NCBI GenBank assembly: GCA_046719715.1
Contig: JBDNCJ010000006.1
Location: 8,492 to 72,491, forward strand
Source: Chloroherpetonaceae bacterium
GTDB lineage: Bacteria > Bacteroidota > Chlorobiia > Chlorobiales > Thermochlorobacteraceae
Direction of reading: 5' to 3'
Length of the DNA stretch: 64,000 bases
The translations under genes were made by a program, and so were the position numbers. Positions 1 through 64,000 of the stretch are shown in pieces. Position 1 is the stretch's first letter. Every line of letters starts with the position of its first letter. The notes beneath the pieces are model-generated. The model was not told the origin of the DNA and did no database searches. It saw nothing but the letters and a program-made list of their open reading frames with translations.

Positions 1-20
1 TTGAAGACAAGAGTTAAGGG

Positions 21-1397
21 TTATCCGCCTGAAAATCCGCCGCTTCGCCCCCATGAGCCGGAACGGCTTGAACTTCGCGTGCCGAGCGAGCGCGAGCCTG
101 TGCGGCTGGTGTTGGTTGAAACGCGCCCGAACCCGCTTGGTTTGGTTTTGCCAACGCCGGCTAATCCGCCCGTTGTGCGCGAGGCAAAGGAGGTCGGACG
201 TCGGACGGGCTGGTAGGTCGGTCTTGAAATTCTCGATGGTACGCGGCTTCCATAGTAGCCGTAATTGAATGCCGGATAGAAAAACGGCGAGGGCATAAAC
301 ATCGGAAATGCCCAGAAAAACCAAGGAAAGAAAAATGGACTTCCACCGTAGTGATAGATGTTCGTTACTTGCCCGCTCGGTGTGGTTTCGGTGGTCGGCA
401 CTTTTTTGGCTTGTTCAATTTCTTCGGGCTTGGCGTCAGGCGTGACGGCGGCAGTAATCGGCACGGTCGGTTTGAAGTTTGTTGCCGCAAGCATCGTTAC
501 GGGCATGCCTTTTTCTTTGAAGGTTGCGAAGTCGTCATTCAAGTCGTCGAGTTCTGTCGATTGCGATTCAGACGGCGACAGATACATCACACTTTTAATG
601 CCAAGCGATTGCAACTTATCGGCGGTTGGAATTTTCGCCACGTAGCGATTATCAAATTCTCTCTCACTGTCTTGCGGCGCGGTCAGGCGTCGGTTGTCCA
701 AGAGCATCACGGTTGCGGCTTTATCGCTCCGCTTTTCTTTTTTGGATTCAACTTCGGCGGCGTAATAGACCAGCGCGCCTAAAACTTCGTGCGACTTCAC
801 CGTGCCTTTCGGGTGCGGATAGTTATCAAATCCAAGCACCACGTCCGCCACTTCACTCATTGCCGCCGCAAATGCGACCGACTCCTTGCCGTCTAAATCG
901 GCGATGAGCAAAATCGTTTCGGGGTTGTTGCTCCGCTTGATGAGTTCGCGCATGCCTAATCCGCGCGAATAGGCTTCTTTCATTTCAGGCGTGCAAATGG
1001 GCTTGATTTGCGATTTGAGCGACGGTTGAGAGAGCGATTGCACCAGCGTTGCTACAACGAATGGATTCCACTCGCTTCGCTTCGGCGCATATGCTTTGAG
1101 AAGTTCAGTTGAATCCAAATACGTCGACCACGACAGCGAGCCTTTGCTATCGAGCCCCGTTACATCGGGCAGTGAAATCGTATTAGATTCCGCGCCAACG
1201 CTCCACCCTTCCCTTTTTTGAAGTTCAAGCGCATCGTTTTCCTCTACGACGCCGTCATCATTGTCGCACCCTTGCATAATGCCTGACACGGAAAGCAAAG
1301 CGGCAAGCGTGCCGAGTTTCGCCAAGCGCAGATTGGCTTCGCGTCGCGTGATGGATTCTTCCCACCACGAAGATGGTTGCTTTGTGTTGTCGCTCAT
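21..1397 (-). CDS. hypothetical exported lipoprotein-like protein with aromatic/Pro-rich and Arg/Ser/Gly-rich C-terminal tail
   Basis: 458-aa ORF. The N-terminus RREANLRLAKLGTLAALLSVSGIMQGC looks like a Tat/lipoprotein signal with a lipobox Cys. No family recognised. It starts 13 nt downstream of the ATP-grasp ligase gene on the same strand. Confidence 0.55.
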   Translation of the reverse strand: MSDNTKQPSSWWEESITRREANLRLAKLGTLAALLSVSGIMQGCDNDDGVVEENDALELQKREGWSVGAESNTISLPDVTGLDSKGSLSWSTYLDSTELLKAYAPKRSEWNPFVVATLVQSLSQPSLKSQIKPICTPEMKEAYSRGLGMRELIKRSNNPETILLIADLDGKESVAFAAAMSEVADVVLGFDNYPHPKGTVKSHEVLGALVYYAAEVESKKEKRSDKAATVMLLDNRRLTAPQDSEREFDNRYVAKIPTADKLQSLGIKSVMYLSPSESQSTELDDLNDDFATFKEKGMPVTMLAATNFKPTVPITAAVTPDAKPEEIEQAKKVPTTETTPSGQVTNIYHYGGSPFFFPWFFWAFPMFMPSPFFYPAFNYGYYGSRVPSRISRPTYQPVRRPTSFASRTTGGLAGVGKTKPSGFGRVSTNTSRTGSRSLGTRSSSRSGSWGRSGGFSGG

Positions 1398-1410
1398 GGC
1401 TTTACTGAAA

Positions 1411-2655
1411 TTAGCGTTTCAAAAATGTTGCGGCGCATTGCGCGTTGTAATCGGTCGCTCGTTTGGCAACGCGCGTGAAAATTCCCGATGCGCGTCCTCC
1501 AACAAGATAAATCCCGAAGTTTGTATTTCTGTCGTCTTTAATCGCGTCGAAATAGCGTTGCACAATCCATCGGTTCGGATTTGCTTTTTGAAGCGAGGCG
1601 TTCCAGATGTCTTCCGAGACGAGATTTCCAATAATGACTTCATCGCCCTCGCACCCGTAATCGGATTTGAGCACCCAATCGTTTTTTTCGAGAGATGCCT
1701 TGTCTAACACATCGGAAATGCACAGGGTTTCGGGGATATACGCACGAATGGCATTTTGGTTTTCAGGGCTAAACTTCGCGAGATATTTCCACAAAAATGC
1801 CATTGAGAGCTTGTTTTGTGTAAGCACCGCACCCAGCGGATTGATGAGCGCGATTTGTTTGGATTGCTCGGCTTCAATGAGCCAGAAAAGTTCTGTTGCC
1901 AACGGCTCGCTGTCTTCAAACGCTTCGCCGTCGAGCCACGCGGATTCACGCTCGCCCCACCAATCGGTTTTGTAATGGCGATAGAGGATATCGATTTCAC
2001 TGCCGAAGAGCGTCAGTTTGCCTTGTGAGTTTTTTCCCAAATTTCTCGGTGAGCCTAAGACGACTTTCATGCCGCGCGATTCAAACCAGCGTCGATACAG
2101 TTCAATCATCGATAAATCTTCGGGCAAATCGGTTGGATAAACAATCCCGAGCGTCGGCGTTTGTTTGACTTCGCGAACCGTTTTTTGATAGTATTGCAAA
2201 ACGGCTTGGCAAAACGCCTTCTCAAACTGTTCGTTTGGATTCAGTAAGTTTTCTTGTTGGAGTTGTTGATTAAACAGGATTTGATTGAGCAGAACGGCTT
2301 CGGCTTCGCCGCTGGGCGTATCGCTATTCATTTCGCAGATTTGGATTCGCCCATCGTTGGTCAGGAACACATCGAGCCGAGCAATCGCGTGCCACGCGCC
2401 GCCAGAGGCAAGCCACATGAGTTTTTGAAACGGCGTGAGGTAAAAAAAATCGTCCAAGTAAGTCGGGTTATTCCAGACGATTTGGGCGAGTTCGTTGTAG
2501 GCATTTCCGATGGATTCAGCGGCTCGGCACATCGCGCTGTAAGTTTCTTGGGAGATGATGACGGGGTCGGTTTGGAATCGTTCTGCGCCGTTGAGCCATG
2601 CGTCGGAGATGATGCCGGTTTTGAGGAGCGCGTCAGCAAGTTCGCTGTAAGTCAT
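1411..2655 (-). CDS. glutathionylspermidine-synthetase-like ATP-grasp amidoligase (YgiC/YjfC family)
   Basis: 414-aa ORF alignable by eye to E. coli YgiC/YjfC blocks: ARLDVFLTNDGRIQICEMNSDTPSG, NPLGAVLTQNKLSMAFLW, WVLKSDYGCEGDEVIIG, WIVQRYF..GIYLVGGRASGIFTR. Its ATG overlaps the stop of the upstream kinase gene (ATGA at 2652-2655). Confidence 0.85.
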   Translation of the reverse strand: MTYSELADALLKTGIISDAWLNGAERFQTDPVIISQETYSAMCRAAESIGNAYNELAQIVWNNPTYLDDFFYLTPFQKLMWLASGGAWHAIARLDVFLTNDGRIQICEMNSDTPSGEAEAVLLNQILFNQQLQQENLLNPNEQFEKAFCQAVLQYYQKTVREVKQTPTLGIVYPTDLPEDLSMIELYRRWFESRGMKVVLGSPRNLGKNSQGKLTLFGSEIDILYRHYKTDWWGERESAWLDGEAFEDSEPLATELFWLIEAEQSKQIALINPLGAVLTQNKLSMAFLWKYLAKFSPENQNAIRAYIPETLCISDVLDKASLEKNDWVLKSDYGCEGDEVIIGNLVSEDIWNASLQKANPNRWIVQRYFDAIKDDRNTNFGIYLVGGRASGIFTRVAKRATDYNAQCAATFLKR

Positions 2656-4697
2656 GGCGCGTTTGCGTGAGTTCGAATTGGAAGTTCAACGCAGAATGTT
2701 GCGCCCTTTCCCTTGCCTTCGGATTCCGCCCAGACTGTTCCGCCGTGCAGGTCGACGATTTTCTTGACGATGAAAAGCCCCAAGCCTGTTGAAGTTTCTT
2801 CGTCCGTCGGTCTTGCCGAGAGGCGTTGAAAGCGTCCGAAGAGTTTCGTCATGTCCGTTTTAGACAGCCCTTGCCCTTCATCTTTGACCGTGATTCTGAC
2901 GACTTCCGAGACGTCTTCTACCAAATCCGTCGCTTGTCGATCATGGTTTGATTTTATCGGCAGTTTTTTCATGGATAATCGAATCGTTTTTTCTCGCGGG
3001 CTGTATTTGACGGCGTTGCTAATTAAGTTTTCAAACACTTCGCGAATTCGGCTCCCATCAAGCATGAGCTCGATTTCTTCGGTATGCTCAATCAGGAGCG
3101 TTTGCGATTTTTTCTTTGCAATGAATTGATTTTCATAAACGACGCTTTCTAAAATTTTATCAACGCGAGCCAATCTAAAATTGAGGGTTATTTCCCCAAT
3201 ATCGAACTCATTGCTTCTGAGCATTTCGTTAATGAGAGAGAGCATTCGATTTGCCGCGCTCTCGACGTGGGTGGCGTAGTCGTAGATGTTCAGAATGTCG
3301 GATTGAGGCGTTTCTTTAATGACGGCGGAAAAGCCGATGATGCTTTGAAGGGGGCTTTTAAGGTCGTGCGCGGCGATAGAAAGCAGTTGCGTTTTAATCT
3401 GATTGGCTTCGATGGCGAGTTTTCGTTGATTCTCGGCTTCCGACAAGGCTTTTTCAAGTTCAATACTGCGTTCCTTTTCTCGCTCGGCTTCTCGGCGCGC
3501 TTGTTCGGTTTCATACATCGCTTGCATTTCGCGAAGTTTTTTGGCTTGCACTTCGCTGAAACGCTCCCGCTCAACTTCTTGGTAACGCTCGTAGCAGTGG
3601 GTCGCTTTCTCGAAAAGTTTTCTCGACTTATACAGTTTCGCAAGCGCGATGAGTAAATCCGCCGTCTCCTGTGTCGCTTTTTGAGATTCCGCTAATTCAA
3701 GCCCTTTGAGAAGATGTGATTCGGCTTTTTCAGGCTCGCCTAAATCGTGGTAGCACAGCCCAATCACGTTGTGCGAGATTATGACACCTTGTATGTGGTT
3801 GATTTTCTCGCGCAGTTCCAAACATTCCAACTGCCTTTGGAGCGATTCTTCATGTCGCTCCAAGCCCGACAAAGCAGAGGCGATGTTTCCAAGAATTTGA
3901 GCACGCACTAACAAATCAGGCGAATCTTGCAAAGCATCTTTGGCATGTTCAAAACGGCGAAGCGCCTCGTCAAATTTTTTTTGCCGATAAAAGATATTTC
4001 CAATGTTCATCAAGGTGTGGGCGAGGCTTGCCAGGGGCGCACCGCTCTTTTGTTTTAAGGTCAGGCTTTGTTCGTAGTAGTCGCATGCTTTTTCCAAATC
4101 ATCGATGACGTAATAAACGTTTCCAATGTTCATGAGTGTCATGGCGATTTCATGTTCGTTGCCGAGTTTTTCTTTGAGGGAAAGGCTTTTTTGATAAACG
4201 TCGAGGGCTTTATCCAATTCGGAGAGTTTGAAATACGCATTGCCGATGTTGTGCAGCGACGTTGCGATTGCCATTGTGTTGTCAAGCGTTTCAGCAAGTT
4301 TAAGCCGCTCGTGATGAAGGCGGAGTGCGTCGGTGTAATTGCTGATGTTCCAATTCGCATTTCCAAGCGCGCCCAAAATTTTCAACAAGAGCGGCTTATC
4401 GCCGATTTCCGTTGCGAGTTCTTTTGCGTCGGTGAGGTATTGGATTGCTTTCGTCGAGTTGGAGACTTTCAGTTCTGCCATGCCGAGCATAGCAAGCGCA
4501 AACGCCGTTTGTCCTTTTTGAAATAATTTTAGTTCAGATTGAGCAAGCAGGTTCAAAGCGCGTTCGGCAAGCGTGCGTGTGCGCTCTGGCTCGCGCTCTA
4601 TCAAGGCTTCGGCAAGTTTGTTTAAGGCGGTAATTTGTTCGTCTCTTTCCTTTGCCGATTGCGCTTTTATCTCCAACTCGTCAATCGTCTCGGTCAT
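2652..4697 (-). CDS. cytoplasmic TPR-repeat sensor histidine kinase
   Basis: 681 aa. The N-terminal ~380 aa carry recurrent TPR-like units (..NIGNAYFKL.., ..NIGNVYYVI.., ..NIGNIFYRQ..), followed by a coiled-coil linker. H-box AAHDLKSPLQSI. ATPase boxes NLISNAVKYSP, DEGQGLS and GLGLFIVKKIVDLHGG. No TM segment seen. Confidence 0.9.
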   Translation of the reverse strand: MTETIDELEIKAQSAKERDEQITALNKLAEALIEREPERTRTLAERALNLLAQSELKLFQKGQTAFALAMLGMAELKVSNSTKAIQYLTDAKELATEIGDKPLLLKILGALGNANWNISNYTDALRLHHERLKLAETLDNTMAIATSLHNIGNAYFKLSELDKALDVYQKSLSLKEKLGNEHEIAMTLMNIGNVYYVIDDLEKACDYYEQSLTLKQKSGAPLASLAHTLMNIGNIFYRQKKFDEALRRFEHAKDALQDSPDLLVRAQILGNIASALSGLERHEESLQRQLECLELREKINHIQGVIISHNVIGLCYHDLGEPEKAESHLLKGLELAESQKATQETADLLIALAKLYKSRKLFEKATHCYERYQEVERERFSEVQAKKLREMQAMYETEQARREAEREKERSIELEKALSEAENQRKLAIEANQIKTQLLSIAAHDLKSPLQSIIGFSAVIKETPQSDILNIYDYATHVESAANRMLSLINEMLRSNEFDIGEITLNFRLARVDKILESVVYENQFIAKKKSQTLLIEHTEEIELMLDGSRIREVFENLISNAVKYSPREKTIRLSMKKLPIKSNHDRQATDLVEDVSEVVRITVKDEGQGLSKTDMTKLFGRFQRLSARPTDEETSTGLGLFIVKKIVDLHGGTVWAESEGKGKGATFCVELPIRTHANAP

Positions 4698-4704
4698 CTC
4701 TTGC

Positions 4705-5553
4705 TTAAGAAAGTTCCGTTACCAAAATCGCCGTCGCAATATACGCAGTTGCTTCAATGACGCTGACGCCGACGTTGCGGTCTTTGGAAACTTCCTCGTC
4801 CAATTTGCCGCCGTAGGGCGCAAAGCCGCCGCCGAGCAAAACGCCCTGCACCAAAAATTGCCGAATCGGATAAAACGACAGCACAACCAACAACGATTTT
4901 CCAAAACCGATGAAACTGGTTTGATAGTCAATGAAGTCGCCGCGCAAGCCGCTTCCGACGGCAATGCCGATACCCACCATCACGCCTGCGTAGCTAATCG
5001 CCGCCGCAATGTTGCCGCCGATGAACTCTTGCGTGTCGTTGTAGTTCGTCAGCATCCGATACAAGCGTGCAATCGCAATGAGCGCAAGTTGCCCGACCAA
5101 AAAGAAAACCACGCTGGTCAGCACTGTTCCGCCTTTGGCATCGCCTGAAATCGTGCCCGCAATCACAAGCCCTGTGGCGATGAATCGTCCCGCCGCAACA
5201 ATCCCCACCGCGACATTTCGTTTTTCAATTTCTTCGAGATAATCCACCGCATGAAAGAGTTTGAACCCGAAAAGCGAAATGAACGCGAGAAAGAGCACGC
5301 CGCCCGTGCCGTAGGCTAAGGCAATGAGTCCATCTTGCACCATGTCGCCGCTTCCTTCGCCGCGCATAATAGCCGTTGTAATCAGCACCACGCCGAAAAC
5401 GTATCCTGCAATCGCAACACCCAACGCAGGATTATCTGCTTTCAATAGCGCATCGCTTAAATGTGTCTTCATCAACAGTTGATTGACGAGACGCGCAAAG
5501 ACGACCATCAAAACCATAATGATGGCGACGAAGAGAATCGTTTGAATCGGCAT
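4705..5553 (-). CDS. polytopic membrane protein with four DUF350-like repeats (YjfL-like)
   Basis: 282 aa and very hydrophobic. It has four repeats of the DUF350-type signature: ADNPALGVAIAGY, KRNVAVGIVAAGR, GGNIAAAISYAG, KDRNVGVSVIEA. Confidence 0.7.
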   Translation of the reverse strand: MPIQTILFVAIIMVLMVVFARLVNQLLMKTHLSDALLKADNPALGVAIAGYVFGVVLITTAIMRGEGSGDMVQDGLIALAYGTGGVLFLAFISLFGFKLFHAVDYLEEIEKRNVAVGIVAAGRFIATGLVIAGTISGDAKGGTVLTSVVFFLVGQLALIAIARLYRMLTNYNDTQEFIGGNIAAAISYAGVMVGIGIAVGSGLRGDFIDYQTSFIGFGKSLLVVLSFYPIRQFLVQGVLLGGGFAPYGGKLDEEVSKDRNVGVSVIEATAYIATAILVTELS

Positions 5554-5570
5554 TACTTTGAGTTTGTGGT

Positions 5571-5997
5571 TTAGTTGTTTGACTTACTTTCAGTTTGCCC
5601 TTGCTCCAAAAGCCAAGCGGCGAATTTTTCAAAATCGCTTAGTCTTGTCTCTATGATTTTTCTGACGACTTTAAGATTGAGCGATGTATAATCATGGACG
5701 GCAATGTTTCTGAATCCAACCATTTTTTGCAGTTGCTCACCTAAATTTTTATCGAGAAGCCCCGCATTTATCAGCGTTTCAAATGCTTCTCGACTGGTCT
5801 GGGGAACACCCAATCGCTTGACTTTGATTAGATGATTTGCCGCGTCAATCGCCGCTTCCGATGCGCGTTGCAAATTCAAAATCACGGAATCTTGCTTTGT
5901 AAAATTCGTCTCGAACTCGCTTTCATAGCCCACATATTCCTCTCGCACTCTTGCGGCGCACCGTTCAATGACGTTCGCTTTTCCGACTAAAATTTCA

Positions 5998-6014
<17 letters not shown>
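5571..6014 (-). CDS. hepT: HepT-type HEPN (DUF86) toxin of a type VII MNT/HEPN module
   Basis: Canonical Rx4HxY motif FRNIAVHDY. The ORF-track start (6149) lies inside mntA. I place the start at the in-frame GTG at 6014 (VEKFIDEIL..), which gives a 17-nt overlap with the mntA stop. Confidence 0.8.
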
Positions 6015-8827
<2,813 letters not shown>

Positions 8828-9075
8828 TTGACTACGTTTTTCCTGCAAAAACTTCTGCAAATATCACGAAGTTTGAGCGAAGCCCGAGCACCTTTTTCCG
8901 ACATTCAAAACGTGCCGAAACAGCGCATCATCAAGCGCGCCACAGTCGCACAGTTTAGCGTCTTTGTTCCGACGCTTGCAGATTTCTTTTCCGTCAAGTT
9001 TTACGCTGGGGATTTCAACAAGTGTGCGGAAAAACGCACTGTTCGGCGTATCTTTGCACCGTCAAAATCATTCGA

Positions 9076-10170
9076 ATGCACAAGGCGCACTCCTTTCCAA
9101 CGACCGTTTTAACGACCGAAATCGCTACTGCACAATCCGAGCCGACCTATCCGAGCGTTGATGTAGTTATTCCTCATTTCAACGGAGCGGAAATTTTACT
9201 TGGCTGTCTTTCAACGCTCACACGAACGACCTATCCAAACTTCTCGATTACGATTGTCGACAACGGCTCAACCGACGAAAGCCTTACGCTTGCCAAAGCC
9301 CAATATCCAACGATTCAAGTGCTTCACACGGGAGCCAATTTAGGCTACGCAGGCGGATGCAACTTCGGCTTTGAGCGCACGACGGGCAAGTATGTCGTTT
9401 TCCTCAACAACGATACGGAGCAAGAACCGACTTGGCTTTCAGAACTTGTTTCAATCGCCGAACAAGACGAGCGCATCGCAAGCCTGCAACCGAAACTTCT
9501 TTCCATTCAAGCGCGCAATCGCGGCGAGCGAATCTTCGACTACGCAGGCGCGGCGGGCGGAATGATTGATAAACTCGGCTATCCTTATTGCTTAGGACGC
9601 ATTTTAGACCGATTGGAAATCGATTATGGACAATATGACATGTCTAAGCCGATTTTCTGGGTGTCGGGTGCGGCGATGTTTGCCCGACGCAGTGCGCTCG
9701 AAACGGTCGGCGTGTTTGACGAAGCGTTTTTCGCCCACATGGAAGAAATCGACCTTTGCTGGCGGCTCTGGAAGGCGGGGTTTTTGCTCTACTCGGCACC
9801 AAAATCCATCGTCTATCACTACGGCGGCGCGACGCTTTCGCAAACCAATCCACGAAAGGTCTATCTCAACCACCGAAATAATGTGATAATGCTAACAAAA
9901 AATGCCGACGCAATACGCTTATATTTGATTTTGCCTTTGCGTTTGGTGCTTGAACTTTTGTCGATGCTGTTTTACTTGAAATCCAAACGTCCTGAGGCAA
10001 GCCGAGCAGCCTTTGACGCGCTCGTTTGGAACGCCAGACATTTTTTTAATCATTTGAAAAAACGTCGCCATTCGGCGTGCCTTCGCAAAAGAAGCGACGC
10101 GGAAATTTTCAAGATATGCAACGCAGAAACCGCCGTTGTGCTTCAAGCCATTCTCGGCAAACGATATTGA
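9076..10170 (+). CDS. family 2 glycosyltransferase
   Basis: GT2 motifs VVIPHFNG, IVDNGSTDES, NLGYAGGCN and FLNNDTE. The likely start is ATG 9076; the ORF-track start at 9022 is a non-ATG codon upstream. Confidence 0.85.
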   Translation: MHKAHSFPTTVLTTEIATAQSEPTYPSVDVVIPHFNGAEILLGCLSTLTRTTYPNFSITIVDNGSTDESLTLAKAQYPTIQVLHTGANLGYAGGCNFGFERTTGKYVVFLNNDTEQEPTWLSELVSIAEQDERIASLQPKLLSIQARNRGERIFDYAGAAGGMIDKLGYPYCLGRILDRLEIDYGQYDMSKPIFWVSGAAMFARRSALETVGVFDEAFFAHMEEIDLCWRLWKAGFLLYSAPKSIVYHYGGATLSQTNPRKVYLNHRNNVIMLTKNADAIRLYLILPLRLVLELLSMLFYLKSKRPEASRAAFDALVWNARHFFNHLKKRRHSACLRKRSDAEIFKICNAETAVVLQAILGKRY

Positions 10171-10188
10171 AACCAACGATTCTGACCT

Positions 10189-11271
10189 ATGAAGAACGCG
10201 ATTAAATACATTTTTTCCATTGCGCTTGCGGGCTTGTTTTTTTGGCTTGCCTTCAAAGATTTCACGCGCGAAGACTTTGAAAAATTGGGCGAAGTTTTCT
10301 CGCGAATTGATTATCGGCTCGTTTCGGTCGCATTTCTTTCTCTGACGCTCAGTCATGTGCTTCGGGCTTGGCGGTGGGGCGTGCTCCTATCGACGGTCAA
10401 AGAAAAAATGAGTTTGAAACATCTCTTCAACGCGACCATGATTGGCTACGCGGTGAATTTGGCTTTGCCGCGCGTCGGCGAAATCACCAAAGCCGTCAAT
10501 TTGGCGCAACAAGAAAACATTGACGGCAAAAAAGTGCTGGCGTCGGTCGTCATTGAGCGGATTTTGGATACCTTAATGTTTGCCTTACTTCTCGCGCTTT
10601 CAGTTTTTATCTTCCGCCGAAAAATCAACGAAGCCTTCGGCGAGGTGCATTTGGGCGGTTTGCACTTGTCGTTTGAATTGGCATCATATTTGATTTTACT
10701 TGTCTCGGTGATGGTTTTAATTTTTTTTGCGGTTATGTCGCTTTATCCGTCTCAAATTGCGGCGCGATTCAAGTTACTCTTTCACCGTCTTTCGCCGAAG
10801 TGGTCGGTGCGGCTGTCCAACGCGCTCGAGTCGTTTATTGAGGGCACGGCGGCATTGAAAAATCGGGCGAAATATGCCGAAATTGTCATTTCCTCAATCG
10901 TCATTTGGGGGTGCTATTTGCTTGCGGGCTTAATGCCGATGTATGCGATTGACTGGTCTACGACGAACATGTTCGGCTGGGCGGAAGGCTTGACGACGAT
11001 GAGCATTTCAGCCTTCGGTTCGCTCATCACGCCCGCTGGCGCCGGCACTTATCAATATGCTTGCTCTAAAACGCTTGAAAAAATTTTTGATTTTAGTCTG
11101 ATTGTCGCGTCCAGCTACGCGCTTCTGACTTTTGCCATCAATAATTTGACCTCGTTTATTCTCGGACTATTCAGCTTCCTTTGGCAACGAAAAGACAAAC
11201 TCGTGGAACTTGCCGACGCCAAGGCTTCGGACGATAAAACACCGGCAACGACGAACATCAACCTTATCTGA
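10189..11271 (+). CDS. flippase-like / lysylphosphatidylglycerol-synthase-TM-region family membrane protein (UPF0104)
   Basis: 360-aa polytopic membrane protein with the family-typical LRAWRWGVLL motif. It lies immediately downstream of a GT2 gene, a common pairing. Confidence 0.65.
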   Translation: MKNAIKYIFSIALAGLFFWLAFKDFTREDFEKLGEVFSRIDYRLVSVAFLSLTLSHVLRAWRWGVLLSTVKEKMSLKHLFNATMIGYAVNLALPRVGEITKAVNLAQQENIDGKKVLASVVIERILDTLMFALLLALSVFIFRRKINEAFGEVHLGGLHLSFELASYLILLVSVMVLIFFAVMSLYPSQIAARFKLLFHRLSPKWSVRLSNALESFIEGTAALKNRAKYAEIVISSIVIWGCYLLAGLMPMYAIDWSTTNMFGWAEGLTTMSISAFGSLITPAGAGTYQYACSKTLEKIFDFSLIVASSYALLTFAINNLTSFILGLFSFLWQRKDKLVELADAKASDDKTPATTNINLI

Positions 11272-11279
11272 AACAATCA

Positions 11280-13691
11280 ATGGATAACGCCAACGGCTAC
11301 ACACGCAACGGAAACGGATTGCAAGACGGCGCAACTTATCGCCAACTTCAACAAGCTTTGCAAGAAAGCCAATCGCAAGAAATAGACCTTTCAGGCTACC
11401 TTCGCGCCTTTTTCAAAGGCAAATGGATTATTCTGACGGTGTTCGTCGTCTCGCTTCTCATCGGCATGTTCATTGCCTATTCCCAGCCCAACATCTACGA
11501 AAGCACAACAACGCTCATTTTGCGCAATCCTTCGTCGTCCGCTTCGGTCATTGTCAGTTTCAGTTCCGATAAAGACGCCGAAGATAGGGGCAACGAGATT
11601 CAAATTCTCAAAAGTCGCTCGCTCGGCGAAGAAGTCGCTTACGAACTCGTGCAAGCCGTTTATCAAAATCCGAACACGCGCGTCGATACGCTCGAAATCA
11701 TCAAAGATGAAAACGGCAACATTGCACCGATTGATGTAATTGCCGCCCGTGTGCGAAGCGGGCTCGATGTCAAACTTGCCAAAGGAAGCACGTTTATGGA
11801 GGTGAGTTTCCGCGCCCTCAATCCTTACGAAGCGGCGTTGGTTTCACGCACGGCGGTTAAAGTTTATGAAGACCGTAAGAAAAAATCCGCCAGCAAAGCC
11901 GCCACCGCGCTTCGTATTTTCTTGCAAGAACAATTAGAACAAAAACGCGGAAAACTTTTAGACAGCGAAGAACGCCTTCAGCGTTATATGGAAGACCAGC
12001 GCGTCGTTGCCATCGGCGAAGAATCAAATCGTATGATTGCGCGCTACTCCGATGCGCTCGCCAAAGTCGATGAAGCCCAAGTCATGCTCAACGCGCTCAC
12101 GGCGTCGCTCAACGCCTACAAACAAGAAATGACCGCCCTCGAGCCGAAACTTGCAAACTCCGCCGTTCAAGCCAGCACGGAAAATTATACTAAGCTCTTC
12201 CAACAAGTCATCGCCCAAAAGCAGGTTGATAGAGATAAAATCCTTTCCGACCCCAACCAAGACAACCAGAACGTTCAACTTCAACTTCGCCAATTCGACG
12301 CCGAAATTGAAGTCTATAAACAAAAACTTCAAAAGGAATTCGAGCAACAAGTCAAAGACGGCTACGCCAACATTCAATACCCCGAATACTATCAAGACGT
12401 CGCCAAGAAAAAACTCGCCACCGAACTTGAAATCATCGGCATTCAATCGCGCCTGACGGCGTATCGCAAACTCGCCGAAGAGTATGATAAAGCCTTCCTG
12501 CGCACCCCCGCCAAGAACATTGAATTTGCACGCCTTCAACGCAACGCGCAAACCTATCAAGAGCTTTACAACTTGCTCGAAAAACGCTATCAAGAGGCGT
12601 TGATTTCAGAAGAGCAAACGCCGAGCGGCATTGAGGTTGTGGATTTAGCCGTTCCCGAATACAAGCCCGTCTTGCCGAAGCGTCCGATTACCATTGCGTT
12701 CGGCGTGGTGATTGGATTGATTTTAGGGATTGGAATTGTAATGCTTATTCACGCGCTCGACCGAAGCATTCACACGCCCGAACAAGCCGAAAAGTTCGGC
12801 ACGCTTCTCGCCACCATTCCCGTTATTGAAACCTTTGACGAAAATATCCGCGCCAAAGCCTCAACCAACGTCAAGGTGATTGAAGGTCCGGAATCGGAGT
12901 CGCGTAAAATCGCCTCTCACTTGGTTACACACTTCGACCCGAAGAGTTCGGTTTCGGAAGCGTATCGAGCGTTGCGCACGAGCTTGCTCTTCTCGCGCGT
13001 CGGCAATGTTCAACCCGACGGCACGAAACTCGGCAACCTTTTCGGCGTTACGAGTTCCGCCCCGAAGGAGGGTAAATCAACGACCATTTCAAATCTCGCC
13101 ATTACCGTTGCGCAAGGCGGTCAGAAGGTGCTTTTGATTGACTGCGATTTGCGCCGCCCCGTGCTTCACGCGGTTTTCGGATACAACAAAGAGCCGGGCA
13201 TTACAAACTACCTCGTCGGACGTGCGATGGTCGACGACATCATTCGAACCTCGCCCATTCGCAACCTCGACATCATCACCTCCGGCACCATTCCGCCGAA
13301 CCCGTCGGAACTCATCGGCTCTGAGCGCATGAAGGAGTTTCTTGCCGAAATGCAAAAACGCTACGACCTGATTTTAATCGACACGCCGCCCGTCATCGCC
13401 GTAACTGACGGACAAATCGTCTCCACGCTCGTCGACGGCATGTTGCTCATCATCTCTTCGGGCGTTACACAAACCGAACTCGCCAAGCGTTCTAAAGAAC
13501 TCATCTTGAAAGTCGGCGGAAAAGTTATCGGCATGGTTCTCAACAACTTCGACATCTACAACACCTACGGCTCTTACTACAAGTATTATCGCTATTACAA
13601 CTACTACTATGAATCCAAAAAACCACAGCCGTTAAAGAAAACGCTTTTGGATTCCATCGTCGACCGTTTCTCAAACAAATCATCTGTTTAA
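11280..13691 (+). CDS. polysaccharide co-polymerase / BY-kinase (Wzc/GumC-like tyrosine autokinase)
   Basis: 803 aa with an N-terminal Wzz-type TM region and a long coiled coil. Kinase Walker [11 protein letters not shown], Walker A-prime LIDCDLRRP, Walker [10 protein letters not shown]-terminal Tyr cluster [19 protein letters not shown]. Confidence 0.9.
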
Positions 13692-13710
13692 CTTAAACTT
13701 GCACGCAACA

Positions 13711-15024
13711 ATGGACGCACTTCGCTACTCCGACCCTGAAATCTACGCCGCCGTTCAATCCGAATTAGAGCGTCAAACCGACACCGTTGAACTCATCGCA
13801 TCGGAAAACTTTACCAGTCGCGCCGTTATGGAAGCGTGCGGTTCGGTAATGACGAACAAATATGCCGAAGGCTACCCCGGCAAACGCTACTACGGCGGTT
13901 GCGAATTTGTCGACATCGCTGAAAACCTCGCTCGCGAGCGCGTTAAAAAACTCTTTGGGGCGGTGTATGCGAACGTGCAACCACATTCCGGCTCAAACGC
14001 CAATATGGCGGTCTTCTTCGCCGTCCTCAAACCCGGCGATTCCATTCTCGGCTTCGACCTCTCGCACGGCGGACATCTCACGCACGGCTCGCCCGTCAAT
14101 TTCTCCGGCAAACTTTACAACGCGCATTTCTACGGCGTCGAAAAAGAAACCGGACGCATCGATATGAATCGCGTCGCCGACATTGCTAACAAGGTCAAAC
14201 CTAAACTGCTCATCTGCGGCGCAAGCGCCTATTCCCGCGATTGGGACTTCAAAGCGTTCCGCGAGATTGCCGACCGCGTCGGCGCCTTCCTGCTTGCCGA
14301 CATTGCCCACCCCGCCGGACTTATCGCCACAGGGCTTTTGAACAATCCGATTCCACACTGCCACTTCGTCACCTCTACGACGCATAAAACGCTTCGCGGA
14401 CCGAGAGGCGGCATTATCCTGATGGGCGAAGATTTTGAAAATCCCATGGGTCTCAAACTCAAAACGAAAAACGGCGAGCGGCTGAAATTGATGTCGGAAG
14501 TGCTCGATACCGAAGTCATGCCCGGTGTTCAAGGCGGACCGCTCATGCACGTCATTGCCGGAAAAGCCGTCGGCTTCGGCGAAAATCTTAAACCCGAATA
14601 CAAAGACTACACGCTTCAAGTCAAGAAAAATGCGTCGGCGATGGCTCAAAAATTTCTCTCGCTCGGCTACAACATCATCTCGGGCGGAACCGACAATCAC
14701 CTCATGCTCATTGACCTTCGCAATAAAAATGTCAGCGGCAAAGAAGCCGAACATTTGCTCCACGAAGCCGGCTTTACGACGAACAAAAACATGGTGCCGT
14801 TTGACGATAAAAGCGCCTTCGTTACCAGCGGCATTCGTCTCGGCACGGCGGCAATGACTACGCGCGGCATGAAAGAATCCGAAGCTGAACTCGTCGCCGA
14901 ATGGATTGACCGCATCATTACCCACGCACACAGCACAACGATTGACGCCATCTGCAGCGCAACAAAACATGAGGTTAAAGAACTGACGTCCAAGTTCCCG
15001 CTCTACGACTTCGTCATGGCATAA
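13711..15024 (+). CDS. glyA: serine hydroxymethyltransferase
   Basis: SHMT pattern [10 protein letters not shown] with PLP-lysine block [15 protein letters not shown] 13711 (MDALRY..) is preferred over the TTG at 13699. Confidence 0.96.
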
Positions 15025-15035
15025 CGCTTTGCCAT

Positions 15036-15072
15036 AAGGCTCTTCGCAAAAACGGAGAGCCTTTCTTATTTT
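15036..15072 (+). terminator. putative rho-independent terminator after glyA
   Basis: Perfect 8-bp inverted repeat AAGGCTCT (15036-15043) / AGAGCCTT (15056-15063), followed by the T-rich run TCTTATTTT. Confidence 0.6.
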
Positions 15073-15130
15073 AGCTCATCTTGAAACCACGTTGTAACGA
15101 CCTTCTCAAAAAACCAACCAAGTTGTAAAA

Positions 15131-16567
15131 ATGAAACGCACTAAAATTATCTGTACGCTCGGACCTTCCACCAACTCCGTTGAAAAAATTGTCGAGCTTG
15201 TTCATGCCGGCATGGATATTGCCCGCATGAACTTCTCGCACGGCACGCACGCCGACCACAAATCACGAATCGACATGGTGCGCGAAGCCTCCAAAATTAC
15301 AGGCAAGCAAATCGCCATTCTGCAAGACCTTCAAGGTCCGAAAATCCGCATCGGCGATTTAGAGAAAACCGTGCTACTCAAACAAGGCGACCGATTCACC
15401 ATCACCACCAAAGACGTGCTCGGCACTTTCGATCGCGTTTCAACCTCTTACAAAGAAATCGCCAAAGACGTCCGCCCCGGTGATCGAATCTTGATGGACG
15501 ATGGGCTTTTGGAAGTGCGCGTGCTGGAAAAATCAGATACGGACGTCGTTACCGAAGTCGTTATCGGCGGCTTGCTCAAATCCAAAAAAGGTCTGAACCT
15601 GCCGGGCGTGAATATGTCCGTCCCATCTCTTTCTGAAAAAGATATTCAAGACGTCTATTTCGGACTGGACAACAATGTGGATTTAATCGCGCTTTCCTTT
15701 GTGCGTTCCGCTCAAGACATTCACGACCTTCGCCAAATCATCAATCTGCGCCGTAAAGACACATGGATTGTCGCCAAAATCGAGCGTCCCGAAGCCATTA
15801 CGAATCTTGAACAAATCGTTGATGCCACCAACGCCGTCATGGTCGCACGCGGCGATTTAGGCGTGGAAATGAAAACCTCTTCCGTCCCGATTCTGCAAAA
15901 GCGAATCGTCCAAACGTGCAACGCGAAGTATAAGCCCGTCATTATCGCCACACAGATGCTTGAATCTATGACGGAAAACCCTCGTCCGACGAGAGCCGAA
16001 GCCAGCGACGTCGCCAACGCTGTTTATGACGGCACCGACGCCGTCATGCTCTCAGGCGAAACCGCCTCCGGCAAATATCCGATTGAAACCGTACGAACCA
16101 TGTCGGAAATTATCCTCAATGTTGAATCAAGCGAGAATTACAGCCTCCTTGCCAAAGAACGTTACGCCCTCGCACACAATGTTCCGAATAACGCCCTAGT
16201 TGATTTGAGCGAGGCGATTGCCGTTTCCGCCGTTGACGTCGCCAGCACCGTTCGCGCCAAAGCCATCGTTGTTTTGAGCCACACCGGCTCGACAGCGATT
16301 AAGGTCTCTAAGCAAAAACCGAATACGCAAATCGTCGTCATCACCGATAACGAATCCGTCCAACGACGCATGAACCTTGTCTGGGGCGTGCAAACCATCT
16401 TTACCGAAACCCTCACATCAACCGACGAAAGTTTCAAAGCCATTGAGCAACGGCTCATTGAGCATGGTCTCGTTCAGTATGGCGACGTCCTCGTCTATAC
16501 GATGGGCATTCCCATCTTGAAGCACGGCACAACCGATACCATCAAAGTGAGCAAAGTCGGGGCGTAA
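15131..16567 (+). CDS. pyk: pyruvate kinase
   Basis: MKRTKIICTLGPS, NFSHG, MVARGDLGVE and SGETASGKYP are present; 478 aa. Confidence 0.96.
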   Translation: MKRTKIICTLGPSTNSVEKIVELVHAGMDIARMNFSHGTHADHKSRIDMVREASKITGKQIAILQDLQGPKIRIGDLEKTVLLKQGDRFTITTKDVLGTFDRVSTSYKEIAKDVRPGDRILMDDGLLEVRVLEKSDTDVVTEVVIGGLLKSKKGLNLPGVNMSVPSLSEKDIQDVYFGLDNNVDLIALSFVRSAQDIHDLRQIINLRRKDTWIVAKIERPEAITNLEQIVDATNAVMVARGDLGVEMKTSSVPILQKRIVQTCNAKYKPVIIATQMLESMTENPRPTRAEASDVANAVYDGTDAVMLSGETASGKYPIETVRTMSEIILNVESSENYSLLAKERYALAHNVPNNALVDLSEAIAVSAVDVASTVRAKAIVVLSHTGSTAIKVSKQKPNTQIVVITDNESVQRRMNLVWGVQTIFTETLTSTDESFKAIEQRLIEHGLVQYGDVLVYTMGIPILKHGTTDTIKVSKVGA

Positions 16568-16759
16568 TCCGAAACGGATTTGAGAAGATGCAGACTGAGG
16601 CAAATGAAAAAGAGATGTTAGGGTGTCGGGAAGAAGTTAAAAAAAGCGACAAGTAGCAAGTATGAACTCTCGTCTCATCGCTTTGAATCTCAGGCGGGCG
16701 CTTGACGGCTCCGCCACAGCACAAGCGGCTTAAGGCGGAGCGCAAGCCAATCATATCTT

Positions 16760-17122
16760 TTATGCCTCGATGGGTTTGGGTGTGCGCTCTTTGACTTTCG
16801 TCGCGGCTTTGCCCGTGCGCTCACGCAGGTAGAAGAGTTTGGCGCGACGCGCTTTGCCTTCCTTCACCACTTCAATTTTCGCAATGCTCGGCGAATGAAT
16901 CGGAAACACGCGCTCAACGCCGACGCCGTTTGAGATTTTACGAACCGTAATCGTTTCCGACATTCCCGACCCTCTGCGGTTAATGACGATGCCTTGATAC
17001 TGTTGGATACGTTCCTTATCGCCTTCCACCACGCGCACGTGGATATTCACCGTATCCGACGAACGAAACGCGGGAATATCCGTTCTCTTGAATCCCGCTT
17101 CCACTAATTGAATTTTGTCCAT
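16760..17122 (-). CDS. rplS: 50S ribosomal protein L19
   Basis: 120 aa with an L19 pattern ([29 protein letters not shown]). It is the last gene of the conserved rpsP-rimM-trmD-rplS block. Confidence 0.95.
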
Positions 17123-17172
17123 GACTTTGCTTTCAGTTAAAAGTTAAACTTGTCGTTCTAAAAGGTTTTAAT

Positions 17173-17871
17173 TTATTGTTTTGCGTCGTTTTTGTTTTCG
17201 AGCAAATCGGGTCGCCGTTCTTTTGTGCGCGTTAAGGCGTTTTGCACTTGCCACTCGCGAATTTTCTCGTGATGTCCAGAAAGAAGCACATCAGGGACTT
17301 TCATGCCGCGAAAGTCGGCGGGGCGCGTGTAGTGCGCGCAGTCGAGCAAGCCGGTTTGGAACGAATCGAGTAATGCGGATTCGGAGTCGTTCATCGCGTT
17401 TGGAATCAGTCGCACGATGCTATCAATCAGAACCAACGCAGGCAGTTCGCCGCCTGAGAGCACATAATCTCCGATTGAAATTTCTTTTGTTATCAGCGTT
17501 TCTCGCACGCGTTCATCAACGCCTTTGTAATGACCGCACAAAAAAATGAGATTCTTTTTCAAAGAACATTCATTGGCGAGGCTTTGCGTGAGTCTTTCGC
17601 CGTCAGGCGTTAGGAAAATCACCTCGTCGTAGTCGCGCTCCGCTTTGAGTTTTTCAATGCAAGTAAAAATCGGCTCTGGTTTCATAATCATTCCGGAGCC
17701 GCCGCCGAAGGGCGCATCGTCAACTTGCTTATATCGCCCAAGCCCGTAGTCGTGCAAGTTATGCACATGAATCTCAATCAATCCCTTTTCTTTGGCAATC
17801 CTCACGATTCCGTTTTCGAGCGGACTTTTGAGATATTGCGGCATCACCGTCAGAATTTCAATGCGCATCAC
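17173..17871 (-). CDS. trmD: tRNA (guanine37-N1)-methyltransferase
   Basis: TrmD motifs [28 protein letters not shown] and [18 protein letters not shown]. It overlaps the rimM stop. Confidence 0.95.
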
Positions 17872-18371
17872 AGGAACTCTTCGTATCGTTTGACCTTCAC
17901 ATAACCGTTTGTGAGGTTCACTTCTTCAATGAACTCGGAAATTGCCGGTATTAGAATTTTTTTTCCATCGGCAAGCGAAATTTCATACACGTCGTTAGAT
18001 GGCACTTTTATTACGTCGGTAAGTTTGCCGATTTCAGTTTCGCCTGAACCAACGCGAAGCCCGATGAGTTCGTGAATGTAAGCGACGTCGCCTTTGAGTT
18101 TTGGCAAGTCTGATTCTGCCACAAAAAGGCTTTTTCCGACGAGCGTTTTCGCCTGTTCGGGCGAATCGATTCCGATGAAGCGATAGGTTGCGGCGTCGGG
18201 TGCGATTGAAACAGATTTGACTTTGATTTCAACCGCTGTATCGGGCGCGACACCAATCCAGAGCGTTTTTCGCGTTTTCAAGCGTTCAGGGAAGTCGGTT
18301 TCGAGCATAACTTTGACTTCCCCTTTCAAGCCTTTGATTTTCACGATTCGCCCAATTTCAAAGCGTCGCAT
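17868..18371 (-). CDS. rimM: 16S rRNA processing protein RimM
   Basis: 167 aa. N-terminal [16 protein letters not shown] and a PRC-barrel-like C-terminus. Its position between rpsP and trmD is conserved. Confidence 0.9.
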
Positions 18372-18380
18372 GTGCTCGGG

Positions 18381-18860
18381 TTAGGAAGCGGATTCGGCTT
18401 TCTTGGCTTCGGCTTCTTTTTTCGCCTTGCGACGGCGGGCTTTGCGCTCTAAGTTTCGCGTTACGCGGGCGTTTCGGTTTTCTTGCCATTTTTGCATTTC
18501 CGCGTTGATTTCCTCTTCGCTCTTGCCTTTCTTTTTGAGGTAAAGGCGATGGAGCAATCCCGTGCCGCGAATTACACTGCGGGCAGTATCGGTCGGCTGT
18601 GCGCCGACGCCGAGCCAATAAGCGACGCGGTCTTCTTTGAGCTCAACCTTGTGCGGACGCGCTTTCGGAGCGTATTGCCCCAGCACTTCTAAAAACGCGC
18701 CATCGCGTCGCGCGCGTGCGTCTGTCGCCACAATTTGATAAATCGGCAGTTTCTTTCTGCCCGTGCGTCTCAATCTAATCTTAACCAATTCAGTATCCGG
18801 TTTATGTTGAAAGTAAGTTGTGTTGTTTGAAAATTTGAAATCCCGATTGCCCTCGTTCAT
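18381..18860 (-). CDS. rpsP: 30S ribosomal protein S16 (start ambiguous)
   Basis: The conserved S16 core [29 protein letters not shown] begins at the in-frame TTG at 18788. The ORF also extends 24 codons upstream to the ATG at 18860, which overlaps the ffh stop (ATGA). The C-terminal extension is Lys/Arg/Glu-rich. Confidence 0.9.
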
Positions 18861-20209
18861 CGCCGCGCCGCCAAGCGTTCTAATGGAATGTTGTCGGCGG
18901 TGATGCGTCGCCCGGCTTTATCTAACTTCGTGAGCGACTTCATCATTTTTTTCATCTCGGCAAATTGTTTGAGCAGGCTATTAACTTCTTGAACGCTCGT
19001 GCCGCTTCCTTTGGCGATTCTGGCTCGGCGGCTTCCGTTGATGATGTCGGGATTGCGCCGTTCTTCTTTCGTCATGGACGAAATCATCGCTTCGACGCGC
19101 TTCATTTCCTTCTCGTTGATTTGGTCGGCGGGAATCATTTTGTTCATTCCCGGTATCATTGAGACGAGGCTTTGAAGCGAGCCCATTTTTTTAATCTCTT
19201 GAATCTGTGCGTAGAAGTCGTCGAGGTTAAATTCGTTTTGGAGGAGTTTCTTTTGAAGTTCTTCGGTCTTTTTGAGGTCGAGGCGTTCTTGTGCGCGTTC
19301 TACGAAACTGACGATGTCGCCCATGCCGAGAATGCGTTGCGCCATGCGGTCGGGATAAAAAATATCAAGGTCGTCGACCTTTTCGCCGCTACTGACGAAT
19401 TTAATCGGCTTATTGACGACCGTTTTAATCGAGAGTGCCGCACCGCCGCGCGTGTCGCCGTCCATTTTGGTGAGCACCACGCCGTCGAAGTCCAATCGCT
19501 CGTTGAAGGTCTTGGCGGTATTGACGGCTTCTTGCCCAATCATCGCATCAACCACGAACAGAATTTCTTCGGGGTTGAACATCTTTTTGAGCGTTTCCGC
19601 CTCTTGCATCATCTCTTCGTCAATCTGCAAGCGTCCTGCGGTGTCGATGATGGCGATGTCGCGTGCGTTTTGCTTTGCGTATTCAACGCCTTCTTTTGCA
19701 GTTTTAATGGCGTCTTTTTCTTCAATGGCGAAAACAGGAATTTCGATTTGCGCGCCAAGCGTTTTGAGTTGGTCGATGGCGGCGGGGCGATAGACGTCAG
19801 CGGCAATCAGCAGTGGATTTCGTCCGCGCTTTTTGAGGTGCAATGCCAATTTCGCCGTGAAGGTCGTCTTCCCTGCGCCTTGCAACCCTGCGACCATAAT
19901 CACCGCCGGAATGCGATTGGTTTTGAGGTTCAAATCAACCTGCTCGCCGCCCATCATCTCTTTGAGTTCATCAAAGACGATTTTGACAATCATCTGCGAG
20001 GGCGAAACGCTCTTAATGACTTCCGCGCCAAGTGCTTTTTTGCGAACTTGCTCGATGAAGTTTTTCGTAACGGCGTAGTTGACGTCCGCGTCTAACAGCG
20101 CACGCTTGATGTCGCGCAACGCATTGCCGACATTGACCTCATTGATTCGCGCTTGTCCGGAAAGTTTCTTTAAGGCGGAATCGAGTTTATCGCTGAGTGA
20201 TTCAAACAT
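18857..20209 (-). CDS. ffh: signal recognition particle protein Ffh
   Basis: GLQGAGKTT and DTAGRL GTPase motifs, plus a Met-rich M domain ([19 protein letters not shown]). Confidence 0.96.
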
Positions 20210-20519
20210 AATCGTTGACGAAAATCAAATTTCACGAGATTTCGTTGCAGGCAATTCAACCTGAACTGCTCGACATGAATCGTCCTGAAACCCGTTGAAA
20301 AATCCTTGAATTTTTATCAAAAAACTTAAACAAGGGCGGCAAAGATAAGAAAAGATATATTGCGCGCAAAAAAGAAGCGACATATTCAGACTTGTCAGAT
20401 TCGTCAGACTCGGCTGTTTCGGCTATCTTTTTAACGAAGCCTTCGGCGGCAACTCGTTTCGATAGTGTTCTTATCTTCTCGTTTTGTTGTAACTTTGCGT
20501 TTTCAATTTTTAAGAATTT

Positions 20520-21317
20520 ATGTGGAAACTCGCTCAAACATATTCAGCGTCGCTTGAAGAGAAACTCAAAGGCATCGTGTTTTCGATGCAGGATTTTCTC
20601 TTTTTTGCATGGCGCGCGTTTCGTGCGATAGGCGCAAGCAAACGCTATTGGCGCGACGTGCTCGACCAAGCCTACATCTGCGGCACGGAGTCGCTTCCGA
20701 TTTTAATGGTCAGCGCACTCTCGATTGGCTCGCTGATTGTCATTGAAGTGGGTCATCAACTGGCGGAGTTTGGGGCAAAAACCATGACGGGACGCAGTGT
20801 TGCGCTCTCGGTGGTGCGTGAAATCAGTCCGCTCGTCGCAGGCTTGATGTTAGCGGCGCGAGTCGGGGCGCGCAATAGTTCCGAACTCGGTGCGATGCAA
20901 ATTTCCGAACAAATCGACGCGCTTCGCGCCTTCGGCACTGACCCGATTGCCAAACTCGTTGTGCCGCGTCTTGTCGCTTCGTTCCTCATGTTCGTTCCGC
21001 TTATCGCCCTTTGCGACCTTGTCGGGCTTATCAGCGGGGCTTATCTCGCCGAGTGGGATTTGCATTTGGACAGAGGGATTTACTGGAATTCCGTCATCGA
21101 CATTCTTCGCCCAATGGATTGGCTCGTAGGTTTCTCAAAGCCGCCTGTTTTCGCGATTGGCATTTCGCTGATTAGTTGCTACACGGGGTTCAGCACGACG
21201 GGCGGCACGGCGGGCGTGGGCAAAAGCACCATTAAGGGCATTGTGTATTCTTCCGCCTTTGTTTTAGTGATGAATTTTTATCTCTCCAAAGTCATTTTGG
21301 ATTTGATGCGCGGCTAA
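20520..21317 (+). CDS. mlaE: MlaE-family ABC transporter permease
   Basis: 265-aa polytopic protein with MlaE/Ttg2B-like blocks (GAMQISEQIDALRAFGTDP). It is followed by the ATPase and MCE genes. Confidence 0.88.
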   Translation: MWKLAQTYSASLEEKLKGIVFSMQDFLFFAWRAFRAIGASKRYWRDVLDQAYICGTESLPILMVSALSIGSLIVIEVGHQLAEFGAKTMTGRSVALSVVREISPLVAGLMLAARVGARNSSELGAMQISEQIDALRAFGTDPIAKLVVPRLVASFLMFVPLIALCDLVGLISGAYLAEWDLHLDRGIYWNSVIDILRPMDWLVGFSKPPVFAIGISLISCYTGFSTTGGTAGVGKSTIKGIVYSSAFVLVMNFYLSKVILDLMRG

Positions 21318-21357
21318 GTGCATCGTTCGTGCGTCGCAGTTAATTGAACGCTTTCCA

Positions 21358-22086
21358 ATGATTGAACTTCGCAACGTCTCGCTTCGCTACGGCTCACGCG
21401 AGATTCTGAAAAACGTTTCGCTCACGATTGAAGACAAAAAAGTCAAAGCGATTTTAGGACCATCGGGCGTGGGCAAAAGCACCATCATCAAACTCATGCT
21501 CGGCTTGATTAAACCGACGTCGGGACAGATTTTAGTCGACGACGTCGATATCACGCATTTCAGCGAGGTTGAACTCTTTCCGATTCGTCAGAAAATGGGC
21601 ATCGTCTTTCAAGGCAATGCGCTCTTCGACTCCATGACGATTACGGAAAACATGAGTTTCTTTTTGCGCGAAAACCTGAACCTGCCCGAAACTGAAATTA
21701 CCGCTCGCGTTCAGGAACAGATGAAATTTGCAGGTTTGGAAGGATTTGAAAATAATCTTCCCGACAGTTTATCGGGCGGCATGCGAAAGCGCGTCGCGAT
21801 TGGTCGCGCGCTCATCTTTCACCCTAAAATGATTCTCTTCGATGAGCCAACTGCTGGACTCGACCCCGTCAGTTCAAAAAAAATTTTAGATTTAATCAAA
21901 CGCCTTCAAAGCGACATCGGGCTTGGCGCAGTCATTGTTACGCACATCTTGAGCGACGTCTTTTCCGTCGCCGATTCCGTCGCCGTTCTTTATCAAGGCG
22001 GAATTATCTTCAACGACGCGCCTCAAAAGCTTTACGATTCAACGCATTCATTCATCACATCATTTTTATCTAATCCAGAGGATTAA
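21358..22086 (+). CDS. mlaF: MlaF-like ABC transporter ATP-binding protein
   Basis: Walker A GPSGVGKST, signature LSGGMRKRVAIGRAL, Walker B ILFDEPTAGLD. Confidence 0.9.
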   Translation: MIELRNVSLRYGSREILKNVSLTIEDKKVKAILGPSGVGKSTIIKLMLGLIKPTSGQILVDDVDITHFSEVELFPIRQKMGIVFQGNALFDSMTITENMSFFLRENLNLPETEITARVQEQMKFAGLEGFENNLPDSLSGGMRKRVAIGRALIFHPKMILFDEPTAGLDPVSSKKILDLIKRLQSDIGLGAVIVTHILSDVFSVADSVAVLYQGGIIFNDAPQKLYDSTHSFITSFLSNPED

Positions 22087-22100
22087 CTTCAGACGCATCA

Positions 22101-23042
22101 ATGTCATCTTCACGCGGAAATCTCAAATGGAGCGACCTTCGCACCGGGCTTATCTTCGTCATCGGGCTGATTGTGGCGGGCGTTCTGCTTCTTATCGTCG
22201 GTAAAAACAGCCCCGTCATCAACAAGTTCATCGACCTTAAAATCTTCGTTCAAGACATCGAAGGGCTTGCCGAAAACAACTTCGTGGCAATTTCAGGCAA
22301 AAAAGTCGGAACTGTCCAGTCAATGACGATTAAAGAGCGCAACGATACGATTGGCGTGGAAGTCGTGATGAGCGTGCGCGCCGAATTTCAATCCGTCATT
22401 ACCAAGGATTCCAAAGCGAAAATTAAGCCACTTGGCGTTTTGGGCGATAAATATGTCGACATCACGCTCGGCAGCGGCGAATATGTTTCCGATGGCGACT
22501 TTCTGCTTGTAGAAAAAGATTTAGGGCTTGCCGACATCACCACCGAAGGCGTCAAACTTATCCGCAGTTTGAACGAAGTGCTCGAAAAAATCAATCGCGG
22601 GGAAGGCACGCTTGGAAAACTTATCACCTCGTCGGAACTCGTCGATAAACTCACGCGCACGGCGGAAAATTTAGAGCGCGTTTCTGAATCACTTTCCTCT
22701 AATCGCGGCTTGGCGGGGCGGCTCATGAACGACGCTGAACTTGCCAATCGATTTGCGGGAATGGTCAAAGATTTAGAGTCGATTACCGCGTCGCTTCGAG
22801 AAGGCAAAGGCTCGATGGGAAAACTTTTGGTTGATGAGTCGTTCTACAACAACTTGAACGCAACGACGAAACGCCTCGATTCGCTCGTCTTGGGATTGCA
22901 AAACCCGTCGGGCACGATTGGCAAATTAACGACGGATTCTCTGCTTTATCACAATCTGAATCGCTCCTCGATTGCACTTGATTCGCTGTTGCGCGACTTA
23001 AAGGCAAATCCCAGCCGATACATCAACGTGCGCGTGTTTTAG
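22101..23042 (+). CDS. mlaD: MlaD/MCE-domain substrate-binding protein
   Basis: N-terminal TM anchor, MCE-like core and a long helical C-terminus. It is the third gene of an mlaEFD-type cluster. Confidence 0.82.
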   Translation: MSSSRGNLKWSDLRTGLIFVIGLIVAGVLLLIVGKNSPVINKFIDLKIFVQDIEGLAENNFVAISGKKVGTVQSMTIKERNDTIGVEVVMSVRAEFQSVITKDSKAKIKPLGVLGDKYVDITLGSGEYVSDGDFLLVEKDLGLADITTEGVKLIRSLNEVLEKINRGEGTLGKLITSSELVDKLTRTAENLERVSESLSSNRGLAGRLMNDAELANRFAGMVKDLESITASLREGKGSMGKLLVDESFYNNLNATTKRLDSLVLGLQNPSGTIGKLTTDSLLYHNLNRSSIALDSLLRDLKANPSRYINVRVF

Positions 23043-23094
23043 GTCTGCACGCTCAAACTTCACGAGCCTTGCAGACCTTTCACACTGGCTTTAC

Positions 23095-23316
23095 TTATTT
23101 TTTGTAGACGATTTTGCGAATCGTGTCGAACTGCAAGTAAGGATACTCGCGTTGCACGTATTCAATCGCGTCGGCGGCGGAAAGCCGTTGTTCGCGTGCG
23201 CCTTTGAAAATTTGTCGAATGTGATAATCGCGAAGTTGCTTTTCATCCAGCAATCGGTGAGCGCGTAGCTTCGAGAGAACTTCATCAGGAACGAAATCAC
23301 GGATTGGGTTTCGCAT
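23095..23316 (-). CDS. small hypothetical protein (73 aa)
   Basis: ORF with a good GGAG Shine-Dalgarno about 8 nt upstream of the ATG. Basic and helical; no family recognised. Confidence 0.5.
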   Translation of the reverse strand: MRNPIRDFVPDEVLSKLRAHRLLDEKQLRDYHIRQIFKGAREQRLSAADAIEYVQREYPYLQFDTIRKIVYKK

Positions 23317-23537
23317 CTTTTTCTCCGGTTAGGTTTCAGTTGATAATGATTGTTAAAGAATTGGCGCAAGTATGACAGTTCGCCACTAATGTTCAAAGCA
23401 TTATCACTTGTTTGATGCGATGTTCTCCGATTTTGGTTGGATTGTTGTGATTTTGATAGAGCGAATATAGAACGGCTGACTTATATTTGCAACTCCTTTC
23501 GAAAAAAAACAAGACCACATTTTTGGCATCAATTGCA

Positions 23538-24536
23538 ATGACGAAAAAAAACCTCGAGCTGCTTTTTCAGAGTTTCGAAAAAAAGCGCATAGCCGTTATC
23601 GGCGATGTGATGTTGGATAAATATATCTTTGGCAAAGTCGAGCGCATTTCGCCCGAAGCCCCTGTTCCCGTCATTGACGTCTCGTCGCAAAGTTATCGCT
23701 TGGGCGGCGCGGCGAACGTTGCGACAAACCTCCGCTCGCTCGGCGCAACCGCAATGCTCTTCGGCGTTATCGGCGACGACGACGACGGCGCAATCCTCGC
23801 CTCGCAATTAAACAAAGAATTTCTTTCAGCCGACTTTCTCATTACCGAACACACACGACCCACGACCGCCAAAACCCGCGTCATCGCTCAAAACCACCAC
23901 ATCGTCCGCATCGATTCCGAAACGCGCAAACCCATTTCAAGCGCGACGGAGCGCACGATTTTGGCGCTTCTTTCCGAACACCTTCACACGCTTGACGCGA
24001 TTATTTTTGAAGATTACAACAAAGGCGTTCTGACTGCGCCACTCATCAAAAAAATCATTGCGCTTGCCAAAAAGCGCGACGTGCCCGTTACCGTCGACCC
24101 CAAGAAAGACAACTTCTTTGAATACAAACACGCCACCGTTTTTAAGCCAAACCTCAAAGAAATTTCCGACGCCTTCGGACGCAAATTCACGAACAGCGAC
24201 AGCGACGCAACGCTCGCTTGCCAAATGCTTCAAAAGAAAATCAAAGCGAAGAACATCGTGCTGACGAGAAGTGAAAAAGGTATGACGGTTTTCAACGGGA
24301 AGGCGGAGCATATTCCTTCAATGGCATTGGAAGTGGCGGACGTTTCCGGCGCAGGCGATACCGTGATTGCCGCATTGACGCTCGCTCTTGCGTCGGGATT
24401 AGATGTAACGGCGGCGGCGAAAGTCGCTAATCTTGCCGCAGGCGTCGTCTGCGCCGAAGTCGGTGCGGTAGCAGTCGATAAGAACAAACTTCTTTCCGCT
24501 TGCACGCGCTATTTCAGTGCCGCGTCTATTTCTTGA
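23538..24536 (+). CDS. rfaE: D-glycero-beta-D-manno-heptose-7-phosphate kinase (RfaE domain I / PfkB family)
   Basis: IAVIGDVMLDKYIFGKVERISPEAPVPV, LGGAANVA and GAGDTVIAAL are present. ATG 23538 is preferred over the upstream TTG at 23487. Confidence 0.85.
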   Translation: MTKKNLELLFQSFEKKRIAVIGDVMLDKYIFGKVERISPEAPVPVIDVSSQSYRLGGAANVATNLRSLGATAMLFGVIGDDDDGAILASQLNKEFLSADFLITEHTRPTTAKTRVIAQNHHIVRIDSETRKPISSATERTILALLSEHLHTLDAIIFEDYNKGVLTAPLIKKIIALAKKRDVPVTVDPKKDNFFEYKHATVFKPNLKEISDAFGRKFTNSDSDATLACQMLQKKIKAKNIVLTRSEKGMTVFNGKAEHIPSMALEVADVSGAGDTVIAALTLALASGLDVTAAAKVANLAAGVVCAEVGAVAVDKNKLLSACTRYFSAASIS

Positions 24537-25410
24537 TTTTGAAGTTGAAGGGTATCACGATGGCGCCGGCGACGGTTTTTCCGCCTGAAATTTTTGCCGG
24601 CTTGAATTCTGTTTCTTCCGTCAATACGCGCATGACTTCAGCGTCGAGAATCGGGTTGATGCTTTTGAGAAAGTTGACTTTCACGATACTGCCTTCTTTA
24701 TCCACAAAGACTTGGGCGATGGCTTTTCCTTCAACGCCGGCTTTTAAGGCAAGGTCGGGATACTTGATGCTTTTGTAAATTTGCTCCACTCCGCCGACGA
24801 TGTCGACGTTGCTTTCAAGCGTCGCCACTTGCTCGATATCGTCTGCATTCAGGTTTTCTTCGGTCAGATTAATCAGTTCTTCGGTTCCTTTTTCGTCTTC
24901 ATCGTCCTCACTTTTGAGTTGCGAAACAATTTCTTTACGCAGTTCTGGGGCTTTATCCACCGCCACCACTTCAATCGACTCTTTCTTTTTAACGACGGGC
25001 ACCGTCTTCTTCACGGCGGTCGATGTCGATTTCTTCGTTTCGGCAACGACGACGTTTTCCTCTGCTTCTCCTGCGCCTAATTTCACATCAATTCGCGTAA
25101 TTGAATTGGCGATGACGGCTAAATCGGAATTCCAAGCACTGTAGCCGCGCTTGTATGTTCTAATCTTGTAGTTTTCAGGCGGAACATTGAGGAAAGTGTA
25201 GTAGCCTTGCGCGTTTGAAACTGCCGCTTGCGTTATATTTGCAGAGGTAATGTAGATGGTTGCACCTGCAACCGGCTTGCCTGAACTATCGAGCACTCGT
25301 CCCATCAATCGCCCTTGCTGCCCAAACGCTTCGACTTTGAAGGCAAAGCAAAGTGCAATCAACATGAGTGCTCCATGCAGCCATTTTGGTGATGGATACT
25401 GTTGTCTCAT
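24526..25410 (-). CDS. TonB-family protein with N-terminal carboxypeptidase-regulatory-like domain
   Basis: Signal peptide, then a CarboxypepD_reg-like block (GRVLDSSGKPVAGATIYI..GYYTFLNVPPENYKI), an acidic linker, and a TonB C-terminal domain (YPDLALKAGVEGKAIAQVFVDKEGSI). The ORF extends to 25455. Confidence 0.72.
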   Translation of the reverse strand: MRQQYPSPKWLHGALMLIALCFAFKVEAFGQQGRLMGRVLDSSGKPVAGATIYITSANITQAAVSNAQGYYTFLNVPPENYKIRTYKRGYSAWNSDLAVIANSITRIDVKLGAGEAEENVVVAETKKSTSTAVKKTVPVVKKKESIEVVAVDKAPELRKEIVSQLKSEDDEDEKGTEELINLTEENLNADDIEQVATLESNVDIVGGVEQIYKSIKYPDLALKAGVEGKAIAQVFVDKEGSIVKVNFLKSINPILDAEVMRVLTEETEFKPAKISGGKTVAGAIVIPFNFKIKK

Positions 25411-25518
25411 TGTCAACTTACTTAAAATGTTGTAGTGGGCGCGTTGGCGGCACATCTGGACTCCGCCACGTTCTAAAATTCTCCACCGATAAAATTCCCC
25501 ACCTAAATTGGCGAGAAA

Positions 25519-27165
25519 TTATCTATCGTTTGTCAGATTTGCAAGTGTTTTTGCTTTTGGGAGCAGGTTTAAGGCTTCTTTCAGCACGGCGTCTTCTAAA
25601 ATTAAAATTGAGGTTTGCGCCTTCCAGCCCCAGATTTGTCGGGCGAGCGTGGCTTTGACCATGTTTTTGAAATAGCGTTCGTCTTGTTTGTACTCGCGCT
25701 CGTTGTAGGGTATGTCTTTTTTTGCCGCAAGCGCGATGAGCGACTGCATCATGGATTCAGAGACGACGAAGTTTTTTCGGAAGTCTTCTACTTTTTCGTA
25801 GGTTTGTTTGAGCGATTTATTTTGGTCGAGATAGGCTAATGCAAATTCATCAAAGAGTTGTTTGGAGAGCATTTGGCGATAGTATCGTGTGAGCGTATCG
25901 TTCCAGCAGAAGTAATCGGGAATGATGCCGCCGCCGCCCAGCACGACACGCCCCAGCGGCGTTTTGAAGACTTCGTGAGTGGAGTCGCGCTCGACAAACG
26001 AAGCGGCTTCAACGGGCTTTCGGGTTTCGCTCCACAGTTTTTTGGCTTCGCTCTCGAAGAAACGCTCGTCGTTGTCGCGTTCAGAAAGTTCGTTGTAGTA
26101 ATCTTCCCTGCCGCGTTTTCCGCTTCCATATTTGCGTTGAATGAGTCGCCCCGACGGCGTGTAATACTTTGAAATTGTAACTCGAATTGCCGATGAATCA
26201 GCTAAATCAAATTGGCGTTGGACAAGCCCTTTTCCAAACGAAGTTTCGCCGACAATCAGGGCGCGGTCGTAATCTTGCAGCGCGCCCGCAACAATTTCCG
26301 ATGCCGACGCACTCCCACGATTCATCAGCACGACCACCGATTCTTTTTCAAACATATCGTTCGGCTTTGAAAAAAAATCTTCGTCTTTGACGTGCGCGCC
26401 GCGCGTGTAGACGAGTTTCTTCATGCCGCCGATGAACTCGTCGGCGATTTTAATCGCTTGGTCTAAGTAGCCGCCCGGATTGCCGCGCAAATCAAGGACG
26501 AGTTGCGTCATGCCTTGCCCTTTGAGCGACTTCATGGCGTCCATGAATTCATCGTAGGTGGTTTGCACGAAGCGGTCGAGTTTGATGTAGCCGGTTTTCT
26601 CGTCGAGCATCATGACTGCGCCGACGCTGTATGTCGGAATTTTATCGCGCGTAATGGTGAAGGCAAGCGGCGCGGGTTCGCCTTGACGAAGAATTTTAAG
26701 ATTGACTTTCGTGCCTTTTTGTCCGCGCAATTTTCGGAAGACGTCCTCCCGTGTAATTCCGACGGCGGTTGAATCGTCAATCATGATGATTCGGTCGCCG
26801 GATTGAACGCCGATTTTTTCGCTCGGTCCGCCGGCAATCGGCGTGACGACGACAAGCGTATCAGCGATGATGTCGAACTCAATGCCAACGCCCTCGAAGT
26901 TGCCTTGAAATTCTTCTTTGGATTTACGCACTTGCGCAGGAGTCATATAAACGGAATGTGGGTCTAACTGCTCCAACATTCCTCTAATCGCACTTTCCGA
27001 GAGGTTGGCTTCGTCGATATTGTCGACGTAATTTTTCTTCACAATCGCGACCACTTGCCCGACTTTCGCCGCCGAATCCGCGCCGCCGAACTGCAACTTA
27101 CTTCCGACGATAAGCCCGAAAACGATTGCTCCGACAATCAGTAAAATTCCTACAACGACCCTCAT
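25519..27165 (-). CDS. S41 family C-terminal processing peptidase
   Basis: N-terminal TM anchor and a PDZ region (GDRIIMIDD). Catalytic blocks NRGSASASEIVAGAL and GETSFGKGLVQ. Confidence 0.9.
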   Translation of the reverse strand: MRVVVGILLIVGAIVFGLIVGSKLQFGGADSAAKVGQVVAIVKKNYVDNIDEANLSESAIRGMLEQLDPHSVYMTPAQVRKSKEEFQGNFEGVGIEFDIIADTLVVVTPIAGGPSEKIGVQSGDRIIMIDDSTAVGITREDVFRKLRGQKGTKVNLKILRQGEPAPLAFTITRDKIPTYSVGAVMMLDEKTGYIKLDRFVQTTYDEFMDAMKSLKGQGMTQLVLDLRGNPGGYLDQAIKIADEFIGGMKKLVYTRGAHVKDEDFFSKPNDMFEKESVVVLMNRGSASASEIVAGALQDYDRALIVGETSFGKGLVQRQFDLADSSAIRVTISKYYTPSGRLIQRKYGSGKRGREDYYNELSERDNDERFFESEAKKLWSETRKPVEAASFVERDSTHEVFKTPLGRVVLGGGGIIPDYFCWNDTLTRYYRQMLSKQLFDEFALAYLDQNKSLKQTYEKVEDFRKNFVVSESMMQSLIALAAKKDIPYNEREYKQDERYFKNMVKATLARQIWGWKAQTSILILEDAVLKEALNLLPKAKTLANLTNDR

Positions 27166-27214
27166 GCGTGATTGAATTGGAGTTAAAAAATGTAAAAGAA
27201 TCTACATTGATTTC

Positions 27215-27257
27215 GTCAAAAAAAACAAGGCGTCCCGAATGGCTTTTCGGAACGCCT
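27215..27257 (-). terminator. rho-independent terminator after the Roadblock-like genes
   Basis: 12-bp stem with one mismatch, AGGCGTCCCGAA (27228-27239) / TTCGGAACGCCT (27246-27257). On the minus strand it is followed by TTGTTTTTTTTGA. Confidence 0.8.
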
Positions 27258-27288
27258 ACTTTTAGATGAAAAGATTATGAAACCGCCG

Positions 27289-27801
27289 TTACTTTTTATC
27301 GGTGAGCGTTTTAGTCAGTTGCTCGTCAAGAAGCGCGCTGAAATTATCATCGAAGATGTTCGAGAGGTCGACCTCCATTTCTTCCGACGCAATCACTTCC
27401 AAGAGTTTGGCTTTGGCTTGCTTGGAGTAGATGCGAATAGTTCCGGGCGGAATCGAGGCTTTGAAAATAATTTCAAGCAAATACTTTTCATTAAGGCTGA
27501 TGAGATAAATGCTTCGCGATTCTCCTTCATGAAAGAGCACTTCAAACGACGCCTTCTCACCGATTTGCTTTGCCATTTCGGCGGTGGCGACGAAGTTTGA
27601 GGCGGCGAGTACGCTGAAAATCTCGAGGTCTCGGTCTAAAAGACCGCCGTATTTCGCCAGGATTTGTCCAGTCATATCGCCGAGAATGACCGCCGAAGAA
27701 CCTGTTTTTGCCGCAAATTCTTTCAAAACTTTTTCAGCCGTGCTGATTTGGGTTTCGGTCAGAATGACTTTTCTAAATTCATCTTTTCCCGTAACGCTCA
27801 T
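27289..27801 (-). CDS. Roadblock/LC7-like domain protein (divergent, extended)
   Basis: 170 aa. Central region SSAVILGDMTGQILAKYGG..IFSVLAASNFVATAEMAKQIG..FHEGESRSIYLISL fits the Roadblock/MglB-type alpha-beta pattern. It is adjacent to a clearer Roadblock gene. Confidence 0.55.
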   Translation of the reverse strand: MSVTGKDEFRKVILTETQISTAEKVLKEFAAKTGSSAVILGDMTGQILAKYGGLLDRDLEIFSVLAASNFVATAEMAKQIGEKASFEVLFHEGESRSIYLISLNEKYLLEIIFKASIPPGTIRIYSKQAKAKLLEVIASEEMEVDLSNIFDDNFSALLDEQLTKTLTDKK

Positions 27802-27820
27802 ATTGAATTAGGTTTAGGAC

Positions 27821-28180
27821 TTAAAGTTGTTTTTGTATTTCGGGAACAAATTTTGAGACTTGATAACGGATGTTTCCAAGCATGACGCTTTGGTCGGCGA
27901 TGACGGTCAAGATGATATTGCCATCGGGGAAAATTCTCGATAAAATAATCCCGTTTTCATACTCGACCATGCTTTGCTCAACCTTTCCGACATTAAGTTC
28001 GTTGCCGATGCTCTCTGAACTGTGCAACCCACCAATAACGATTGCACCGACGGTTTCCATATCGACCTTGCCGTTGCGTGTCTTTTGTTCAATGACGAAT
28101 CCGTCTCGTCCAATAAGTGCCACGGCTTTTACGCCGTCGGCTTTGACAAGATTGCCGAGCAAATCCGATATTTCGGGCAT
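27821..28180 (-). CDS. Roadblock/LC7 (MglB-like) domain protein
   Basis: 119 aa. VKAVALIGRDGFVIEQK...VGAIVIGGLHSSESIGNEL..GIILSRIF..NIILTVIAD is a typical Roadblock/LC7 pattern. Confidence 0.75.
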   Translation of the reverse strand: MPEISDLLGNLVKADGVKAVALIGRDGFVIEQKTRNGKVDMETVGAIVIGGLHSSESIGNELNVGKVEQSMVEYENGIILSRIFPDGNIILTVIADQSVMLGNIRYQVSKFVPEIQKQL

Positions 28181-28368
28181 ATAAGGTTAGTGTATTGATG
28201 AAATTGAAAATTTTTATGGTCGCTGATTATATGGTTGCTGACTGTAATATACTTGTCTTCCAAAATATATCGGATTACCGTAAATTTACAAAACTTGAAG
28301 CATCGTTGCTTTGATTAAGTTTCTTTTAATTGTCAATTTCTCTTTATCGACGATGTTTTTTTGAGCAC

Positions 28369-29625
28369 ATGAAAAGCCGCTTCTTCGTATTTGCTTCTGT
28401 ATTGTTCTTTCTGCCGCAGTTTGCTTCTGCTCAATCGGATTCAAGTTTAGATTCATTGCTCGCTTCTCCACCCCCTAACTATGCACTGTCGTTTTTGGAT
28501 TCAAGCGAAACGATATGGCGCGAACTTCTCGAGAGCCTTTTTCAAGATACGCTTTCGCTTCCTGATACAGGGCGCACTTCGTTTTACGCCGTTGCGCAGT
28601 CGGTTGATGGCGTTTTCAAATCGCATCTTTTTGAGGCACGCACGCGCCTTTCAACTTCTTCGGAGCCTTCTGCTTCTACGTTACGCATTTCACGCGAGCA
28701 AGCGCGTTTAGCCGACCTCCTGCTCACGCTCTACGATTCGCTTTCACGCACTTTTGAGGCTCTGCTTCCACCGAAAAGCCTTGTGCGAACTGCGTCTTCG
28801 GAAGACTACAAAGAACTCTCAGACGCCCTGCTCATCAATCGTACTAGCGCACACCGCGTTCAGTTCGGCACGGCATATCAAAGCCGCTCGGTTTGGCGCG
28901 GCATTGAGCAAAATTCAGGCATGGGCACATATTCGTTTTCAGCACTGTATCAACATCGGTCTGGAATTTTTCTTTCGGCAAGCGCGCTTGGGCTTCAAGG
29001 TCAAGTTCCCGTAATCGACCAAGCCTCCGCGAGCGTCGGAATAGATTATCAGCCTCTCGATTTTTTTCTTCTTTCATTTGCCTACGCCCGTCATTATTAC
29101 AGCGAATCCAGCGTGCAGGTACGAGCGTTCATCAACAGCGACCTTACGCTTTGGCTGTCGTTTCAGACGGAGTGGCTTACGCCGTCGGTCATGTTTCTTT
29201 GGGCGTTCAGCGACGAAGGAAACAAGTTTTTTTGCTCTTGGGAAATTTCTCGCGCTGTTCTCCTCTCACAATTTTCGTGGGGCAAATTGGCTCTCGTTCC
29301 AAGCATGAGCGGCGAGTATGGGACGATTTCAACCGTCAGCGTTGAGCGACGAAGACCTACGCGCTTGAATCCAGAGCCACAAACGCTCATTCAACGCGCT
29401 GAGCCGTTTGTGCTTACGAACTACCTCTTTTCGCTCTCTCTGCTCTGCGGCATCGGGAATTTTTCCATTGCTCCTGAATTTCTTTTGGTTGTTCCCGTCA
29501 ATCTTCCCAGCCTGACCTTCACTTCAACCAGTGCAGGCAATCTCATTCAACCTGTTCAGCGTATCGTTAGGCTCAACGATACTCCGTTTGGGTATTTTTC
29601 GCTTCAAGTGTCTTACTCGCTTTAA
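28369..29625 (+). CDS. hypothetical exported protein, possible outer-membrane beta-barrel
   Basis: Signal peptide MKSRFFVFASVLFFLPQFASAQ. The C-terminal ~250 aa have an alternating hydrophobic/polar pattern rich in Y/F/S/L. No family recognised. Confidence 0.55.
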   Translation: MKSRFFVFASVLFFLPQFASAQSDSSLDSLLASPPPNYALSFLDSSETIWRELLESLFQDTLSLPDTGRTSFYAVAQSVDGVFKSHLFEARTRLSTSSEPSASTLRISREQARLADLLLTLYDSLSRTFEALLPPKSLVRTASSEDYKELSDALLINRTSAHRVQFGTAYQSRSVWRGIEQNSGMGTYSFSALYQHRSGIFLSASALGLQGQVPVIDQASASVGIDYQPLDFFLLSFAYARHYYSESSVQVRAFINSDLTLWLSFQTEWLTPSVMFLWAFSDEGNKFFCSWEISRAVLLSQFSWGKLALVPSMSGEYGTISTVSVERRRPTRLNPEPQTLIQRAEPFVLTNYLFSLSLLCGIGNFSIAPEFLLVVPVNLPSLTFTSTSAGNLIQPVQRIVRLNDTPFGYFSLQVSYSL

Positions 29626-29677
29626 TTCCTTATCTTTGCCGCGTTTTTATCACTCAAACACTTCAATCACAAACAAC

Positions 29678-30205
29678 ATGAAACTCACATCTTCTTTCAC
29701 ACGGTATGCTTTCGCACTCGCGCTTTTGTTTTCCGCCTGTGGACCGAGTGCCGAACAAACAAAACTCCTCAACGACTTTAAGTCGACAGTCGAACAACTT
29801 GCCTCACAAGACAAGGCATTTCAAGAAGCGGAACAAGACATGGAAAAAATGCATGCCGAGATGGAGCAAAAACACAACGAACTCAAAGCCAAAGGCGTTG
29901 ACATGCCAACTCACGACTCCCTCATCGCGGTTCATCAAAAGCTTGCCAAAGGGCATGAGGCGATGCACGACGCACACAAGAAAATGATTGCGGACTATCA
30001 AGCGAAAGTGGAATCGTTTGCCAAGCAAATGCCTTCGGTTGACGCATTGAAACAAGCATATGCTTCGGCAATGAGCGACCTTGACAATCTCAAAAAGGAT
30101 TACGAAAAAATGAAAGCCGAGCATGAGCAAATGCACAAAGAGCACGCTCAAATGGAAGCCGAGCATGCCGCACTCACATCAAAAGAAGCAAAGACGAAAA
30201 AGTAA
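29678..30205 (+). CDS. His/Met/Lys/Glu-rich helical lipoprotein
   Basis: Lipoprotein signal MKLTSSFTRYAFALALLFSAC (ATG 29678). The mature part is predicted helical with repeated H/M clusters (EKMHAEMEQKHNE, GHEAMHDAHKKM, KAEHEQMHKEHAQMEAEH). Confidence 0.6.
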   Translation: MKLTSSFTRYAFALALLFSACGPSAEQTKLLNDFKSTVEQLASQDKAFQEAEQDMEKMHAEMEQKHNELKAKGVDMPTHDSLIAVHQKLAKGHEAMHDAHKKMIADYQAKVESFAKQMPSVDALKQAYASAMSDLDNLKKDYEKMKAEHEQMHKEHAQMEAEHAALTSKEAKTKK

Positions 30206-30210
30206 TTTTA

Positions 30211-31266
30211 ATGCCGAAAAAAGTCTCGTTCAACGATTTAGTAACGGCGATTAGCAAGGGAAGAATCGATCCCGTGTATTTTTTTTACGGCAAAGAAGAT
30301 TTCCTGATTGAAGAATTGATTGAACTGCTCCGCGCCAAAGTCTTTCGCACGAAAGAAGAGGCGGGGGCGAACTTCACCGTGCTTTTCGGCGGCACGGGCG
30401 CGGAAAAATCCATCTCGCTCGGCGACATTCTTTCTGCCGCTTCCGCCTACGGAATGTTTGCCGAACAAAAGATGATTGTCGTGCGTGAGTTCGACAAAGT
30501 TCAAAAGCCGAAAAAAGATTTTCAGAAATCCACCTACAACGCCCTCGCCGAATATCTCAAAAATCCGCTTGAAACCACCGTGTTGGTGCTTTGCGCCGGC
30601 GAACTCGACAAGAAAGACCTTGCCAAAGAGCCGTTCTCACTCTTGGATTCCGTCGGGTATGAGTTTCCCGCGATGCGCGACATTTCAGGCTTCGCCGACG
30701 ATTACGCCAAACGCTTGGGCTGGCGGCTCACACCCGAAGCCCTACGGATATTGGTGATGTATGCCGGCAGTTCCGCGCGCGACGTTGGCAATGAACTTCA
30801 AAAGCTCACGCTCTATGCAGGCAATCGCGAGGATAAAACGCTGACGGAAAAAGACGTCTCGGAAGTCGTCGGCATTTCGCGCGAGTATAACGTGTTTGAA
30901 CTTCAAAAGGCGATATGCAGTCGCGACCTACGGCAGTCGTCGGGCGTCGCGCTTAAAATTTTGGAGAAGGAAGAGCCCGTTTCCATCGTCAATACTTTGA
31001 CGGTGTTTTTTACGCGGCTTTGGAAATTGCACTCCCCCGTGCTTCAACGCATGTCGGAGCAAGACGCGGCAAAGGAACTTGGCATGTTCGGGGGGCAAGC
31101 CTACTTTTTGCGCGACTACAAACAATACGCGACGCAATTTACGCCGACGCAGATTGAACGCGCTTTGACGGCGTTGAGCTTTGCCGACCAAACACTTAAA
31201 GGCATCTATCCGCCGATTGAGCATCCGCTTTTGATGCTCAAATTGATTCGCGAAATTTTGTCGTGA
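30211..31266 (+). CDS. holA: DNA polymerase III subunit delta
   Basis: 351 aa. Typical N-terminus (..PVYFFYGKEDFLIEE..) and overall HolA-like layout. Confidence 0.82.
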   Translation: MPKKVSFNDLVTAISKGRIDPVYFFYGKEDFLIEELIELLRAKVFRTKEEAGANFTVLFGGTGAEKSISLGDILSAASAYGMFAEQKMIVVREFDKVQKPKKDFQKSTYNALAEYLKNPLETTVLVLCAGELDKKDLAKEPFSLLDSVGYEFPAMRDISGFADDYAKRLGWRLTPEALRILVMYAGSSARDVGNELQKLTLYAGNREDKTLTEKDVSEVVGISREYNVFELQKAICSRDLRQSSGVALKILEKEEPVSIVNTLTVFFTRLWKLHSPVLQRMSEQDAAKELGMFGGQAYFLRDYKQYATQFTPTQIERALTALSFADQTLKGIYPPIEHPLLMLKLIREILS

Positions 31267-31325
31267 ATGTTATTTTGTTTCAACGCAGTTTTATTTGTTT
31301 TCACCATCAAACTTGAAACTCACGA

Positions 31326-32198
31326 ATGTCGCTCATCAGCCTCGTCAAACACATTCTCTGCCCCGTTGACTTTTCCGAAAAATCACTTCAAGTTATTGAC
31401 CATGCCCTGCGTTTGTGCGACGTGTTCGGCGCGACAATTTCTGTCTTGAACGTCGTCGATGATTCTTCACCTGAATATGCTTCATATCGACGCAGTGAGA
31501 AGGATATGCAGATGCTTCGACGCACGCTCGAGCAAGATTCGCAAAATCGAATGAAGTTGCACATCGAGCCGCGCTTGCGCAGTTTCTCAAATGCAACCAT
31601 GACGACCCTTTTCGGAAAACCTTCGGACGTGATTGTCAAAATCGCCAAAGAGCAACGCGCCAATTTAATTATGATGGCGACGCGCTCGCTCGGCTTGACG
31701 GGTCAATTCATTTTGGGAAGCACCACTTACAAAATTCTTCGAACCGCGCCTTGCCCTCTGATGGTTTTTTCAAAACCTGAAATGAAGTTTCGAGCTATTC
31801 GTATTTTATTCCCAACCGATTTTTCCGAGATTTCTCAACTCTCGCTCCCCTACCTTTTCAAATTAGCCGTTGATTACGGTGCCGATATTCACCTCGTTCA
31901 TTATCGCCAGATGCACAACGCCGTCTCCAAAGACCCGACGCGCGACCTTGAACTCATTAAGCGCAACGCCATCTCGAATCGTATTCCCGCCAACCGCATT
32001 TTCATAAACGACGACATTAAAGGCATTACGCCCGGCGCGGCGATTCTCAAATACGCCAAAGAAAACGCCATCGACTTGACGATTCTTTCCGCTCATGGTG
32101 CGTCGGGCTACAAACAGTTTTTTCTTGGTACAACTGCAGTTGAAATTTCAAGCAAAAGCGAATCGCCCGTGTTGCTCATTCGCAAAATGGAGTTCTGA
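31326..32198 (+). CDS. tandem-domain universal stress protein
   Basis: Two Usp domains: ILCPVDFSEKS...GSTTYKILRTAPCPLMV and ILFPTDFSEIS...GTTAVEISSKSESPVLLI. Confidence 0.85.
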   Translation: MSLISLVKHILCPVDFSEKSLQVIDHALRLCDVFGATISVLNVVDDSSPEYASYRRSEKDMQMLRRTLEQDSQNRMKLHIEPRLRSFSNATMTTLFGKPSDVIVKIAKEQRANLIMMATRSLGLTGQFILGSTTYKILRTAPCPLMVFSKPEMKFRAIRILFPTDFSEISQLSLPYLFKLAVDYGADIHLVHYRQMHNAVSKDPTRDLELIKRNAISNRIPANRIFINDDIKGITPGAAILKYAKENAIDLTILSAHGASGYKQFFLGTTAVEISSKSESPVLLIRKMEF

Positions 32199-32275
32199 TA
32201 CCATTCAACTAAGCTTGTAAATGGCAAGACAGAATTAAGTGTGAAGTGGATAAACAGACACGTCATTATATCGTG

Positions 32276-32351
32276 GTCATTCCGAGCGACGCGAGGAATC
32301 CATTTGACGAGCTCGGCGAGGCTCGCTGATGGATTCTTCACTACGCTGACG
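32276..32351. repeat. imperfect inverted repeat / nested hairpin element in intergenic region
   Basis: GTCATTCCGAGCGACGCGAGGAATCCAT (32276-32303) pairs imperfectly with ATGGATTCTTCACTACGCTGACG (32329-32351). The loop contains a second small palindrome, CGAGC..GCTCG. Confidence 0.6.
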
Positions 32352-32446
32352 CCCCGTTCTGAACGGCATGCTCTTTTGGTATGAGACGTTGAAATAGACC
32401 GCCGATGCCACGACATTTGCGTCTCCTTTGCTTGTCTCTTCATCGC

Positions 32447-33010
32447 TTATTCGCCAGCCGCTTCTTGTGCGAGTAAGGCGAGCATTTGTGCGTTTTCGGG
32501 GTGAGCGGGAAGTTGGTCGGCGAGTGAAAGTCCGCTGACGTATTTGAACTGAATCGCGCCGTTTTTATCGAGCAGAAATTGTGCGGGAAGCGGCGCGCCG
32601 AGTGCCGCTCCAAGCCCGTATTGCTTGAAGACGCGCCATTCTGAATCGGAAAGCATCACGAAGGGATAGGCTTGTTCGGTCATGATTTGCTTCGTCATCT
32701 CGATATTTGTGGAAGAAACCACGACTACGTTTCCACCCTTTTCAAGAAAGGCTTGGTAATCTTTTTTGAGGTTGTTCAAATGCGGGAAGCAAAGCGGGCA
32801 GAAAATTTTATCGGTAAAAATTCTGGTGAAAACGAGCAAGAGCGGCTTTCCACGAAAGTCAGAGAGTTTGTGCATGTTGCCGTCTGCGTCGGGCAGTTCA
32901 AAATCGGGTGCGACTTCTCCGATTTGAAACTTATTTTCGGCGAAGCGCGGCACGAAGTTCGCAACGAAATTTGCATTGATTGGATTGATGGAGTCAAAAA
33001 TCGACGGCAT
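32447..33010 (-). CDS. AhpC/TSA-family peroxiredoxin-like thiol-disulfide oxidoreductase
   Basis: GEVAPDFELPDADGNMHKLSDFRGKPLLLVF followed by the redox motif FCPLC. Confidence 0.8.
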   Translation of the reverse strand: MPSIFDSINPINANFVANFVPRFAENKFQIGEVAPDFELPDADGNMHKLSDFRGKPLLLVFTRIFTDKIFCPLCFPHLNNLKKDYQAFLEKGGNVVVVSSTNIEMTKQIMTEQAYPFVMLSDSEWRVFKQYGLGAALGAPLPAQFLLDKNGAIQFKYVSGLSLADQLPAHPENAQMLALLAQEAAGE

Positions 33011-33146
33011 TGAAATCTATTGATTTTGTAGATTGGATAAGGCGTTTCGGTTGATTCAAAGAACGATTAAGAACGTGCGATTCGTTTCCAATGATGTTTC
33101 TATTTTATGCTCACAACTGCCGACCAATCACCGTGAAAGCCTGACG

Positions 33147-33335
33147 ATGAAAAACTTGAAAAAAGAGCGATACACGAAATCCACGCTTCCTGAAAAAATT
33201 TGCGAGAGCTGCAATCGCCCGATGTCGTGGCGCAAAGCATGGGCGAAGAATTGGGAAGAGGTTAAATACTGCTCCGACCGATGCCGCGCCGAATCCAAAC
33301 AGAAGCGCAAAACTCAAACTTCAAAGCCTCAATGA
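33147..33335 (+). CDS. DUF2256-type small zinc-ribbon protein
   Basis: CESCNRPMSWRKAWAKNWEEVKYCSDRCR matches the DUF2256 pattern. ATG 33147 is preferred over the upstream start at 33033. Confidence 0.75.
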   Translation: MKNLKKERYTKSTLPEKICESCNRPMSWRKAWAKNWEEVKYCSDRCRAESKQKRKTQTSKPQ

Positions 33336-33667
33336 AAAATAAATATGCCAAACAGCCTTCCGCAATGGAAGTTGAAAATCTCATCTATGAAGTCGCACTC
33401 AATCGCGCCTTGATTTTGATGTTGCTTGAAGAATTAGAGAAAACAAATCCGGGATTGACTGAGCGCGTTCAAGACCTACTGAACGCGGAATCACAGCGCA
33501 TTTACGGGCTGGTTTCTCAATTCGTTGAAGAGCCATCGCCGTATTACGCCCCGCTTTTAGAGATGCGTAAAACACACGACGACGCCGATAAAGCGGCGGC
33601 GATTCTCAAAAGCATTTTGAACGACCCCGAACCGCCCGCAAAACCAAAAGGGAGAAAAAAACGATAG
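33332..33667 (+). CDS. hypothetical protein (111 aa)
   Basis: The ATG at 33332 overlaps the stop of the DUF2256 gene (ATGA). Helical with a basic C-terminus (PAKPKGRKKR). No family recognised. Confidence 0.5.
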   Translation: MKNKYAKQPSAMEVENLIYEVALNRALILMLLEELEKTNPGLTERVQDLLNAESQRIYGLVSQFVEEPSPYYAPLLEMRKTHDDADKAAAILKSILNDPEPPAKPKGRKKR

Positions 33668-33684
33668 GCACTTCTGCTTGAAGT

Positions 33685-35934
33685 TTATGCTTGCAGGGCG
33701 GGCGACTTCGCCTCAACCAGCACGCCAACCGCTCCCGCAATCAGCCCGTTTGAAATCATCGGCGAAAAATGAAAATCGACTTGCGACTCGGCGACGACGA
33801 GCGATGTTGCAACCGATTCCCCCGATAGCACCCGACGGAACGCGCCAAGAAGTTGAGGATACTTGCCGTAGAGTTCATAAATGGATTTCCCTTTTGCAAG
33901 CGTTGACGCCGATTGATGTAGGTCGGTGGATTTTCCGAAGATGCCGGTGATGACTCCCGCATCGTCAAAGGTGATGAGGGAAATTGGCGCGGCGTCGAGC
34001 ATCGGCTCAATCTGCTGTTTGAACTCGCGATATTCGCTCTCGATGGTGGCACGCTTGGTAGCGTCAGTGAGCAAGGTGAGCACGCCGAGCGGATTTCCGA
34101 CCTCGTCGTCGAGGCGCGAAATGAACATCTCCGCGATTTTTTGTTCGCCGTCAGGCGTAAGATATTTGATTTTGCCGTCCCACCGTCCGACGCTTTGCAG
34201 CGACTCCATCGCGGCTTTGCGCTCTTTTGAGGAGGCATACTTGTATTTCATAATTTCGTCCGACTTCTTACCCAACGCCTCGCCCACAGACACGCCGTGA
34301 AACATCGCCGCCGCTTCATTCCAATATCGGATTTCACCAGAGACGCTCACCATCACGACGGCAAGATTAAGCGCGTTGAGAATCGCTGATTTTTCCGTCA
34401 GCATCCGCTCTTTTGCTTTTAACTCTTTTTGTGCCTCGTGGAGTTTGGCGGATTTTTCCTGAACACTGCTTTCTAAAATTTTCACGTCGCTTTCAAGACG
34501 CTCGACTTCTCGGTCGGCTTGCTCCCAATCGGCACGCAACTGCGAAATCGTGCTTTGGGCGTCGGCGAGTTCGGCAACGAGTTTTGCAATTTCAGTTTCA
34601 AGTTTTGCTTCTTTTTCGGGATTGCCTTTTGGCTGTGCCGCAAGGGTTTGAATGGTTTGATTTGCCTGTGAAAGTTCTTGTTCGAGCTTTTGTCGTTTGC
34701 TTGTTTCTTCGCCGAGTTTTGCGCGAAGGTCGGCGAGTTCTTTGGTGAAACGTTGAGCGAGCGACTGCGCCGATTCTTGCGCCGCTGTCAATTTTGATTC
34801 AAGGCTTCGCTTTTCTTCTTCGGCGTTTACCAGTTCGGCTTTTGCGGTTTCGATTTGTTCGGAAAATGCGCCGGCGTTGTTTACTTGCTTATTGAGCGCG
34901 GCGTCGTATTGCTTGAACATCGCTTCAAATTGAGCGAGTTGGTTGCCTGCATTCTCGACGGCTTCGCGAAGTTGATTGCCGGTGATGAGCGCGTCTTGAA
35001 GCTCGATGCGCAGTTGCATTTCCGCCTCTTGCGCTTTATCGACCTCGTTCATCAATTCTTTTTCGCGCTCTGCTTTTTCGGAGAGTTCGGCTTTGAGCCG
35101 CGTATTGGCTTGTCGCTCTTCTTCGTAGGCGATTGCCGAAAGCCGCGCTTTTTCTTCCGCTGTTTTCAAGGCATCGGTAAGTTCATTGAGGGTTTGGCGC
35201 GCCGCTTCAAGTTGCGATTCAAGATGTGAATTTATTGATGCGTTGCTTTGAAGCGATTGAAGTTGAGCACGAGACAGGTCGAGGGCGTTTTGGAGTTCGA
35301 AGTTGTTTGCATTCAGCGTGGCAATGGTATCGGTAAGCTCATCGATTTTTTTCTGCATATCGTCTATGACGACGGAGGAAGCGGCGTGGCTCGACACATC
35401 AGGCAAGGCGGGCTTGTGCGGTTCTTTTTCCGTCGTTGGCGCGGGAAGCGGTTCATCTTCAAGAAACGGCGACTGCAATCGCGCTAATTGTGCTCGTACC
35501 GCTTCGAGATTTCTCATGAAGTCTTCCGACGGTTGCGGGATTTGCGTCTGCGGGTTTGAGACGGGCTTCCGACTTAAAATTTCCCGAATTGCCGCCGTTA
35601 AAAATTTCAAATGCGACTTAAACACATAATCCGATGCGCCGCTTTTCAAGACCTCCGCAACGACGGCTTCATCGGTAATTTTTGAGAGCACAATGACGGG
35701 AATATGAATCGATTTTGATTTCAAGTGAGCGATGACGTCGCTCACAGTTTTGCGCTTTTGAAGAGCGTATTCGCAAAGCACCAAGTCAAAGGTTTGCTCT
35801 TCGAGTGCTTCTTCAAATTCTTCAAATGATTCTACATGCTCAATATCGGGGTGGAGTTCATCGCTTTTGAGCGTCAGCCAAGCCACTTGCGCGTCCAAGA
35901 GCGAGGTGTCAAAATGAAGAATGCGAATACTCAT
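33685..35934 (-). CDS. atypical receiver (Asp->Glu) - long coiled-coil - tandem PAS protein
   Basis: 749 aa. The N-terminal CheY-like fold has E where the phospho-acceptor D is expected (FDLVLCEYAL). Conserved S (VIVLSK) and K (DYVFKS) are retained. About 330 aa of heptad-rich sequence follow, then C-terminal PAS-like regions. No recognisable output domain. Confidence 0.7.
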   Translation of the reverse strand: MSIRILHFDTSLLDAQVAWLTLKSDELHPDIEHVESFEEFEEALEEQTFDLVLCEYALQKRKTVSDVIAHLKSKSIHIPVIVLSKITDEAVVAEVLKSGASDYVFKSHLKFLTAAIREILSRKPVSNPQTQIPQPSEDFMRNLEAVRAQLARLQSPFLEDEPLPAPTTEKEPHKPALPDVSSHAASSVVIDDMQKKIDELTDTIATLNANNFELQNALDLSRAQLQSLQSNASINSHLESQLEAARQTLNELTDALKTAEEKARLSAIAYEEERQANTRLKAELSEKAEREKELMNEVDKAQEAEMQLRIELQDALITGNQLREAVENAGNQLAQFEAMFKQYDAALNKQVNNAGAFSEQIETAKAELVNAEEEKRSLESKLTAAQESAQSLAQRFTKELADLRAKLGEETSKRQKLEQELSQANQTIQTLAAQPKGNPEKEAKLETEIAKLVAELADAQSTISQLRADWEQADREVERLESDVKILESSVQEKSAKLHEAQKELKAKERMLTEKSAILNALNLAVVMVSVSGEIRYWNEAAAMFHGVSVGEALGKKSDEIMKYKYASSKERKAAMESLQSVGRWDGKIKYLTPDGEQKIAEMFISRLDDEVGNPLGVLTLLTDATKRATIESEYREFKQQIEPMLDAAPISLITFDDAGVITGIFGKSTDLHQSASTLAKGKSIYELYGKYPQLLGAFRRVLSGESVATSLVVAESQVDFHFSPMISNGLIAGAVGVLVEAKSPALQA

Positions 35935-35955
35935 CGTTGTGTAGTTTTTTCAAAA

Positions 35956-36897
35956 TTATTCAAAAAGTGCTTGAACGAATTTCCGTCGGTCGAAGAGTTG
36001 CAAGTCGTCAATTTTTTCGCCGACGCCGATATACTTGACGGGAATGTTCAGTTCGTTTGAAATGGCAATCACCACGCCGCCTTTGGCTGTGCCGTCGAGC
36101 TTGGTGAGAATCAGCCCTGTTACATCGACGGCTTTGGTAAATTCTTTGGCTTGATTGAGAGCATTTTGCCCTGTTGAGCCATCTAAGACGAGCAAAACTT
36201 CATTTGGCGCGTCGGGCAGTTTCTTTTTCATCACGCGCTTGATTTTGGCGAGTTCTTCCATCAAGTGCGTTTTGTTGTGCAAGCGTCCCGCCGTATCGAC
36301 CAAGACGACGTCGACGTCTTTTGCAATGGCGGAAGAAACAGCGTCAAAAACGACGGCGCTGGGGTCGACGCCCTGACCTTGCGAGACAATCGGCACACCG
36401 GCGCGCTCCGCCCAAATTTCCAACTGCTCTGTGGCGGCGGCGCGAAACGTATCGGCGGCGGCAATCAAGACCTTCTTCCCCGCGCTTTTGTAATTATACG
36501 CCATCTTTCCAATGCTCGTCGTTTTTCCAACACCATTGACGCCGACAATCATAATCACATAGGGCTTCTTGGGCAATGTTGCGTCAAAATCGACCACCGT
36601 TACCTCGCGTGCGTCGCGCATCAATTTTTGAATTTCATCGCGGAGCATCGCGTCTAACTCTTGCTCGCTGGTATAACGCTCTTTTTTAGCGCGCATCGAG
36701 ATGGATTCCACGATTTTAAGCGTCGTTGGCACGCCCACATCTGCCGAAATGAGAATTTGCTCCAACTCCTCCAAAAATTCATCATCTATTTTTGTTTTGC
36801 CCTTTACAAGACGAGAAATTTTTCCGAACAAATTTTCCCTCGTTTTTGCAAGACCTTCTTTCAGTCGCGAAAGTTTGAAGGCGTCAAAAAAGCCCAT
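35956..36897 (-). CDS. ftsY: signal recognition particle receptor FtsY
   Basis: GVNGVGKTTSIGK, DTAGRLHNK and LTKLDGTAKGG are present. Confidence 0.95.
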   Translation of the reverse strand: MGFFDAFKLSRLKEGLAKTRENLFGKISRLVKGKTKIDDEFLEELEQILISADVGVPTTLKIVESISMRAKKERYTSEQELDAMLRDEIQKLMRDAREVTVVDFDATLPKKPYVIMIVGVNGVGKTTSIGKMAYNYKSAGKKVLIAAADTFRAAATEQLEIWAERAGVPIVSQGQGVDPSAVVFDAVSSAIAKDVDVVLVDTAGRLHNKTHLMEELAKIKRVMKKKLPDAPNEVLLVLDGSTGQNALNQAKEFTKAVDVTGLILTKLDGTAKGGVVIAISNELNIPVKYIGVGEKIDDLQLFDRRKFVQALFE

Positions 36898-36908
36898 GTT
36901 GGTTGTGC

Positions 36909-37652
36909 CTATGATTTTAAGGTTATTAAATTTTCGGCGAAGCCGACGGCGCGCGTGGCAAGTTCCAACGCTGTTTTTGCGTCAACTTCAAATTCAACGC
37001 TCTCGTAGCGCATCTCGACGGCAAAGTCGTTGAGTTTTGACGCATCGTTTAACTCTGCTTCAACTTCAATTGCGTTTGCCGCAAGCAATTTCAAAATCTC
37101 TCCCAAATCGTGCGTTCTCGGAAAATGAACGTTCTGATGCGCAAGCACGGCTTTGAGTGCCTTCTCTACCGCTTGTTGCGCATTGAAGCCAATTCCTTCC
37201 ATATCGTTTGGGCTGACTGCAAAGAGCGTTTCGGCTCGCTCTTTATCTTTCTTGGCTTTTTCCAAGAGGGTTTTCGCAATGTCCTGATTGGTTTTCATTT
37301 CCGCTGGGTTGTTCGCCATTCGCTTTGCTGACACATCTTCGTAAAGCACAACGCCTTCGTCTCTGATGTTTCGCCACAGTCCGACCGTTACGCCCTTCAT
37401 CGCCTCGCACTCCGATTGATGCTTGACCAACAGTTGAACCCGTGCGGGCAACTTCCCCACTGCCGATTTCAATTTCATTCGTTCCTGTTTCAAATCCACC
37501 TCGTCCGAAAGCATCACGAGCACATCGTAATCGCTTTCTTCGTCGTAATCGCCTCGCGCCCGCGAGCCAAACAGCACCACCTTCACAGGCGACGACACCC
37601 GACGCACTTCGCCGAGAATTTCTTGCTCAATTTCATCTATGACGGTTTTCAT
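36909..37652 (-). CDS. nucleotidyltransferase-HEPN fusion protein, copy A
   Basis: 247 aa. N-terminal minimal NTase (VVLFGSRARGDYDEESDYDVLVML) and a C-terminal classical HEPN-like four-helix region (..QQAVEKALKAVLAH..FPRTHDLGEILKLL..FAVEMRY). Confidence 0.8.
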   Translation of the reverse strand: MKTVIDEIEQEILGEVRRVSSPVKVVLFGSRARGDYDEESDYDVLVMLSDEVDLKQERMKLKSAVGKLPARVQLLVKHQSECEAMKGVTVGLWRNIRDEGVVLYEDVSAKRMANNPAEMKTNQDIAKTLLEKAKKDKERAETLFAVSPNDMEGIGFNAQQAVEKALKAVLAHQNVHFPRTHDLGEILKLLAANAIEVEAELNDASKLNDFAVEMRYESVEFEVDAKTALELATRAVGFAENLITLKS

Positions 37653-38357
37653 GGATTCACAGTCCTTTTGTTAGCAATGCTTCAGCGAAGGCGACGGCGC
37701 GTGTGGCAAGTTCCAACGCTGTTTTTGCGTCAACTTCAAATTCAACGCTCTCGTAGCGCATCTCGACGGCAAAGTCGTTGAGTTTTGACACATCGTTTAA
37801 CTCTGCTTCAACTTCAATTCCGTTTGCCGCAAGCAATTTCAAAATCTCTCCCAAATCGTGCGTTCTCGGAAAATGAACGTCGTGATGCGCAAGCACGGCT
37901 TTGAGTGCCTTCTCTACCGCTTGCTGGCAGTGAAATCCGATTGCTTCCATTTCATTCAAGTGCTCGTTCAGCACCAATGCCGATTTCAAATCTACTTTCG
38001 CTTTTTCCAAGAGGGTTCTCGCGACGTCTTGATTGGTTTTCATTTCCGCTGGGTTATTCGCCATTCGCTTTGCTGACACATCTTCGTAAAGCACAACGCC
38101 TTCGTCTCTGATGTTTCGCCACAGTCCGACCGTTACGCCCTTCATCGCCTCGCACTCCGATTGATGCTTGACCAACAGTTGAACCCGCGCGGGCAACTTC
38201 CCCACTGCCGATTTCAATTTCATTCGTTCTTGTTTCAAATCCACCTCGTCCGAAAGCACCACGAGCACATCGTAATCGCTTTCTTCGTCGTAATCGCCTC
38301 GCGCCCGTGAGCCAAACAGCACCACCTTCACAGGCGACGACACCCGACGCACTTCGC
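36944..38357. repeat. tandem direct duplication (~670 bp x2, period 748/745 bp)
   Basis: 36944-37612 and 37692-38357 are nearly identical nucleotide for nucleotide, with scattered single differences. The exception is one divergent patch, 37176-37254 versus 37924-37999. Confidence 0.9.
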
Positions 38358-38439
38358 GAAGTATTTCCACTTCAAATCCATCAAGCGCGATTTTGTGCTC
38401 AACTTGACTATCTTCAATTCCTTTGAAAGCCAAAGCCAT
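37657..38439 (-). CDS. nucleotidyltransferase-HEPN fusion protein, copy B
   Basis: Near-identical paralogue of copy A. The ORF runs to 38487, but that ATG overlaps the thiL ATG head-to-head, so the internal ATG at 38439 (MALAFKG..) is more plausible. Confidence 0.78.
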   Translation of the reverse strand: MALAFKGIEDSQVEHKIALDGFEVEILREVRRVSSPVKVVLFGSRARGDYDEESDYDVLVVLSDEVDLKQERMKLKSAVGKLPARVQLLVKHQSECEAMKGVTVGLWRNIRDEGVVLYEDVSAKRMANNPAEMKTNQDVARTLLEKAKVDLKSALVLNEHLNEMEAIGFHCQQAVEKALKAVLAHHDVHFPRTHDLGEILKLLAANGIEVEAELNDVSKLNDFAVEMRYESVEFEVDAKTALELATRAVAFAEALLTKGL

Positions 38440-38480
38440 CTTTTTCGTTATTTTGTCTGAATATAAAACTTCCTTGTTCA

Positions 38481-39686
38481 ATGTCATTTACACGCATCTC
38501 TGAAATCGGGGAATTTGCTTTGATTGACCGACTTGCAACCCTCATTCAACCAACCGAATCTCAACTTTCCACGCTCAAAAAAGGTATCGGCGACGACTGC
38601 GCCGTCATTGAACTTCCAAACGGCAAATTGCAAGTCATTTCCACCGATTTGCTCATTGAACAGATTCATTTTGATTTACTCACCACGCCGCTCGAGCACT
38701 TGGGCGCGAAAGCCATCAGCGTGAATGTTTCTGACATTTGCGCCATGAACGCCAAGCCGCTTTATGCGACGATGAGCATTGGACTTTCCAACAATGTTTC
38801 CGTCGAGATGATTGAGCAGATTTACGAAGGCGCGACGCGCGTTGCCAAGCAATACGGCATTGCGATTGTCGGCGGCGACACGTCGGCGAGCATCACGGGA
38901 TTGGTGATTTCGGTTACGATTGTCGGCGAAGTTGATGCCGATAAAATCACCTATCGAAGCGGCGCAAAGTCAGGCGACTTCATCTGCATTACGGGCGATG
39001 TCGGACGGTCGTTTGCGGGCTTGAAAGTGCTTATGCGCGAGCGTCAAACGATGCTTGATACCTTCGCGGAAAATCCCGATATGGATAAATCCACTTACAA
39101 AGCCGATTTGTCGGAATATCAAAAAGCGATTGAAAAACACCTGCTTCCCAAAGCGCGCATTGATGCGGTCAAGTTTTTTCATGAGGCGGGAATTGTTCCA
39201 ACCTCAATGATTGATGTTTCAGATGGCGTTGCGTCTGAACTCAAACACCTCTGCCGAAATTCACAAACGGGCGCGTTGATTGAAGAATCCAAGATCCCGA
39301 TTCTTTCCGAGACGCGCGAAGTTTCGGACGAATTCGAAGATGATGGCACCACCTACGCGCTTTTCGGTGGCGAAGACTACGAATTGCTTTTTACGATTTC
39401 GCCAAACGATTTAGAAAAACTCTCTGCGTTTAAAGACATTCACATCATCGGCAAAGTGCTCGACGCTTCCCATGGCGTTAAAATGCGCGACCTCTTCGGC
39501 ACCGATATCGACTTGCAAAACACTTCTGGCTTTCAACACTTCGCCGAAGAAGACGAGCACTTTTTTGAAGACGAAGACGAACACACTCACAACGGACACG
39601 ACCACGATGCACACGGTCGTAATGGGCATAATCATAACGGACATGATGACGCGGACGAAGACATTTGGGGCGAGCGCAAAAATTAA
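38481..39686 (+). CDS. thiL: thiamine-monophosphate kinase with His/Asp/Glu-rich C-terminal extension
   Basis: ThiL blocks IGDDCAVIE, DICAMNAKP and VGGDTS are present. About 50 extra C-terminal residues read EEDEHFFEDEDEHTHNGHDHDAHGRNGHNHNGHDDADED. Confidence 0.88.
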   Translation: MSFTRISEIGEFALIDRLATLIQPTESQLSTLKKGIGDDCAVIELPNGKLQVISTDLLIEQIHFDLLTTPLEHLGAKAISVNVSDICAMNAKPLYATMSIGLSNNVSVEMIEQIYEGATRVAKQYGIAIVGGDTSASITGLVISVTIVGEVDADKITYRSGAKSGDFICITGDVGRSFAGLKVLMRERQTMLDTFAENPDMDKSTYKADLSEYQKAIEKHLLPKARIDAVKFFHEAGIVPTSMIDVSDGVASELKHLCRNSQTGALIEESKIPILSETREVSDEFEDDGTTYALFGGEDYELLFTISPNDLEKLSAFKDIHIIGKVLDASHGVKMRDLFGTDIDLQNTSGFQHFAEEDEHFFEDEDEHTHNGHDHDAHGRNGHNHNGHDDADEDIWGERKN

Positions 39687-39706
39687 CGTGGCTATGATTG
39701 ACGCCG

Positions 39707-40225
39707 TTACTTGAAAATGTCTTCCAAGCGCAGTTCCACTCCTGTGGCTTTGTCAGTAATCAAGCCTTTGGTGAAAGTTTCTGTCGGTGAATCAGGATAA
39801 AAGATGTGAACGGTTTTCAGCGGCGGAAGGATAATCCAAGCGGATTTGACGCCAGCGGGAAAGTAGACATCGCGGATTTTTTCCACCAGCTCGTTGAGCG
39901 GCTGGGTCGGCGAAAGAATTTCAATCGTTGTAATCGGCGGAGTTTTCATTTTCGGCTCGTCGCGCTCCCAATCATCTTGCATTACAGGATAGATTGCCAA
40001 ATCGGGGTTTGCTTTCCCCGAACTCAATTCCAAACTCAGCTCACTGAACACATCATACTTTTCATCATATCGGCTTATCAGAGCGAATGATAATCGTGCT
40101 TCAATCTTTGAATGGTTTTTGCTTGGCATAGGTTTTCCACGTTCAAGTTCGTATTGAGAGAGCGTTTGTTGGGTTTCAAGTGCGGTGGTTTCCATCGTGC
40201 GATTTCGGTTTAGGTTATGCGCCAA
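39707..40225 (-). CDS. Uma2-family (DUF820) putative endonuclease
   Basis: YELERGKPMPSKNHSKIEARLSFAL.. and the D/E..EILSP pattern (TIEILSPTQ) are typical of the Uma2/PD-(D/E)xK-like family. Confidence 0.68.
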   Translation of the reverse strand: MAHNLNRNRTMETTALETQQTLSQYELERGKPMPSKNHSKIEARLSFALISRYDEKYDVFSELSLELSSGKANPDLAIYPVMQDDWERDEPKMKTPPITTIEILSPTQPLNELVEKIRDVYFPAGVKSAWIILPPLKTVHIFYPDSPTETFTKGLITDKATGVELRLEDIFK

Positions 40226-40295
40226 ATTTTCAACGGGTGAAACATAGTCAAACGGACGGGTTCTCGCAATTGAGGGCGAAGTTTCGTATTATTGA

Positions 40296-41429
<1,134 letters not shown>

Positions 41430-41474
41430 TTCAACCAACCATTTCACAGTTCTTTACAAAGCCCTCTTTTTATT

Positions 41475-41505
41475 GCGAGGATTACAGCGAGGATTACAGC
41501 GAGGA
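41475..41505. repeat. 12-nt tandem repeat GCGAGGATTACA x2.6 downstream of gap
   Basis: Read directly: 41475-41486, 41487-41498 and a partial copy at 41499-41505. It is flanked by AAAGCCCTC (41458-41466) and GGGGGCTTT (41508-41516), which can pair, followed by a T-run. Confidence 0.7.
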
Positions 41506-41549
41506 AAGGGGGCTTTTTCCTAAAATGAACAGCCACAAGGAGTTTTGCG

Positions 41550-42002
41550 ATGATTCACATTCAAAAAATTCTCTGCCCGATTGACTTTTCGGCGCCGTCT
41601 CGAAACGCGCTTCGCTATGCCAATGAGTTCGCCAAAGCGATGAACGCTAAAATCACCGTCATGCACGTCATACAGCCCCAACCGATTGCCGCCGACGTCA
41701 ATGTGCCTTACGTGCCGCTTGAAATTGAACTTGAAAAAAACGCAAAAGACGATTTAGCGCGAATCGTTAAAGAGGAAGTTCATGATGGCGTTTTGGTCGA
41801 GCAAGTCTTGGCATTTGGCTTGCCGTCGGATTGCGTGATTGCGCAAGCAAGAAAAGAAAACGTCGACCTAATTATTCTGGGCACGCACGGACGAACAGGA
41901 ATTTCCCGCTTGTTGATGGGAAGCACGGCGGAAAGCGTCATTCGCCAAGCCGCGCGTCCCGTTTTAGTCGTCAAAGCGTCTGAAAAAGAGTTTATTTCAT
42001 GA
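41550..42002 (+). CDS. universal stress protein
   Basis: ILCPIDFSAPS ... ILGTHGRTGISRLLMGSTAESVIRQAARPVLVV. Confidence 0.88.
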   Translation: MIHIQKILCPIDFSAPSRNALRYANEFAKAMNAKITVMHVIQPQPIAADVNVPYVPLEIELEKNAKDDLARIVKEEVHDGVLVEQVLAFGLPSDCVIAQARKENVDLIILGTHGRTGISRLLMGSTAESVIRQAARPVLVVKASEKEFIS

Positions 42003-42005
42003 GTT

Positions 42006-42038
42006 CGATTGCGCTTTGCTCAATCGGTTACTTTTTTT
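42006..42038 (+). terminator. possible weak rho-independent terminator after usp
   Basis: 6-bp stem CGATTG (42006-42011) / CAATCG (42021-42026), followed after a short spacer by TTTTTTT (42032-42038). Confidence 0.4.
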
Positions 42039-42092
42039 CCTGAAAGTCCATTTCGTATCTTTCTCGCAAACTTTATTAATCACTCCAATTCT

Positions 42093-42932
42093 ATGTCTTG
42101 GTATAAGCGAGAGCGTCCTTCGGTACTGACTGAAAAGAAACGCGATATGCCCGAAGGACTATGGTGGAAATGCGATGAGTGCGGCGCGACCATTCATCGC
42201 AAACAGTTGGAAGACCATCTCTACACTTGTCCAAGTTGTGGCAATCACTTCCGAATTTCACCTCAAAAGTATTTCGAGATTCTTTTTGACAGCGAAAAGT
42301 TCGAGGAGTTCGATGCCAACCTTCGTTCAGCCGACCCGCTTCATTTCGTCGATACTAAACGCTATGTTGACCGAATCCAGAGCACGATTAAAAAAACGGG
42401 ATTGAACGACGCCTGCCGCAACGCAGTCGGGAAGATTTCAGGACGGGAGACGGTTGTTTCGGCAATGGATTTCGGATTTATCGGCGGCTCGATGGGTTCA
42501 GTGGTGGGCGAAAAAGTGGCACGTGCGATTGATAAAAGCCTCGCACTCAAAGCCCCGCTGGTCGTGATTTCACAATCCGGCGGCGCACGCATGATGGAAG
42601 CGGCTCTTTCGCTGATGCAAATGGCGAAAACTTCCGCTCGTTTGACGCGCCTTCACAAAGCAGGCATTCCATATATCTCACTGATGACCGACCCAACAAC
42701 GGGCGGCGTTACAGCATCGTTTTCTATGCTGGGCGATTTCAACCTTGCCGAACCCGGGGCACTTATCGGCTTTGCCGGTCCGCGCGTCATCAAAGAAACC
42801 ATTCGCCGCGAATTGCCCGACGGATTTCAACGCGCGGAATTTCTGCAAGAACATGGCTTCGTTGATAAAATCGTTCATCGGAGAGAACTCAAAAACACTC
42901 TGTCTCAACTCTTTGACCTCATTTGCGATTAA
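42093..42932 (+). CDS. accD: acetyl-CoA carboxylase carboxyltransferase subunit beta
   Basis: N-terminal zinc ribbon [26 protein letters not shown] and the CT domain ([20 protein letters not shown]). ATG 42093 (MSWYKRE..) is preferred over the ORF-track start at 42009. Confidence 0.94.
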
Positions 42933-42947
42933 CTCGACCGATTAGCT

Positions 42948-43856
42948 ATGAAAGTTCGACTCATCGGCGTTCCTTTGGATTTAGGCTCGGATTATCAAGG
43001 CGCAAATTTAGGTCCTGCCGCCATTCGCATCGCTGGATTGCAAGAGAAGATTGAAGAATTAGGACATGAGGTCTACGACGACGGTGATTTACCCGTCCCG
43101 CCTCGCAAGTCGCTTTCGGTGGGCGCGCCGAATGCCAAGTTCCTTGACACGATTCAGAAAATTGCCACCGACCTTTGCGAGCGCGTTAATCAGGCGTTAA
43201 GCGAAAATGCGTTTCCCGTTGTCATTGGCGGCGACCATGCCATGGCCATCGGCACGATTGCCGGCGTTTCCAAATTTTTCAGACAGCGCGGTCAAAAAAT
43301 CGGACTGATTTGGATTGACGCACATGCCGACATCAACACGCCCGAAACGTCGCCCAGCGGCAACATTCACGGCATGCCGCTTGCCTCCGTTCTCGGCATG
43401 GGGCGTCCTGAACTTGTAAATATCGGCGGCGACGGCACCAAACTTCTGCCCGAACACGTGCATCTTATCGGAATCCGCTCGGTTGATAAAGCTGAGAAAA
43501 CTCTGCTAAAAAAAATGGGCGTTAATTTTTACACCATGACCGACATTGACAAACGCGGCATTCAAGAAATCATCAGCAAAGCCTCTGCGCATTTGGTTAA
43601 ATCCGTCGATGCCATTCACATCAGCCTTGATTTGGACGGATTAGACCCCGACATCGCGCCCGGCGTTGCAACGCCTGTCAAAGGCGGTCTCGACTACCGC
43701 GAAGCCCACCTCATCATGGAAACGATTGCGGAAACAGGCAAACTCGCTTCAATGGAAGTTGCCGAGCATAATCCGATTTTGGATATTCGAAATCGCACCG
43801 CCGAAACGGCAGTCGAGCTTATTCAATCCGCACTCGGTAAACGCATTGTCGATTAA
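42948..43856 (+). CDS. rocF: arginase (ureohydrolase family)
   Basis: Mn-binding blocks GGDHAMAIG, WIDAHADINTPETSPSGNIHGMPLA and SLDLDGLDP. Confidence 0.88.
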   Translation: MKVRLIGVPLDLGSDYQGANLGPAAIRIAGLQEKIEELGHEVYDDGDLPVPPRKSLSVGAPNAKFLDTIQKIATDLCERVNQALSENAFPVVIGGDHAMAIGTIAGVSKFFRQRGQKIGLIWIDAHADINTPETSPSGNIHGMPLASVLGMGRPELVNIGGDGTKLLPEHVHLIGIRSVDKAEKTLLKKMGVNFYTMTDIDKRGIQEIISKASAHLVKSVDAIHISLDLDGLDPDIAPGVATPVKGGLDYREAHLIMETIAETGKLASMEVAEHNPILDIRNRTAETAVELIQSALGKRIVD

Positions 43857-43877
43857 CCTCAAAATAAACTTCTACCA

Positions 43878-44261
43878 ATGATTATTTTTATTGACGACGA
43901 TACACAGATTTTAGAAGTCCTCAACGATTTTTTCAGCGACCTCTACGAAGTAAAAACCTTTGACCAGCCTTGGCAAGCCCTTCGTTTCATTGAAGACAAC
44001 AAACGCTTGATTGAAGTTTGCGTTACCGATTACAAAATGCCCACCGCAAATGGGATAGAACTTGCCAAAAAAATTCGTGCGGTTGACCCCAACATCATGA
44101 TTATCCTCATGTCGGGCTTCATTGACTTTCCGACCATTGAAGAACACTTGAAATCACGCTTGATTTACCAATTCATCAACAAGCCTTTCGTTTTGGAGCG
44201 AATGGCGCAAACGATTGAAACAGCGAGTAAAATTTATTTAAAGAAAAGTTCTCTTTTATAA
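43878..44261 (+). CDS. stand-alone response regulator receiver protein
   Basis: 127 aa. IIFIDDD.., acceptor context VCVTDYKMPTANG, ILMSGF and the conserved K in FINKPF. Confidence 0.85.
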   Translation: MIIFIDDDTQILEVLNDFFSDLYEVKTFDQPWQALRFIEDNKRLIEVCVTDYKMPTANGIELAKKIRAVDPNIMIILMSGFIDFPTIEEHLKSRLIYQFINKPFVLERMAQTIETASKIYLKKSSLL

Positions 44262-44281
44262 TTGTGATTCTTTTAACCAAT

Positions 44282-44312
44282 GAGCCAGCGCGCGCCGGCT
44301 CGTTCTTTTATT
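44282..44312 (+). terminator. rho-independent terminator after the receiver gene
   Basis: GC-rich near-palindrome GAGCCAGCGCGCGCCGGCTC (44282-44301), followed by GTTCTTTTATT. Confidence 0.6.
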
Positions 44313-44337
44313 CCTTAACACAAACCGCATCTCAACA

Positions 44338-47300
44338 ATGAAAAACACACGACTCTTAACGCTTCTGCTTGTGTTGCTTCTGCAGACGTTTGCTTTTGCG
44401 CAAGCACAAGAGTCAAACTCCGAGCGGACGTTTGAACAACTCTTTGCCGAAAAAAATGCACGCACGCCGGCACAGCAAAAAATTGAATCCAACATTCTGC
44501 AAAAAGCGTCGGCAATGCGCCAAGCAGGCTTGACGTCGCAAAACGCTCAAATGCGAAACGCCAGTCAGTTCAGCGATAAGCACGGCGTTCAAGTCGATGA
44601 ACAAGGCAGAGTTTATGTGTATCTGCGTCCGACGAAGAGCGCGACCTTTGAGCAACTTGAATCCATCGCGCTTCAATATGGTGCAAAACTTGGCGCCACC
44701 AATTCAGAGTTCAAAATCGTTCAAGCGTGGATTCCGTTTGATAAGTTGGAAGACGTGGCAGGACAAGCGGCGATTGCCTCTATTCAGCCCGTCTTGCGTC
44801 CTGTAACACAAGTAGGCAGTGTGATTTCACAAGGTCGTGATAAATCGCGCGCCAACACGATTCACACGCGCTACAACGTGCGCGGCGGCGGCGTGAAAGT
44901 CGGCGTGCTTTCCGACGGATGCGACGGGTTTCAACAATCCATCGCGTCAGGCGACTTGATTGGACTTCAAGTGATTGACAACAGCGCGGGCGGCGCTGAA
45001 GGAACGGCGATGCTTGAAATCATTCAGGACGTTGCGCCGCTTTCCAACCTTGCCTTTGCAACGGCATTTGGCGGTGTTGGTGGATTCATCAACAACATTC
45101 AAGCCCTTGCCGATGCGGGTTGCAAAGTCATTACCGACGACGTGCGCTACTTCGGCGAACCTGTCTATGAAGACGGTCCGATTGCGCAAAAGGTCGACCA
45201 AGTTGCAACGATTAACGACGTCGTCTATACCTCTTCGGCGGGCAATAACAACCTTGAAACCTACTCGACTGACCTCTATGTCGGAATGTCGCCCGTTACT
45301 TTACCGCAACTTGTCGGCACGGTTCACAACTTTGGCACGCAAGCCTCACCTGACGATAATCAAACATTTAGCGCACCGACTAGCGCAGGCGTCTCGGTTG
45401 AACTTCAATGGGCAGATGCCTTCGGTGCCTCGAGCAACGACTACGACCTTTACATTGTCAATTTGAATAACAACACCATCGTTGCCAGCGGCACGAGCAC
45501 ACAAAACGGCACACAAGACCCGTTGGAATTTGCCACGCTCAGCGCGGGCGGCACATTCCGCGCCGTTGTGCATTTGAAGAGCGGCAACCCCGTTCCATTC
45601 AAAATTTTCTACCGCTCGTTTGCAGGCACAGCTTCAATTAGCCTTTCATCACCAGCGGCACCGCAAATTGCAAATACGGGCGGACACGCGGGCGCAAATG
45701 GCGCATTAGGGTGCGCGGCAGTCAATGGCGGCACAACGGCGACGACAGGCTCACCATCCGCAATTCGCAATTACAGCGCACGCGGTCCTGTAACGATTTA
45801 CAACGGCGGATTCCCAAACCTTTTGGAGACGCGCAATAAGCCCGACATTACAAGTTTCGACGGCGTGCGCGTTACGGGCAACGGCGGATTCCCAACCGTC
45901 TTTGATGGCACTTCGGCGGCGGCACCGCATGTGGCGGGCATTGCGGCACTCATTCGTTCTGCAAGTCGCAACCTCACGGCGGCACAAGTGCGCAACGCGA
46001 TTCGCAACACCGCCGTGGATTTAGGCGACGCCGGCTTTGACCCCGTCTTCGGATTTGGACGCGCCGACGCATACAGCGCCGTAACTTCCGTGCTTGAAGG
46101 CACCGCGATTTATCAGAACCTAAATCTTCTGGCGATTCCCGACAATGACACGACGGGCGTCAGTGTTACGGTCAATGTCAGTGGCTCTGGCACCGTGAGT
46201 TATGTTGCCTTGAGCCTCTCGACGACGCATACGCGCTTAGGCGATTTAGTCGTTACGCTTCGCTCGCCGACGGGCACAACGCGCACGCTTGTCAATCGCT
46301 CGGGTGCAACCACAGGTGCGTCAACGGCTCAACGCGCACATATTGCCCTTGAAAATGTCGGCGCGCTTTCGATTGGCACGACGCAAACGAACGCAAACCT
46401 CATCGGCTACTTCCGACCTGTTCCTGATACATTTGCTTTCTTCGGAGAGGCAATTAATGGGAACTGGATTGTTACGGTTTCCGACCGCGCCGCAACCAAC
46501 GTCGGCGCACTTCAACAAGTTGGGTTAATCATCAACGCGACGCCGGCACTTGCCGCGCCCGTATTTGTTTCTACACCGCCGACCGTTGTTGTTGGAGGTT
46601 CAGTCTACTCTTACACGGCGATTGCGGCAGGCAATCCCACACCGACGCTCTCTCTGACGACCGCACCACAAGGCATGACGCTTAATTCTGCGACGGGCGC
46701 AATCAGTTGGAATACGCAAAGCGTTGCCTTCGGCACATATCCCGTCGTCGTTCAAGCGCAAAATTCGCAAGGCACGGTTACACAAGAGTTCAGCGTTACC
46801 GTCCGCGCCAGCGATTGGACGCGCCAAACGCCCGCCGCACAACTTGCCAACTTCCAACTCTACGAAGTCGCGCTTGCCGGCGGCAGTGATACGCTCAATA
46901 TCTGGGCGGTCGGTTCGCAATCGCTTCAATCCGGTCCGACGCGCGTCATGCGTAGTACCGACGGCGGCACGACTTGGACAAACGCCACAGGAAATCTGAC
47001 CACATCAGGCAGAGCCTTCACGATTGGTGCGGCGTCTGACCAAATTGCGGTTGTCGGCTTTGAAAACGGCACGGCGTTCCGAACCGTGAACGGCGGCACG
47101 ACTTGGTCGGCGGTTACTTGGCCTCCGCCCGTCAATACCTTTATGAACCGTGTTCTCTTCGTCAGCCCAACCGTCGGTTATGCACAAGGCGACCACGCCC
47201 CTGCGCCCAACCTTCAATGGCCCGTCTATAAAACCACTGACGCAGGCGCAACTTGGACACTCACCAATACGCCAAACGCCTTGCAACAAGGCAGCGATAT

Positions 47301-48105
47301 TGAGTATGGACAAAATTCCGGCGTGTTCTTCCTCAACGAAAACATCGGTTGGTTTACGGGCGTGATTGGCAACAGTCCGCAAACTTCGCCCAGCCGCGTC
47401 TATCGCACCACAGATGGCGGAAATTCTTGGTCATTTACGACACTCCCACAAGGCACGGGCTTCAACATCAACATTGCCGCTTTTGATGCGAATAATGTTT
47501 TCGTGATGATGCAACAAGCCGCCCCGACCGTCCGACGTTCGACTGACGGCGGCGCCACCTTCGTCAACCCGACGCCCGGACTTTCCACGATTCCCACTGC
47601 GATTGCCGCACGCCCAAATACAAACGAACTTTATGTAACCACCTCCAACAGTATTCTCAAATCCACCGACGGCGGCAATACTTGGACACCCGAAGCGATT
47701 CCTTCCATAATCACAAGCCTTAACTTCCTCATCTTCGCTAACGAGCGTCATGGTTGGGCTTGCGGCGCAAACGGTATGATTGTCAAATATCAACCTGCAA
47801 CGACTTCCTCCGTCGGCGGCGGCACGATTTCGGAGAAACCCTCCGCCTTCAAACTCATGCAGAACTATCCGAACCCGTTCAACCCCGCAACCACTATCAC
47901 CTATCAACTTGCGGCGTTCAGCGATGTGAAGTTGGAAGTCTTCGACGTGCTCGGCAGAAAAGTCGCAACGCTTGTCAATGCACGTCAAACGGCGGGCGCA
48001 CACAGCGTCAACTTCAATGCGTCGGCTTTCGCCAGCGGCGTCTATTTCTATCGCTTGCAAGCCGGTTCATTTGTTGAAACGAAGAAGATGATGCTCGTCA
48101 AGTAA
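44338..48105 (+). CDS. secreted multidomain S8 subtilisin-like protease with P-domain, Ig-like domain, six-Asp-box beta-propeller and T9SS C-terminal sorting domain
   Basis: Signal peptide. S8 residues include VGVLSDG and GTSAAAPHVAGIAALI. Proprotein-convertase P-domain-like block LGDLVVTLRSPTGTTRTLVNRSG, and an Ig-like block (APQGMTLNSATGAISWNT). Six BNR/Asp-box motifs are present: STDGGTTW, VNGGTTW, TTDAGATW, TTDGGNSW, STDGGATF, STDGGNTW. Por_Secre_tail-like end: YPNPFNPATTITYQL...GVYFYRLQAGSFVETKKMMLVK. Confidence 0.85.
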   Translation: MKNTRLLTLLLVLLLQTFAFAQAQESNSERTFEQLFAEKNARTPAQQKIESNILQKASAMRQAGLTSQNAQMRNASQFSDKHGVQVDEQGRVYVYLRPTKSATFEQLESIALQYGAKLGATNSEFKIVQAWIPFDKLEDVAGQAAIASIQPVLRPVTQVGSVISQGRDKSRANTIHTRYNVRGGGVKVGVLSDGCDGFQQSIASGDLIGLQVIDNSAGGAEGTAMLEIIQDVAPLSNLAFATAFGGVGGFINNIQALADAGCKVITDDVRYFGEPVYEDGPIAQKVDQVATINDVVYTSSAGNNNLETYSTDLYVGMSPVTLPQLVGTVHNFGTQASPDDNQTFSAPTSAGVSVELQWADAFGASSNDYDLYIVNLNNNTIVASGTSTQNGTQDPLEFATLSAGGTFRAVVHLKSGNPVPFKIFYRSFAGTASISLSSPAAPQIANTGGHAGANGALGCAAVNGGTTATTGSPSAIRNYSARGPVTIYNGGFPNLLETRNKPDITSFDGVRVTGNGGFPTVFDGTSAAAPHVAGIAALIRSASRNLTAAQVRNAIRNTAVDLGDAGFDPVFGFGRADAYSAVTSVLEGTAIYQNLNLLAIPDNDTTGVSVTVNVSGSGTVSYVALSLSTTHTRLGDLVVTLRSPTGTTRTLVNRSGATTGASTAQRAHIALENVGALSIGTTQTNANLIGYFRPVPDTFAFFGEAINGNWIVTVSDRAATNVGALQQVGLIINATPALAAPVFVSTPPTVVVGGSVYSYTAIAAGNPTPTLSLTTAPQGMTLNSATGAISWNTQSVAFGTYPVVVQAQNSQGTVTQEFSVTVRASDWTRQTPAAQLANFQLYEVALAGGSDTLNIWAVGSQSLQSGPTRVMRSTDGGTTWTNATGNLTTSGRAFTIGAASDQIAVVGFENGTAFRTVNGGTTWSAVTWPPPVNTFMNRVLFVSPTVGYAQGDHAPAPNLQWPVYKTTDAGATWTLTNTPNALQQGSDIEYGQNSGVFFLNENIGWFTGVIGNSPQTSPSRVYRTTDGGNSWSFTTLPQGTGFNINIAAFDANNVFVMMQQAAPTVRRSTDGGATFVNPTPGLSTIPTAIAARPNTNELYVTTSNSILKSTDGGNTWTPEAIPSIITSLNFLIFANERHGWACGANGMIVKYQPATTSSVGGGTISEKPSAFKLMQNYPNPFNPATTITYQLAAFSDVKLEVFDVLGRKVATLVNARQTAGAHSVNFNASAFASGVYFYRLQAGSFVETKKMMLVK

Positions 48106-48106
48106 A

Positions 48107-48176
48107 GAGGTTGAAGGTGAGAGGTTGAAGGTGAGAGGTTGAAGGTGAGAGGTTGAAGGTGAAAGGTTGAAAGTTG
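48107..48176. repeat. 14-nt tandem repeat GAGGTTGAAGGTGA, 4 perfect + 1 degenerate copy
   Basis: Read directly: 48107-48120, 48121-48134, 48135-48148 and 48149-48162 are identical, and 48163-48176 is degenerate. There is no cytosine on the + strand across the tract. It lies between the protease stop codon and its terminator. Confidence 0.95.
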
Positions 48177-48198
48177 GTTAGGGATTCTCTTACAAATC

Positions 48199-48227
48199 GG
48201 GGCGGGCGTTTGGCTCGCCCCTTTTTT
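48199..48227 (+). terminator. rho-independent terminator of the S8/T9SS protease gene
   Basis: 9-bp GC-rich stem GGGGCGGGC / GCTCGCCCC (one G-U pair) with loop GTTTG, followed by TTTTTT. Confidence 0.85.
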
Positions 48228-48264
48228 ATTCAAGCGTTTCTATGATGATTGATTTTATGAAAGT

Positions 48265-49212
48265 TTAATAAATCGTCTTTGTGCTGATACTGCTTCGCAA
48301 CGCGCTGAGCAGTTCTTCGATGGAACGAGAGGCTGACTCGTCGCTTCGGAACACTTTTTTCTCCATCGCTTTTAAGTTGAAGGCTGGATTTTGTCCCGAA
48401 ACTTTGAAATGAAGCACGGCTGATTCAACTGTCAGACGGAGCGATTCGCGCGGAAACGGTTTGACAAGATAACGATACACGCTTCCTTCGTTAATCATTC
48501 GAATGGCTTGCTTTGCATCTTGCGAACTGGTCATCAAAATGGTAACAATGTTTGGATATTTGTCCTTAACTGCAATTAAAAAATCTCCGCCATTGATTTC
48601 GCCAAGTTCTACATCAGCGACAACAACGGCAATGTTATGTCTGGGAATCCATTCAAAGGCGTCGAGTGCATCGGTGGTAATGTGTGTTTTATACTTCGGC
48701 TCAAAGAAGGCTTTGAATTGCTCCAAGTGCTTGGGATTGCTGTCGACAAAGAGCAGTTCGTATTCCGATGTCCCCTCGCTTGGCATTTGAAGTGATGGAA
48801 TGGCGAGAGCCGACGGTCTCGATGCGGTCATAGCACGGCGCTGCTCGGCAACGGTGCAAGCAAATCGGACGGTTTCTTTGAGTTTTTCAGCATTCCAAGG
48901 TTTGTTGATATATCGGAAAATTTCGCCGACATTGACTGAATCGACAACGGCTTGCAAATCGGCGTAACCCGTCATCAAAATTCGGATTGAGTTCGGTGAA
49001 ATTTCTTTTGCACATCGCAGAAAGTCTACACCCGACATTTGCGGCATGCGTTGGTCGCTGATAACAACATCTATCGTATTCTGTTTCAAAATTTCTAACG
49101 CGTCCGCGCCGCTTTCCGCCGTGAAAACGATGTATTCATCAAAGAGAATACTGAGCGATTGCAGAATCAGGGGTTCATCATCAACGAATAACAGTTTCGA
49201 TTGGCTTGACAT
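48265..49212 (-). CDS. response regulator with two tandem receiver domains and no output domain
   Basis: REC1: LLFVDDEPL..VVISDQRMPQMSG..NKPW. REC2: LLFVDSNPK..VVVADVELGEINGGDF..LVKPF. Confidence 0.85.
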   Translation of the reverse strand: MSSQSKLLFVDDEPLILQSLSILFDEYIVFTAESGADALEILKQNTIDVVISDQRMPQMSGVDFLRCAKEISPNSIRILMTGYADLQAVVDSVNVGEIFRYINKPWNAEKLKETVRFACTVAEQRRAMTASRPSALAIPSLQMPSEGTSEYELLFVDSNPKHLEQFKAFFEPKYKTHITTDALDAFEWIPRHNIAVVVADVELGEINGGDFLIAVKDKYPNIVTILMTSSQDAKQAIRMINEGSVYRYLVKPFPRESLRLTVESAVLHFKVSGQNPAFNLKAMEKKVFRSDESASRSIEELLSALRSSISTKTIY

Positions 49213-49348
49213 CGTAAAATAGTTTCGTGGTAAAAAAGTTTGATGCTTCAGGCTTTGCGAATAAATCAGATAATTTCCGATGACTTAGCCTAACAGTTGG
49301 CGGGCTGAATGTATGTTCAACCCGCTCCTTTGAAACCTTGCGCCCGAC

Positions 49349-50983
49349 TTATTCGGCGAAGGGTGAATCGGCGAAGGGCGAATTTACGCTTTGCTTGCTT
49401 GCGCCAACAGGGGTTGCACTTGAAATAGGCAAGGTGATGGTAAATTCCGTTCCGCGTCCGACTTGGCTTTGCACATCGATTTTCCCGCCGTGCTTTTCAA
49501 TGATTTTGTAAGCGATAGAAAGCCCAAGCCCGGTGCCTTGTCCGACGGGCTTCGTTGTAAAGAACGGGTCAAAAATTTTCTTCAAGTTTTCGGGCGGTAT
49601 GCCTTTGCCGTTGTCAATGACTTTGACCACGACGTGATTACCTTGCGTCATGGTTTTGATGGTAATTCTTCCTGTGCGCTCATCGACGGCGTGAACGGCG
49701 TTGGTGATGAGGTTCAAGAAGACTTGGTTCATTTGAGCAGGGAAGGCTTGAACCAGCGGCACTTGGGTGAACTCTTTGATGACTTGAATGCCACCTTTGA
49801 ACATGTGTCCGGCAATTTTGAGCGTCGTCTCGATATTTTCGTTCATATCAGTCGGCTTGAAGTCGGCTTCGTCCAAGCGCGAGAAGTTTTTGAGGTTGAG
49901 CACCAAGTCTTGAATTCGGTCGATGCCTTCAACCGAACTGCGAAAGAGGTTTTCGGATTCTTGCCAGATTCGGTTCTTCACTTTTTGAGCGGCGTTATCG
50001 ATTTGCGAGAGAAGCAACGCGACGTCGTTTGGACTGCCATACATGATTTGCGAGCGCAGCTTTTCGTATAGTGCGATGAGTTCTTTGATTTCTTTGTTTT
50101 TGGACTCGAGCATTTCAATGTTGTTCTTGACGAATCCAAGCGGCGTGTTCATTTCGTGCGCCAAGCCTGCGACCATTTGACCGAGCGACGACATTTTTTC
50201 CGTCTGCATCATCATCACTTCATTTTGACGCGATTCTTCTCGCAGATGCGAGAGTTCGGTAACGTCCATAACGAAGGTTACTTTTTTCGGCTTGCCGTCC
50301 GTTCCGACGATTCGCGCGGCATCGGCGAGAATGGTAAGCAGTTTTCCCGACTTGTGAACCGTGTTCCATTCCCCACGAATTTCTTTGTAGCCTGCAAGGT
50401 ATTTGTCGTGCAAATCTTTCCAGAAGTCCTTTTTATCGGGCTGAACAATCATTGTGAAGGATTTACCAATCAAATCCGCAGGTTGATAACCGTAAATGTC
50501 GGAATAGGCTTTATTGACATATTCAAAAATGCAGTCTTGATTGGTGATACAGATGCCGAGTGGTGTTGCGTCGATGATGGTTCTCAAGCGCGCTTCGCTC
50601 TGCCTAATGGCTTCGTCGACACCGGCGCCAGAGGAAATTGAAGCGGGCGCTGGCGACGGAGTAGCAGGCGCAATCGGCTGTCCGCCTTGTCGCATTTGCA
50701 GTTTTTTCAACCATTCATCGTAGCCCATGGGCGGCGGTTCGCCATTTGTAGCTGTTGGCGGAGCGTGCATCGGCGCGCCAGAGACGGGCAGTTGAAGTTG
50801 TTGCATGAATTGCTGCGTAGCAACGGAAAACTCCGACGCCAGCATACGCGGCGAAAGATTCGGCGGCAGTTGCCCCGTTTGTTGCGCCCTCATCAACTCC
50901 TCGAGCAACTCCATTTGCTCAATAGATTTCAAAGCTTTTTTGAGCGACTTTTTGATTTTTTTGTAATCGAGCATAGCTGTCAA
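49349..50983 (-). CDS. PAS-domain sensor histidine kinase (soluble)
   Basis: The N-terminus is Pro/Gln-rich and low-complexity. PAS region (ITNQDCIFEYVNKAYSDIYGY). H-box LAHEMNTPLGFV. ATPase boxes LNLITNAVHA, DNGKGIP and GTGLGLSIAYKIIEKHGG. Confidence 0.9.
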   Translation of the reverse strand: MTAMLDYKKIKKSLKKALKSIEQMELLEELMRAQQTGQLPPNLSPRMLASEFSVATQQFMQQLQLPVSGAPMHAPPTATNGEPPPMGYDEWLKKLQMRQGGQPIAPATPSPAPASISSGAGVDEAIRQSEARLRTIIDATPLGICITNQDCIFEYVNKAYSDIYGYQPADLIGKSFTMIVQPDKKDFWKDLHDKYLAGYKEIRGEWNTVHKSGKLLTILADAARIVGTDGKPKKVTFVMDVTELSHLREESRQNEVMMMQTEKMSSLGQMVAGLAHEMNTPLGFVKNNIEMLESKNKEIKELIALYEKLRSQIMYGSPNDVALLLSQIDNAAQKVKNRIWQESENLFRSSVEGIDRIQDLVLNLKNFSRLDEADFKPTDMNENIETTLKIAGHMFKGGIQVIKEFTQVPLVQAFPAQMNQVFLNLITNAVHAVDERTGRITIKTMTQGNHVVVKVIDNGKGIPPENLKKIFDPFFTTKPVGQGTGLGLSIAYKIIEKHGGKIDVQSQVGRGTEFTITLPISSATPVGASKQSVNSPFADSPFAE

Positions 50984-51258
50984 TGTTTGTGATTGGAGCG
51001 AGTTATGCTTCCCGTTGCCCGCTCATTGAATTAAACCTGTCTATTGCAATGTGAAAGCTATGTTTGAACACAGTTTCATCGCATATAAAACTAACTCAAT
51101 TCGTTTGTAAAGGCAAACCATGTGCCAAAGCCTTAACGATTTGGAAAAATGTTCTTTCCCTCGCGCTTGGCTTGTTTGCGTCGGCTTTGATGCACAATTT
51201 TCGCCGATTGTGGAAGAAAATACGCCAAGTGCTATGGCTCGTTTAACGGTTTAACACT

Positions 51259-51951
51259 TTATCGCTTGTCTCGATTGTATCGCTCCAAGCGCGCTTTGGC
51301 TTCACGCTTGAAGTAGGCGTCGATGTAGGGATAGCGTTCTTCGGCTTTGAGGCAAGCGTTGAGAGAGCCGAGCGCGTCGCGGTGATTGTAGAGCGCGAAG
51401 TAGCACTCGGAAAGTCGGTAGTAAGTCATCGCTAAAAATTCACCTTCCAATTTCACTTGAAGCAAATAGAGCAAGGCTCGGTCGTAATCGCTTTCAGGCA
51501 GTGCGCCGTAAAGTATTTTCGCAAGAAAGGATTTAATTCCTCCCAGTTTTAAAATCTCGATGTTCATGGTCGCATACACGAGCGAGGCGATGATATTTGA
51601 GGGGTCTCGTTTCAGGAGGCTATCAAGTATGGGTTTGTAGAAGTTGAGGATTTTGACGGCGGAATCGTTGGGAAGAAAATGCGTCAGTTCAAGGTGATGC
51701 GCCGCCATCAGAAGCGTATCGTTGCTTTCACGTGCAAATTCAAGTCCCTTTGCGAGCGCGGCTTGTCGGAAGAGGGTGCTATCGGGATATTTGAACGAAT
51801 AAAAAAAATACTGCCGCGAGAGTTCACGGCGCATTTGCTCTTTGAGCGAATCGGGCGACGCGTTTAAGCGCGATTCCAACGCCGACCTTACACTATCTTG
51901 CGCGAAAAGTCCAGATGGAACAAGCAACAACAAAAACAGCACGCGCATCAT
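51259..51951 (-). CDS. hypothetical secreted helical-repeat protein
   Basis: Signal peptide MMRVLFLLLLVPSGLFAQ. The body is helical and TPR-like. Its ATG overlaps the bcp stop (ATGA). No family recognised. Confidence 0.5.
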   Translation of the reverse strand: MMRVLFLLLLVPSGLFAQDSVRSALESRLNASPDSLKEQMRRELSRQYFFYSFKYPDSTLFRQAALAKGLEFARESNDTLLMAAHHLELTHFLPNDSAVKILNFYKPILDSLLKRDPSNIIASLVYATMNIEILKLGGIKSFLAKILYGALPESDYDRALLYLLQVKLEGEFLAMTYYRLSECYFALYNHRDALGSLNACLKAEERYPYIDAYFKREAKARLERYNRDKR

Positions 51952-52472
51952 TTTGAAACATTTTGAACTTGTGCGAGCAGTTCATTAACCGAGCGATAAA
52001 CGACGGGCAAGAGTTCGCTGTGCGCATAACTCACCGTTCCCTCTTCGTCAATCAGCACGTAGGCACGCTGCGAGACGCCGAAAAAACTTAATGCGTCGTA
52101 TTGCTTGGAGACCACTTTGTCTTTATCGCTTAAAATCGGAAACGGGAATTGATATTTCTCTGCAAAATTTTTCTTTGATGCCGCGCCGTCGGTGCTGATG
52201 CCCAAAATCTGAATGCCCGCTTCTTCGAAGGCGGAAAAATTATCTCGATACGAACACAGTTGCGCTGTGCAGACGGGCGTGTTGTCGCCGGGATAAAACA
52301 CGAGCAAAACCTTCTTGCCTTTAAATGACGCAAGCGAAACGCTTTTGCCGTGTTGGTCGAGGAGCGAAAAATCAGGTGCTTTTGTGCCGACAGAAATCAT
52401 TGATGTTTGTTGATTAAATTGTGCGATTGAAAGAACACGCTTCTTCTCATCGTCGTTCAAATTATTGCTCAA
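51948..52472 (-). CDS. bcp: thioredoxin-dependent thiol peroxidase (Bcp-type peroxiredoxin)
   Basis: GTKAPDFSLLDQHGKSVSL..KKVLLVFYPGDNTPVCTAQLC. Confidence 0.9.
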   Translation of the reverse strand: MSNNLNDDEKKRVLSIAQFNQQTSMISVGTKAPDFSLLDQHGKSVSLASFKGKKVLLVFYPGDNTPVCTAQLCSYRDNFSAFEEAGIQILGISTDGAASKKNFAEKYQFPFPILSDKDKVVSKQYDALSFFGVSQRAYVLIDEEGTVSYAHSELLPVVYRSVNELLAQVQNVSK

Positions 52473-52508
52473 CGCGCAACTTCGAGTTGCATTTTTTCAG
52501 TTTCAAAT

Positions 52509-52925
52509 ATGCATCGAAACAGCATTTTTTTCTTTCTCGGCTCATTGATTTTGCTCGGCATTTTGGGCGCGTATTCGTTTTGGGAACTCAATCGCCATGA
52601 GGGCTTGGTCAAGGAGTATTACCGCGACGGCTCGCTTCGTTCCGAAGTCGTCTTCAAAAACGGTTTGCCCGACGACACCGTGCGCCTTTACTACAAAAAC
52701 GGCAACCTGCGCCGCCTCGCCTACTTCAAAGACGGCAAACAGCAAGGACGAACGCTCAGCTACTACGAAAACGGAACGCTCAAAGCCGATGAATACTACA
52801 AAGACAGCATGCTCGAAGGTCGATGTAAATTTTACGACCAGAACGGCGCGCTTCAATGGGAAGCGGATTTCAAAAATGGACTTATCGTTCCCGGCACGCG
52901 CAAAGACTATACGAAATCCAATTAG
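52509..52925 (+). CDS. MORN-variant repeat (YwqK-like) membrane-anchored protein
   Basis: N-terminal TM anchor, then repeats YYRDGSLRSEVVFKNG, YYKNGNLRRLAYFKDGKQQG, YYENGTLKADEYYKDSMLEG and FYDQNGALQWEADFKNG. Confidence 0.78.
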   Translation: MHRNSIFFFLGSLILLGILGAYSFWELNRHEGLVKEYYRDGSLRSEVVFKNGLPDDTVRLYYKNGNLRRLAYFKDGKQQGRTLSYYENGTLKADEYYKDSMLEGRCKFYDQNGALQWEADFKNGLIVPGTRKDYTKSN

Positions 52926-53059
52926 AACTTTCTATCTTTGTTTCACTGTGGCTACGCTCTTGAACACCGCTCTTCGCATCGCACTCACGGATTAGCGTCT
53001 CGCTTTTTCATCGTTCAAATTGATTTGCAATTCAACCATTCAATTTCTGATACGCCTTC

Positions 53060-54973
53060 ATGTCTCTGTCAAAAGTTCGTTCCGCGCTTCAATCGCTTGC
53101 TTACCATCAACCCTATTTTATTCCATCGCTTTGGAAAAATCCAACTTCGGAAGCCTTAACGGCGATTGAGGTTTCTCCGAAGACATTTTTTACCGAAGTC
53201 ATTGATTCCATTCTCGCGTCTCCGAAAGCGGAGATTGTGCCGACGGAAAACGGCGAGTGGTCGCGCTCGGCAGTCATTTACAATCTTTTTCCGCGTCTGA
53301 CGGCGGCGTTTGACCACAATCAAAACAAACGCATTGACACCCTACCCGATGAAGCGTTGCGCGAAACCGGCACGTTTTTGAAGTGCATCGCGCTCTTGCC
53401 CTACATCAAATCGCTTGGCGCAACGGTGGTGCATCTGCTTCCGATTACGTCCATCGGCAAAGACGGCAATAAGGGCGCGCTCGGCTCGCCTTACGCGATT
53501 AAAAATCCTTACAAACTCGATGAACGACTTTCTGAACCCGCACTCAATCTTGATGTTGAAACGGAATTTGCCGCGTTTGTTGAAGCGGCACATCACTTGG
53601 GGTTACGAATCGTGTTGGAGTTTGTCTTCAGAACCGCCGCAAAAGACGGCGATTGGGTCAAAGAACACCCCGAATGGTTTTATTGGATTGATAATCGCTT
53701 GCAAGACCGAAGCCCACAGCATCGGAGCGGACTTGTCTATGGCAACCCGATTTTCTCGCGCGAAGAACTCGCCATCATCAACGCCAAAGTCAATTCGGGC
53801 GACTTCCGCGACTTGCCGCCCCCCAGCGACCTTTATCGCTCGTTTTTCACCGACACCCCTGAAACCGTCCAACTCATCGGCGGACGATACATCGGCAAAA
53901 CCAAAGATGGACGCGAATGCCGAATCCCCGGCGCATTCGCCGACTGGCCTCCCGACGATACCCAACCGCCATGGGGCGATGTAACCTATCTCAAAATGTA
54001 TGACCACCCCGATTTCAACTACATCGCTTACAACACCATTCGCATGTATTCGGCGGAACTTGCTCAACCCAAATTCGCCAATAAGCCGCTTTGGAAAAAA
54101 ATCATCGGCATCATTCCCCACTATCAAGACGCCTTCGGCATTGACGGCGTAATGATTGACATGGGGCACGCGCTTCCCTTCGAACTTAAAAAAGAAATGG
54201 TGCGCGTCGCACGCGAAAAAAATCCCGACTTCGCATTTTGGGACGAGAACTTCGACATCACCCGCAAGAGCGTCGCCGAAGGCTACAACGCCGTCATGGG
54301 TAGCCTCATTTTCGTTGGTCATCAATTTGACGAGCTCAAAAAATTTCTCATGTTTTTCGCCCAACAAGGCGTGCCGATTCCCTTTTTCGGTTCAGCGGAA
54401 AATCACAACACGCCGCGCACCGCTTCACGATTCGGCGGCGGCGAGGCGGGCGCGAATTATTCCAAATTCATTTTCGCCGTCGCTTGCGCTTATCCGACCA
54501 TTCCCTTTATTCATTCAGGCATGGAACTTTGCGAATGGTATCCGGTCAATACCGGCATCGGCTTCGCGCCTTCCGACTTACAAAAATTTCCATCAGAAAA
54601 ACTTGCCTTATTCAGCGAAGAGCATTACAACTGGACGGGCGGCAACGGCGTTGCGCCAATCATTCCGTTCATTAAGCGCGTGCTCGAGGTGAGAAAGAAA
54701 TACGAAAAGCTTATCGTCGACCCGTCGCCCGATACGATTACATTTTTGGAGATTCCAAACAGCCCCGTGCTGGGCATCGTGCGGAGCGGCTACGGCAAAA
54801 AACTGCTCTTTTTGGCAAACGCCAATCCATACCAAACAACAGAAGTTTCCGTGCCGCTTCAAAGCGCGAAGGCGGAACTCAAAGAGTTAATTTCAGGAGA
54901 ACTTCATCGAATCGGCGACAATGTGCTCACCGTTCGGCTTGGCGCGGGCGAAAGCGCGTGGTTTGAACTTTAA
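53060..54973 (+). CDS. GH13 alpha-amylase-family enzyme, GlgE-like
   Basis: Blocks resemble GlgE-type alpha-glucan enzymes: GATVVHLLPITSIGKDGNKGALGSPYAIKNPYKLDE, LGLRIVLEFVFRTAAKDGDWVKEHPEWFYW, a nucleophile region GIDGVMIDMGHAL, and an acid/base region FAFWDENF. Confidence 0.75.
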   Translation: MSLSKVRSALQSLAYHQPYFIPSLWKNPTSEALTAIEVSPKTFFTEVIDSILASPKAEIVPTENGEWSRSAVIYNLFPRLTAAFDHNQNKRIDTLPDEALRETGTFLKCIALLPYIKSLGATVVHLLPITSIGKDGNKGALGSPYAIKNPYKLDERLSEPALNLDVETEFAAFVEAAHHLGLRIVLEFVFRTAAKDGDWVKEHPEWFYWIDNRLQDRSPQHRSGLVYGNPIFSREELAIINAKVNSGDFRDLPPPSDLYRSFFTDTPETVQLIGGRYIGKTKDGRECRIPGAFADWPPDDTQPPWGDVTYLKMYDHPDFNYIAYNTIRMYSAELAQPKFANKPLWKKIIGIIPHYQDAFGIDGVMIDMGHALPFELKKEMVRVAREKNPDFAFWDENFDITRKSVAEGYNAVMGSLIFVGHQFDELKKFLMFFAQQGVPIPFFGSAENHNTPRTASRFGGGEAGANYSKFIFAVACAYPTIPFIHSGMELCEWYPVNTGIGFAPSDLQKFPSEKLALFSEEHYNWTGGNGVAPIIPFIKRVLEVRKKYEKLIVDPSPDTITFLEIPNSPVLGIVRSGYGKKLLFLANANPYQTTEVSVPLQSAKAELKELISGELHRIGDNVLTVRLGAGESAWFEL

Positions 54974-55007
54974 CTTTACCGCCAGCACTTCATTTTTCAG
55001 CGTTGCA

Positions 55008-55352
55008 GTGAGATTGCCAAATGGGGAGAAAGCCGTGATTCCACCTTCAAAAGTTGAAGGCTATGCGTTGAACTTTCAACACGAAACAGGAAAGCACAAA
55101 GCCATAAGATTCAAATCCGTTTTGGGAATTGAATTACATAATTCAGATATTCTTTACGAGGCACTGCGTGATGCCGCCAGAAGTGGAAATGCAGAGCTTT
55201 TACTGACGAGTAACTACGGAGATATTTTTAGGATTGATTTTGTTCTAACAACCTCACATGGCAATGCGATTGTCCGCAGTGGTTGGCTGGTTGATAAAGA
55301 AACTTCTCTTCCGAAACTCACAACCGTTTTTGTAAAAGAACCTATCGTCTGA
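55008..55352 (+). CDS. DUF6883-like protein (start inferred at GTG)
   Basis: KVEGYALNFQHETGKHKAIRFKSVLGI fits the DUF6883 pattern (K..Y.L...H..G..KA..F...LG). The ORF-track start at 54921 overlaps the GH13 gene, and the in-frame GTG at 55008 lies after its stop. Confidence 0.6.
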   Translation: MRLPNGEKAVIPPSKVEGYALNFQHETGKHKAIRFKSVLGIELHNSDILYEALRDAARSGNAELLLTSNYGDIFRIDFVLTTSHGNAIVRSGWLVDKETSLPKLTTVFVKEPIV

Positions 55353-55354
55353 AC

Positions 55355-55594
55355 ATGCTGAACGTTTTAGATGTTGTTGCCTTAAATGAAGATTTGCGCG
55401 CCAGTCATTATGAGAGCAAACTTCCTATCTTGCTCAAGCGTGGTCAAGTTGGAACAGTTTTGGAAGTGTATGAACAAGGCGCATCTTATTTGGTAGAGTT
55501 TGCCGACCAACAGGGCGTTATGTTTGCCTTAGAAATTCTTGAATCGAAACAACTGATTCCCTTGCACCATCAATGCTTTATTGAATCTACATAA
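55355..55594 (+). CDS. DUF4926-like small protein
   Basis: 79 aa. DVVALNEDL...LKRGQVGTVLEVYEQGASYLVEFADQQGVMFALEILESKQL matches the DUF4926 pattern. It starts 2 nt after the upstream gene's stop. Confidence 0.7.
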   Translation: MLNVLDVVALNEDLRASHYESKLPILLKRGQVGTVLEVYEQGASYLVEFADQQGVMFALEILESKQLIPLHHQCFIEST

Positions 55595-55631
55595 ATTCGT
55601 TTTCATCTGACTTCATCTCAAACTCATATCT

Positions 55632-56543
55632 ATGTCCTTTCTTACCATCGGTTCGGTCGCGATAGACCATCTTGAAACGCCGTTTGAAAAGCGCGACAAC
55701 GTTTTGGGCGGCGCGGCAACATTCATCAGCATTACGGCGAGTTACTTCATTGATAAGCCCATGCTCGTCGGCGCGGTCGGTGAAGACTTCGGCGACGAAA
55801 ACCTCAAAGTGCTTAAAGAAAAAAACGTCGACCTCTCTGGTTTGCAAATCGTTAAAGGCGGAAAAACCTTTCGCTGGCACGGACGCTACCATTACGACAT
55901 GAACAACCGCGACACGCTCGATACCCAACTCAACGTGCTCGGCGACTTCAATCCGTCTCTTCCTGATTCGTTCAAACATGCAAAGTATGTTTGTCTCGGA
56001 AACTTAGACCCTGTAATTCAACTCAACGTGCTCTCGCAAATCAAATCGCCGAAACTCGCCGTTTGCGACACCATGAATTTTTGGATTGAAGGCAAACTGC
56101 CCGAACTCAAAGAGACCTTGAAACACGTCGACGTGCTTATCATTAACGATAGCGAAGCGCGCTTGCTTTCACAAAGCCCGAACCTTGTTAAAGCCGCTCG
56201 CATCATTCGTGCCATGGGTCCGAAATTTCTCGTGATTAAAAAAGGCGAACACGGCGCGTTACTTTTCACCGAAACCTCTGTCTTTTCCGCACCCGCCTAT
56301 CCGCTCGAAACCATCGTCGACCCAACAGGCGCAGGCGATACATTCGCGGGCGGCTTCACGGCTTACCTTGCCAAAGTCAACCAAATCAATGAGACTACGC
56401 TTCGCAAAGCCGTGCTCTACGGAAGCACTATGGCAAGCTTCTGCGTCGAAAAGTTTGGCACGGAAGGTTTGCTCAATTTGAGCCTTTTAGAAATTGACGA
56501 CCGCTATCGCAGTTTCTTAGAACTTAGCCGCATCGACGAATGA
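55632..56543 (+). CDS. PfkB-family carbohydrate kinase
   Basis: N-terminal GSVAIDHL..GGAATF and the C-terminal signature DPTGAGDTFAGGF. Confidence 0.85.
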   Translation: MSFLTIGSVAIDHLETPFEKRDNVLGGAATFISITASYFIDKPMLVGAVGEDFGDENLKVLKEKNVDLSGLQIVKGGKTFRWHGRYHYDMNNRDTLDTQLNVLGDFNPSLPDSFKHAKYVCLGNLDPVIQLNVLSQIKSPKLAVCDTMNFWIEGKLPELKETLKHVDVLIINDSEARLLSQSPNLVKAARIIRAMGPKFLVIKKGEHGALLFTETSVFSAPAYPLETIVDPTGAGDTFAGGFTAYLAKVNQINETTLRKAVLYGSTMASFCVEKFGTEGLLNLSLLEIDDRYRSFLELSRIDE

Positions 56544-56929
56544 TGTTCAAGCCCGGCGATGTTGTTTCCTTCGTCTGCAAAGACGGCTCTTTCGGCATGG
56601 CGAAACTTTTGCGCATCGACACGCACGACGATTTACCTGTTCCGCAACCCGTCTATCACTTCTTGATTTATTCGCTGCGGAACCTCTTTCCGCCGAACAT
56701 TGCTTACTTGCCTGACGCCAAAGTCTTTATTCCGCATTTGCCGATTATGGAATCGGGCGTCAAACAGTCGGGCGCGACCTTCATCGCCTATCAAGACGTT
56801 TCGGAGGAAGAACTTGACGCCTACACCATTTGGAAACAAGCCTTCTTCGCAGGCGAAGCGGGCGTTTTCGAGCTCACGATTGATGAAGCCATCTCAATTA
56901 TGATAGAAGCCTTGGGCTTATCGCCGTAA
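56540..56929 (+). CDS. hypothetical protein (129 aa)
   Basis: The ATG overlaps the kinase stop (ATGA). No family recognised. Confidence 0.45.
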   Translation: MMFKPGDVVSFVCKDGSFGMAKLLRIDTHDDLPVPQPVYHFLIYSLRNLFPPNIAYLPDAKVFIPHLPIMESGVKQSGATFIAYQDVSEEELDAYTIWKQAFFAGEAGVFELTIDEAISIMIEALGLSP

Positions 56930-57003
56930 TCTTCAACGCTTAACTGTGCGGAAAAATCTTGAAGAGGTTGTAATTTCAACCCGCCATTCACTTAACCAAT
57001 ACT

Positions 57004-57077
57004 GCCCTTGTAGCTCAGATGGATAGAGCAAGAGTTTCCTAAACTCTGCGTCGGCAGTTCGACTCTGCCCAAGGGCA
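57004..57077 (+). tRNA. tRNA-Arg (anticodon CCT)
   Basis: Perfect cloverleaf folded by hand. Acceptor GCCCTTG/CAAGGGC, D stem GCTC/GAGC, anticodon stem AGAGT/ACTCT with loop TTCCTAA, T stem GGCAG/CTGCC with loop TTCGACT. CCA is encoded at 57078-57080. Confidence 0.93.
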
Positions 57078-57100
57078 CCAACTAACAAACGAAGAACATT

Positions 57101-57484
57101 ATGCCTCTTATTACGATTACACTTCACAAAGGCAGAACCTCCTCAGAAAAACGTGCGATTGCCGACTCGATTCACGACGCCCTCGTTCAATCGGGCGTCC
57201 CTCAACACGACCGATTTCAACGCTTCCTTGAACTCAGTGCCGACGATTTCATTTACGACCTTACTTATCCAAACCTTGCCAACGCGCGTAGTTCAAAATT
57301 TATCATTGTCGAAATCTTGCTCTCGGTTGGTCGAAGCGTGAAGGTTAAAAAAGAACTTTTGAAAACCTTGATTTCAAACCTTAACGAACGCGCCTCAATT
57401 TCTCCTAACGACGTCATGGTTGTTTTCAAAGAGACGCAGTGGGAAAATTGGGCGTTCGCTCATGGCGAACTACTTCATACCTGA
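57101..57484 (+). CDS. tautomerase-superfamily protein (4-OT-like, long form)
   Basis: Begins MPLITITL.. (catalytic Pro-1 context) and continues ..SEKRAIADSIHDALV. 127 aa. Confidence 0.75.
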   Translation: MPLITITLHKGRTSSEKRAIADSIHDALVQSGVPQHDRFQRFLELSADDFIYDLTYPNLANARSSKFIIVEILLSVGRSVKVKKELLKTLISNLNERASISPNDVMVVFKETQWENWAFAHGELLHT

Positions 57485-57497
57485 AAGGACACTGGCT

Positions 57498-58964
57498 ATG
57501 CATACCATCTTAGTCGTTGATGATGAACCCCTTCTCGTTGAGTTCATTGAAGAATCTCTCTCTTGCGAGGGCTACCATGTTGAGACGGCGTCGGACGGCG
57601 CGAGTGCGCTAGAAATCGCACGTCAGTCATTTCCCGATATTGTTTTACTTGATTACCACTTGCCCGACATGAGCGGCATTGATGTTCTCAAAAAATTGCG
57701 CGAGCATGATGACGGCGTGCAGGTGCTCATGCTTACCGGCTTCAACGACGTGCGCACCGCCTTCGATGCTATCCGACATGGCGCGGCGGATTATATCTTA
57801 AAACCATTTGAACTTGACGCCCTTAAACTCTCGATTGCTAAGGTTGCTGAAAAAATTTCGCTTCGCAATCAAATCCGAATTTTGAGCAAAGAAACCTTGC
57901 GCCGATACACAGAATCCGAGTTTATTCTCTGCCCGTCTCCGAAAATGACGAAGGTCTATGAACTCGCGGCACAAGTCGCTCAAACCAACGACACCACCGT
58001 TCTCATTTTGGGCGAAAGCGGTTCGGGCAAAGAGCATATAGCCAAGTTCGTTCATCACAGTTCGGCAAGAAAGTCGAAGCCGTTTGTAGAAATCAACTGC
58101 GCCGCCATTCCTGAAAACTTGCTTGAAGCGGAACTCTTTGGCTACGAGCCGGGCGCATTTACCGACGCACGCAGCAAAAAAATCGGGCTGTTTGAATACG
58201 CCGACGGTGGCACGCTCTTTCTCGATGAAATCGGCGATATGCCGCTTGCCACACAAGCCAAAGTGCTCAAACTCATTGAAACCAAAACCTTTCGGCGCGT
58301 AGGCGGGTTGCGCGATATGAAAAGCGACGTGCGCATCGTTGCCGCCACGAATCGCGACCTCGCACGGCTCATCGACGAAGGCAAGTTTCGGGAAGATTTA
58401 TACTACCGCTTGCAAGTCGTTCCGATTGAGCTGCCGCCGCTTCGAGAGCGTCCCGAAGACATTCTCCAACTTGCTGATTTCTTCCTTAAAAACTTCTGCC
58501 AAACCATGCGCAAGCGCTTGGAGTTTTCCGACGAAGCCTTCGCCACGATGCTCGGCTACGGTTGGAAAGGCAATGTGAGAGAACTTAAAAACGTGATTGA
58601 ACGCGCCGTCATCATCACGCCAAATGCGGAGAAAATCATGCCTCATCATCTCGCGCTGGATAGTCGTCGCAAAGTAGCCGCCCCCATGCTATCGTCAAAG
58701 CCCGCCGCCGATGGAATGATTAGAGAAGAGCCTTCCCATCAGCCGAACTTGCCGTTTTCTTTGCGAGAGCACTTAGACAACATCGAGCGCAAATACATCT
58801 TAGACGCACTTCAAAAAACCGACGGCAACCAACTCCGCGCCGCAAAACTCTTAGGCATTGAGCGGCACGTGCTTCGATATCAGATGAAAAAATTAGGCAT
58901 TGCTCTCAAAGAGGAATCAGCACCCAGTCGCCGCGTCAGCGATGAATCTACCCACGAGTCGTAG
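57498..58964 (+). CDS. sigma-54-dependent Fis-family response regulator (NtrC-like)
   Basis: REC domain (ILVVDDEP..IVLLDYHLPDMSG). AAA+ domain (GESGSGKE, GAFTDA loop, ELFGYEPGAF). C-terminal Fis HTH (GNQLRAAKLLGIERHVLRYQMKKLGI). ATG 57498 is preferred over 57420, which overlaps the tautomerase gene. Confidence 0.92.
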   Translation: MHTILVVDDEPLLVEFIEESLSCEGYHVETASDGASALEIARQSFPDIVLLDYHLPDMSGIDVLKKLREHDDGVQVLMLTGFNDVRTAFDAIRHGAADYILKPFELDALKLSIAKVAEKISLRNQIRILSKETLRRYTESEFILCPSPKMTKVYELAAQVAQTNDTTVLILGESGSGKEHIAKFVHHSSARKSKPFVEINCAAIPENLLEAELFGYEPGAFTDARSKKIGLFEYADGGTLFLDEIGDMPLATQAKVLKLIETKTFRRVGGLRDMKSDVRIVAATNRDLARLIDEGKFREDLYYRLQVVPIELPPLRERPEDILQLADFFLKNFCQTMRKRLEFSDEAFATMLGYGWKGNVRELKNVIERAVIITPNAEKIMPHHLALDSRRKVAAPMLSSKPAADGMIREEPSHQPNLPFSLREHLDNIERKYILDALQKTDGNQLRAAKLLGIERHVLRYQMKKLGIALKEESAPSRRVSDESTHES

Positions 58965-59019
58965 CGAATGCGCGTTTCCCAAGATTCCCCCTTTTTTCTT
59001 TTCTGAAATCGTTGTTTAT

Positions 59020-59047
59020 TAGTCCGAACTTTTTAGTCCGAACTTTT
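59020..59047. repeat. perfect 14-nt direct tandem repeat TAGTCCGAACTTTT x2 in the promoter region of the large OM protein gene
   Basis: Read directly: 59020-59033 and 59034-59047 are identical. Confidence 0.9.
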
Positions 59048-59143
59048 AACACTTCTTTCAAACCGACTCAACTTGTATTGACGCACATCTACGGCTCGAC
59101 TTCGTTATATTTCTCTTTCAAACTTGAACTTCACCTTGAACTC

Positions 59144-62100
59144 GTGAAACGGTTTTCACTTTTAGCGACGATTCTTCTTTTTTCATCATCGTTTTTGTTT
59201 GCTCAACCCGAGGCTTACAGCCACCCCGAACTGAATTGGAAGACCATTGAGACCGAACACTTTACGGTTAGTTTTCATGACGGCGCGGAGCGTTCAGCGC
59301 GACTTGCGGCAAAAATCGCCGAAGAAGCGTATCCCGTCATCACGTCGCTTTACAAGCACGACCCGGGCAAAGTCAACATCGTTATCAAAGACACGGACGA
59401 CTACTCCAACGGCGGCGCGTATTTCACCGAAAATAAAATTGAGATTTGGGCACCGTCGCTCGAATTTCCGTTTCGGGGTCAGCATCAGTGGCTACGCGAC
59501 GTGATTACCCACGAATACACACACATTGTAACGCTCACAGCGGCAATGAAGGTGGGCGCGTTTATGCCTGCCGCTTTTATTCAAGCCTTTGGCTACGAAC
59601 CCACACGGCGTAATGATATTCTTTACGGCTTTCCCAATCGCCTCGTCTCTTATCCGATTGCGGGCTTCAATGTTCCGTTTTGGTTGGCGGAAGGCGTGGC
59701 ACAGTATCAACGTCCCGAACTGCGCTACGATATGTGGGATAGCCATCGCGATATGATTCTGCGCAGTGATGTCTTGGCAGGAAAAATGGCGTCGCTTTCA
59801 GAGATTTCAAATCCCGTGATTCGTCCCGGCTTTGGCGGCGAACAGTGGTATAACTACGGCTTTGCGTTCACACGTTACCTTGCGATGAAATACGGCGAAC
59901 CCTCGCTCGAACGCTTGATGAAAAATTTTGCCTCACTTTCAAATTACAACGTCGACGCCGCCCTCGAAGAAACTTACAACAAACCCGCCGAAACCATTTA
60001 CGCCGAGTGGAAAGCCTATCTTGCCGCTGACTACAAAGCCCGCACCCAAGCCATTGAAGTTCAAGCCGGTAAAATTATTGAGCACGAAGGCATGAACTTT
60101 TCGCCCATCTTTTCGCCCGACGGAAAGAAGATGTATTACATCTCCAACGGCGGCGCAACCATCGGCGGCTACGGCATTTTCGTGCGAGAATCGGGAAACG
60201 ATAGTTCGTTCAAAACCGCCAGCCGACCGACCGTCAAAGACGTTTTCGTCAATCATCGCCCTTCCGAACACGGCTTGTGCAACGCGTGCGGCTATCACTT
60301 CTCCGAAAGCAAATCGCTCTTGCGCGGCGTCTCATCACGGCTTGCGACAACGGCGGACGGCTCAAAACTCCTCTACTCCAAATACTCCGGCACAAGTTGG
60401 AAAGTCCAACGCTACAACGACCTTTTCATCTACGACATCAAAAAAGACGAAGAAACCCGCCTCACCTACCAAAAGCGATTAGAAACGCCCGCACTCTCGC
60501 CCGATAACAAAACCTTCGTTGCGGTTGCGCAAAAAGACGGCACGGAAAATCTCGTTGAAGGAAACTTCACGACCGATACGCTCCGCCAGAACTTGCGCAC
60601 GCTCACGCAGTTTAAGAACGGCGAGAAAGTACTCACCCCGATTTACTCCGCCGACGGCTCAAAAATTTTCTTCGCACTCGGCTTTCGCAATCAACGCCGA
60701 TTGATGTCGCTCGATAGGACTTCGGGAGCAATCTCGCCCCTGACCGAAGCGATTGACGAAAGAAATCCTTACCTCACGATTGACGAGCGCGACCTTTCGC
60801 TCACGCCCGACGGCAAATACCTGCTTTACGCCTCAAACCCGACGGGCATTTTCAACCTTTATCGCTTGAACCTTGAAACGCGGCAATCGGAACAACTGAC
60901 CAATGTACTCACGGGCGCATTTATGCCGTCGATGAATCCATCAGGCAAAATCGCTTACGCGCATTTCACGCACACGGGCTACAAATTGGCGTTGCTCGAC
61001 ACGATTCAGCCCGTTCAAAATCCCAACGCGGTATATCGCAAAGAGCCAACGCGTCTGACCTTCGAAGGTGCAACAGCCGATGCGCCACAACTGGCTTCGC
61101 TTTCCTCACGACTTACCGATGTGCCAACAGAGCGCGATTCGCTTTACAAATCTTTAATTGAATACGACGATACCACGCTCCCGCAATACGAGGCGCGCGA
61201 ATACACGAAACTGTTTTCAACCATCAACATCGTTCCGCTTGTTCGCTTCGATGCTTATACCAAACCACAAGGCGGATTTTGGCAAGATGCTTGGCGGGCG
61301 GCAAAGTTCGGGGCGGCGTTCAACTCGTCGGAAGTGTTGGGTCAGTTTAATTTGTTCGGCGTGTTTGCTTTTGCACCGGGAAGTGGCTTCGCCGATGGCG
61401 CACAAAATCCCGTTACCAAAATTTTTGAAATGGAACGCGACGCCTATCTCTCGTTTGAATACACCGACCAAACGATTCTCCCCGCCTCGATGCTTCCGAA
61501 ATTCTCGCTCGATGTGTTTCACATCACGCGCAACGTGCCCGAAGCTGGTCAGTTAGGCGGATATAGAACCGATTTCAGTCCTGCGGATAGTGCATTTTAC
61601 AATGTCTCGTTTGCCGCCACGCAGTTTGACCTTTCGCTTCGATTCCGTATTCCGATTAACAACCTTTTCTTTCAAGCCAGCTCGTTTCGCACGACGTTCT
61701 CGCTTGGTATTTACAGTTCGAAAATCAACTCATTTTTTTGGGAGCCCGTCGGTCAAACCCTTCCGGCAAGTAGCGATAACTACTTCATCGGACGAAGCGC
61801 GTCGCTCTTTTGGAAGTTGGATTTACGCGCCCGCTCGTTCAACCAAAACATTAACCCTGTTGGATTTCTCTCGCGCGTGCGATTGGATTACGAAAACAGC
61901 AAACTGCAAACCGGAAACGAATTTGTAGAATCCAACGGCACGTTCCGACCGGTGTATGACACATTTGATTTTGTTCGCTTGACCGCCGACCTAAACTACT
62001 ACTTCCCGCTTCCGACTTGGAATCCGCGCTTTCAGCACACGCTTTCGCTTCGCACCTTTGGCGCGTTCAACTTCGGCAACGAAACGGATTTCTTCTTTCA

Positions 62101-62563
62101 CAATTTCATTTCTGGCTTAATTGGCATGCGCGGCTATGAGTTCTTCGCTATTGGCGGCGACCGTGCGGCGTTTGCTCATCTTGAATACCGCGTCCCGATT
62201 TTTACCAATCTCGATGTGCAGTTCTTCCATCTCTACTTCAATCATCTTTATTTCTCGACTTACTTCGACATCGGTGCGGCATGGGGCGCGAAAATCCCCT
62301 CGCTCAATAATTGGCGCAAAGACATCGGCTTCGAACTTCGGCTTGCCTCAAATTCTTTTTATGCCTTTCCGACCAGCATTTTCATCAGCGCAACATATGG
62401 GTTAGACCGATTCGACCAGCCGCTCCGTCGTGGCTTTGAACAACAAGGCGGACAAAATTTTGTAACCTACGGACGCGAATGGCTCTTTCACTTCGGCATG
62501 CTCTTCGACTTCGATTTTCTCGCCGACGAAACCGTTCGCGGCGCGCGCCTTCTGCTTCGTTAA
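59144..62563 (+). CDS. large exported protein: HEXXH metallopeptidase-like module + PD40/TolB-like beta-propeller repeats + Omp85-type beta-barrel
   Basis: A GTG start at 59144 gives the signal peptide VKRFSLLATILLFSSSFLFAQ. HEXXH in VITHEYTHIV. PD40-like repeats: FSPIFSPDGKKMYYIS, ALSPDNKTFVAV, IYSADGSKIFFAL, LSLTPDGKYLLYAS, MNPSGKIAYAH. The C-terminus carries the surface-antigen barrel motif GMRGYEFFAIGGDRAAFAHLEYRVPIF. Confidence 0.72.
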   Translation: MKRFSLLATILLFSSSFLFAQPEAYSHPELNWKTIETEHFTVSFHDGAERSARLAAKIAEEAYPVITSLYKHDPGKVNIVIKDTDDYSNGGAYFTENKIEIWAPSLEFPFRGQHQWLRDVITHEYTHIVTLTAAMKVGAFMPAAFIQAFGYEPTRRNDILYGFPNRLVSYPIAGFNVPFWLAEGVAQYQRPELRYDMWDSHRDMILRSDVLAGKMASLSEISNPVIRPGFGGEQWYNYGFAFTRYLAMKYGEPSLERLMKNFASLSNYNVDAALEETYNKPAETIYAEWKAYLAADYKARTQAIEVQAGKIIEHEGMNFSPIFSPDGKKMYYISNGGATIGGYGIFVRESGNDSSFKTASRPTVKDVFVNHRPSEHGLCNACGYHFSESKSLLRGVSSRLATTADGSKLLYSKYSGTSWKVQRYNDLFIYDIKKDEETRLTYQKRLETPALSPDNKTFVAVAQKDGTENLVEGNFTTDTLRQNLRTLTQFKNGEKVLTPIYSADGSKIFFALGFRNQRRLMSLDRTSGAISPLTEAIDERNPYLTIDERDLSLTPDGKYLLYASNPTGIFNLYRLNLETRQSEQLTNVLTGAFMPSMNPSGKIAYAHFTHTGYKLALLDTIQPVQNPNAVYRKEPTRLTFEGATADAPQLASLSSRLTDVPTERDSLYKSLIEYDDTTLPQYEAREYTKLFSTINIVPLVRFDAYTKPQGGFWQDAWRAAKFGAAFNSSEVLGQFNLFGVFAFAPGSGFADGAQNPVTKIFEMERDAYLSFEYTDQTILPASMLPKFSLDVFHITRNVPEAGQLGGYRTDFSPADSAFYNVSFAATQFDLSLRFRIPINNLFFQASSFRTTFSLGIYSSKINSFFWEPVGQTLPASSDNYFIGRSASLFWKLDLRARSFNQNINPVGFLSRVRLDYENSKLQTGNEFVESNGTFRPVYDTFDFVRLTADLNYYFPLPTWNPRFQHTLSLRTFGAFNFGNETDFFFHNFISGLIGMRGYEFFAIGGDRAAFAHLEYRVPIFTNLDVQFFHLYFNHLYFSTYFDIGAAWGAKIPSLNNWRKDIGFELRLASNSFYAFPTSIFISATYGLDRFDQPLRRGFEQQGGQNFVTYGREWLFHFGMLFDFDFLADETVRGARLLLR

Positions 62564-63615
62564 TGTTTAATTCCATTTCTATGAAAGCCTCTCTTCTCGC
62601 TTTGCTTCTTGCTGTTTCCCTCTTCAACGCTTACGCCGAAGACCCTAAAAACGCCTTGAAGCGCGAACGCTTGATTTCGCTCGTCTCCAACGATTCAACG
62701 CACAAGCATGCGGAAGTGGGAATCGCAGTGCTTTCTCTGAACCGTCCGCTCGTGATTGACGGGCAGTATATTGCTTACAACGATGCAGGAATGATTTCGC
62801 CTTCCATGCCGACGCGGAAACTGCGCACGCCAGTTATCGGTGCGGTTTTTTCAGCCATCGTGCCGGGCGCAGGTGAGTTTTATGCGGAAAGTTATTGGCG
62901 TTCCGCGCTTTTCTTCGCCGCCGAAGTGGCACTCTGGGCGACGGCGATTCACTATCAAAACAAAGGGCGGCAAGGTGAGCGCGATTTTGTCGCCTTTGCC
63001 GACGGGCTTGCGCCTAACGGAGCAGGTTTGGCAAATGACGGACGCGCACGCTGGGACGCCGTCCGCTTCGCAGAACGCATGTCGGAAATTTATACGACGG
63101 AACGCTTCCTCAATTCGGGGCTTGTTTCAAACGCCAACCAAATTCGGCAACTTGCCGCTGAACTCGGCACTGAACAACGCCTGAACGAAATCCGCAATCG
63201 CGACTATCGTTTCCTCAATGCTTTTGAGCGCATTGCCGTCTCCGCCGCAAACAACGCTACGCTTTCGCATACGCTTCCGCCCTACGGCGACCAACAGTAT
63301 TACGAACTCATCGGCAAATACAGCGAGTATGCGATTGGTTGGTATGATTACGACGTTTCACGAATGAACAATCGGTTTGAAATCCACTCCGCGACTTACT
63401 TGCAATACGCTTCGATGCGCGGCATGGCGAATCAAAATCTGAAAACGGCGTCGAACTTTTTCTCGCTCGTCGTGCTTAACCACGCGCTTTCCGCCGTCGA
63501 TGCGCTCGTCGCCGTCAATCAATACAACGACCGCATTCGCACTTCGCTTCAATTCCAGCAAGACGCCATGACGCAGACGATTTATCCATCAGCCTCAGTC
63601 GCCGTCTCGTTTTAG
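62563..63615 (+). CDS. hypothetical exported/membrane protein
   Basis: The ATG at 62563 overlaps the upstream stop (TAATG); ATG 62581 is an alternative start. Signal peptide MKASLLALLLAVSLFNAYA. One internal hydrophobic hairpin (VIGAVFSAIVPGAGEFYAESYWRSALFFAAEVALWATAI). Confidence 0.5.
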   Translation: MFNSISMKASLLALLLAVSLFNAYAEDPKNALKRERLISLVSNDSTHKHAEVGIAVLSLNRPLVIDGQYIAYNDAGMISPSMPTRKLRTPVIGAVFSAIVPGAGEFYAESYWRSALFFAAEVALWATAIHYQNKGRQGERDFVAFADGLAPNGAGLANDGRARWDAVRFAERMSEIYTTERFLNSGLVSNANQIRQLAAELGTEQRLNEIRNRDYRFLNAFERIAVSAANNATLSHTLPPYGDQQYYELIGKYSEYAIGWYDYDVSRMNNRFEIHSATYLQYASMRGMANQNLKTASNFFSLVVLNHALSAVDALVAVNQYNDRIRTSLQFQQDAMTQTIYPSASVAVSF

Positions 63616-63930
63616 AAGAAAAATCCAAAAGGAACAATTGAAATTGGAGCAACCCAAACTTACGCGCTACTGGATAAACTTGGCGACGAAATCGGTCAAG
63701 ACTATAATCAAAAAATAAGACTTTCTATTTTGGCGCACGGCTTTAAGCCGATTTCAAATCAAGAATATGACAAAGTGAAAGATGTTTTAGGCGGATTTAT
63801 TGAGCAATCACTCAAAAAACTTATGAATGGCAAAAAATCATTTGCAAATCAGTTTCCAACCGTCTTGAGTGGAAATCCCACCAACGCATCTTATAGCCCT
63901 CGTAAAATTCTTCGTTTAAATGTTTGGTGA
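63616..63930 (+). pseudogene. possible start-less HEPN-like gene remnant
   Basis: The frame is open from the stop at 63613-63615 to 63930. It encodes ..IRLSILAHGFKP.., an Rx5H HEPN-like motif. The only canonical in-frame start (TTG 63730) lies downstream of the motif Arg. Confidence 0.3.
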
Positions 63931-64000
63931 AGCATTAGGAAACGGCGTGCTCGAGCGAGCGGAGTTTCTTCAATGTTTTTTCCAGTTAGGGCGGGCTTCA

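Follow-up and report, generated by a model that had tools for sequence, protein, structure and literature searches.

What would a bacterium gain from a protease and a β-propeller built onto an outer-membrane barrel, and which genes act with such a protein? The question is raised by three plus-strand open reading frames at 57498-63615 of a 64,000-nt stretch of DNA, here called the window (forward strand 8,492-72,491 of contig JBDNCJ010000006.1, assembly GCA_046719715.1), from a Chloroherpetonaceae bacterium (GTDB lineage Bacteria; Bacteroidota; Chlorobiia; Chlorobiales; Thermochlorobacteraceae). A preliminary description of this DNA named an NtrC-type activator, a large three-domain protein and an exported downstream protein; all three frames are present as described (Table 1; window numbering throughout), the large one encoding 1139 residues where 1140 had been given. 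Our best joint explanation, held with moderate confidence, is that the large gene and the gene downstream form a two-gene envelope module with a proposed role linked to type IX secretion (T9SS).

Table 1. Features of the locus, in window numbering
Feature	Position	Strand	Basis
NtrC-type response regulator / sigma-54 enhancer-binding protein (EBP), 488 aa	57498..58964	+	Pfam domains
179-bp spacer without sigma-54 promoter	58965..59143	+	Consensus scans
Large protein ORF, GTG start, 1139 aa	59144..62563	+	Translation
Sec signal peptide, VKRFSLLATILLFSSSFLFA before QPE	59144..59203	+	Translation; cleavage site predicted from sequence
MA-clan (gluzincin-like) metallopeptidase domain, residues ~25-305	59216..60058	+	HMM, motifs, AF2
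TolB/PD40-type β-propeller, ~six blades, residues ~306-620	60059..61003	+	HMM, Foldseek, AF2 strand pattern
Linker, residues ~621-684	61004..61195	+	AF2, alignment
16-strand Omp85-superfamily β-barrel, residues ~685-1122	61196..62509	+	AF2, Foldseek, HMM
Partner protein, 344 aa	62581..63615 (alternative overlapping start 62563)	+	Identical database protein

The large protein joins a predicted metallopeptidase, a propeller and a barrel

The mature large protein is predicted to begin with Gln, the family consensus being ..AQE..HPEL. The HEXXH motif noted earlier lies at 59510-59524 as HEYTH, and the Glu of WLAEG (59681-59695) is the putative third zinc ligand. In an alignment of 60 sequences, H123, E124, H127, W180, A182, E183 and G184 are invariant; all 80 loci encode both HEXXH and WxAEG, which stand 60 residues apart in 77 of them, a spacing that exceeds that in thermolysin or M1 enzymes. 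We predict a catalytically intact HEXXH...E zinc metallopeptidase. The Peptidase_MA_2 profile matches the large protein at 1.1e-6 (29.0 bits, under the Pfam cut-off of 32.4) and is found in 44 of 44 family members (best 1.2e-12). The AF2 model renders the region as an α/β domain with pLDDT mostly 65-93, and a profile of the N-terminal domain retrieved no sequence relative from the PDB. The Foldseek list for the whole model consisted mostly of propellers, the peptidase fold being judged within that model.

The propeller repeats reported earlier were readily recovered (PD40, 2e-18), and TolB structures head the Foldseek matches (E 8e-11 to 5e-9). With TolB of the Tol-Pal system the large protein shares a six-bladed PD40 propeller, its best structural match; it differs in its added peptidase and barrel and in reaching only 53.6 bits (1.7e-14) against the cut-off of 343 of the NCBIfam TolB equivalog, and no tolQRA-pal genes were found near the large gene. 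Many databases name the family 'biopolymer transporter Tol', a name that covers one domain only.

A poorly ordered stretch of linker (residues 636-661, pLDDT below 50) precedes a short conserved helix at 663-672, and L671, D675 and D676 of this region are nearly invariant in the family alignment. About 16 long strands then form the barrel of the AF2 model (overall pLDDT 79, pTM 0.78), which Foldseek matches to BamA (7bnq_A, E 1.5e-7; 8qp5_A; 8q0g_A). The barrel motif quoted in the preliminary description includes an L6-type element, GLIGMRGY (62114-62137), whose M-[KR]-[GAS]-Y core is conserved across the family; BamA and TamA share both the 16-strand barrel and this motif type, (V/I)RG(F/Y), here M-R-G-Y. 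The sole barrel HMM signal in the large protein is the NCBIfam BamA C-terminal region (4.5e-4). PF01103 (Omp85) was detected in 11 of 44 relatives (best 5.2e-9), and a barrel profile found no BamA in the PDB by sequence. Domain annotation and an AlphaFold model, proposed earlier as a check, agree in part: peptidase, propeller and barrel all appear in the model, whereas Peptidase_MA_2 stays below its cut-off and PF01103 does not match here. By profile alone the peptidase and barrel assignments are secure only at the level of the family; the AF2 model and Foldseek add support to the three-part architecture.

This arrangement had been thought uncharacterised, which holds for its function but not for the architecture, catalogued by Heinz and Lithgow (2014, Front Microbiol 5:370; PMC4104836). 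Their 'WD40-like' Omp85 subfamily, described as reminiscent of a BamA-BamB fusion, has as best structural matches in their supplementary table BamA (4k3b), TolB (2w8b, 2ivz) and M1-type aminopeptidases (1z5h, 4kxd, 4fgm). Its members likewise have a TolB-like propeller, in the place of POTRA domains, N-terminal to an Omp85-type barrel; the paper gives no function, partner gene or T9SS context. By the same three parts, we assign the large protein to this subfamily. Among the accessions listed are some that, from their prefixes, we take to be from Rhodothermus marinus and Chloroherpeton thalassium.

The downstream protein is a conserved partner

That the large gene is closely paired with one for an exported protein holds well beyond this organism: the partner lies directly downstream of the large gene in 58 of the 66 loci with enough flank to judge, and is a true conserved partner. 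The large gene stands without it in L001, L047, L058, L062, L065, L077 and L083, and one Chloroherpetonaceae MAG gives the two genes widely separated locus tags (RMI34_03915, RMI34_01355). Translational coupling through an overlapping TAATG had been proposed. The overlapping start exists, but a 100% identical database protein (P0121, a Chloroherpetonaceae hypothetical protein of 344 aa) uses the ATG at 62581, 17 nt past the large-gene stop; tight operon linkage is certain, literal overlap is not. In locus L081 the two genes overlap by 11 nt.

The partner comprises a signal peptide, a disordered N-terminal region, a helical bundle and a C-terminal β-hairpin ending in Phe. Its AF2 model has a pLDDT of 81, above 90 for the bundle, which carries a DUF5683-like PGAGE hairpin (DUF5683 at 7.8e-5, under the cut-off); the model matched no PDB fold (best E 0.22). 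The C-terminal hairpin is predicted at residues 319-342 with an alternating hydrophobic last strand, and a terminal Phe is present in 48 of 56 partner homologues.

In most relatives the pair follows type IX secretion genes

What is new here is the company that the pair keeps in most relatives, a same-strand cluster in the order porU, porV, a T9SS-dependent inactive M6-like protease gene, the large gene and the partner. The M6-like gene is upstream in 59 of 68 loci, and it occurs together with porV and porU in 53 of 65. All three lie directly upstream on the same strand: PorU was identified by NF033707 (3e-119), PorV by NF033710 (250.1 bits, cut-off 250) and PF19572, and the M6-like protein as T9SSA_dep_M6i by NF052323 (911 bits, cut-off 600); precomputed Pfam annotations independently confirm the cluster in L081 and L082. 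Relatives with the cluster include Ignavibacteria, Kryptonia and Rhodothermia, among others, and its order is kept at only 36-62% large-protein identity (Rubricoccaceae, Kryptonium, Ignavibacteria). Outside Chlorobiales, loci that lack the M6-like gene likewise lack the partner. The conserved context of the pair in most relatives is a set of T9SS genes and not the sigma-54 activator, a context that the preliminary description missed.

Because the pair is distal in this cluster, a role linked to the sorting or attachment of T9SS cargo is most likely, and the context suggests participation in cargo processing or attachment. This organism does encode T9SS cargo: a type A sorting domain (44.9 bits, cut-off 23) was recognised in the ORF at 44338-48105. 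No T9SS gene adjoins the pair in the window, nor at L001-L004 and L083, the remaining Chlorobiales loci, so the T9SS link of this organism's pair is drawn from its relatives. In those relatives the pair, coming directly after porU, porV and the gene of a propeller protein with a CTD, is reminiscent of the sortase, shuttle and accessory module of Porphyromonas gingivalis PorU-PorV-PorZ-PorQ; it differs in that, for the large protein and partner together, curated T9SS component models gave only one chance-level match, of PorE to the PD40 region (E 0.0096). A literature search for papers tying the pair to T9SS found none. We believe the listed WD40-like Omp85 accessions to include myxobacteria and other Proteobacteria, groups in which we know of no T9SS; specificity for T9SS therefore cannot apply to the entire family.

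A model for the pair and the alternatives to it

In the model that we favour, the 16-strand BamA-like barrel would anchor the large protein in the outer membrane, with the TolB-like propeller and the HEXXH...E metallopeptidase occupying the POTRA position; by analogy with other Omp85 proteins, these N-terminal domains are most likely periplasmic. The propeller may filter substrates or give them a place to dock, as the propellers of tricorn and S9 peptidases do. Tricorn, with factor F3 (an M1 aminopeptidase), and the S9 oligopeptidases likewise pair a substrate-gating or -channelling propeller with a peptidase, and precomputed Pfam matches to Tricorn_N and Tricorn_2nd occur within the family; those enzymes, however, are cytoplasmic or soluble and have no membrane barrel, and the peptidase of the large protein is of the zinc HEXXH...E type, not a serine peptidase. 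Acting on the inner side of the outer membrane, the zinc peptidase would cleave peptides or substrates that are unfolded. The helical partner, translated together with the large protein, may use its C-terminal β-hairpin, which is similar to a β-signal and has a terminal Phe, to dock on the seam of the barrel. We infer that the pair would process or clear by-products of T9SS sorting and attachment, such as stalled cargo or C-terminal domains that have been cut off.

The BamA-like barrel with its conserved L6 motif would also suit an auxiliary BAM/TAM-like insertase for dedicated outer-membrane proteins, in which the propeller would serve as a BamB-like platform, the protease would remove failed substrates and the partner would be a client or subunit. 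The BamA-BamB likeness drawn by Heinz and Lithgow (PMC4104836), the alternating hydrophobic final strand and terminal Phe of the partner, and the presence of PorV, an outer-membrane barrel, in the relatives' cluster are all consistent with such a function, whose activity cannot be read from sequence alone. However, unlike BamA and TamA, the large protein has no POTRA domain (no PF07244 match in it or in the family), its score with the BamA equivalog model is 18.7 bits where the cut-off is 297, and a related genome encodes a canonical Omp85 protein as a distinct gene product (871 aa, PF01103), so the large protein is not the housekeeping BamA. We consider an insertase unlikely.

Self-export, a possibility that Heinz and Lithgow raised for enzyme-Omp85 fusions (PMC4104836), would have the barrel carry the protease and propeller attached to it across to the surface of the cell, where they would work as a surface-bound or secreted protease. 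The order of enzyme, flexible linker and Omp85-type barrel is that of the type Vd protein PlpD (patatin-POTRA-Omp85), but the large protein has neither patatin nor a POTRA between passenger and barrel, its passenger being a folded peptidase and propeller. We know of no type Vd passenger resembling this one, of 600 residues with a closed propeller, and PD40/TolB-type propellers are periplasmic as a rule. The neighbouring T9SS, moreover, already offers a surface route, which the upstream M6-like protein uses through its CTD, and we regard an autotransporter as rather improbable.

The sigma-54 activator is a lineage-specific neighbour

The gene immediately upstream does encode an NtrC-type EBP, with the complete REC-AAA+-HTH architecture (Response_reg, 4e-30; Sigma54_activat, 2.7e-69; AAA_lid_14; HTH_8); none of the NCBIfam EBP models reaches its equivalog cut-off. 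Its sigma-54 contact motif, at ~58152 and kept in L002, is GAFTDA, an activation-compatible variant that PMC4641369 lists as functional for DVU2106 of D. vulgaris. EBP and large gene are adjacent on one strand with no terminator predicted between them. The preliminary description, which had found no -24/-12 element by eye, called for a promoter scan; ours matched neither GG-N10-GC nor TGG-N9-TGC in the spacer, which holds one GG dinucleotide in total, and the best sigma-54 consensus score there, 14.5 of 21.7, is ordinary for the window. A scan of the spacer for the sigma-70 consensus gave no match either. Elsewhere in the window, a kinase/regulator operon has a higher-scoring sigma-54-like site upstream of it (51127-51112, minus strand).

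Conservation of the trio, also proposed as a check, holds for the large gene with its partner and fails for the EBP, which among 80 related loci is upstream of the large gene only in L002, a MAG whose synteny has no independent weight because it is 91% identical. The EBP is missing at L001 (78% identical), L003, L004, L083 and 75 other loci; the upstream genes of the other Chlorobiales encode PucC (L003, L004), an aminotransferase (L001) and a fatty-acid desaturase (L083). The EBP is a lineage-specific neighbour and no demonstrable regulator of the pair, and a sigma-54 operon in which it drives the large gene and partner is very improbable. At 59016-59043 the spacer has a 14-nt tandem direct repeat, missing in the closest relative; alignment of the spacer with L002 reveals conserved blocks that include TTGACG...TATATT.

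A catalogued Omp85 architecture with a protease-like domain

Three open reading frames occupy one strand between positions 57498 and 63615 by ORF calling, encoding an NtrC-type enhancer-binding protein (EBP), a large protein and its exported partner. The GTG start of the large gene is supported by the typical signal peptide obtained on translation (VKRFSLLATILLFSSSFLFA/QPE) and by conservation of the start region in the closest relative. Predicted cleavage by signal peptidase I (..LFA/QPE) leaves an N-terminal Gln on the large protein, and ..AQ at the predicted cleavage site also occurs in many aligned Ignavibacteria partner homologues. The N-terminal Gln recalls the 'Q-rule' reported for Bacteroidetes (PMC5837995).

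Positions of the features discussed, in window coordinates unless otherwise stated
Feature	Position	Strand	Description
Tandem duplication	36909-38487	-	ORFs 36909-37652 and 37657-38487
Second intergenic sigma-54 candidate	41809	+	TGGCATTTGGCTTGCC
ORF with type A sorting domain	44338-48105	+	1255 aa
Double-receiver regulator gene	48265-49212	-
Histidine kinase gene	49349-50983	-
Best sigma-54 consensus match	51127-51112	-	TGGCACATGGTTTGCC; intergenic
EBP gene	57498-58964	+	Response_reg (4e-30), Sigma54_activat (2.7e-69), AAA_lid_14, HTH_8
Spacer	58965-59143		179 bp
14-nt tandem direct repeat	59016-59043		TTATTAGTCCGAAC / TTTTTAGTCCGAAC
Large gene	59144-62563	+	GTG start; 1139 aa
Predicted signal-peptidase I cleavage	59201-59209	+
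HEYTH motif	59510-59524	+	peptidase domain
GLIGMRGY motif	62114-62137	+	barrel domain
Partner gene	62581-63615	+	344 aa; alternative start at overlapping TAATG, 62563
Alpha/beta domain (AF2 model)	residues ~30-300 of large protein
Propeller (AF2 model)	residues ~306-620 of large protein		roughly six blades
Linker (AF2 model)	ahead of barrel		poorly ordered; one conserved helix
Beta-barrel (AF2 model)	residues 685-1121 of large protein		about 16 long strands; pLDDT mostly 70-95
PorU gene	upstream in relatives	same	NF033707 (3e-119); Peptidase_C25
PorV gene	upstream in relatives	same	NF033710 (250.1 bits, cut-off 250); PF19572
M6-like gene	upstream in relatives	same	about 1000 aa; NF052323 (911 bits, cut-off 600)
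DUF2887 gene	9267-10136 of locus L001	+	9.2e-59

The preliminary description had read the large protein as a HEXXH metallopeptidase-like region, a TolB/PD40-type propeller and an Omp85-type barrel, and had considered this architecture uncharacterised. Domain annotation and an AlphaFold2 (AF2) model built from an alignment (mean pLDDT 79.1, pTM 0.78) recovered all three regions, and both quoted motifs, HEYTH and GLIGMRGY, are present. The observation was real and largely accurate, its interpretation half right. For the window protein alone the HMM evidence is uneven: the PD40 match is clear (2e-18), the Peptidase_MA_2 score of 29.0 bits falls just short of the 32.4-bit cut-off, and the barrel gives no match to Pfam Omp85 (PF01103) at E<=0.01, its sole HMM signal being a weak NCBIfam BamA C-terminal match (4.5e-4). 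Across the family the evidence is firm. All 44 homologues, at 37-80% identity, match both PD40 and Peptidase_MA_2, the latter reaching 33.6 bits in the homologue at locus L006 and 1.2e-12 at best family-wide, and PF01103 is matched by 11 of the 44 (best 5.2e-9). The family is large: clustering at 90% identity leaves more than 2000 clusters, and at least 594 species-level genomes contain relatives.

Profiles of the N-terminal domain and of the barrel retrieved no relative among PDB sequences, so sequence-only evidence for the folds is weak and the assignments rest on Pfam, AF2 and Foldseek. When the model was compared with the PDB by Foldseek, TolB structures ranked first (E 8e-11 and up), and further matches were to BamA chains of BAM complexes (7bnq_A, E 1.5e-7; 8qp5_A; 8q0g_A). 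The C-terminal domain is thus predicted to form a 16-strand barrel of BamA-like fold, as in the Omp85/TpsB superfamily. A hallmark of Omp85 proteins is the motif (V/I)RG(F/Y) in loop 6. Within GLIGMRGY, residues G991, G994, G997 and Y998 are invariant among 60 sequences, and the loci examined carry M-[KR]-[GAS]-Y between strands 11 and 12, a position in the model from which we infer that it corresponds to the loop-6 motif.

Omp85 proteins form the core of outer-membrane biogenesis, and we know of no function assigned to the subfamilies beyond BamA, TamA, TpsB and PlpD. The Omp85/TpsB superfamily has been divided into ten subfamilies, one of which, 'WD40-Omp85', has a propeller most like that of TolB and was likened to a BamA-BamB fusion (Heinz & Lithgow 2014, PMC4104836). 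The supplementary table of that study lists, for each of the WD40-like members, best structural matches to the BamA barrel (4k3b or 4c00), TolB (2w8b or 2ivz) and an aminopeptidase (1z5h, 4kxd, 4fgm or 3qnf) (PMC4104836). The three-part composition is the same as that of the large protein, as judged from the description and the Phyre table. By their prefixes, we tentatively attribute some of the WD40-like accessions to Chloroherpeton thalassium and Rhodothermus marinus. With a TolB-like propeller ahead of the barrel and an M1-aminopeptidase-like region, the large protein belongs to this catalogued but functionally unstudied subfamily; the architecture, its function aside, is therefore not new (PMC4104836). 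Literature searches on T9SS with Omp85 and PD40, WD40-Omp85, DUF5683, and Chloroherpeton with T9SS (the type IX secretion system) found no functional study.

Two more familiar identities were rejected. Against the TolB model of Tol-Pal (TIGR02800) the protein scores 53.6 bits (cut-off 343), and its neighbours in the window are the EBP, a tautomerase and the partner protein rather than tolQRA/pal; against the BamA equivalog model it scores 18.7 bits (cut-off 297). Names given in databases, for example 'biopolymer transporter Tol', cover the propeller only. For the window, the practical outcome is a corrected annotation: the protein is neither TolB nor BamA, nor is it demonstrably sigma-54-regulated.

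An invariant candidate zinc site

In an alignment of 60 sequences, the HEXXH residues H123, E124 and H127 are invariant, as are W180, A182, E183 and G184. All 80 genomic relatives examined contain both HEXXH and WxAEG, at a separation of 60 residues in 77 of them, and E183 of the invariant WxAEG is a good candidate for the third zinc ligand. The distance of 60 residues from the first HEXXH His to E183 is longer than in classical gluzincins. With all catalytic residues intact, the large protein is very likely active as an envelope protease.

The partner protein

The downstream gene had been described as translationally coupled through an overlapping TAATG. That start codon exists, but the identical database protein, which comes from a Chloroherpetonaceae metagenome-assembled genome and so assigns the window to it, begins 17 nt past the stop of the large gene, so a literal overlap is not certain in the window; at locus L081 the two genes do overlap. 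A partner homologue immediately follows the large gene in 58 of the 66 loci with enough flank. At locus L001, a 78%-identical Chloroherpetonaceae relative, a gene for a DUF2887 protein occupies the position of the partner gene, which points to a local rearrangement.

The partner comprises a signal peptide, some 60 disordered residues, a helical bundle predicted by AF2 with pLDDT >90 and a C-terminal beta-hairpin. Foldseek found no significant match to the model in the PDB (best E 0.22), and the only family signal was a sub-threshold match to DUF5683 over a PGAGE-containing helical hairpin. The aligned homologues share invariant polar residues (E99, H230, Q238, E242, K246, H301 and D307) that suggest a defined site. 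An alternating hydrophobic strand ending in a C-terminal Phe is present in 48 of 56 partner homologues; this is the pattern of the outer-membrane beta-signal, and the partner may dock at the barrel seam.

Linkage to type IX secretion genes in relatives

When the flanking ORFs of the related loci were all clustered, three further conserved same-strand genes emerged upstream, encoding PorU, PorV and a 'T9SS-dependent M6-like inactivated metalloprotease' that contains FG-GAP repeats as well as a type A sorting domain. Of 68 loci, 59 have the M6-like gene directly ahead of the large gene; it is present together with porV in 57 of 65 loci and with both porV and porU in 53 of 65. Precomputed annotations, looked up independently, gave an identical order in which the M6-like gene abuts the large gene. 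The order holds across Rubricoccaceae, Kryptonium, Ignavibacteria and others even though the large proteins are only 36-62% identical, which argues for selection on the arrangement. We found no description of the linkage of the large and partner genes to porU and porV in the searchable literature. This deep linkage is the most interesting outcome of the analysis and provides a concrete, testable lead.

Outside Chlorobiales, the partner too is missing from loci without the M6-like gene. Among them, loci of Ignavibacterium and relatives (L047, L058, L062, L065 and L077) carry the large gene without porU, porV, the M6-like gene or the partner. Such copies may be solo paralogues; their gene context suggests that Ignavibacteria have two paralogous lineages, of which one belongs to the cluster and the other is solo. 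In Chlorobiales, including the window, the pair is separated from T9SS genes, and the large gene is at times separated from the partner (L001, L083); neither in the window nor at L001-L004 and L083, the other Chlorobiales loci, do T9SS genes adjoin the pair. NCBIfam T9SS models gave no match to either protein of the pair except a chance-level match to PorE (E 0.0096). Elsewhere in the window, a 1255-residue protein ends in a C-terminal type A sorting domain that scores 44.9 bits with TIGR04183 (cut-off 23), so the organism encodes T9SS cargo. The same protein has a subtilisin/mycosin-like region and a Ycf48/glycosyl-hydrolase-like propeller region.

Convergent to the cluster running from porU to the partner gene, lptF and lptG lie on the opposite strand, 1-2.5 kb downstream of the pair, in many Ignavibacteria loci (L009, L081 and about 20 others). 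Because anionic LPS anchors T9SS cargo in Porphyromonas, the proximity of lptF and lptG could be relevant, or it could be coincidental.

Possible roles of the pair

The best-supported reading is that the large protein is an outer-membrane-anchored zinc protease. By analogy with the N-terminal domains of Omp85 proteins, we infer a periplasmic location for its propeller and catalytic domain, where the propeller may recruit or restrict substrates and the dedicated partner would work alongside the protease. Conservation next to porU and porV in relatives suggests that the role could be tied to type IX cargo sorting or attachment. We tentatively propose, at low confidence, that the pair is an unrecognised T9SS sorting or attachment accessory, a periplasmic protease station, anchored in the outer membrane, that would process or remove cargo or cleaved C-terminal domains near PorU and PorV. 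Equally speculative is its extension to the non-Bacteroidia FCB lineages as a whole (Ignavibacteria, Kryptonia, Rhodothermia and Chloroherpetonaceae), and it is just as conjectural that the beta-signal-like hairpin would hold the partner at the Omp85 seam.

As a rival, we consider a BAM-like insertase, specialised and equipped with its own quality control, clearly less probable than the best-supported reading. Export of its own enzyme domain to the cell surface, as in PlpD, is more doubtful still: BamA, TamA, TpsB and PlpD have N-terminal periplasmic POTRA domains, whereas none is detected in the large protein. POTRA (PF07244) matched neither it nor any of 44 relatives, and the model shows a linker and one helix ahead of the barrel.

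The sigma-54 activator and the spacer

Least supported is an operon in which the EBP drives the large gene and its partner from a sigma-54 promoter. The EBP is a complete NtrC-type protein, below every NCBIfam equivalog cut-off. Its loop reads GAFTDA in place of GAFTGA, a change conserved at L002 and listed among activation-compatible variants in Desulfovibrio vulgaris (PMC4641369), and by its sequence the protein looks competent as a sigma-54 activator. In the spacer between the EBP and large genes, the preliminary description had been unable to find a sigma-54 promoter, and its caution was justified: GG occurs there just once and GG-N10-GC is absent. Nothing was found there with TGG-N9-TGC, with TGGCAC-N5-TTGCW allowing three mismatches or with a hand-weighted consensus score; the best -24/-12 score in the spacer was 14.5 of 21.7, and 0.6% of all positions in the window score as high. 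Across the 80 related loci the EBP is upstream only at L002, from a MAG whose large protein, at 91% identity, is too close for this to be independent conservation. An aminotransferase gene takes that position at the 78%-identical L001, PucC at L003 and L004, and a fatty-acid desaturase at L083. With neither a -24/-12 site nor conserved synteny, the regulatory link between the EBP and the large gene is best abandoned, barring transcript mapping to the contrary.

A sigma-70 consensus scan was likewise negative for promoters ahead of the large gene. The spacer contains a conserved TTGACG...TATATT block, for which we make no promoter claim because the two elements are 22 nt apart. The 14-nt tandem repeat in the spacer was considered as a conserved operator and rejected; since it is missing as a clean indel from L002, it probably arose recently, as a duplication by slippage.

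Of all sites in the window, TGGCACATGGTTTGCC matches the sigma-54 consensus best. It precedes a histidine kinase gene that is followed by a double-receiver regulator gene, and this site is a more plausible EBP target than the large gene. A second intergenic candidate, TGGCATTTGGCTTGCC, stands ahead of an acetyl-CoA carboxylase beta subunit-like gene. Elsewhere in the window, a gene of about 745 bp has been tandemly duplicated, the two ORFs sharing 92-96% nucleotide identity over about 590 nt at a spacing of 745-748 nt.
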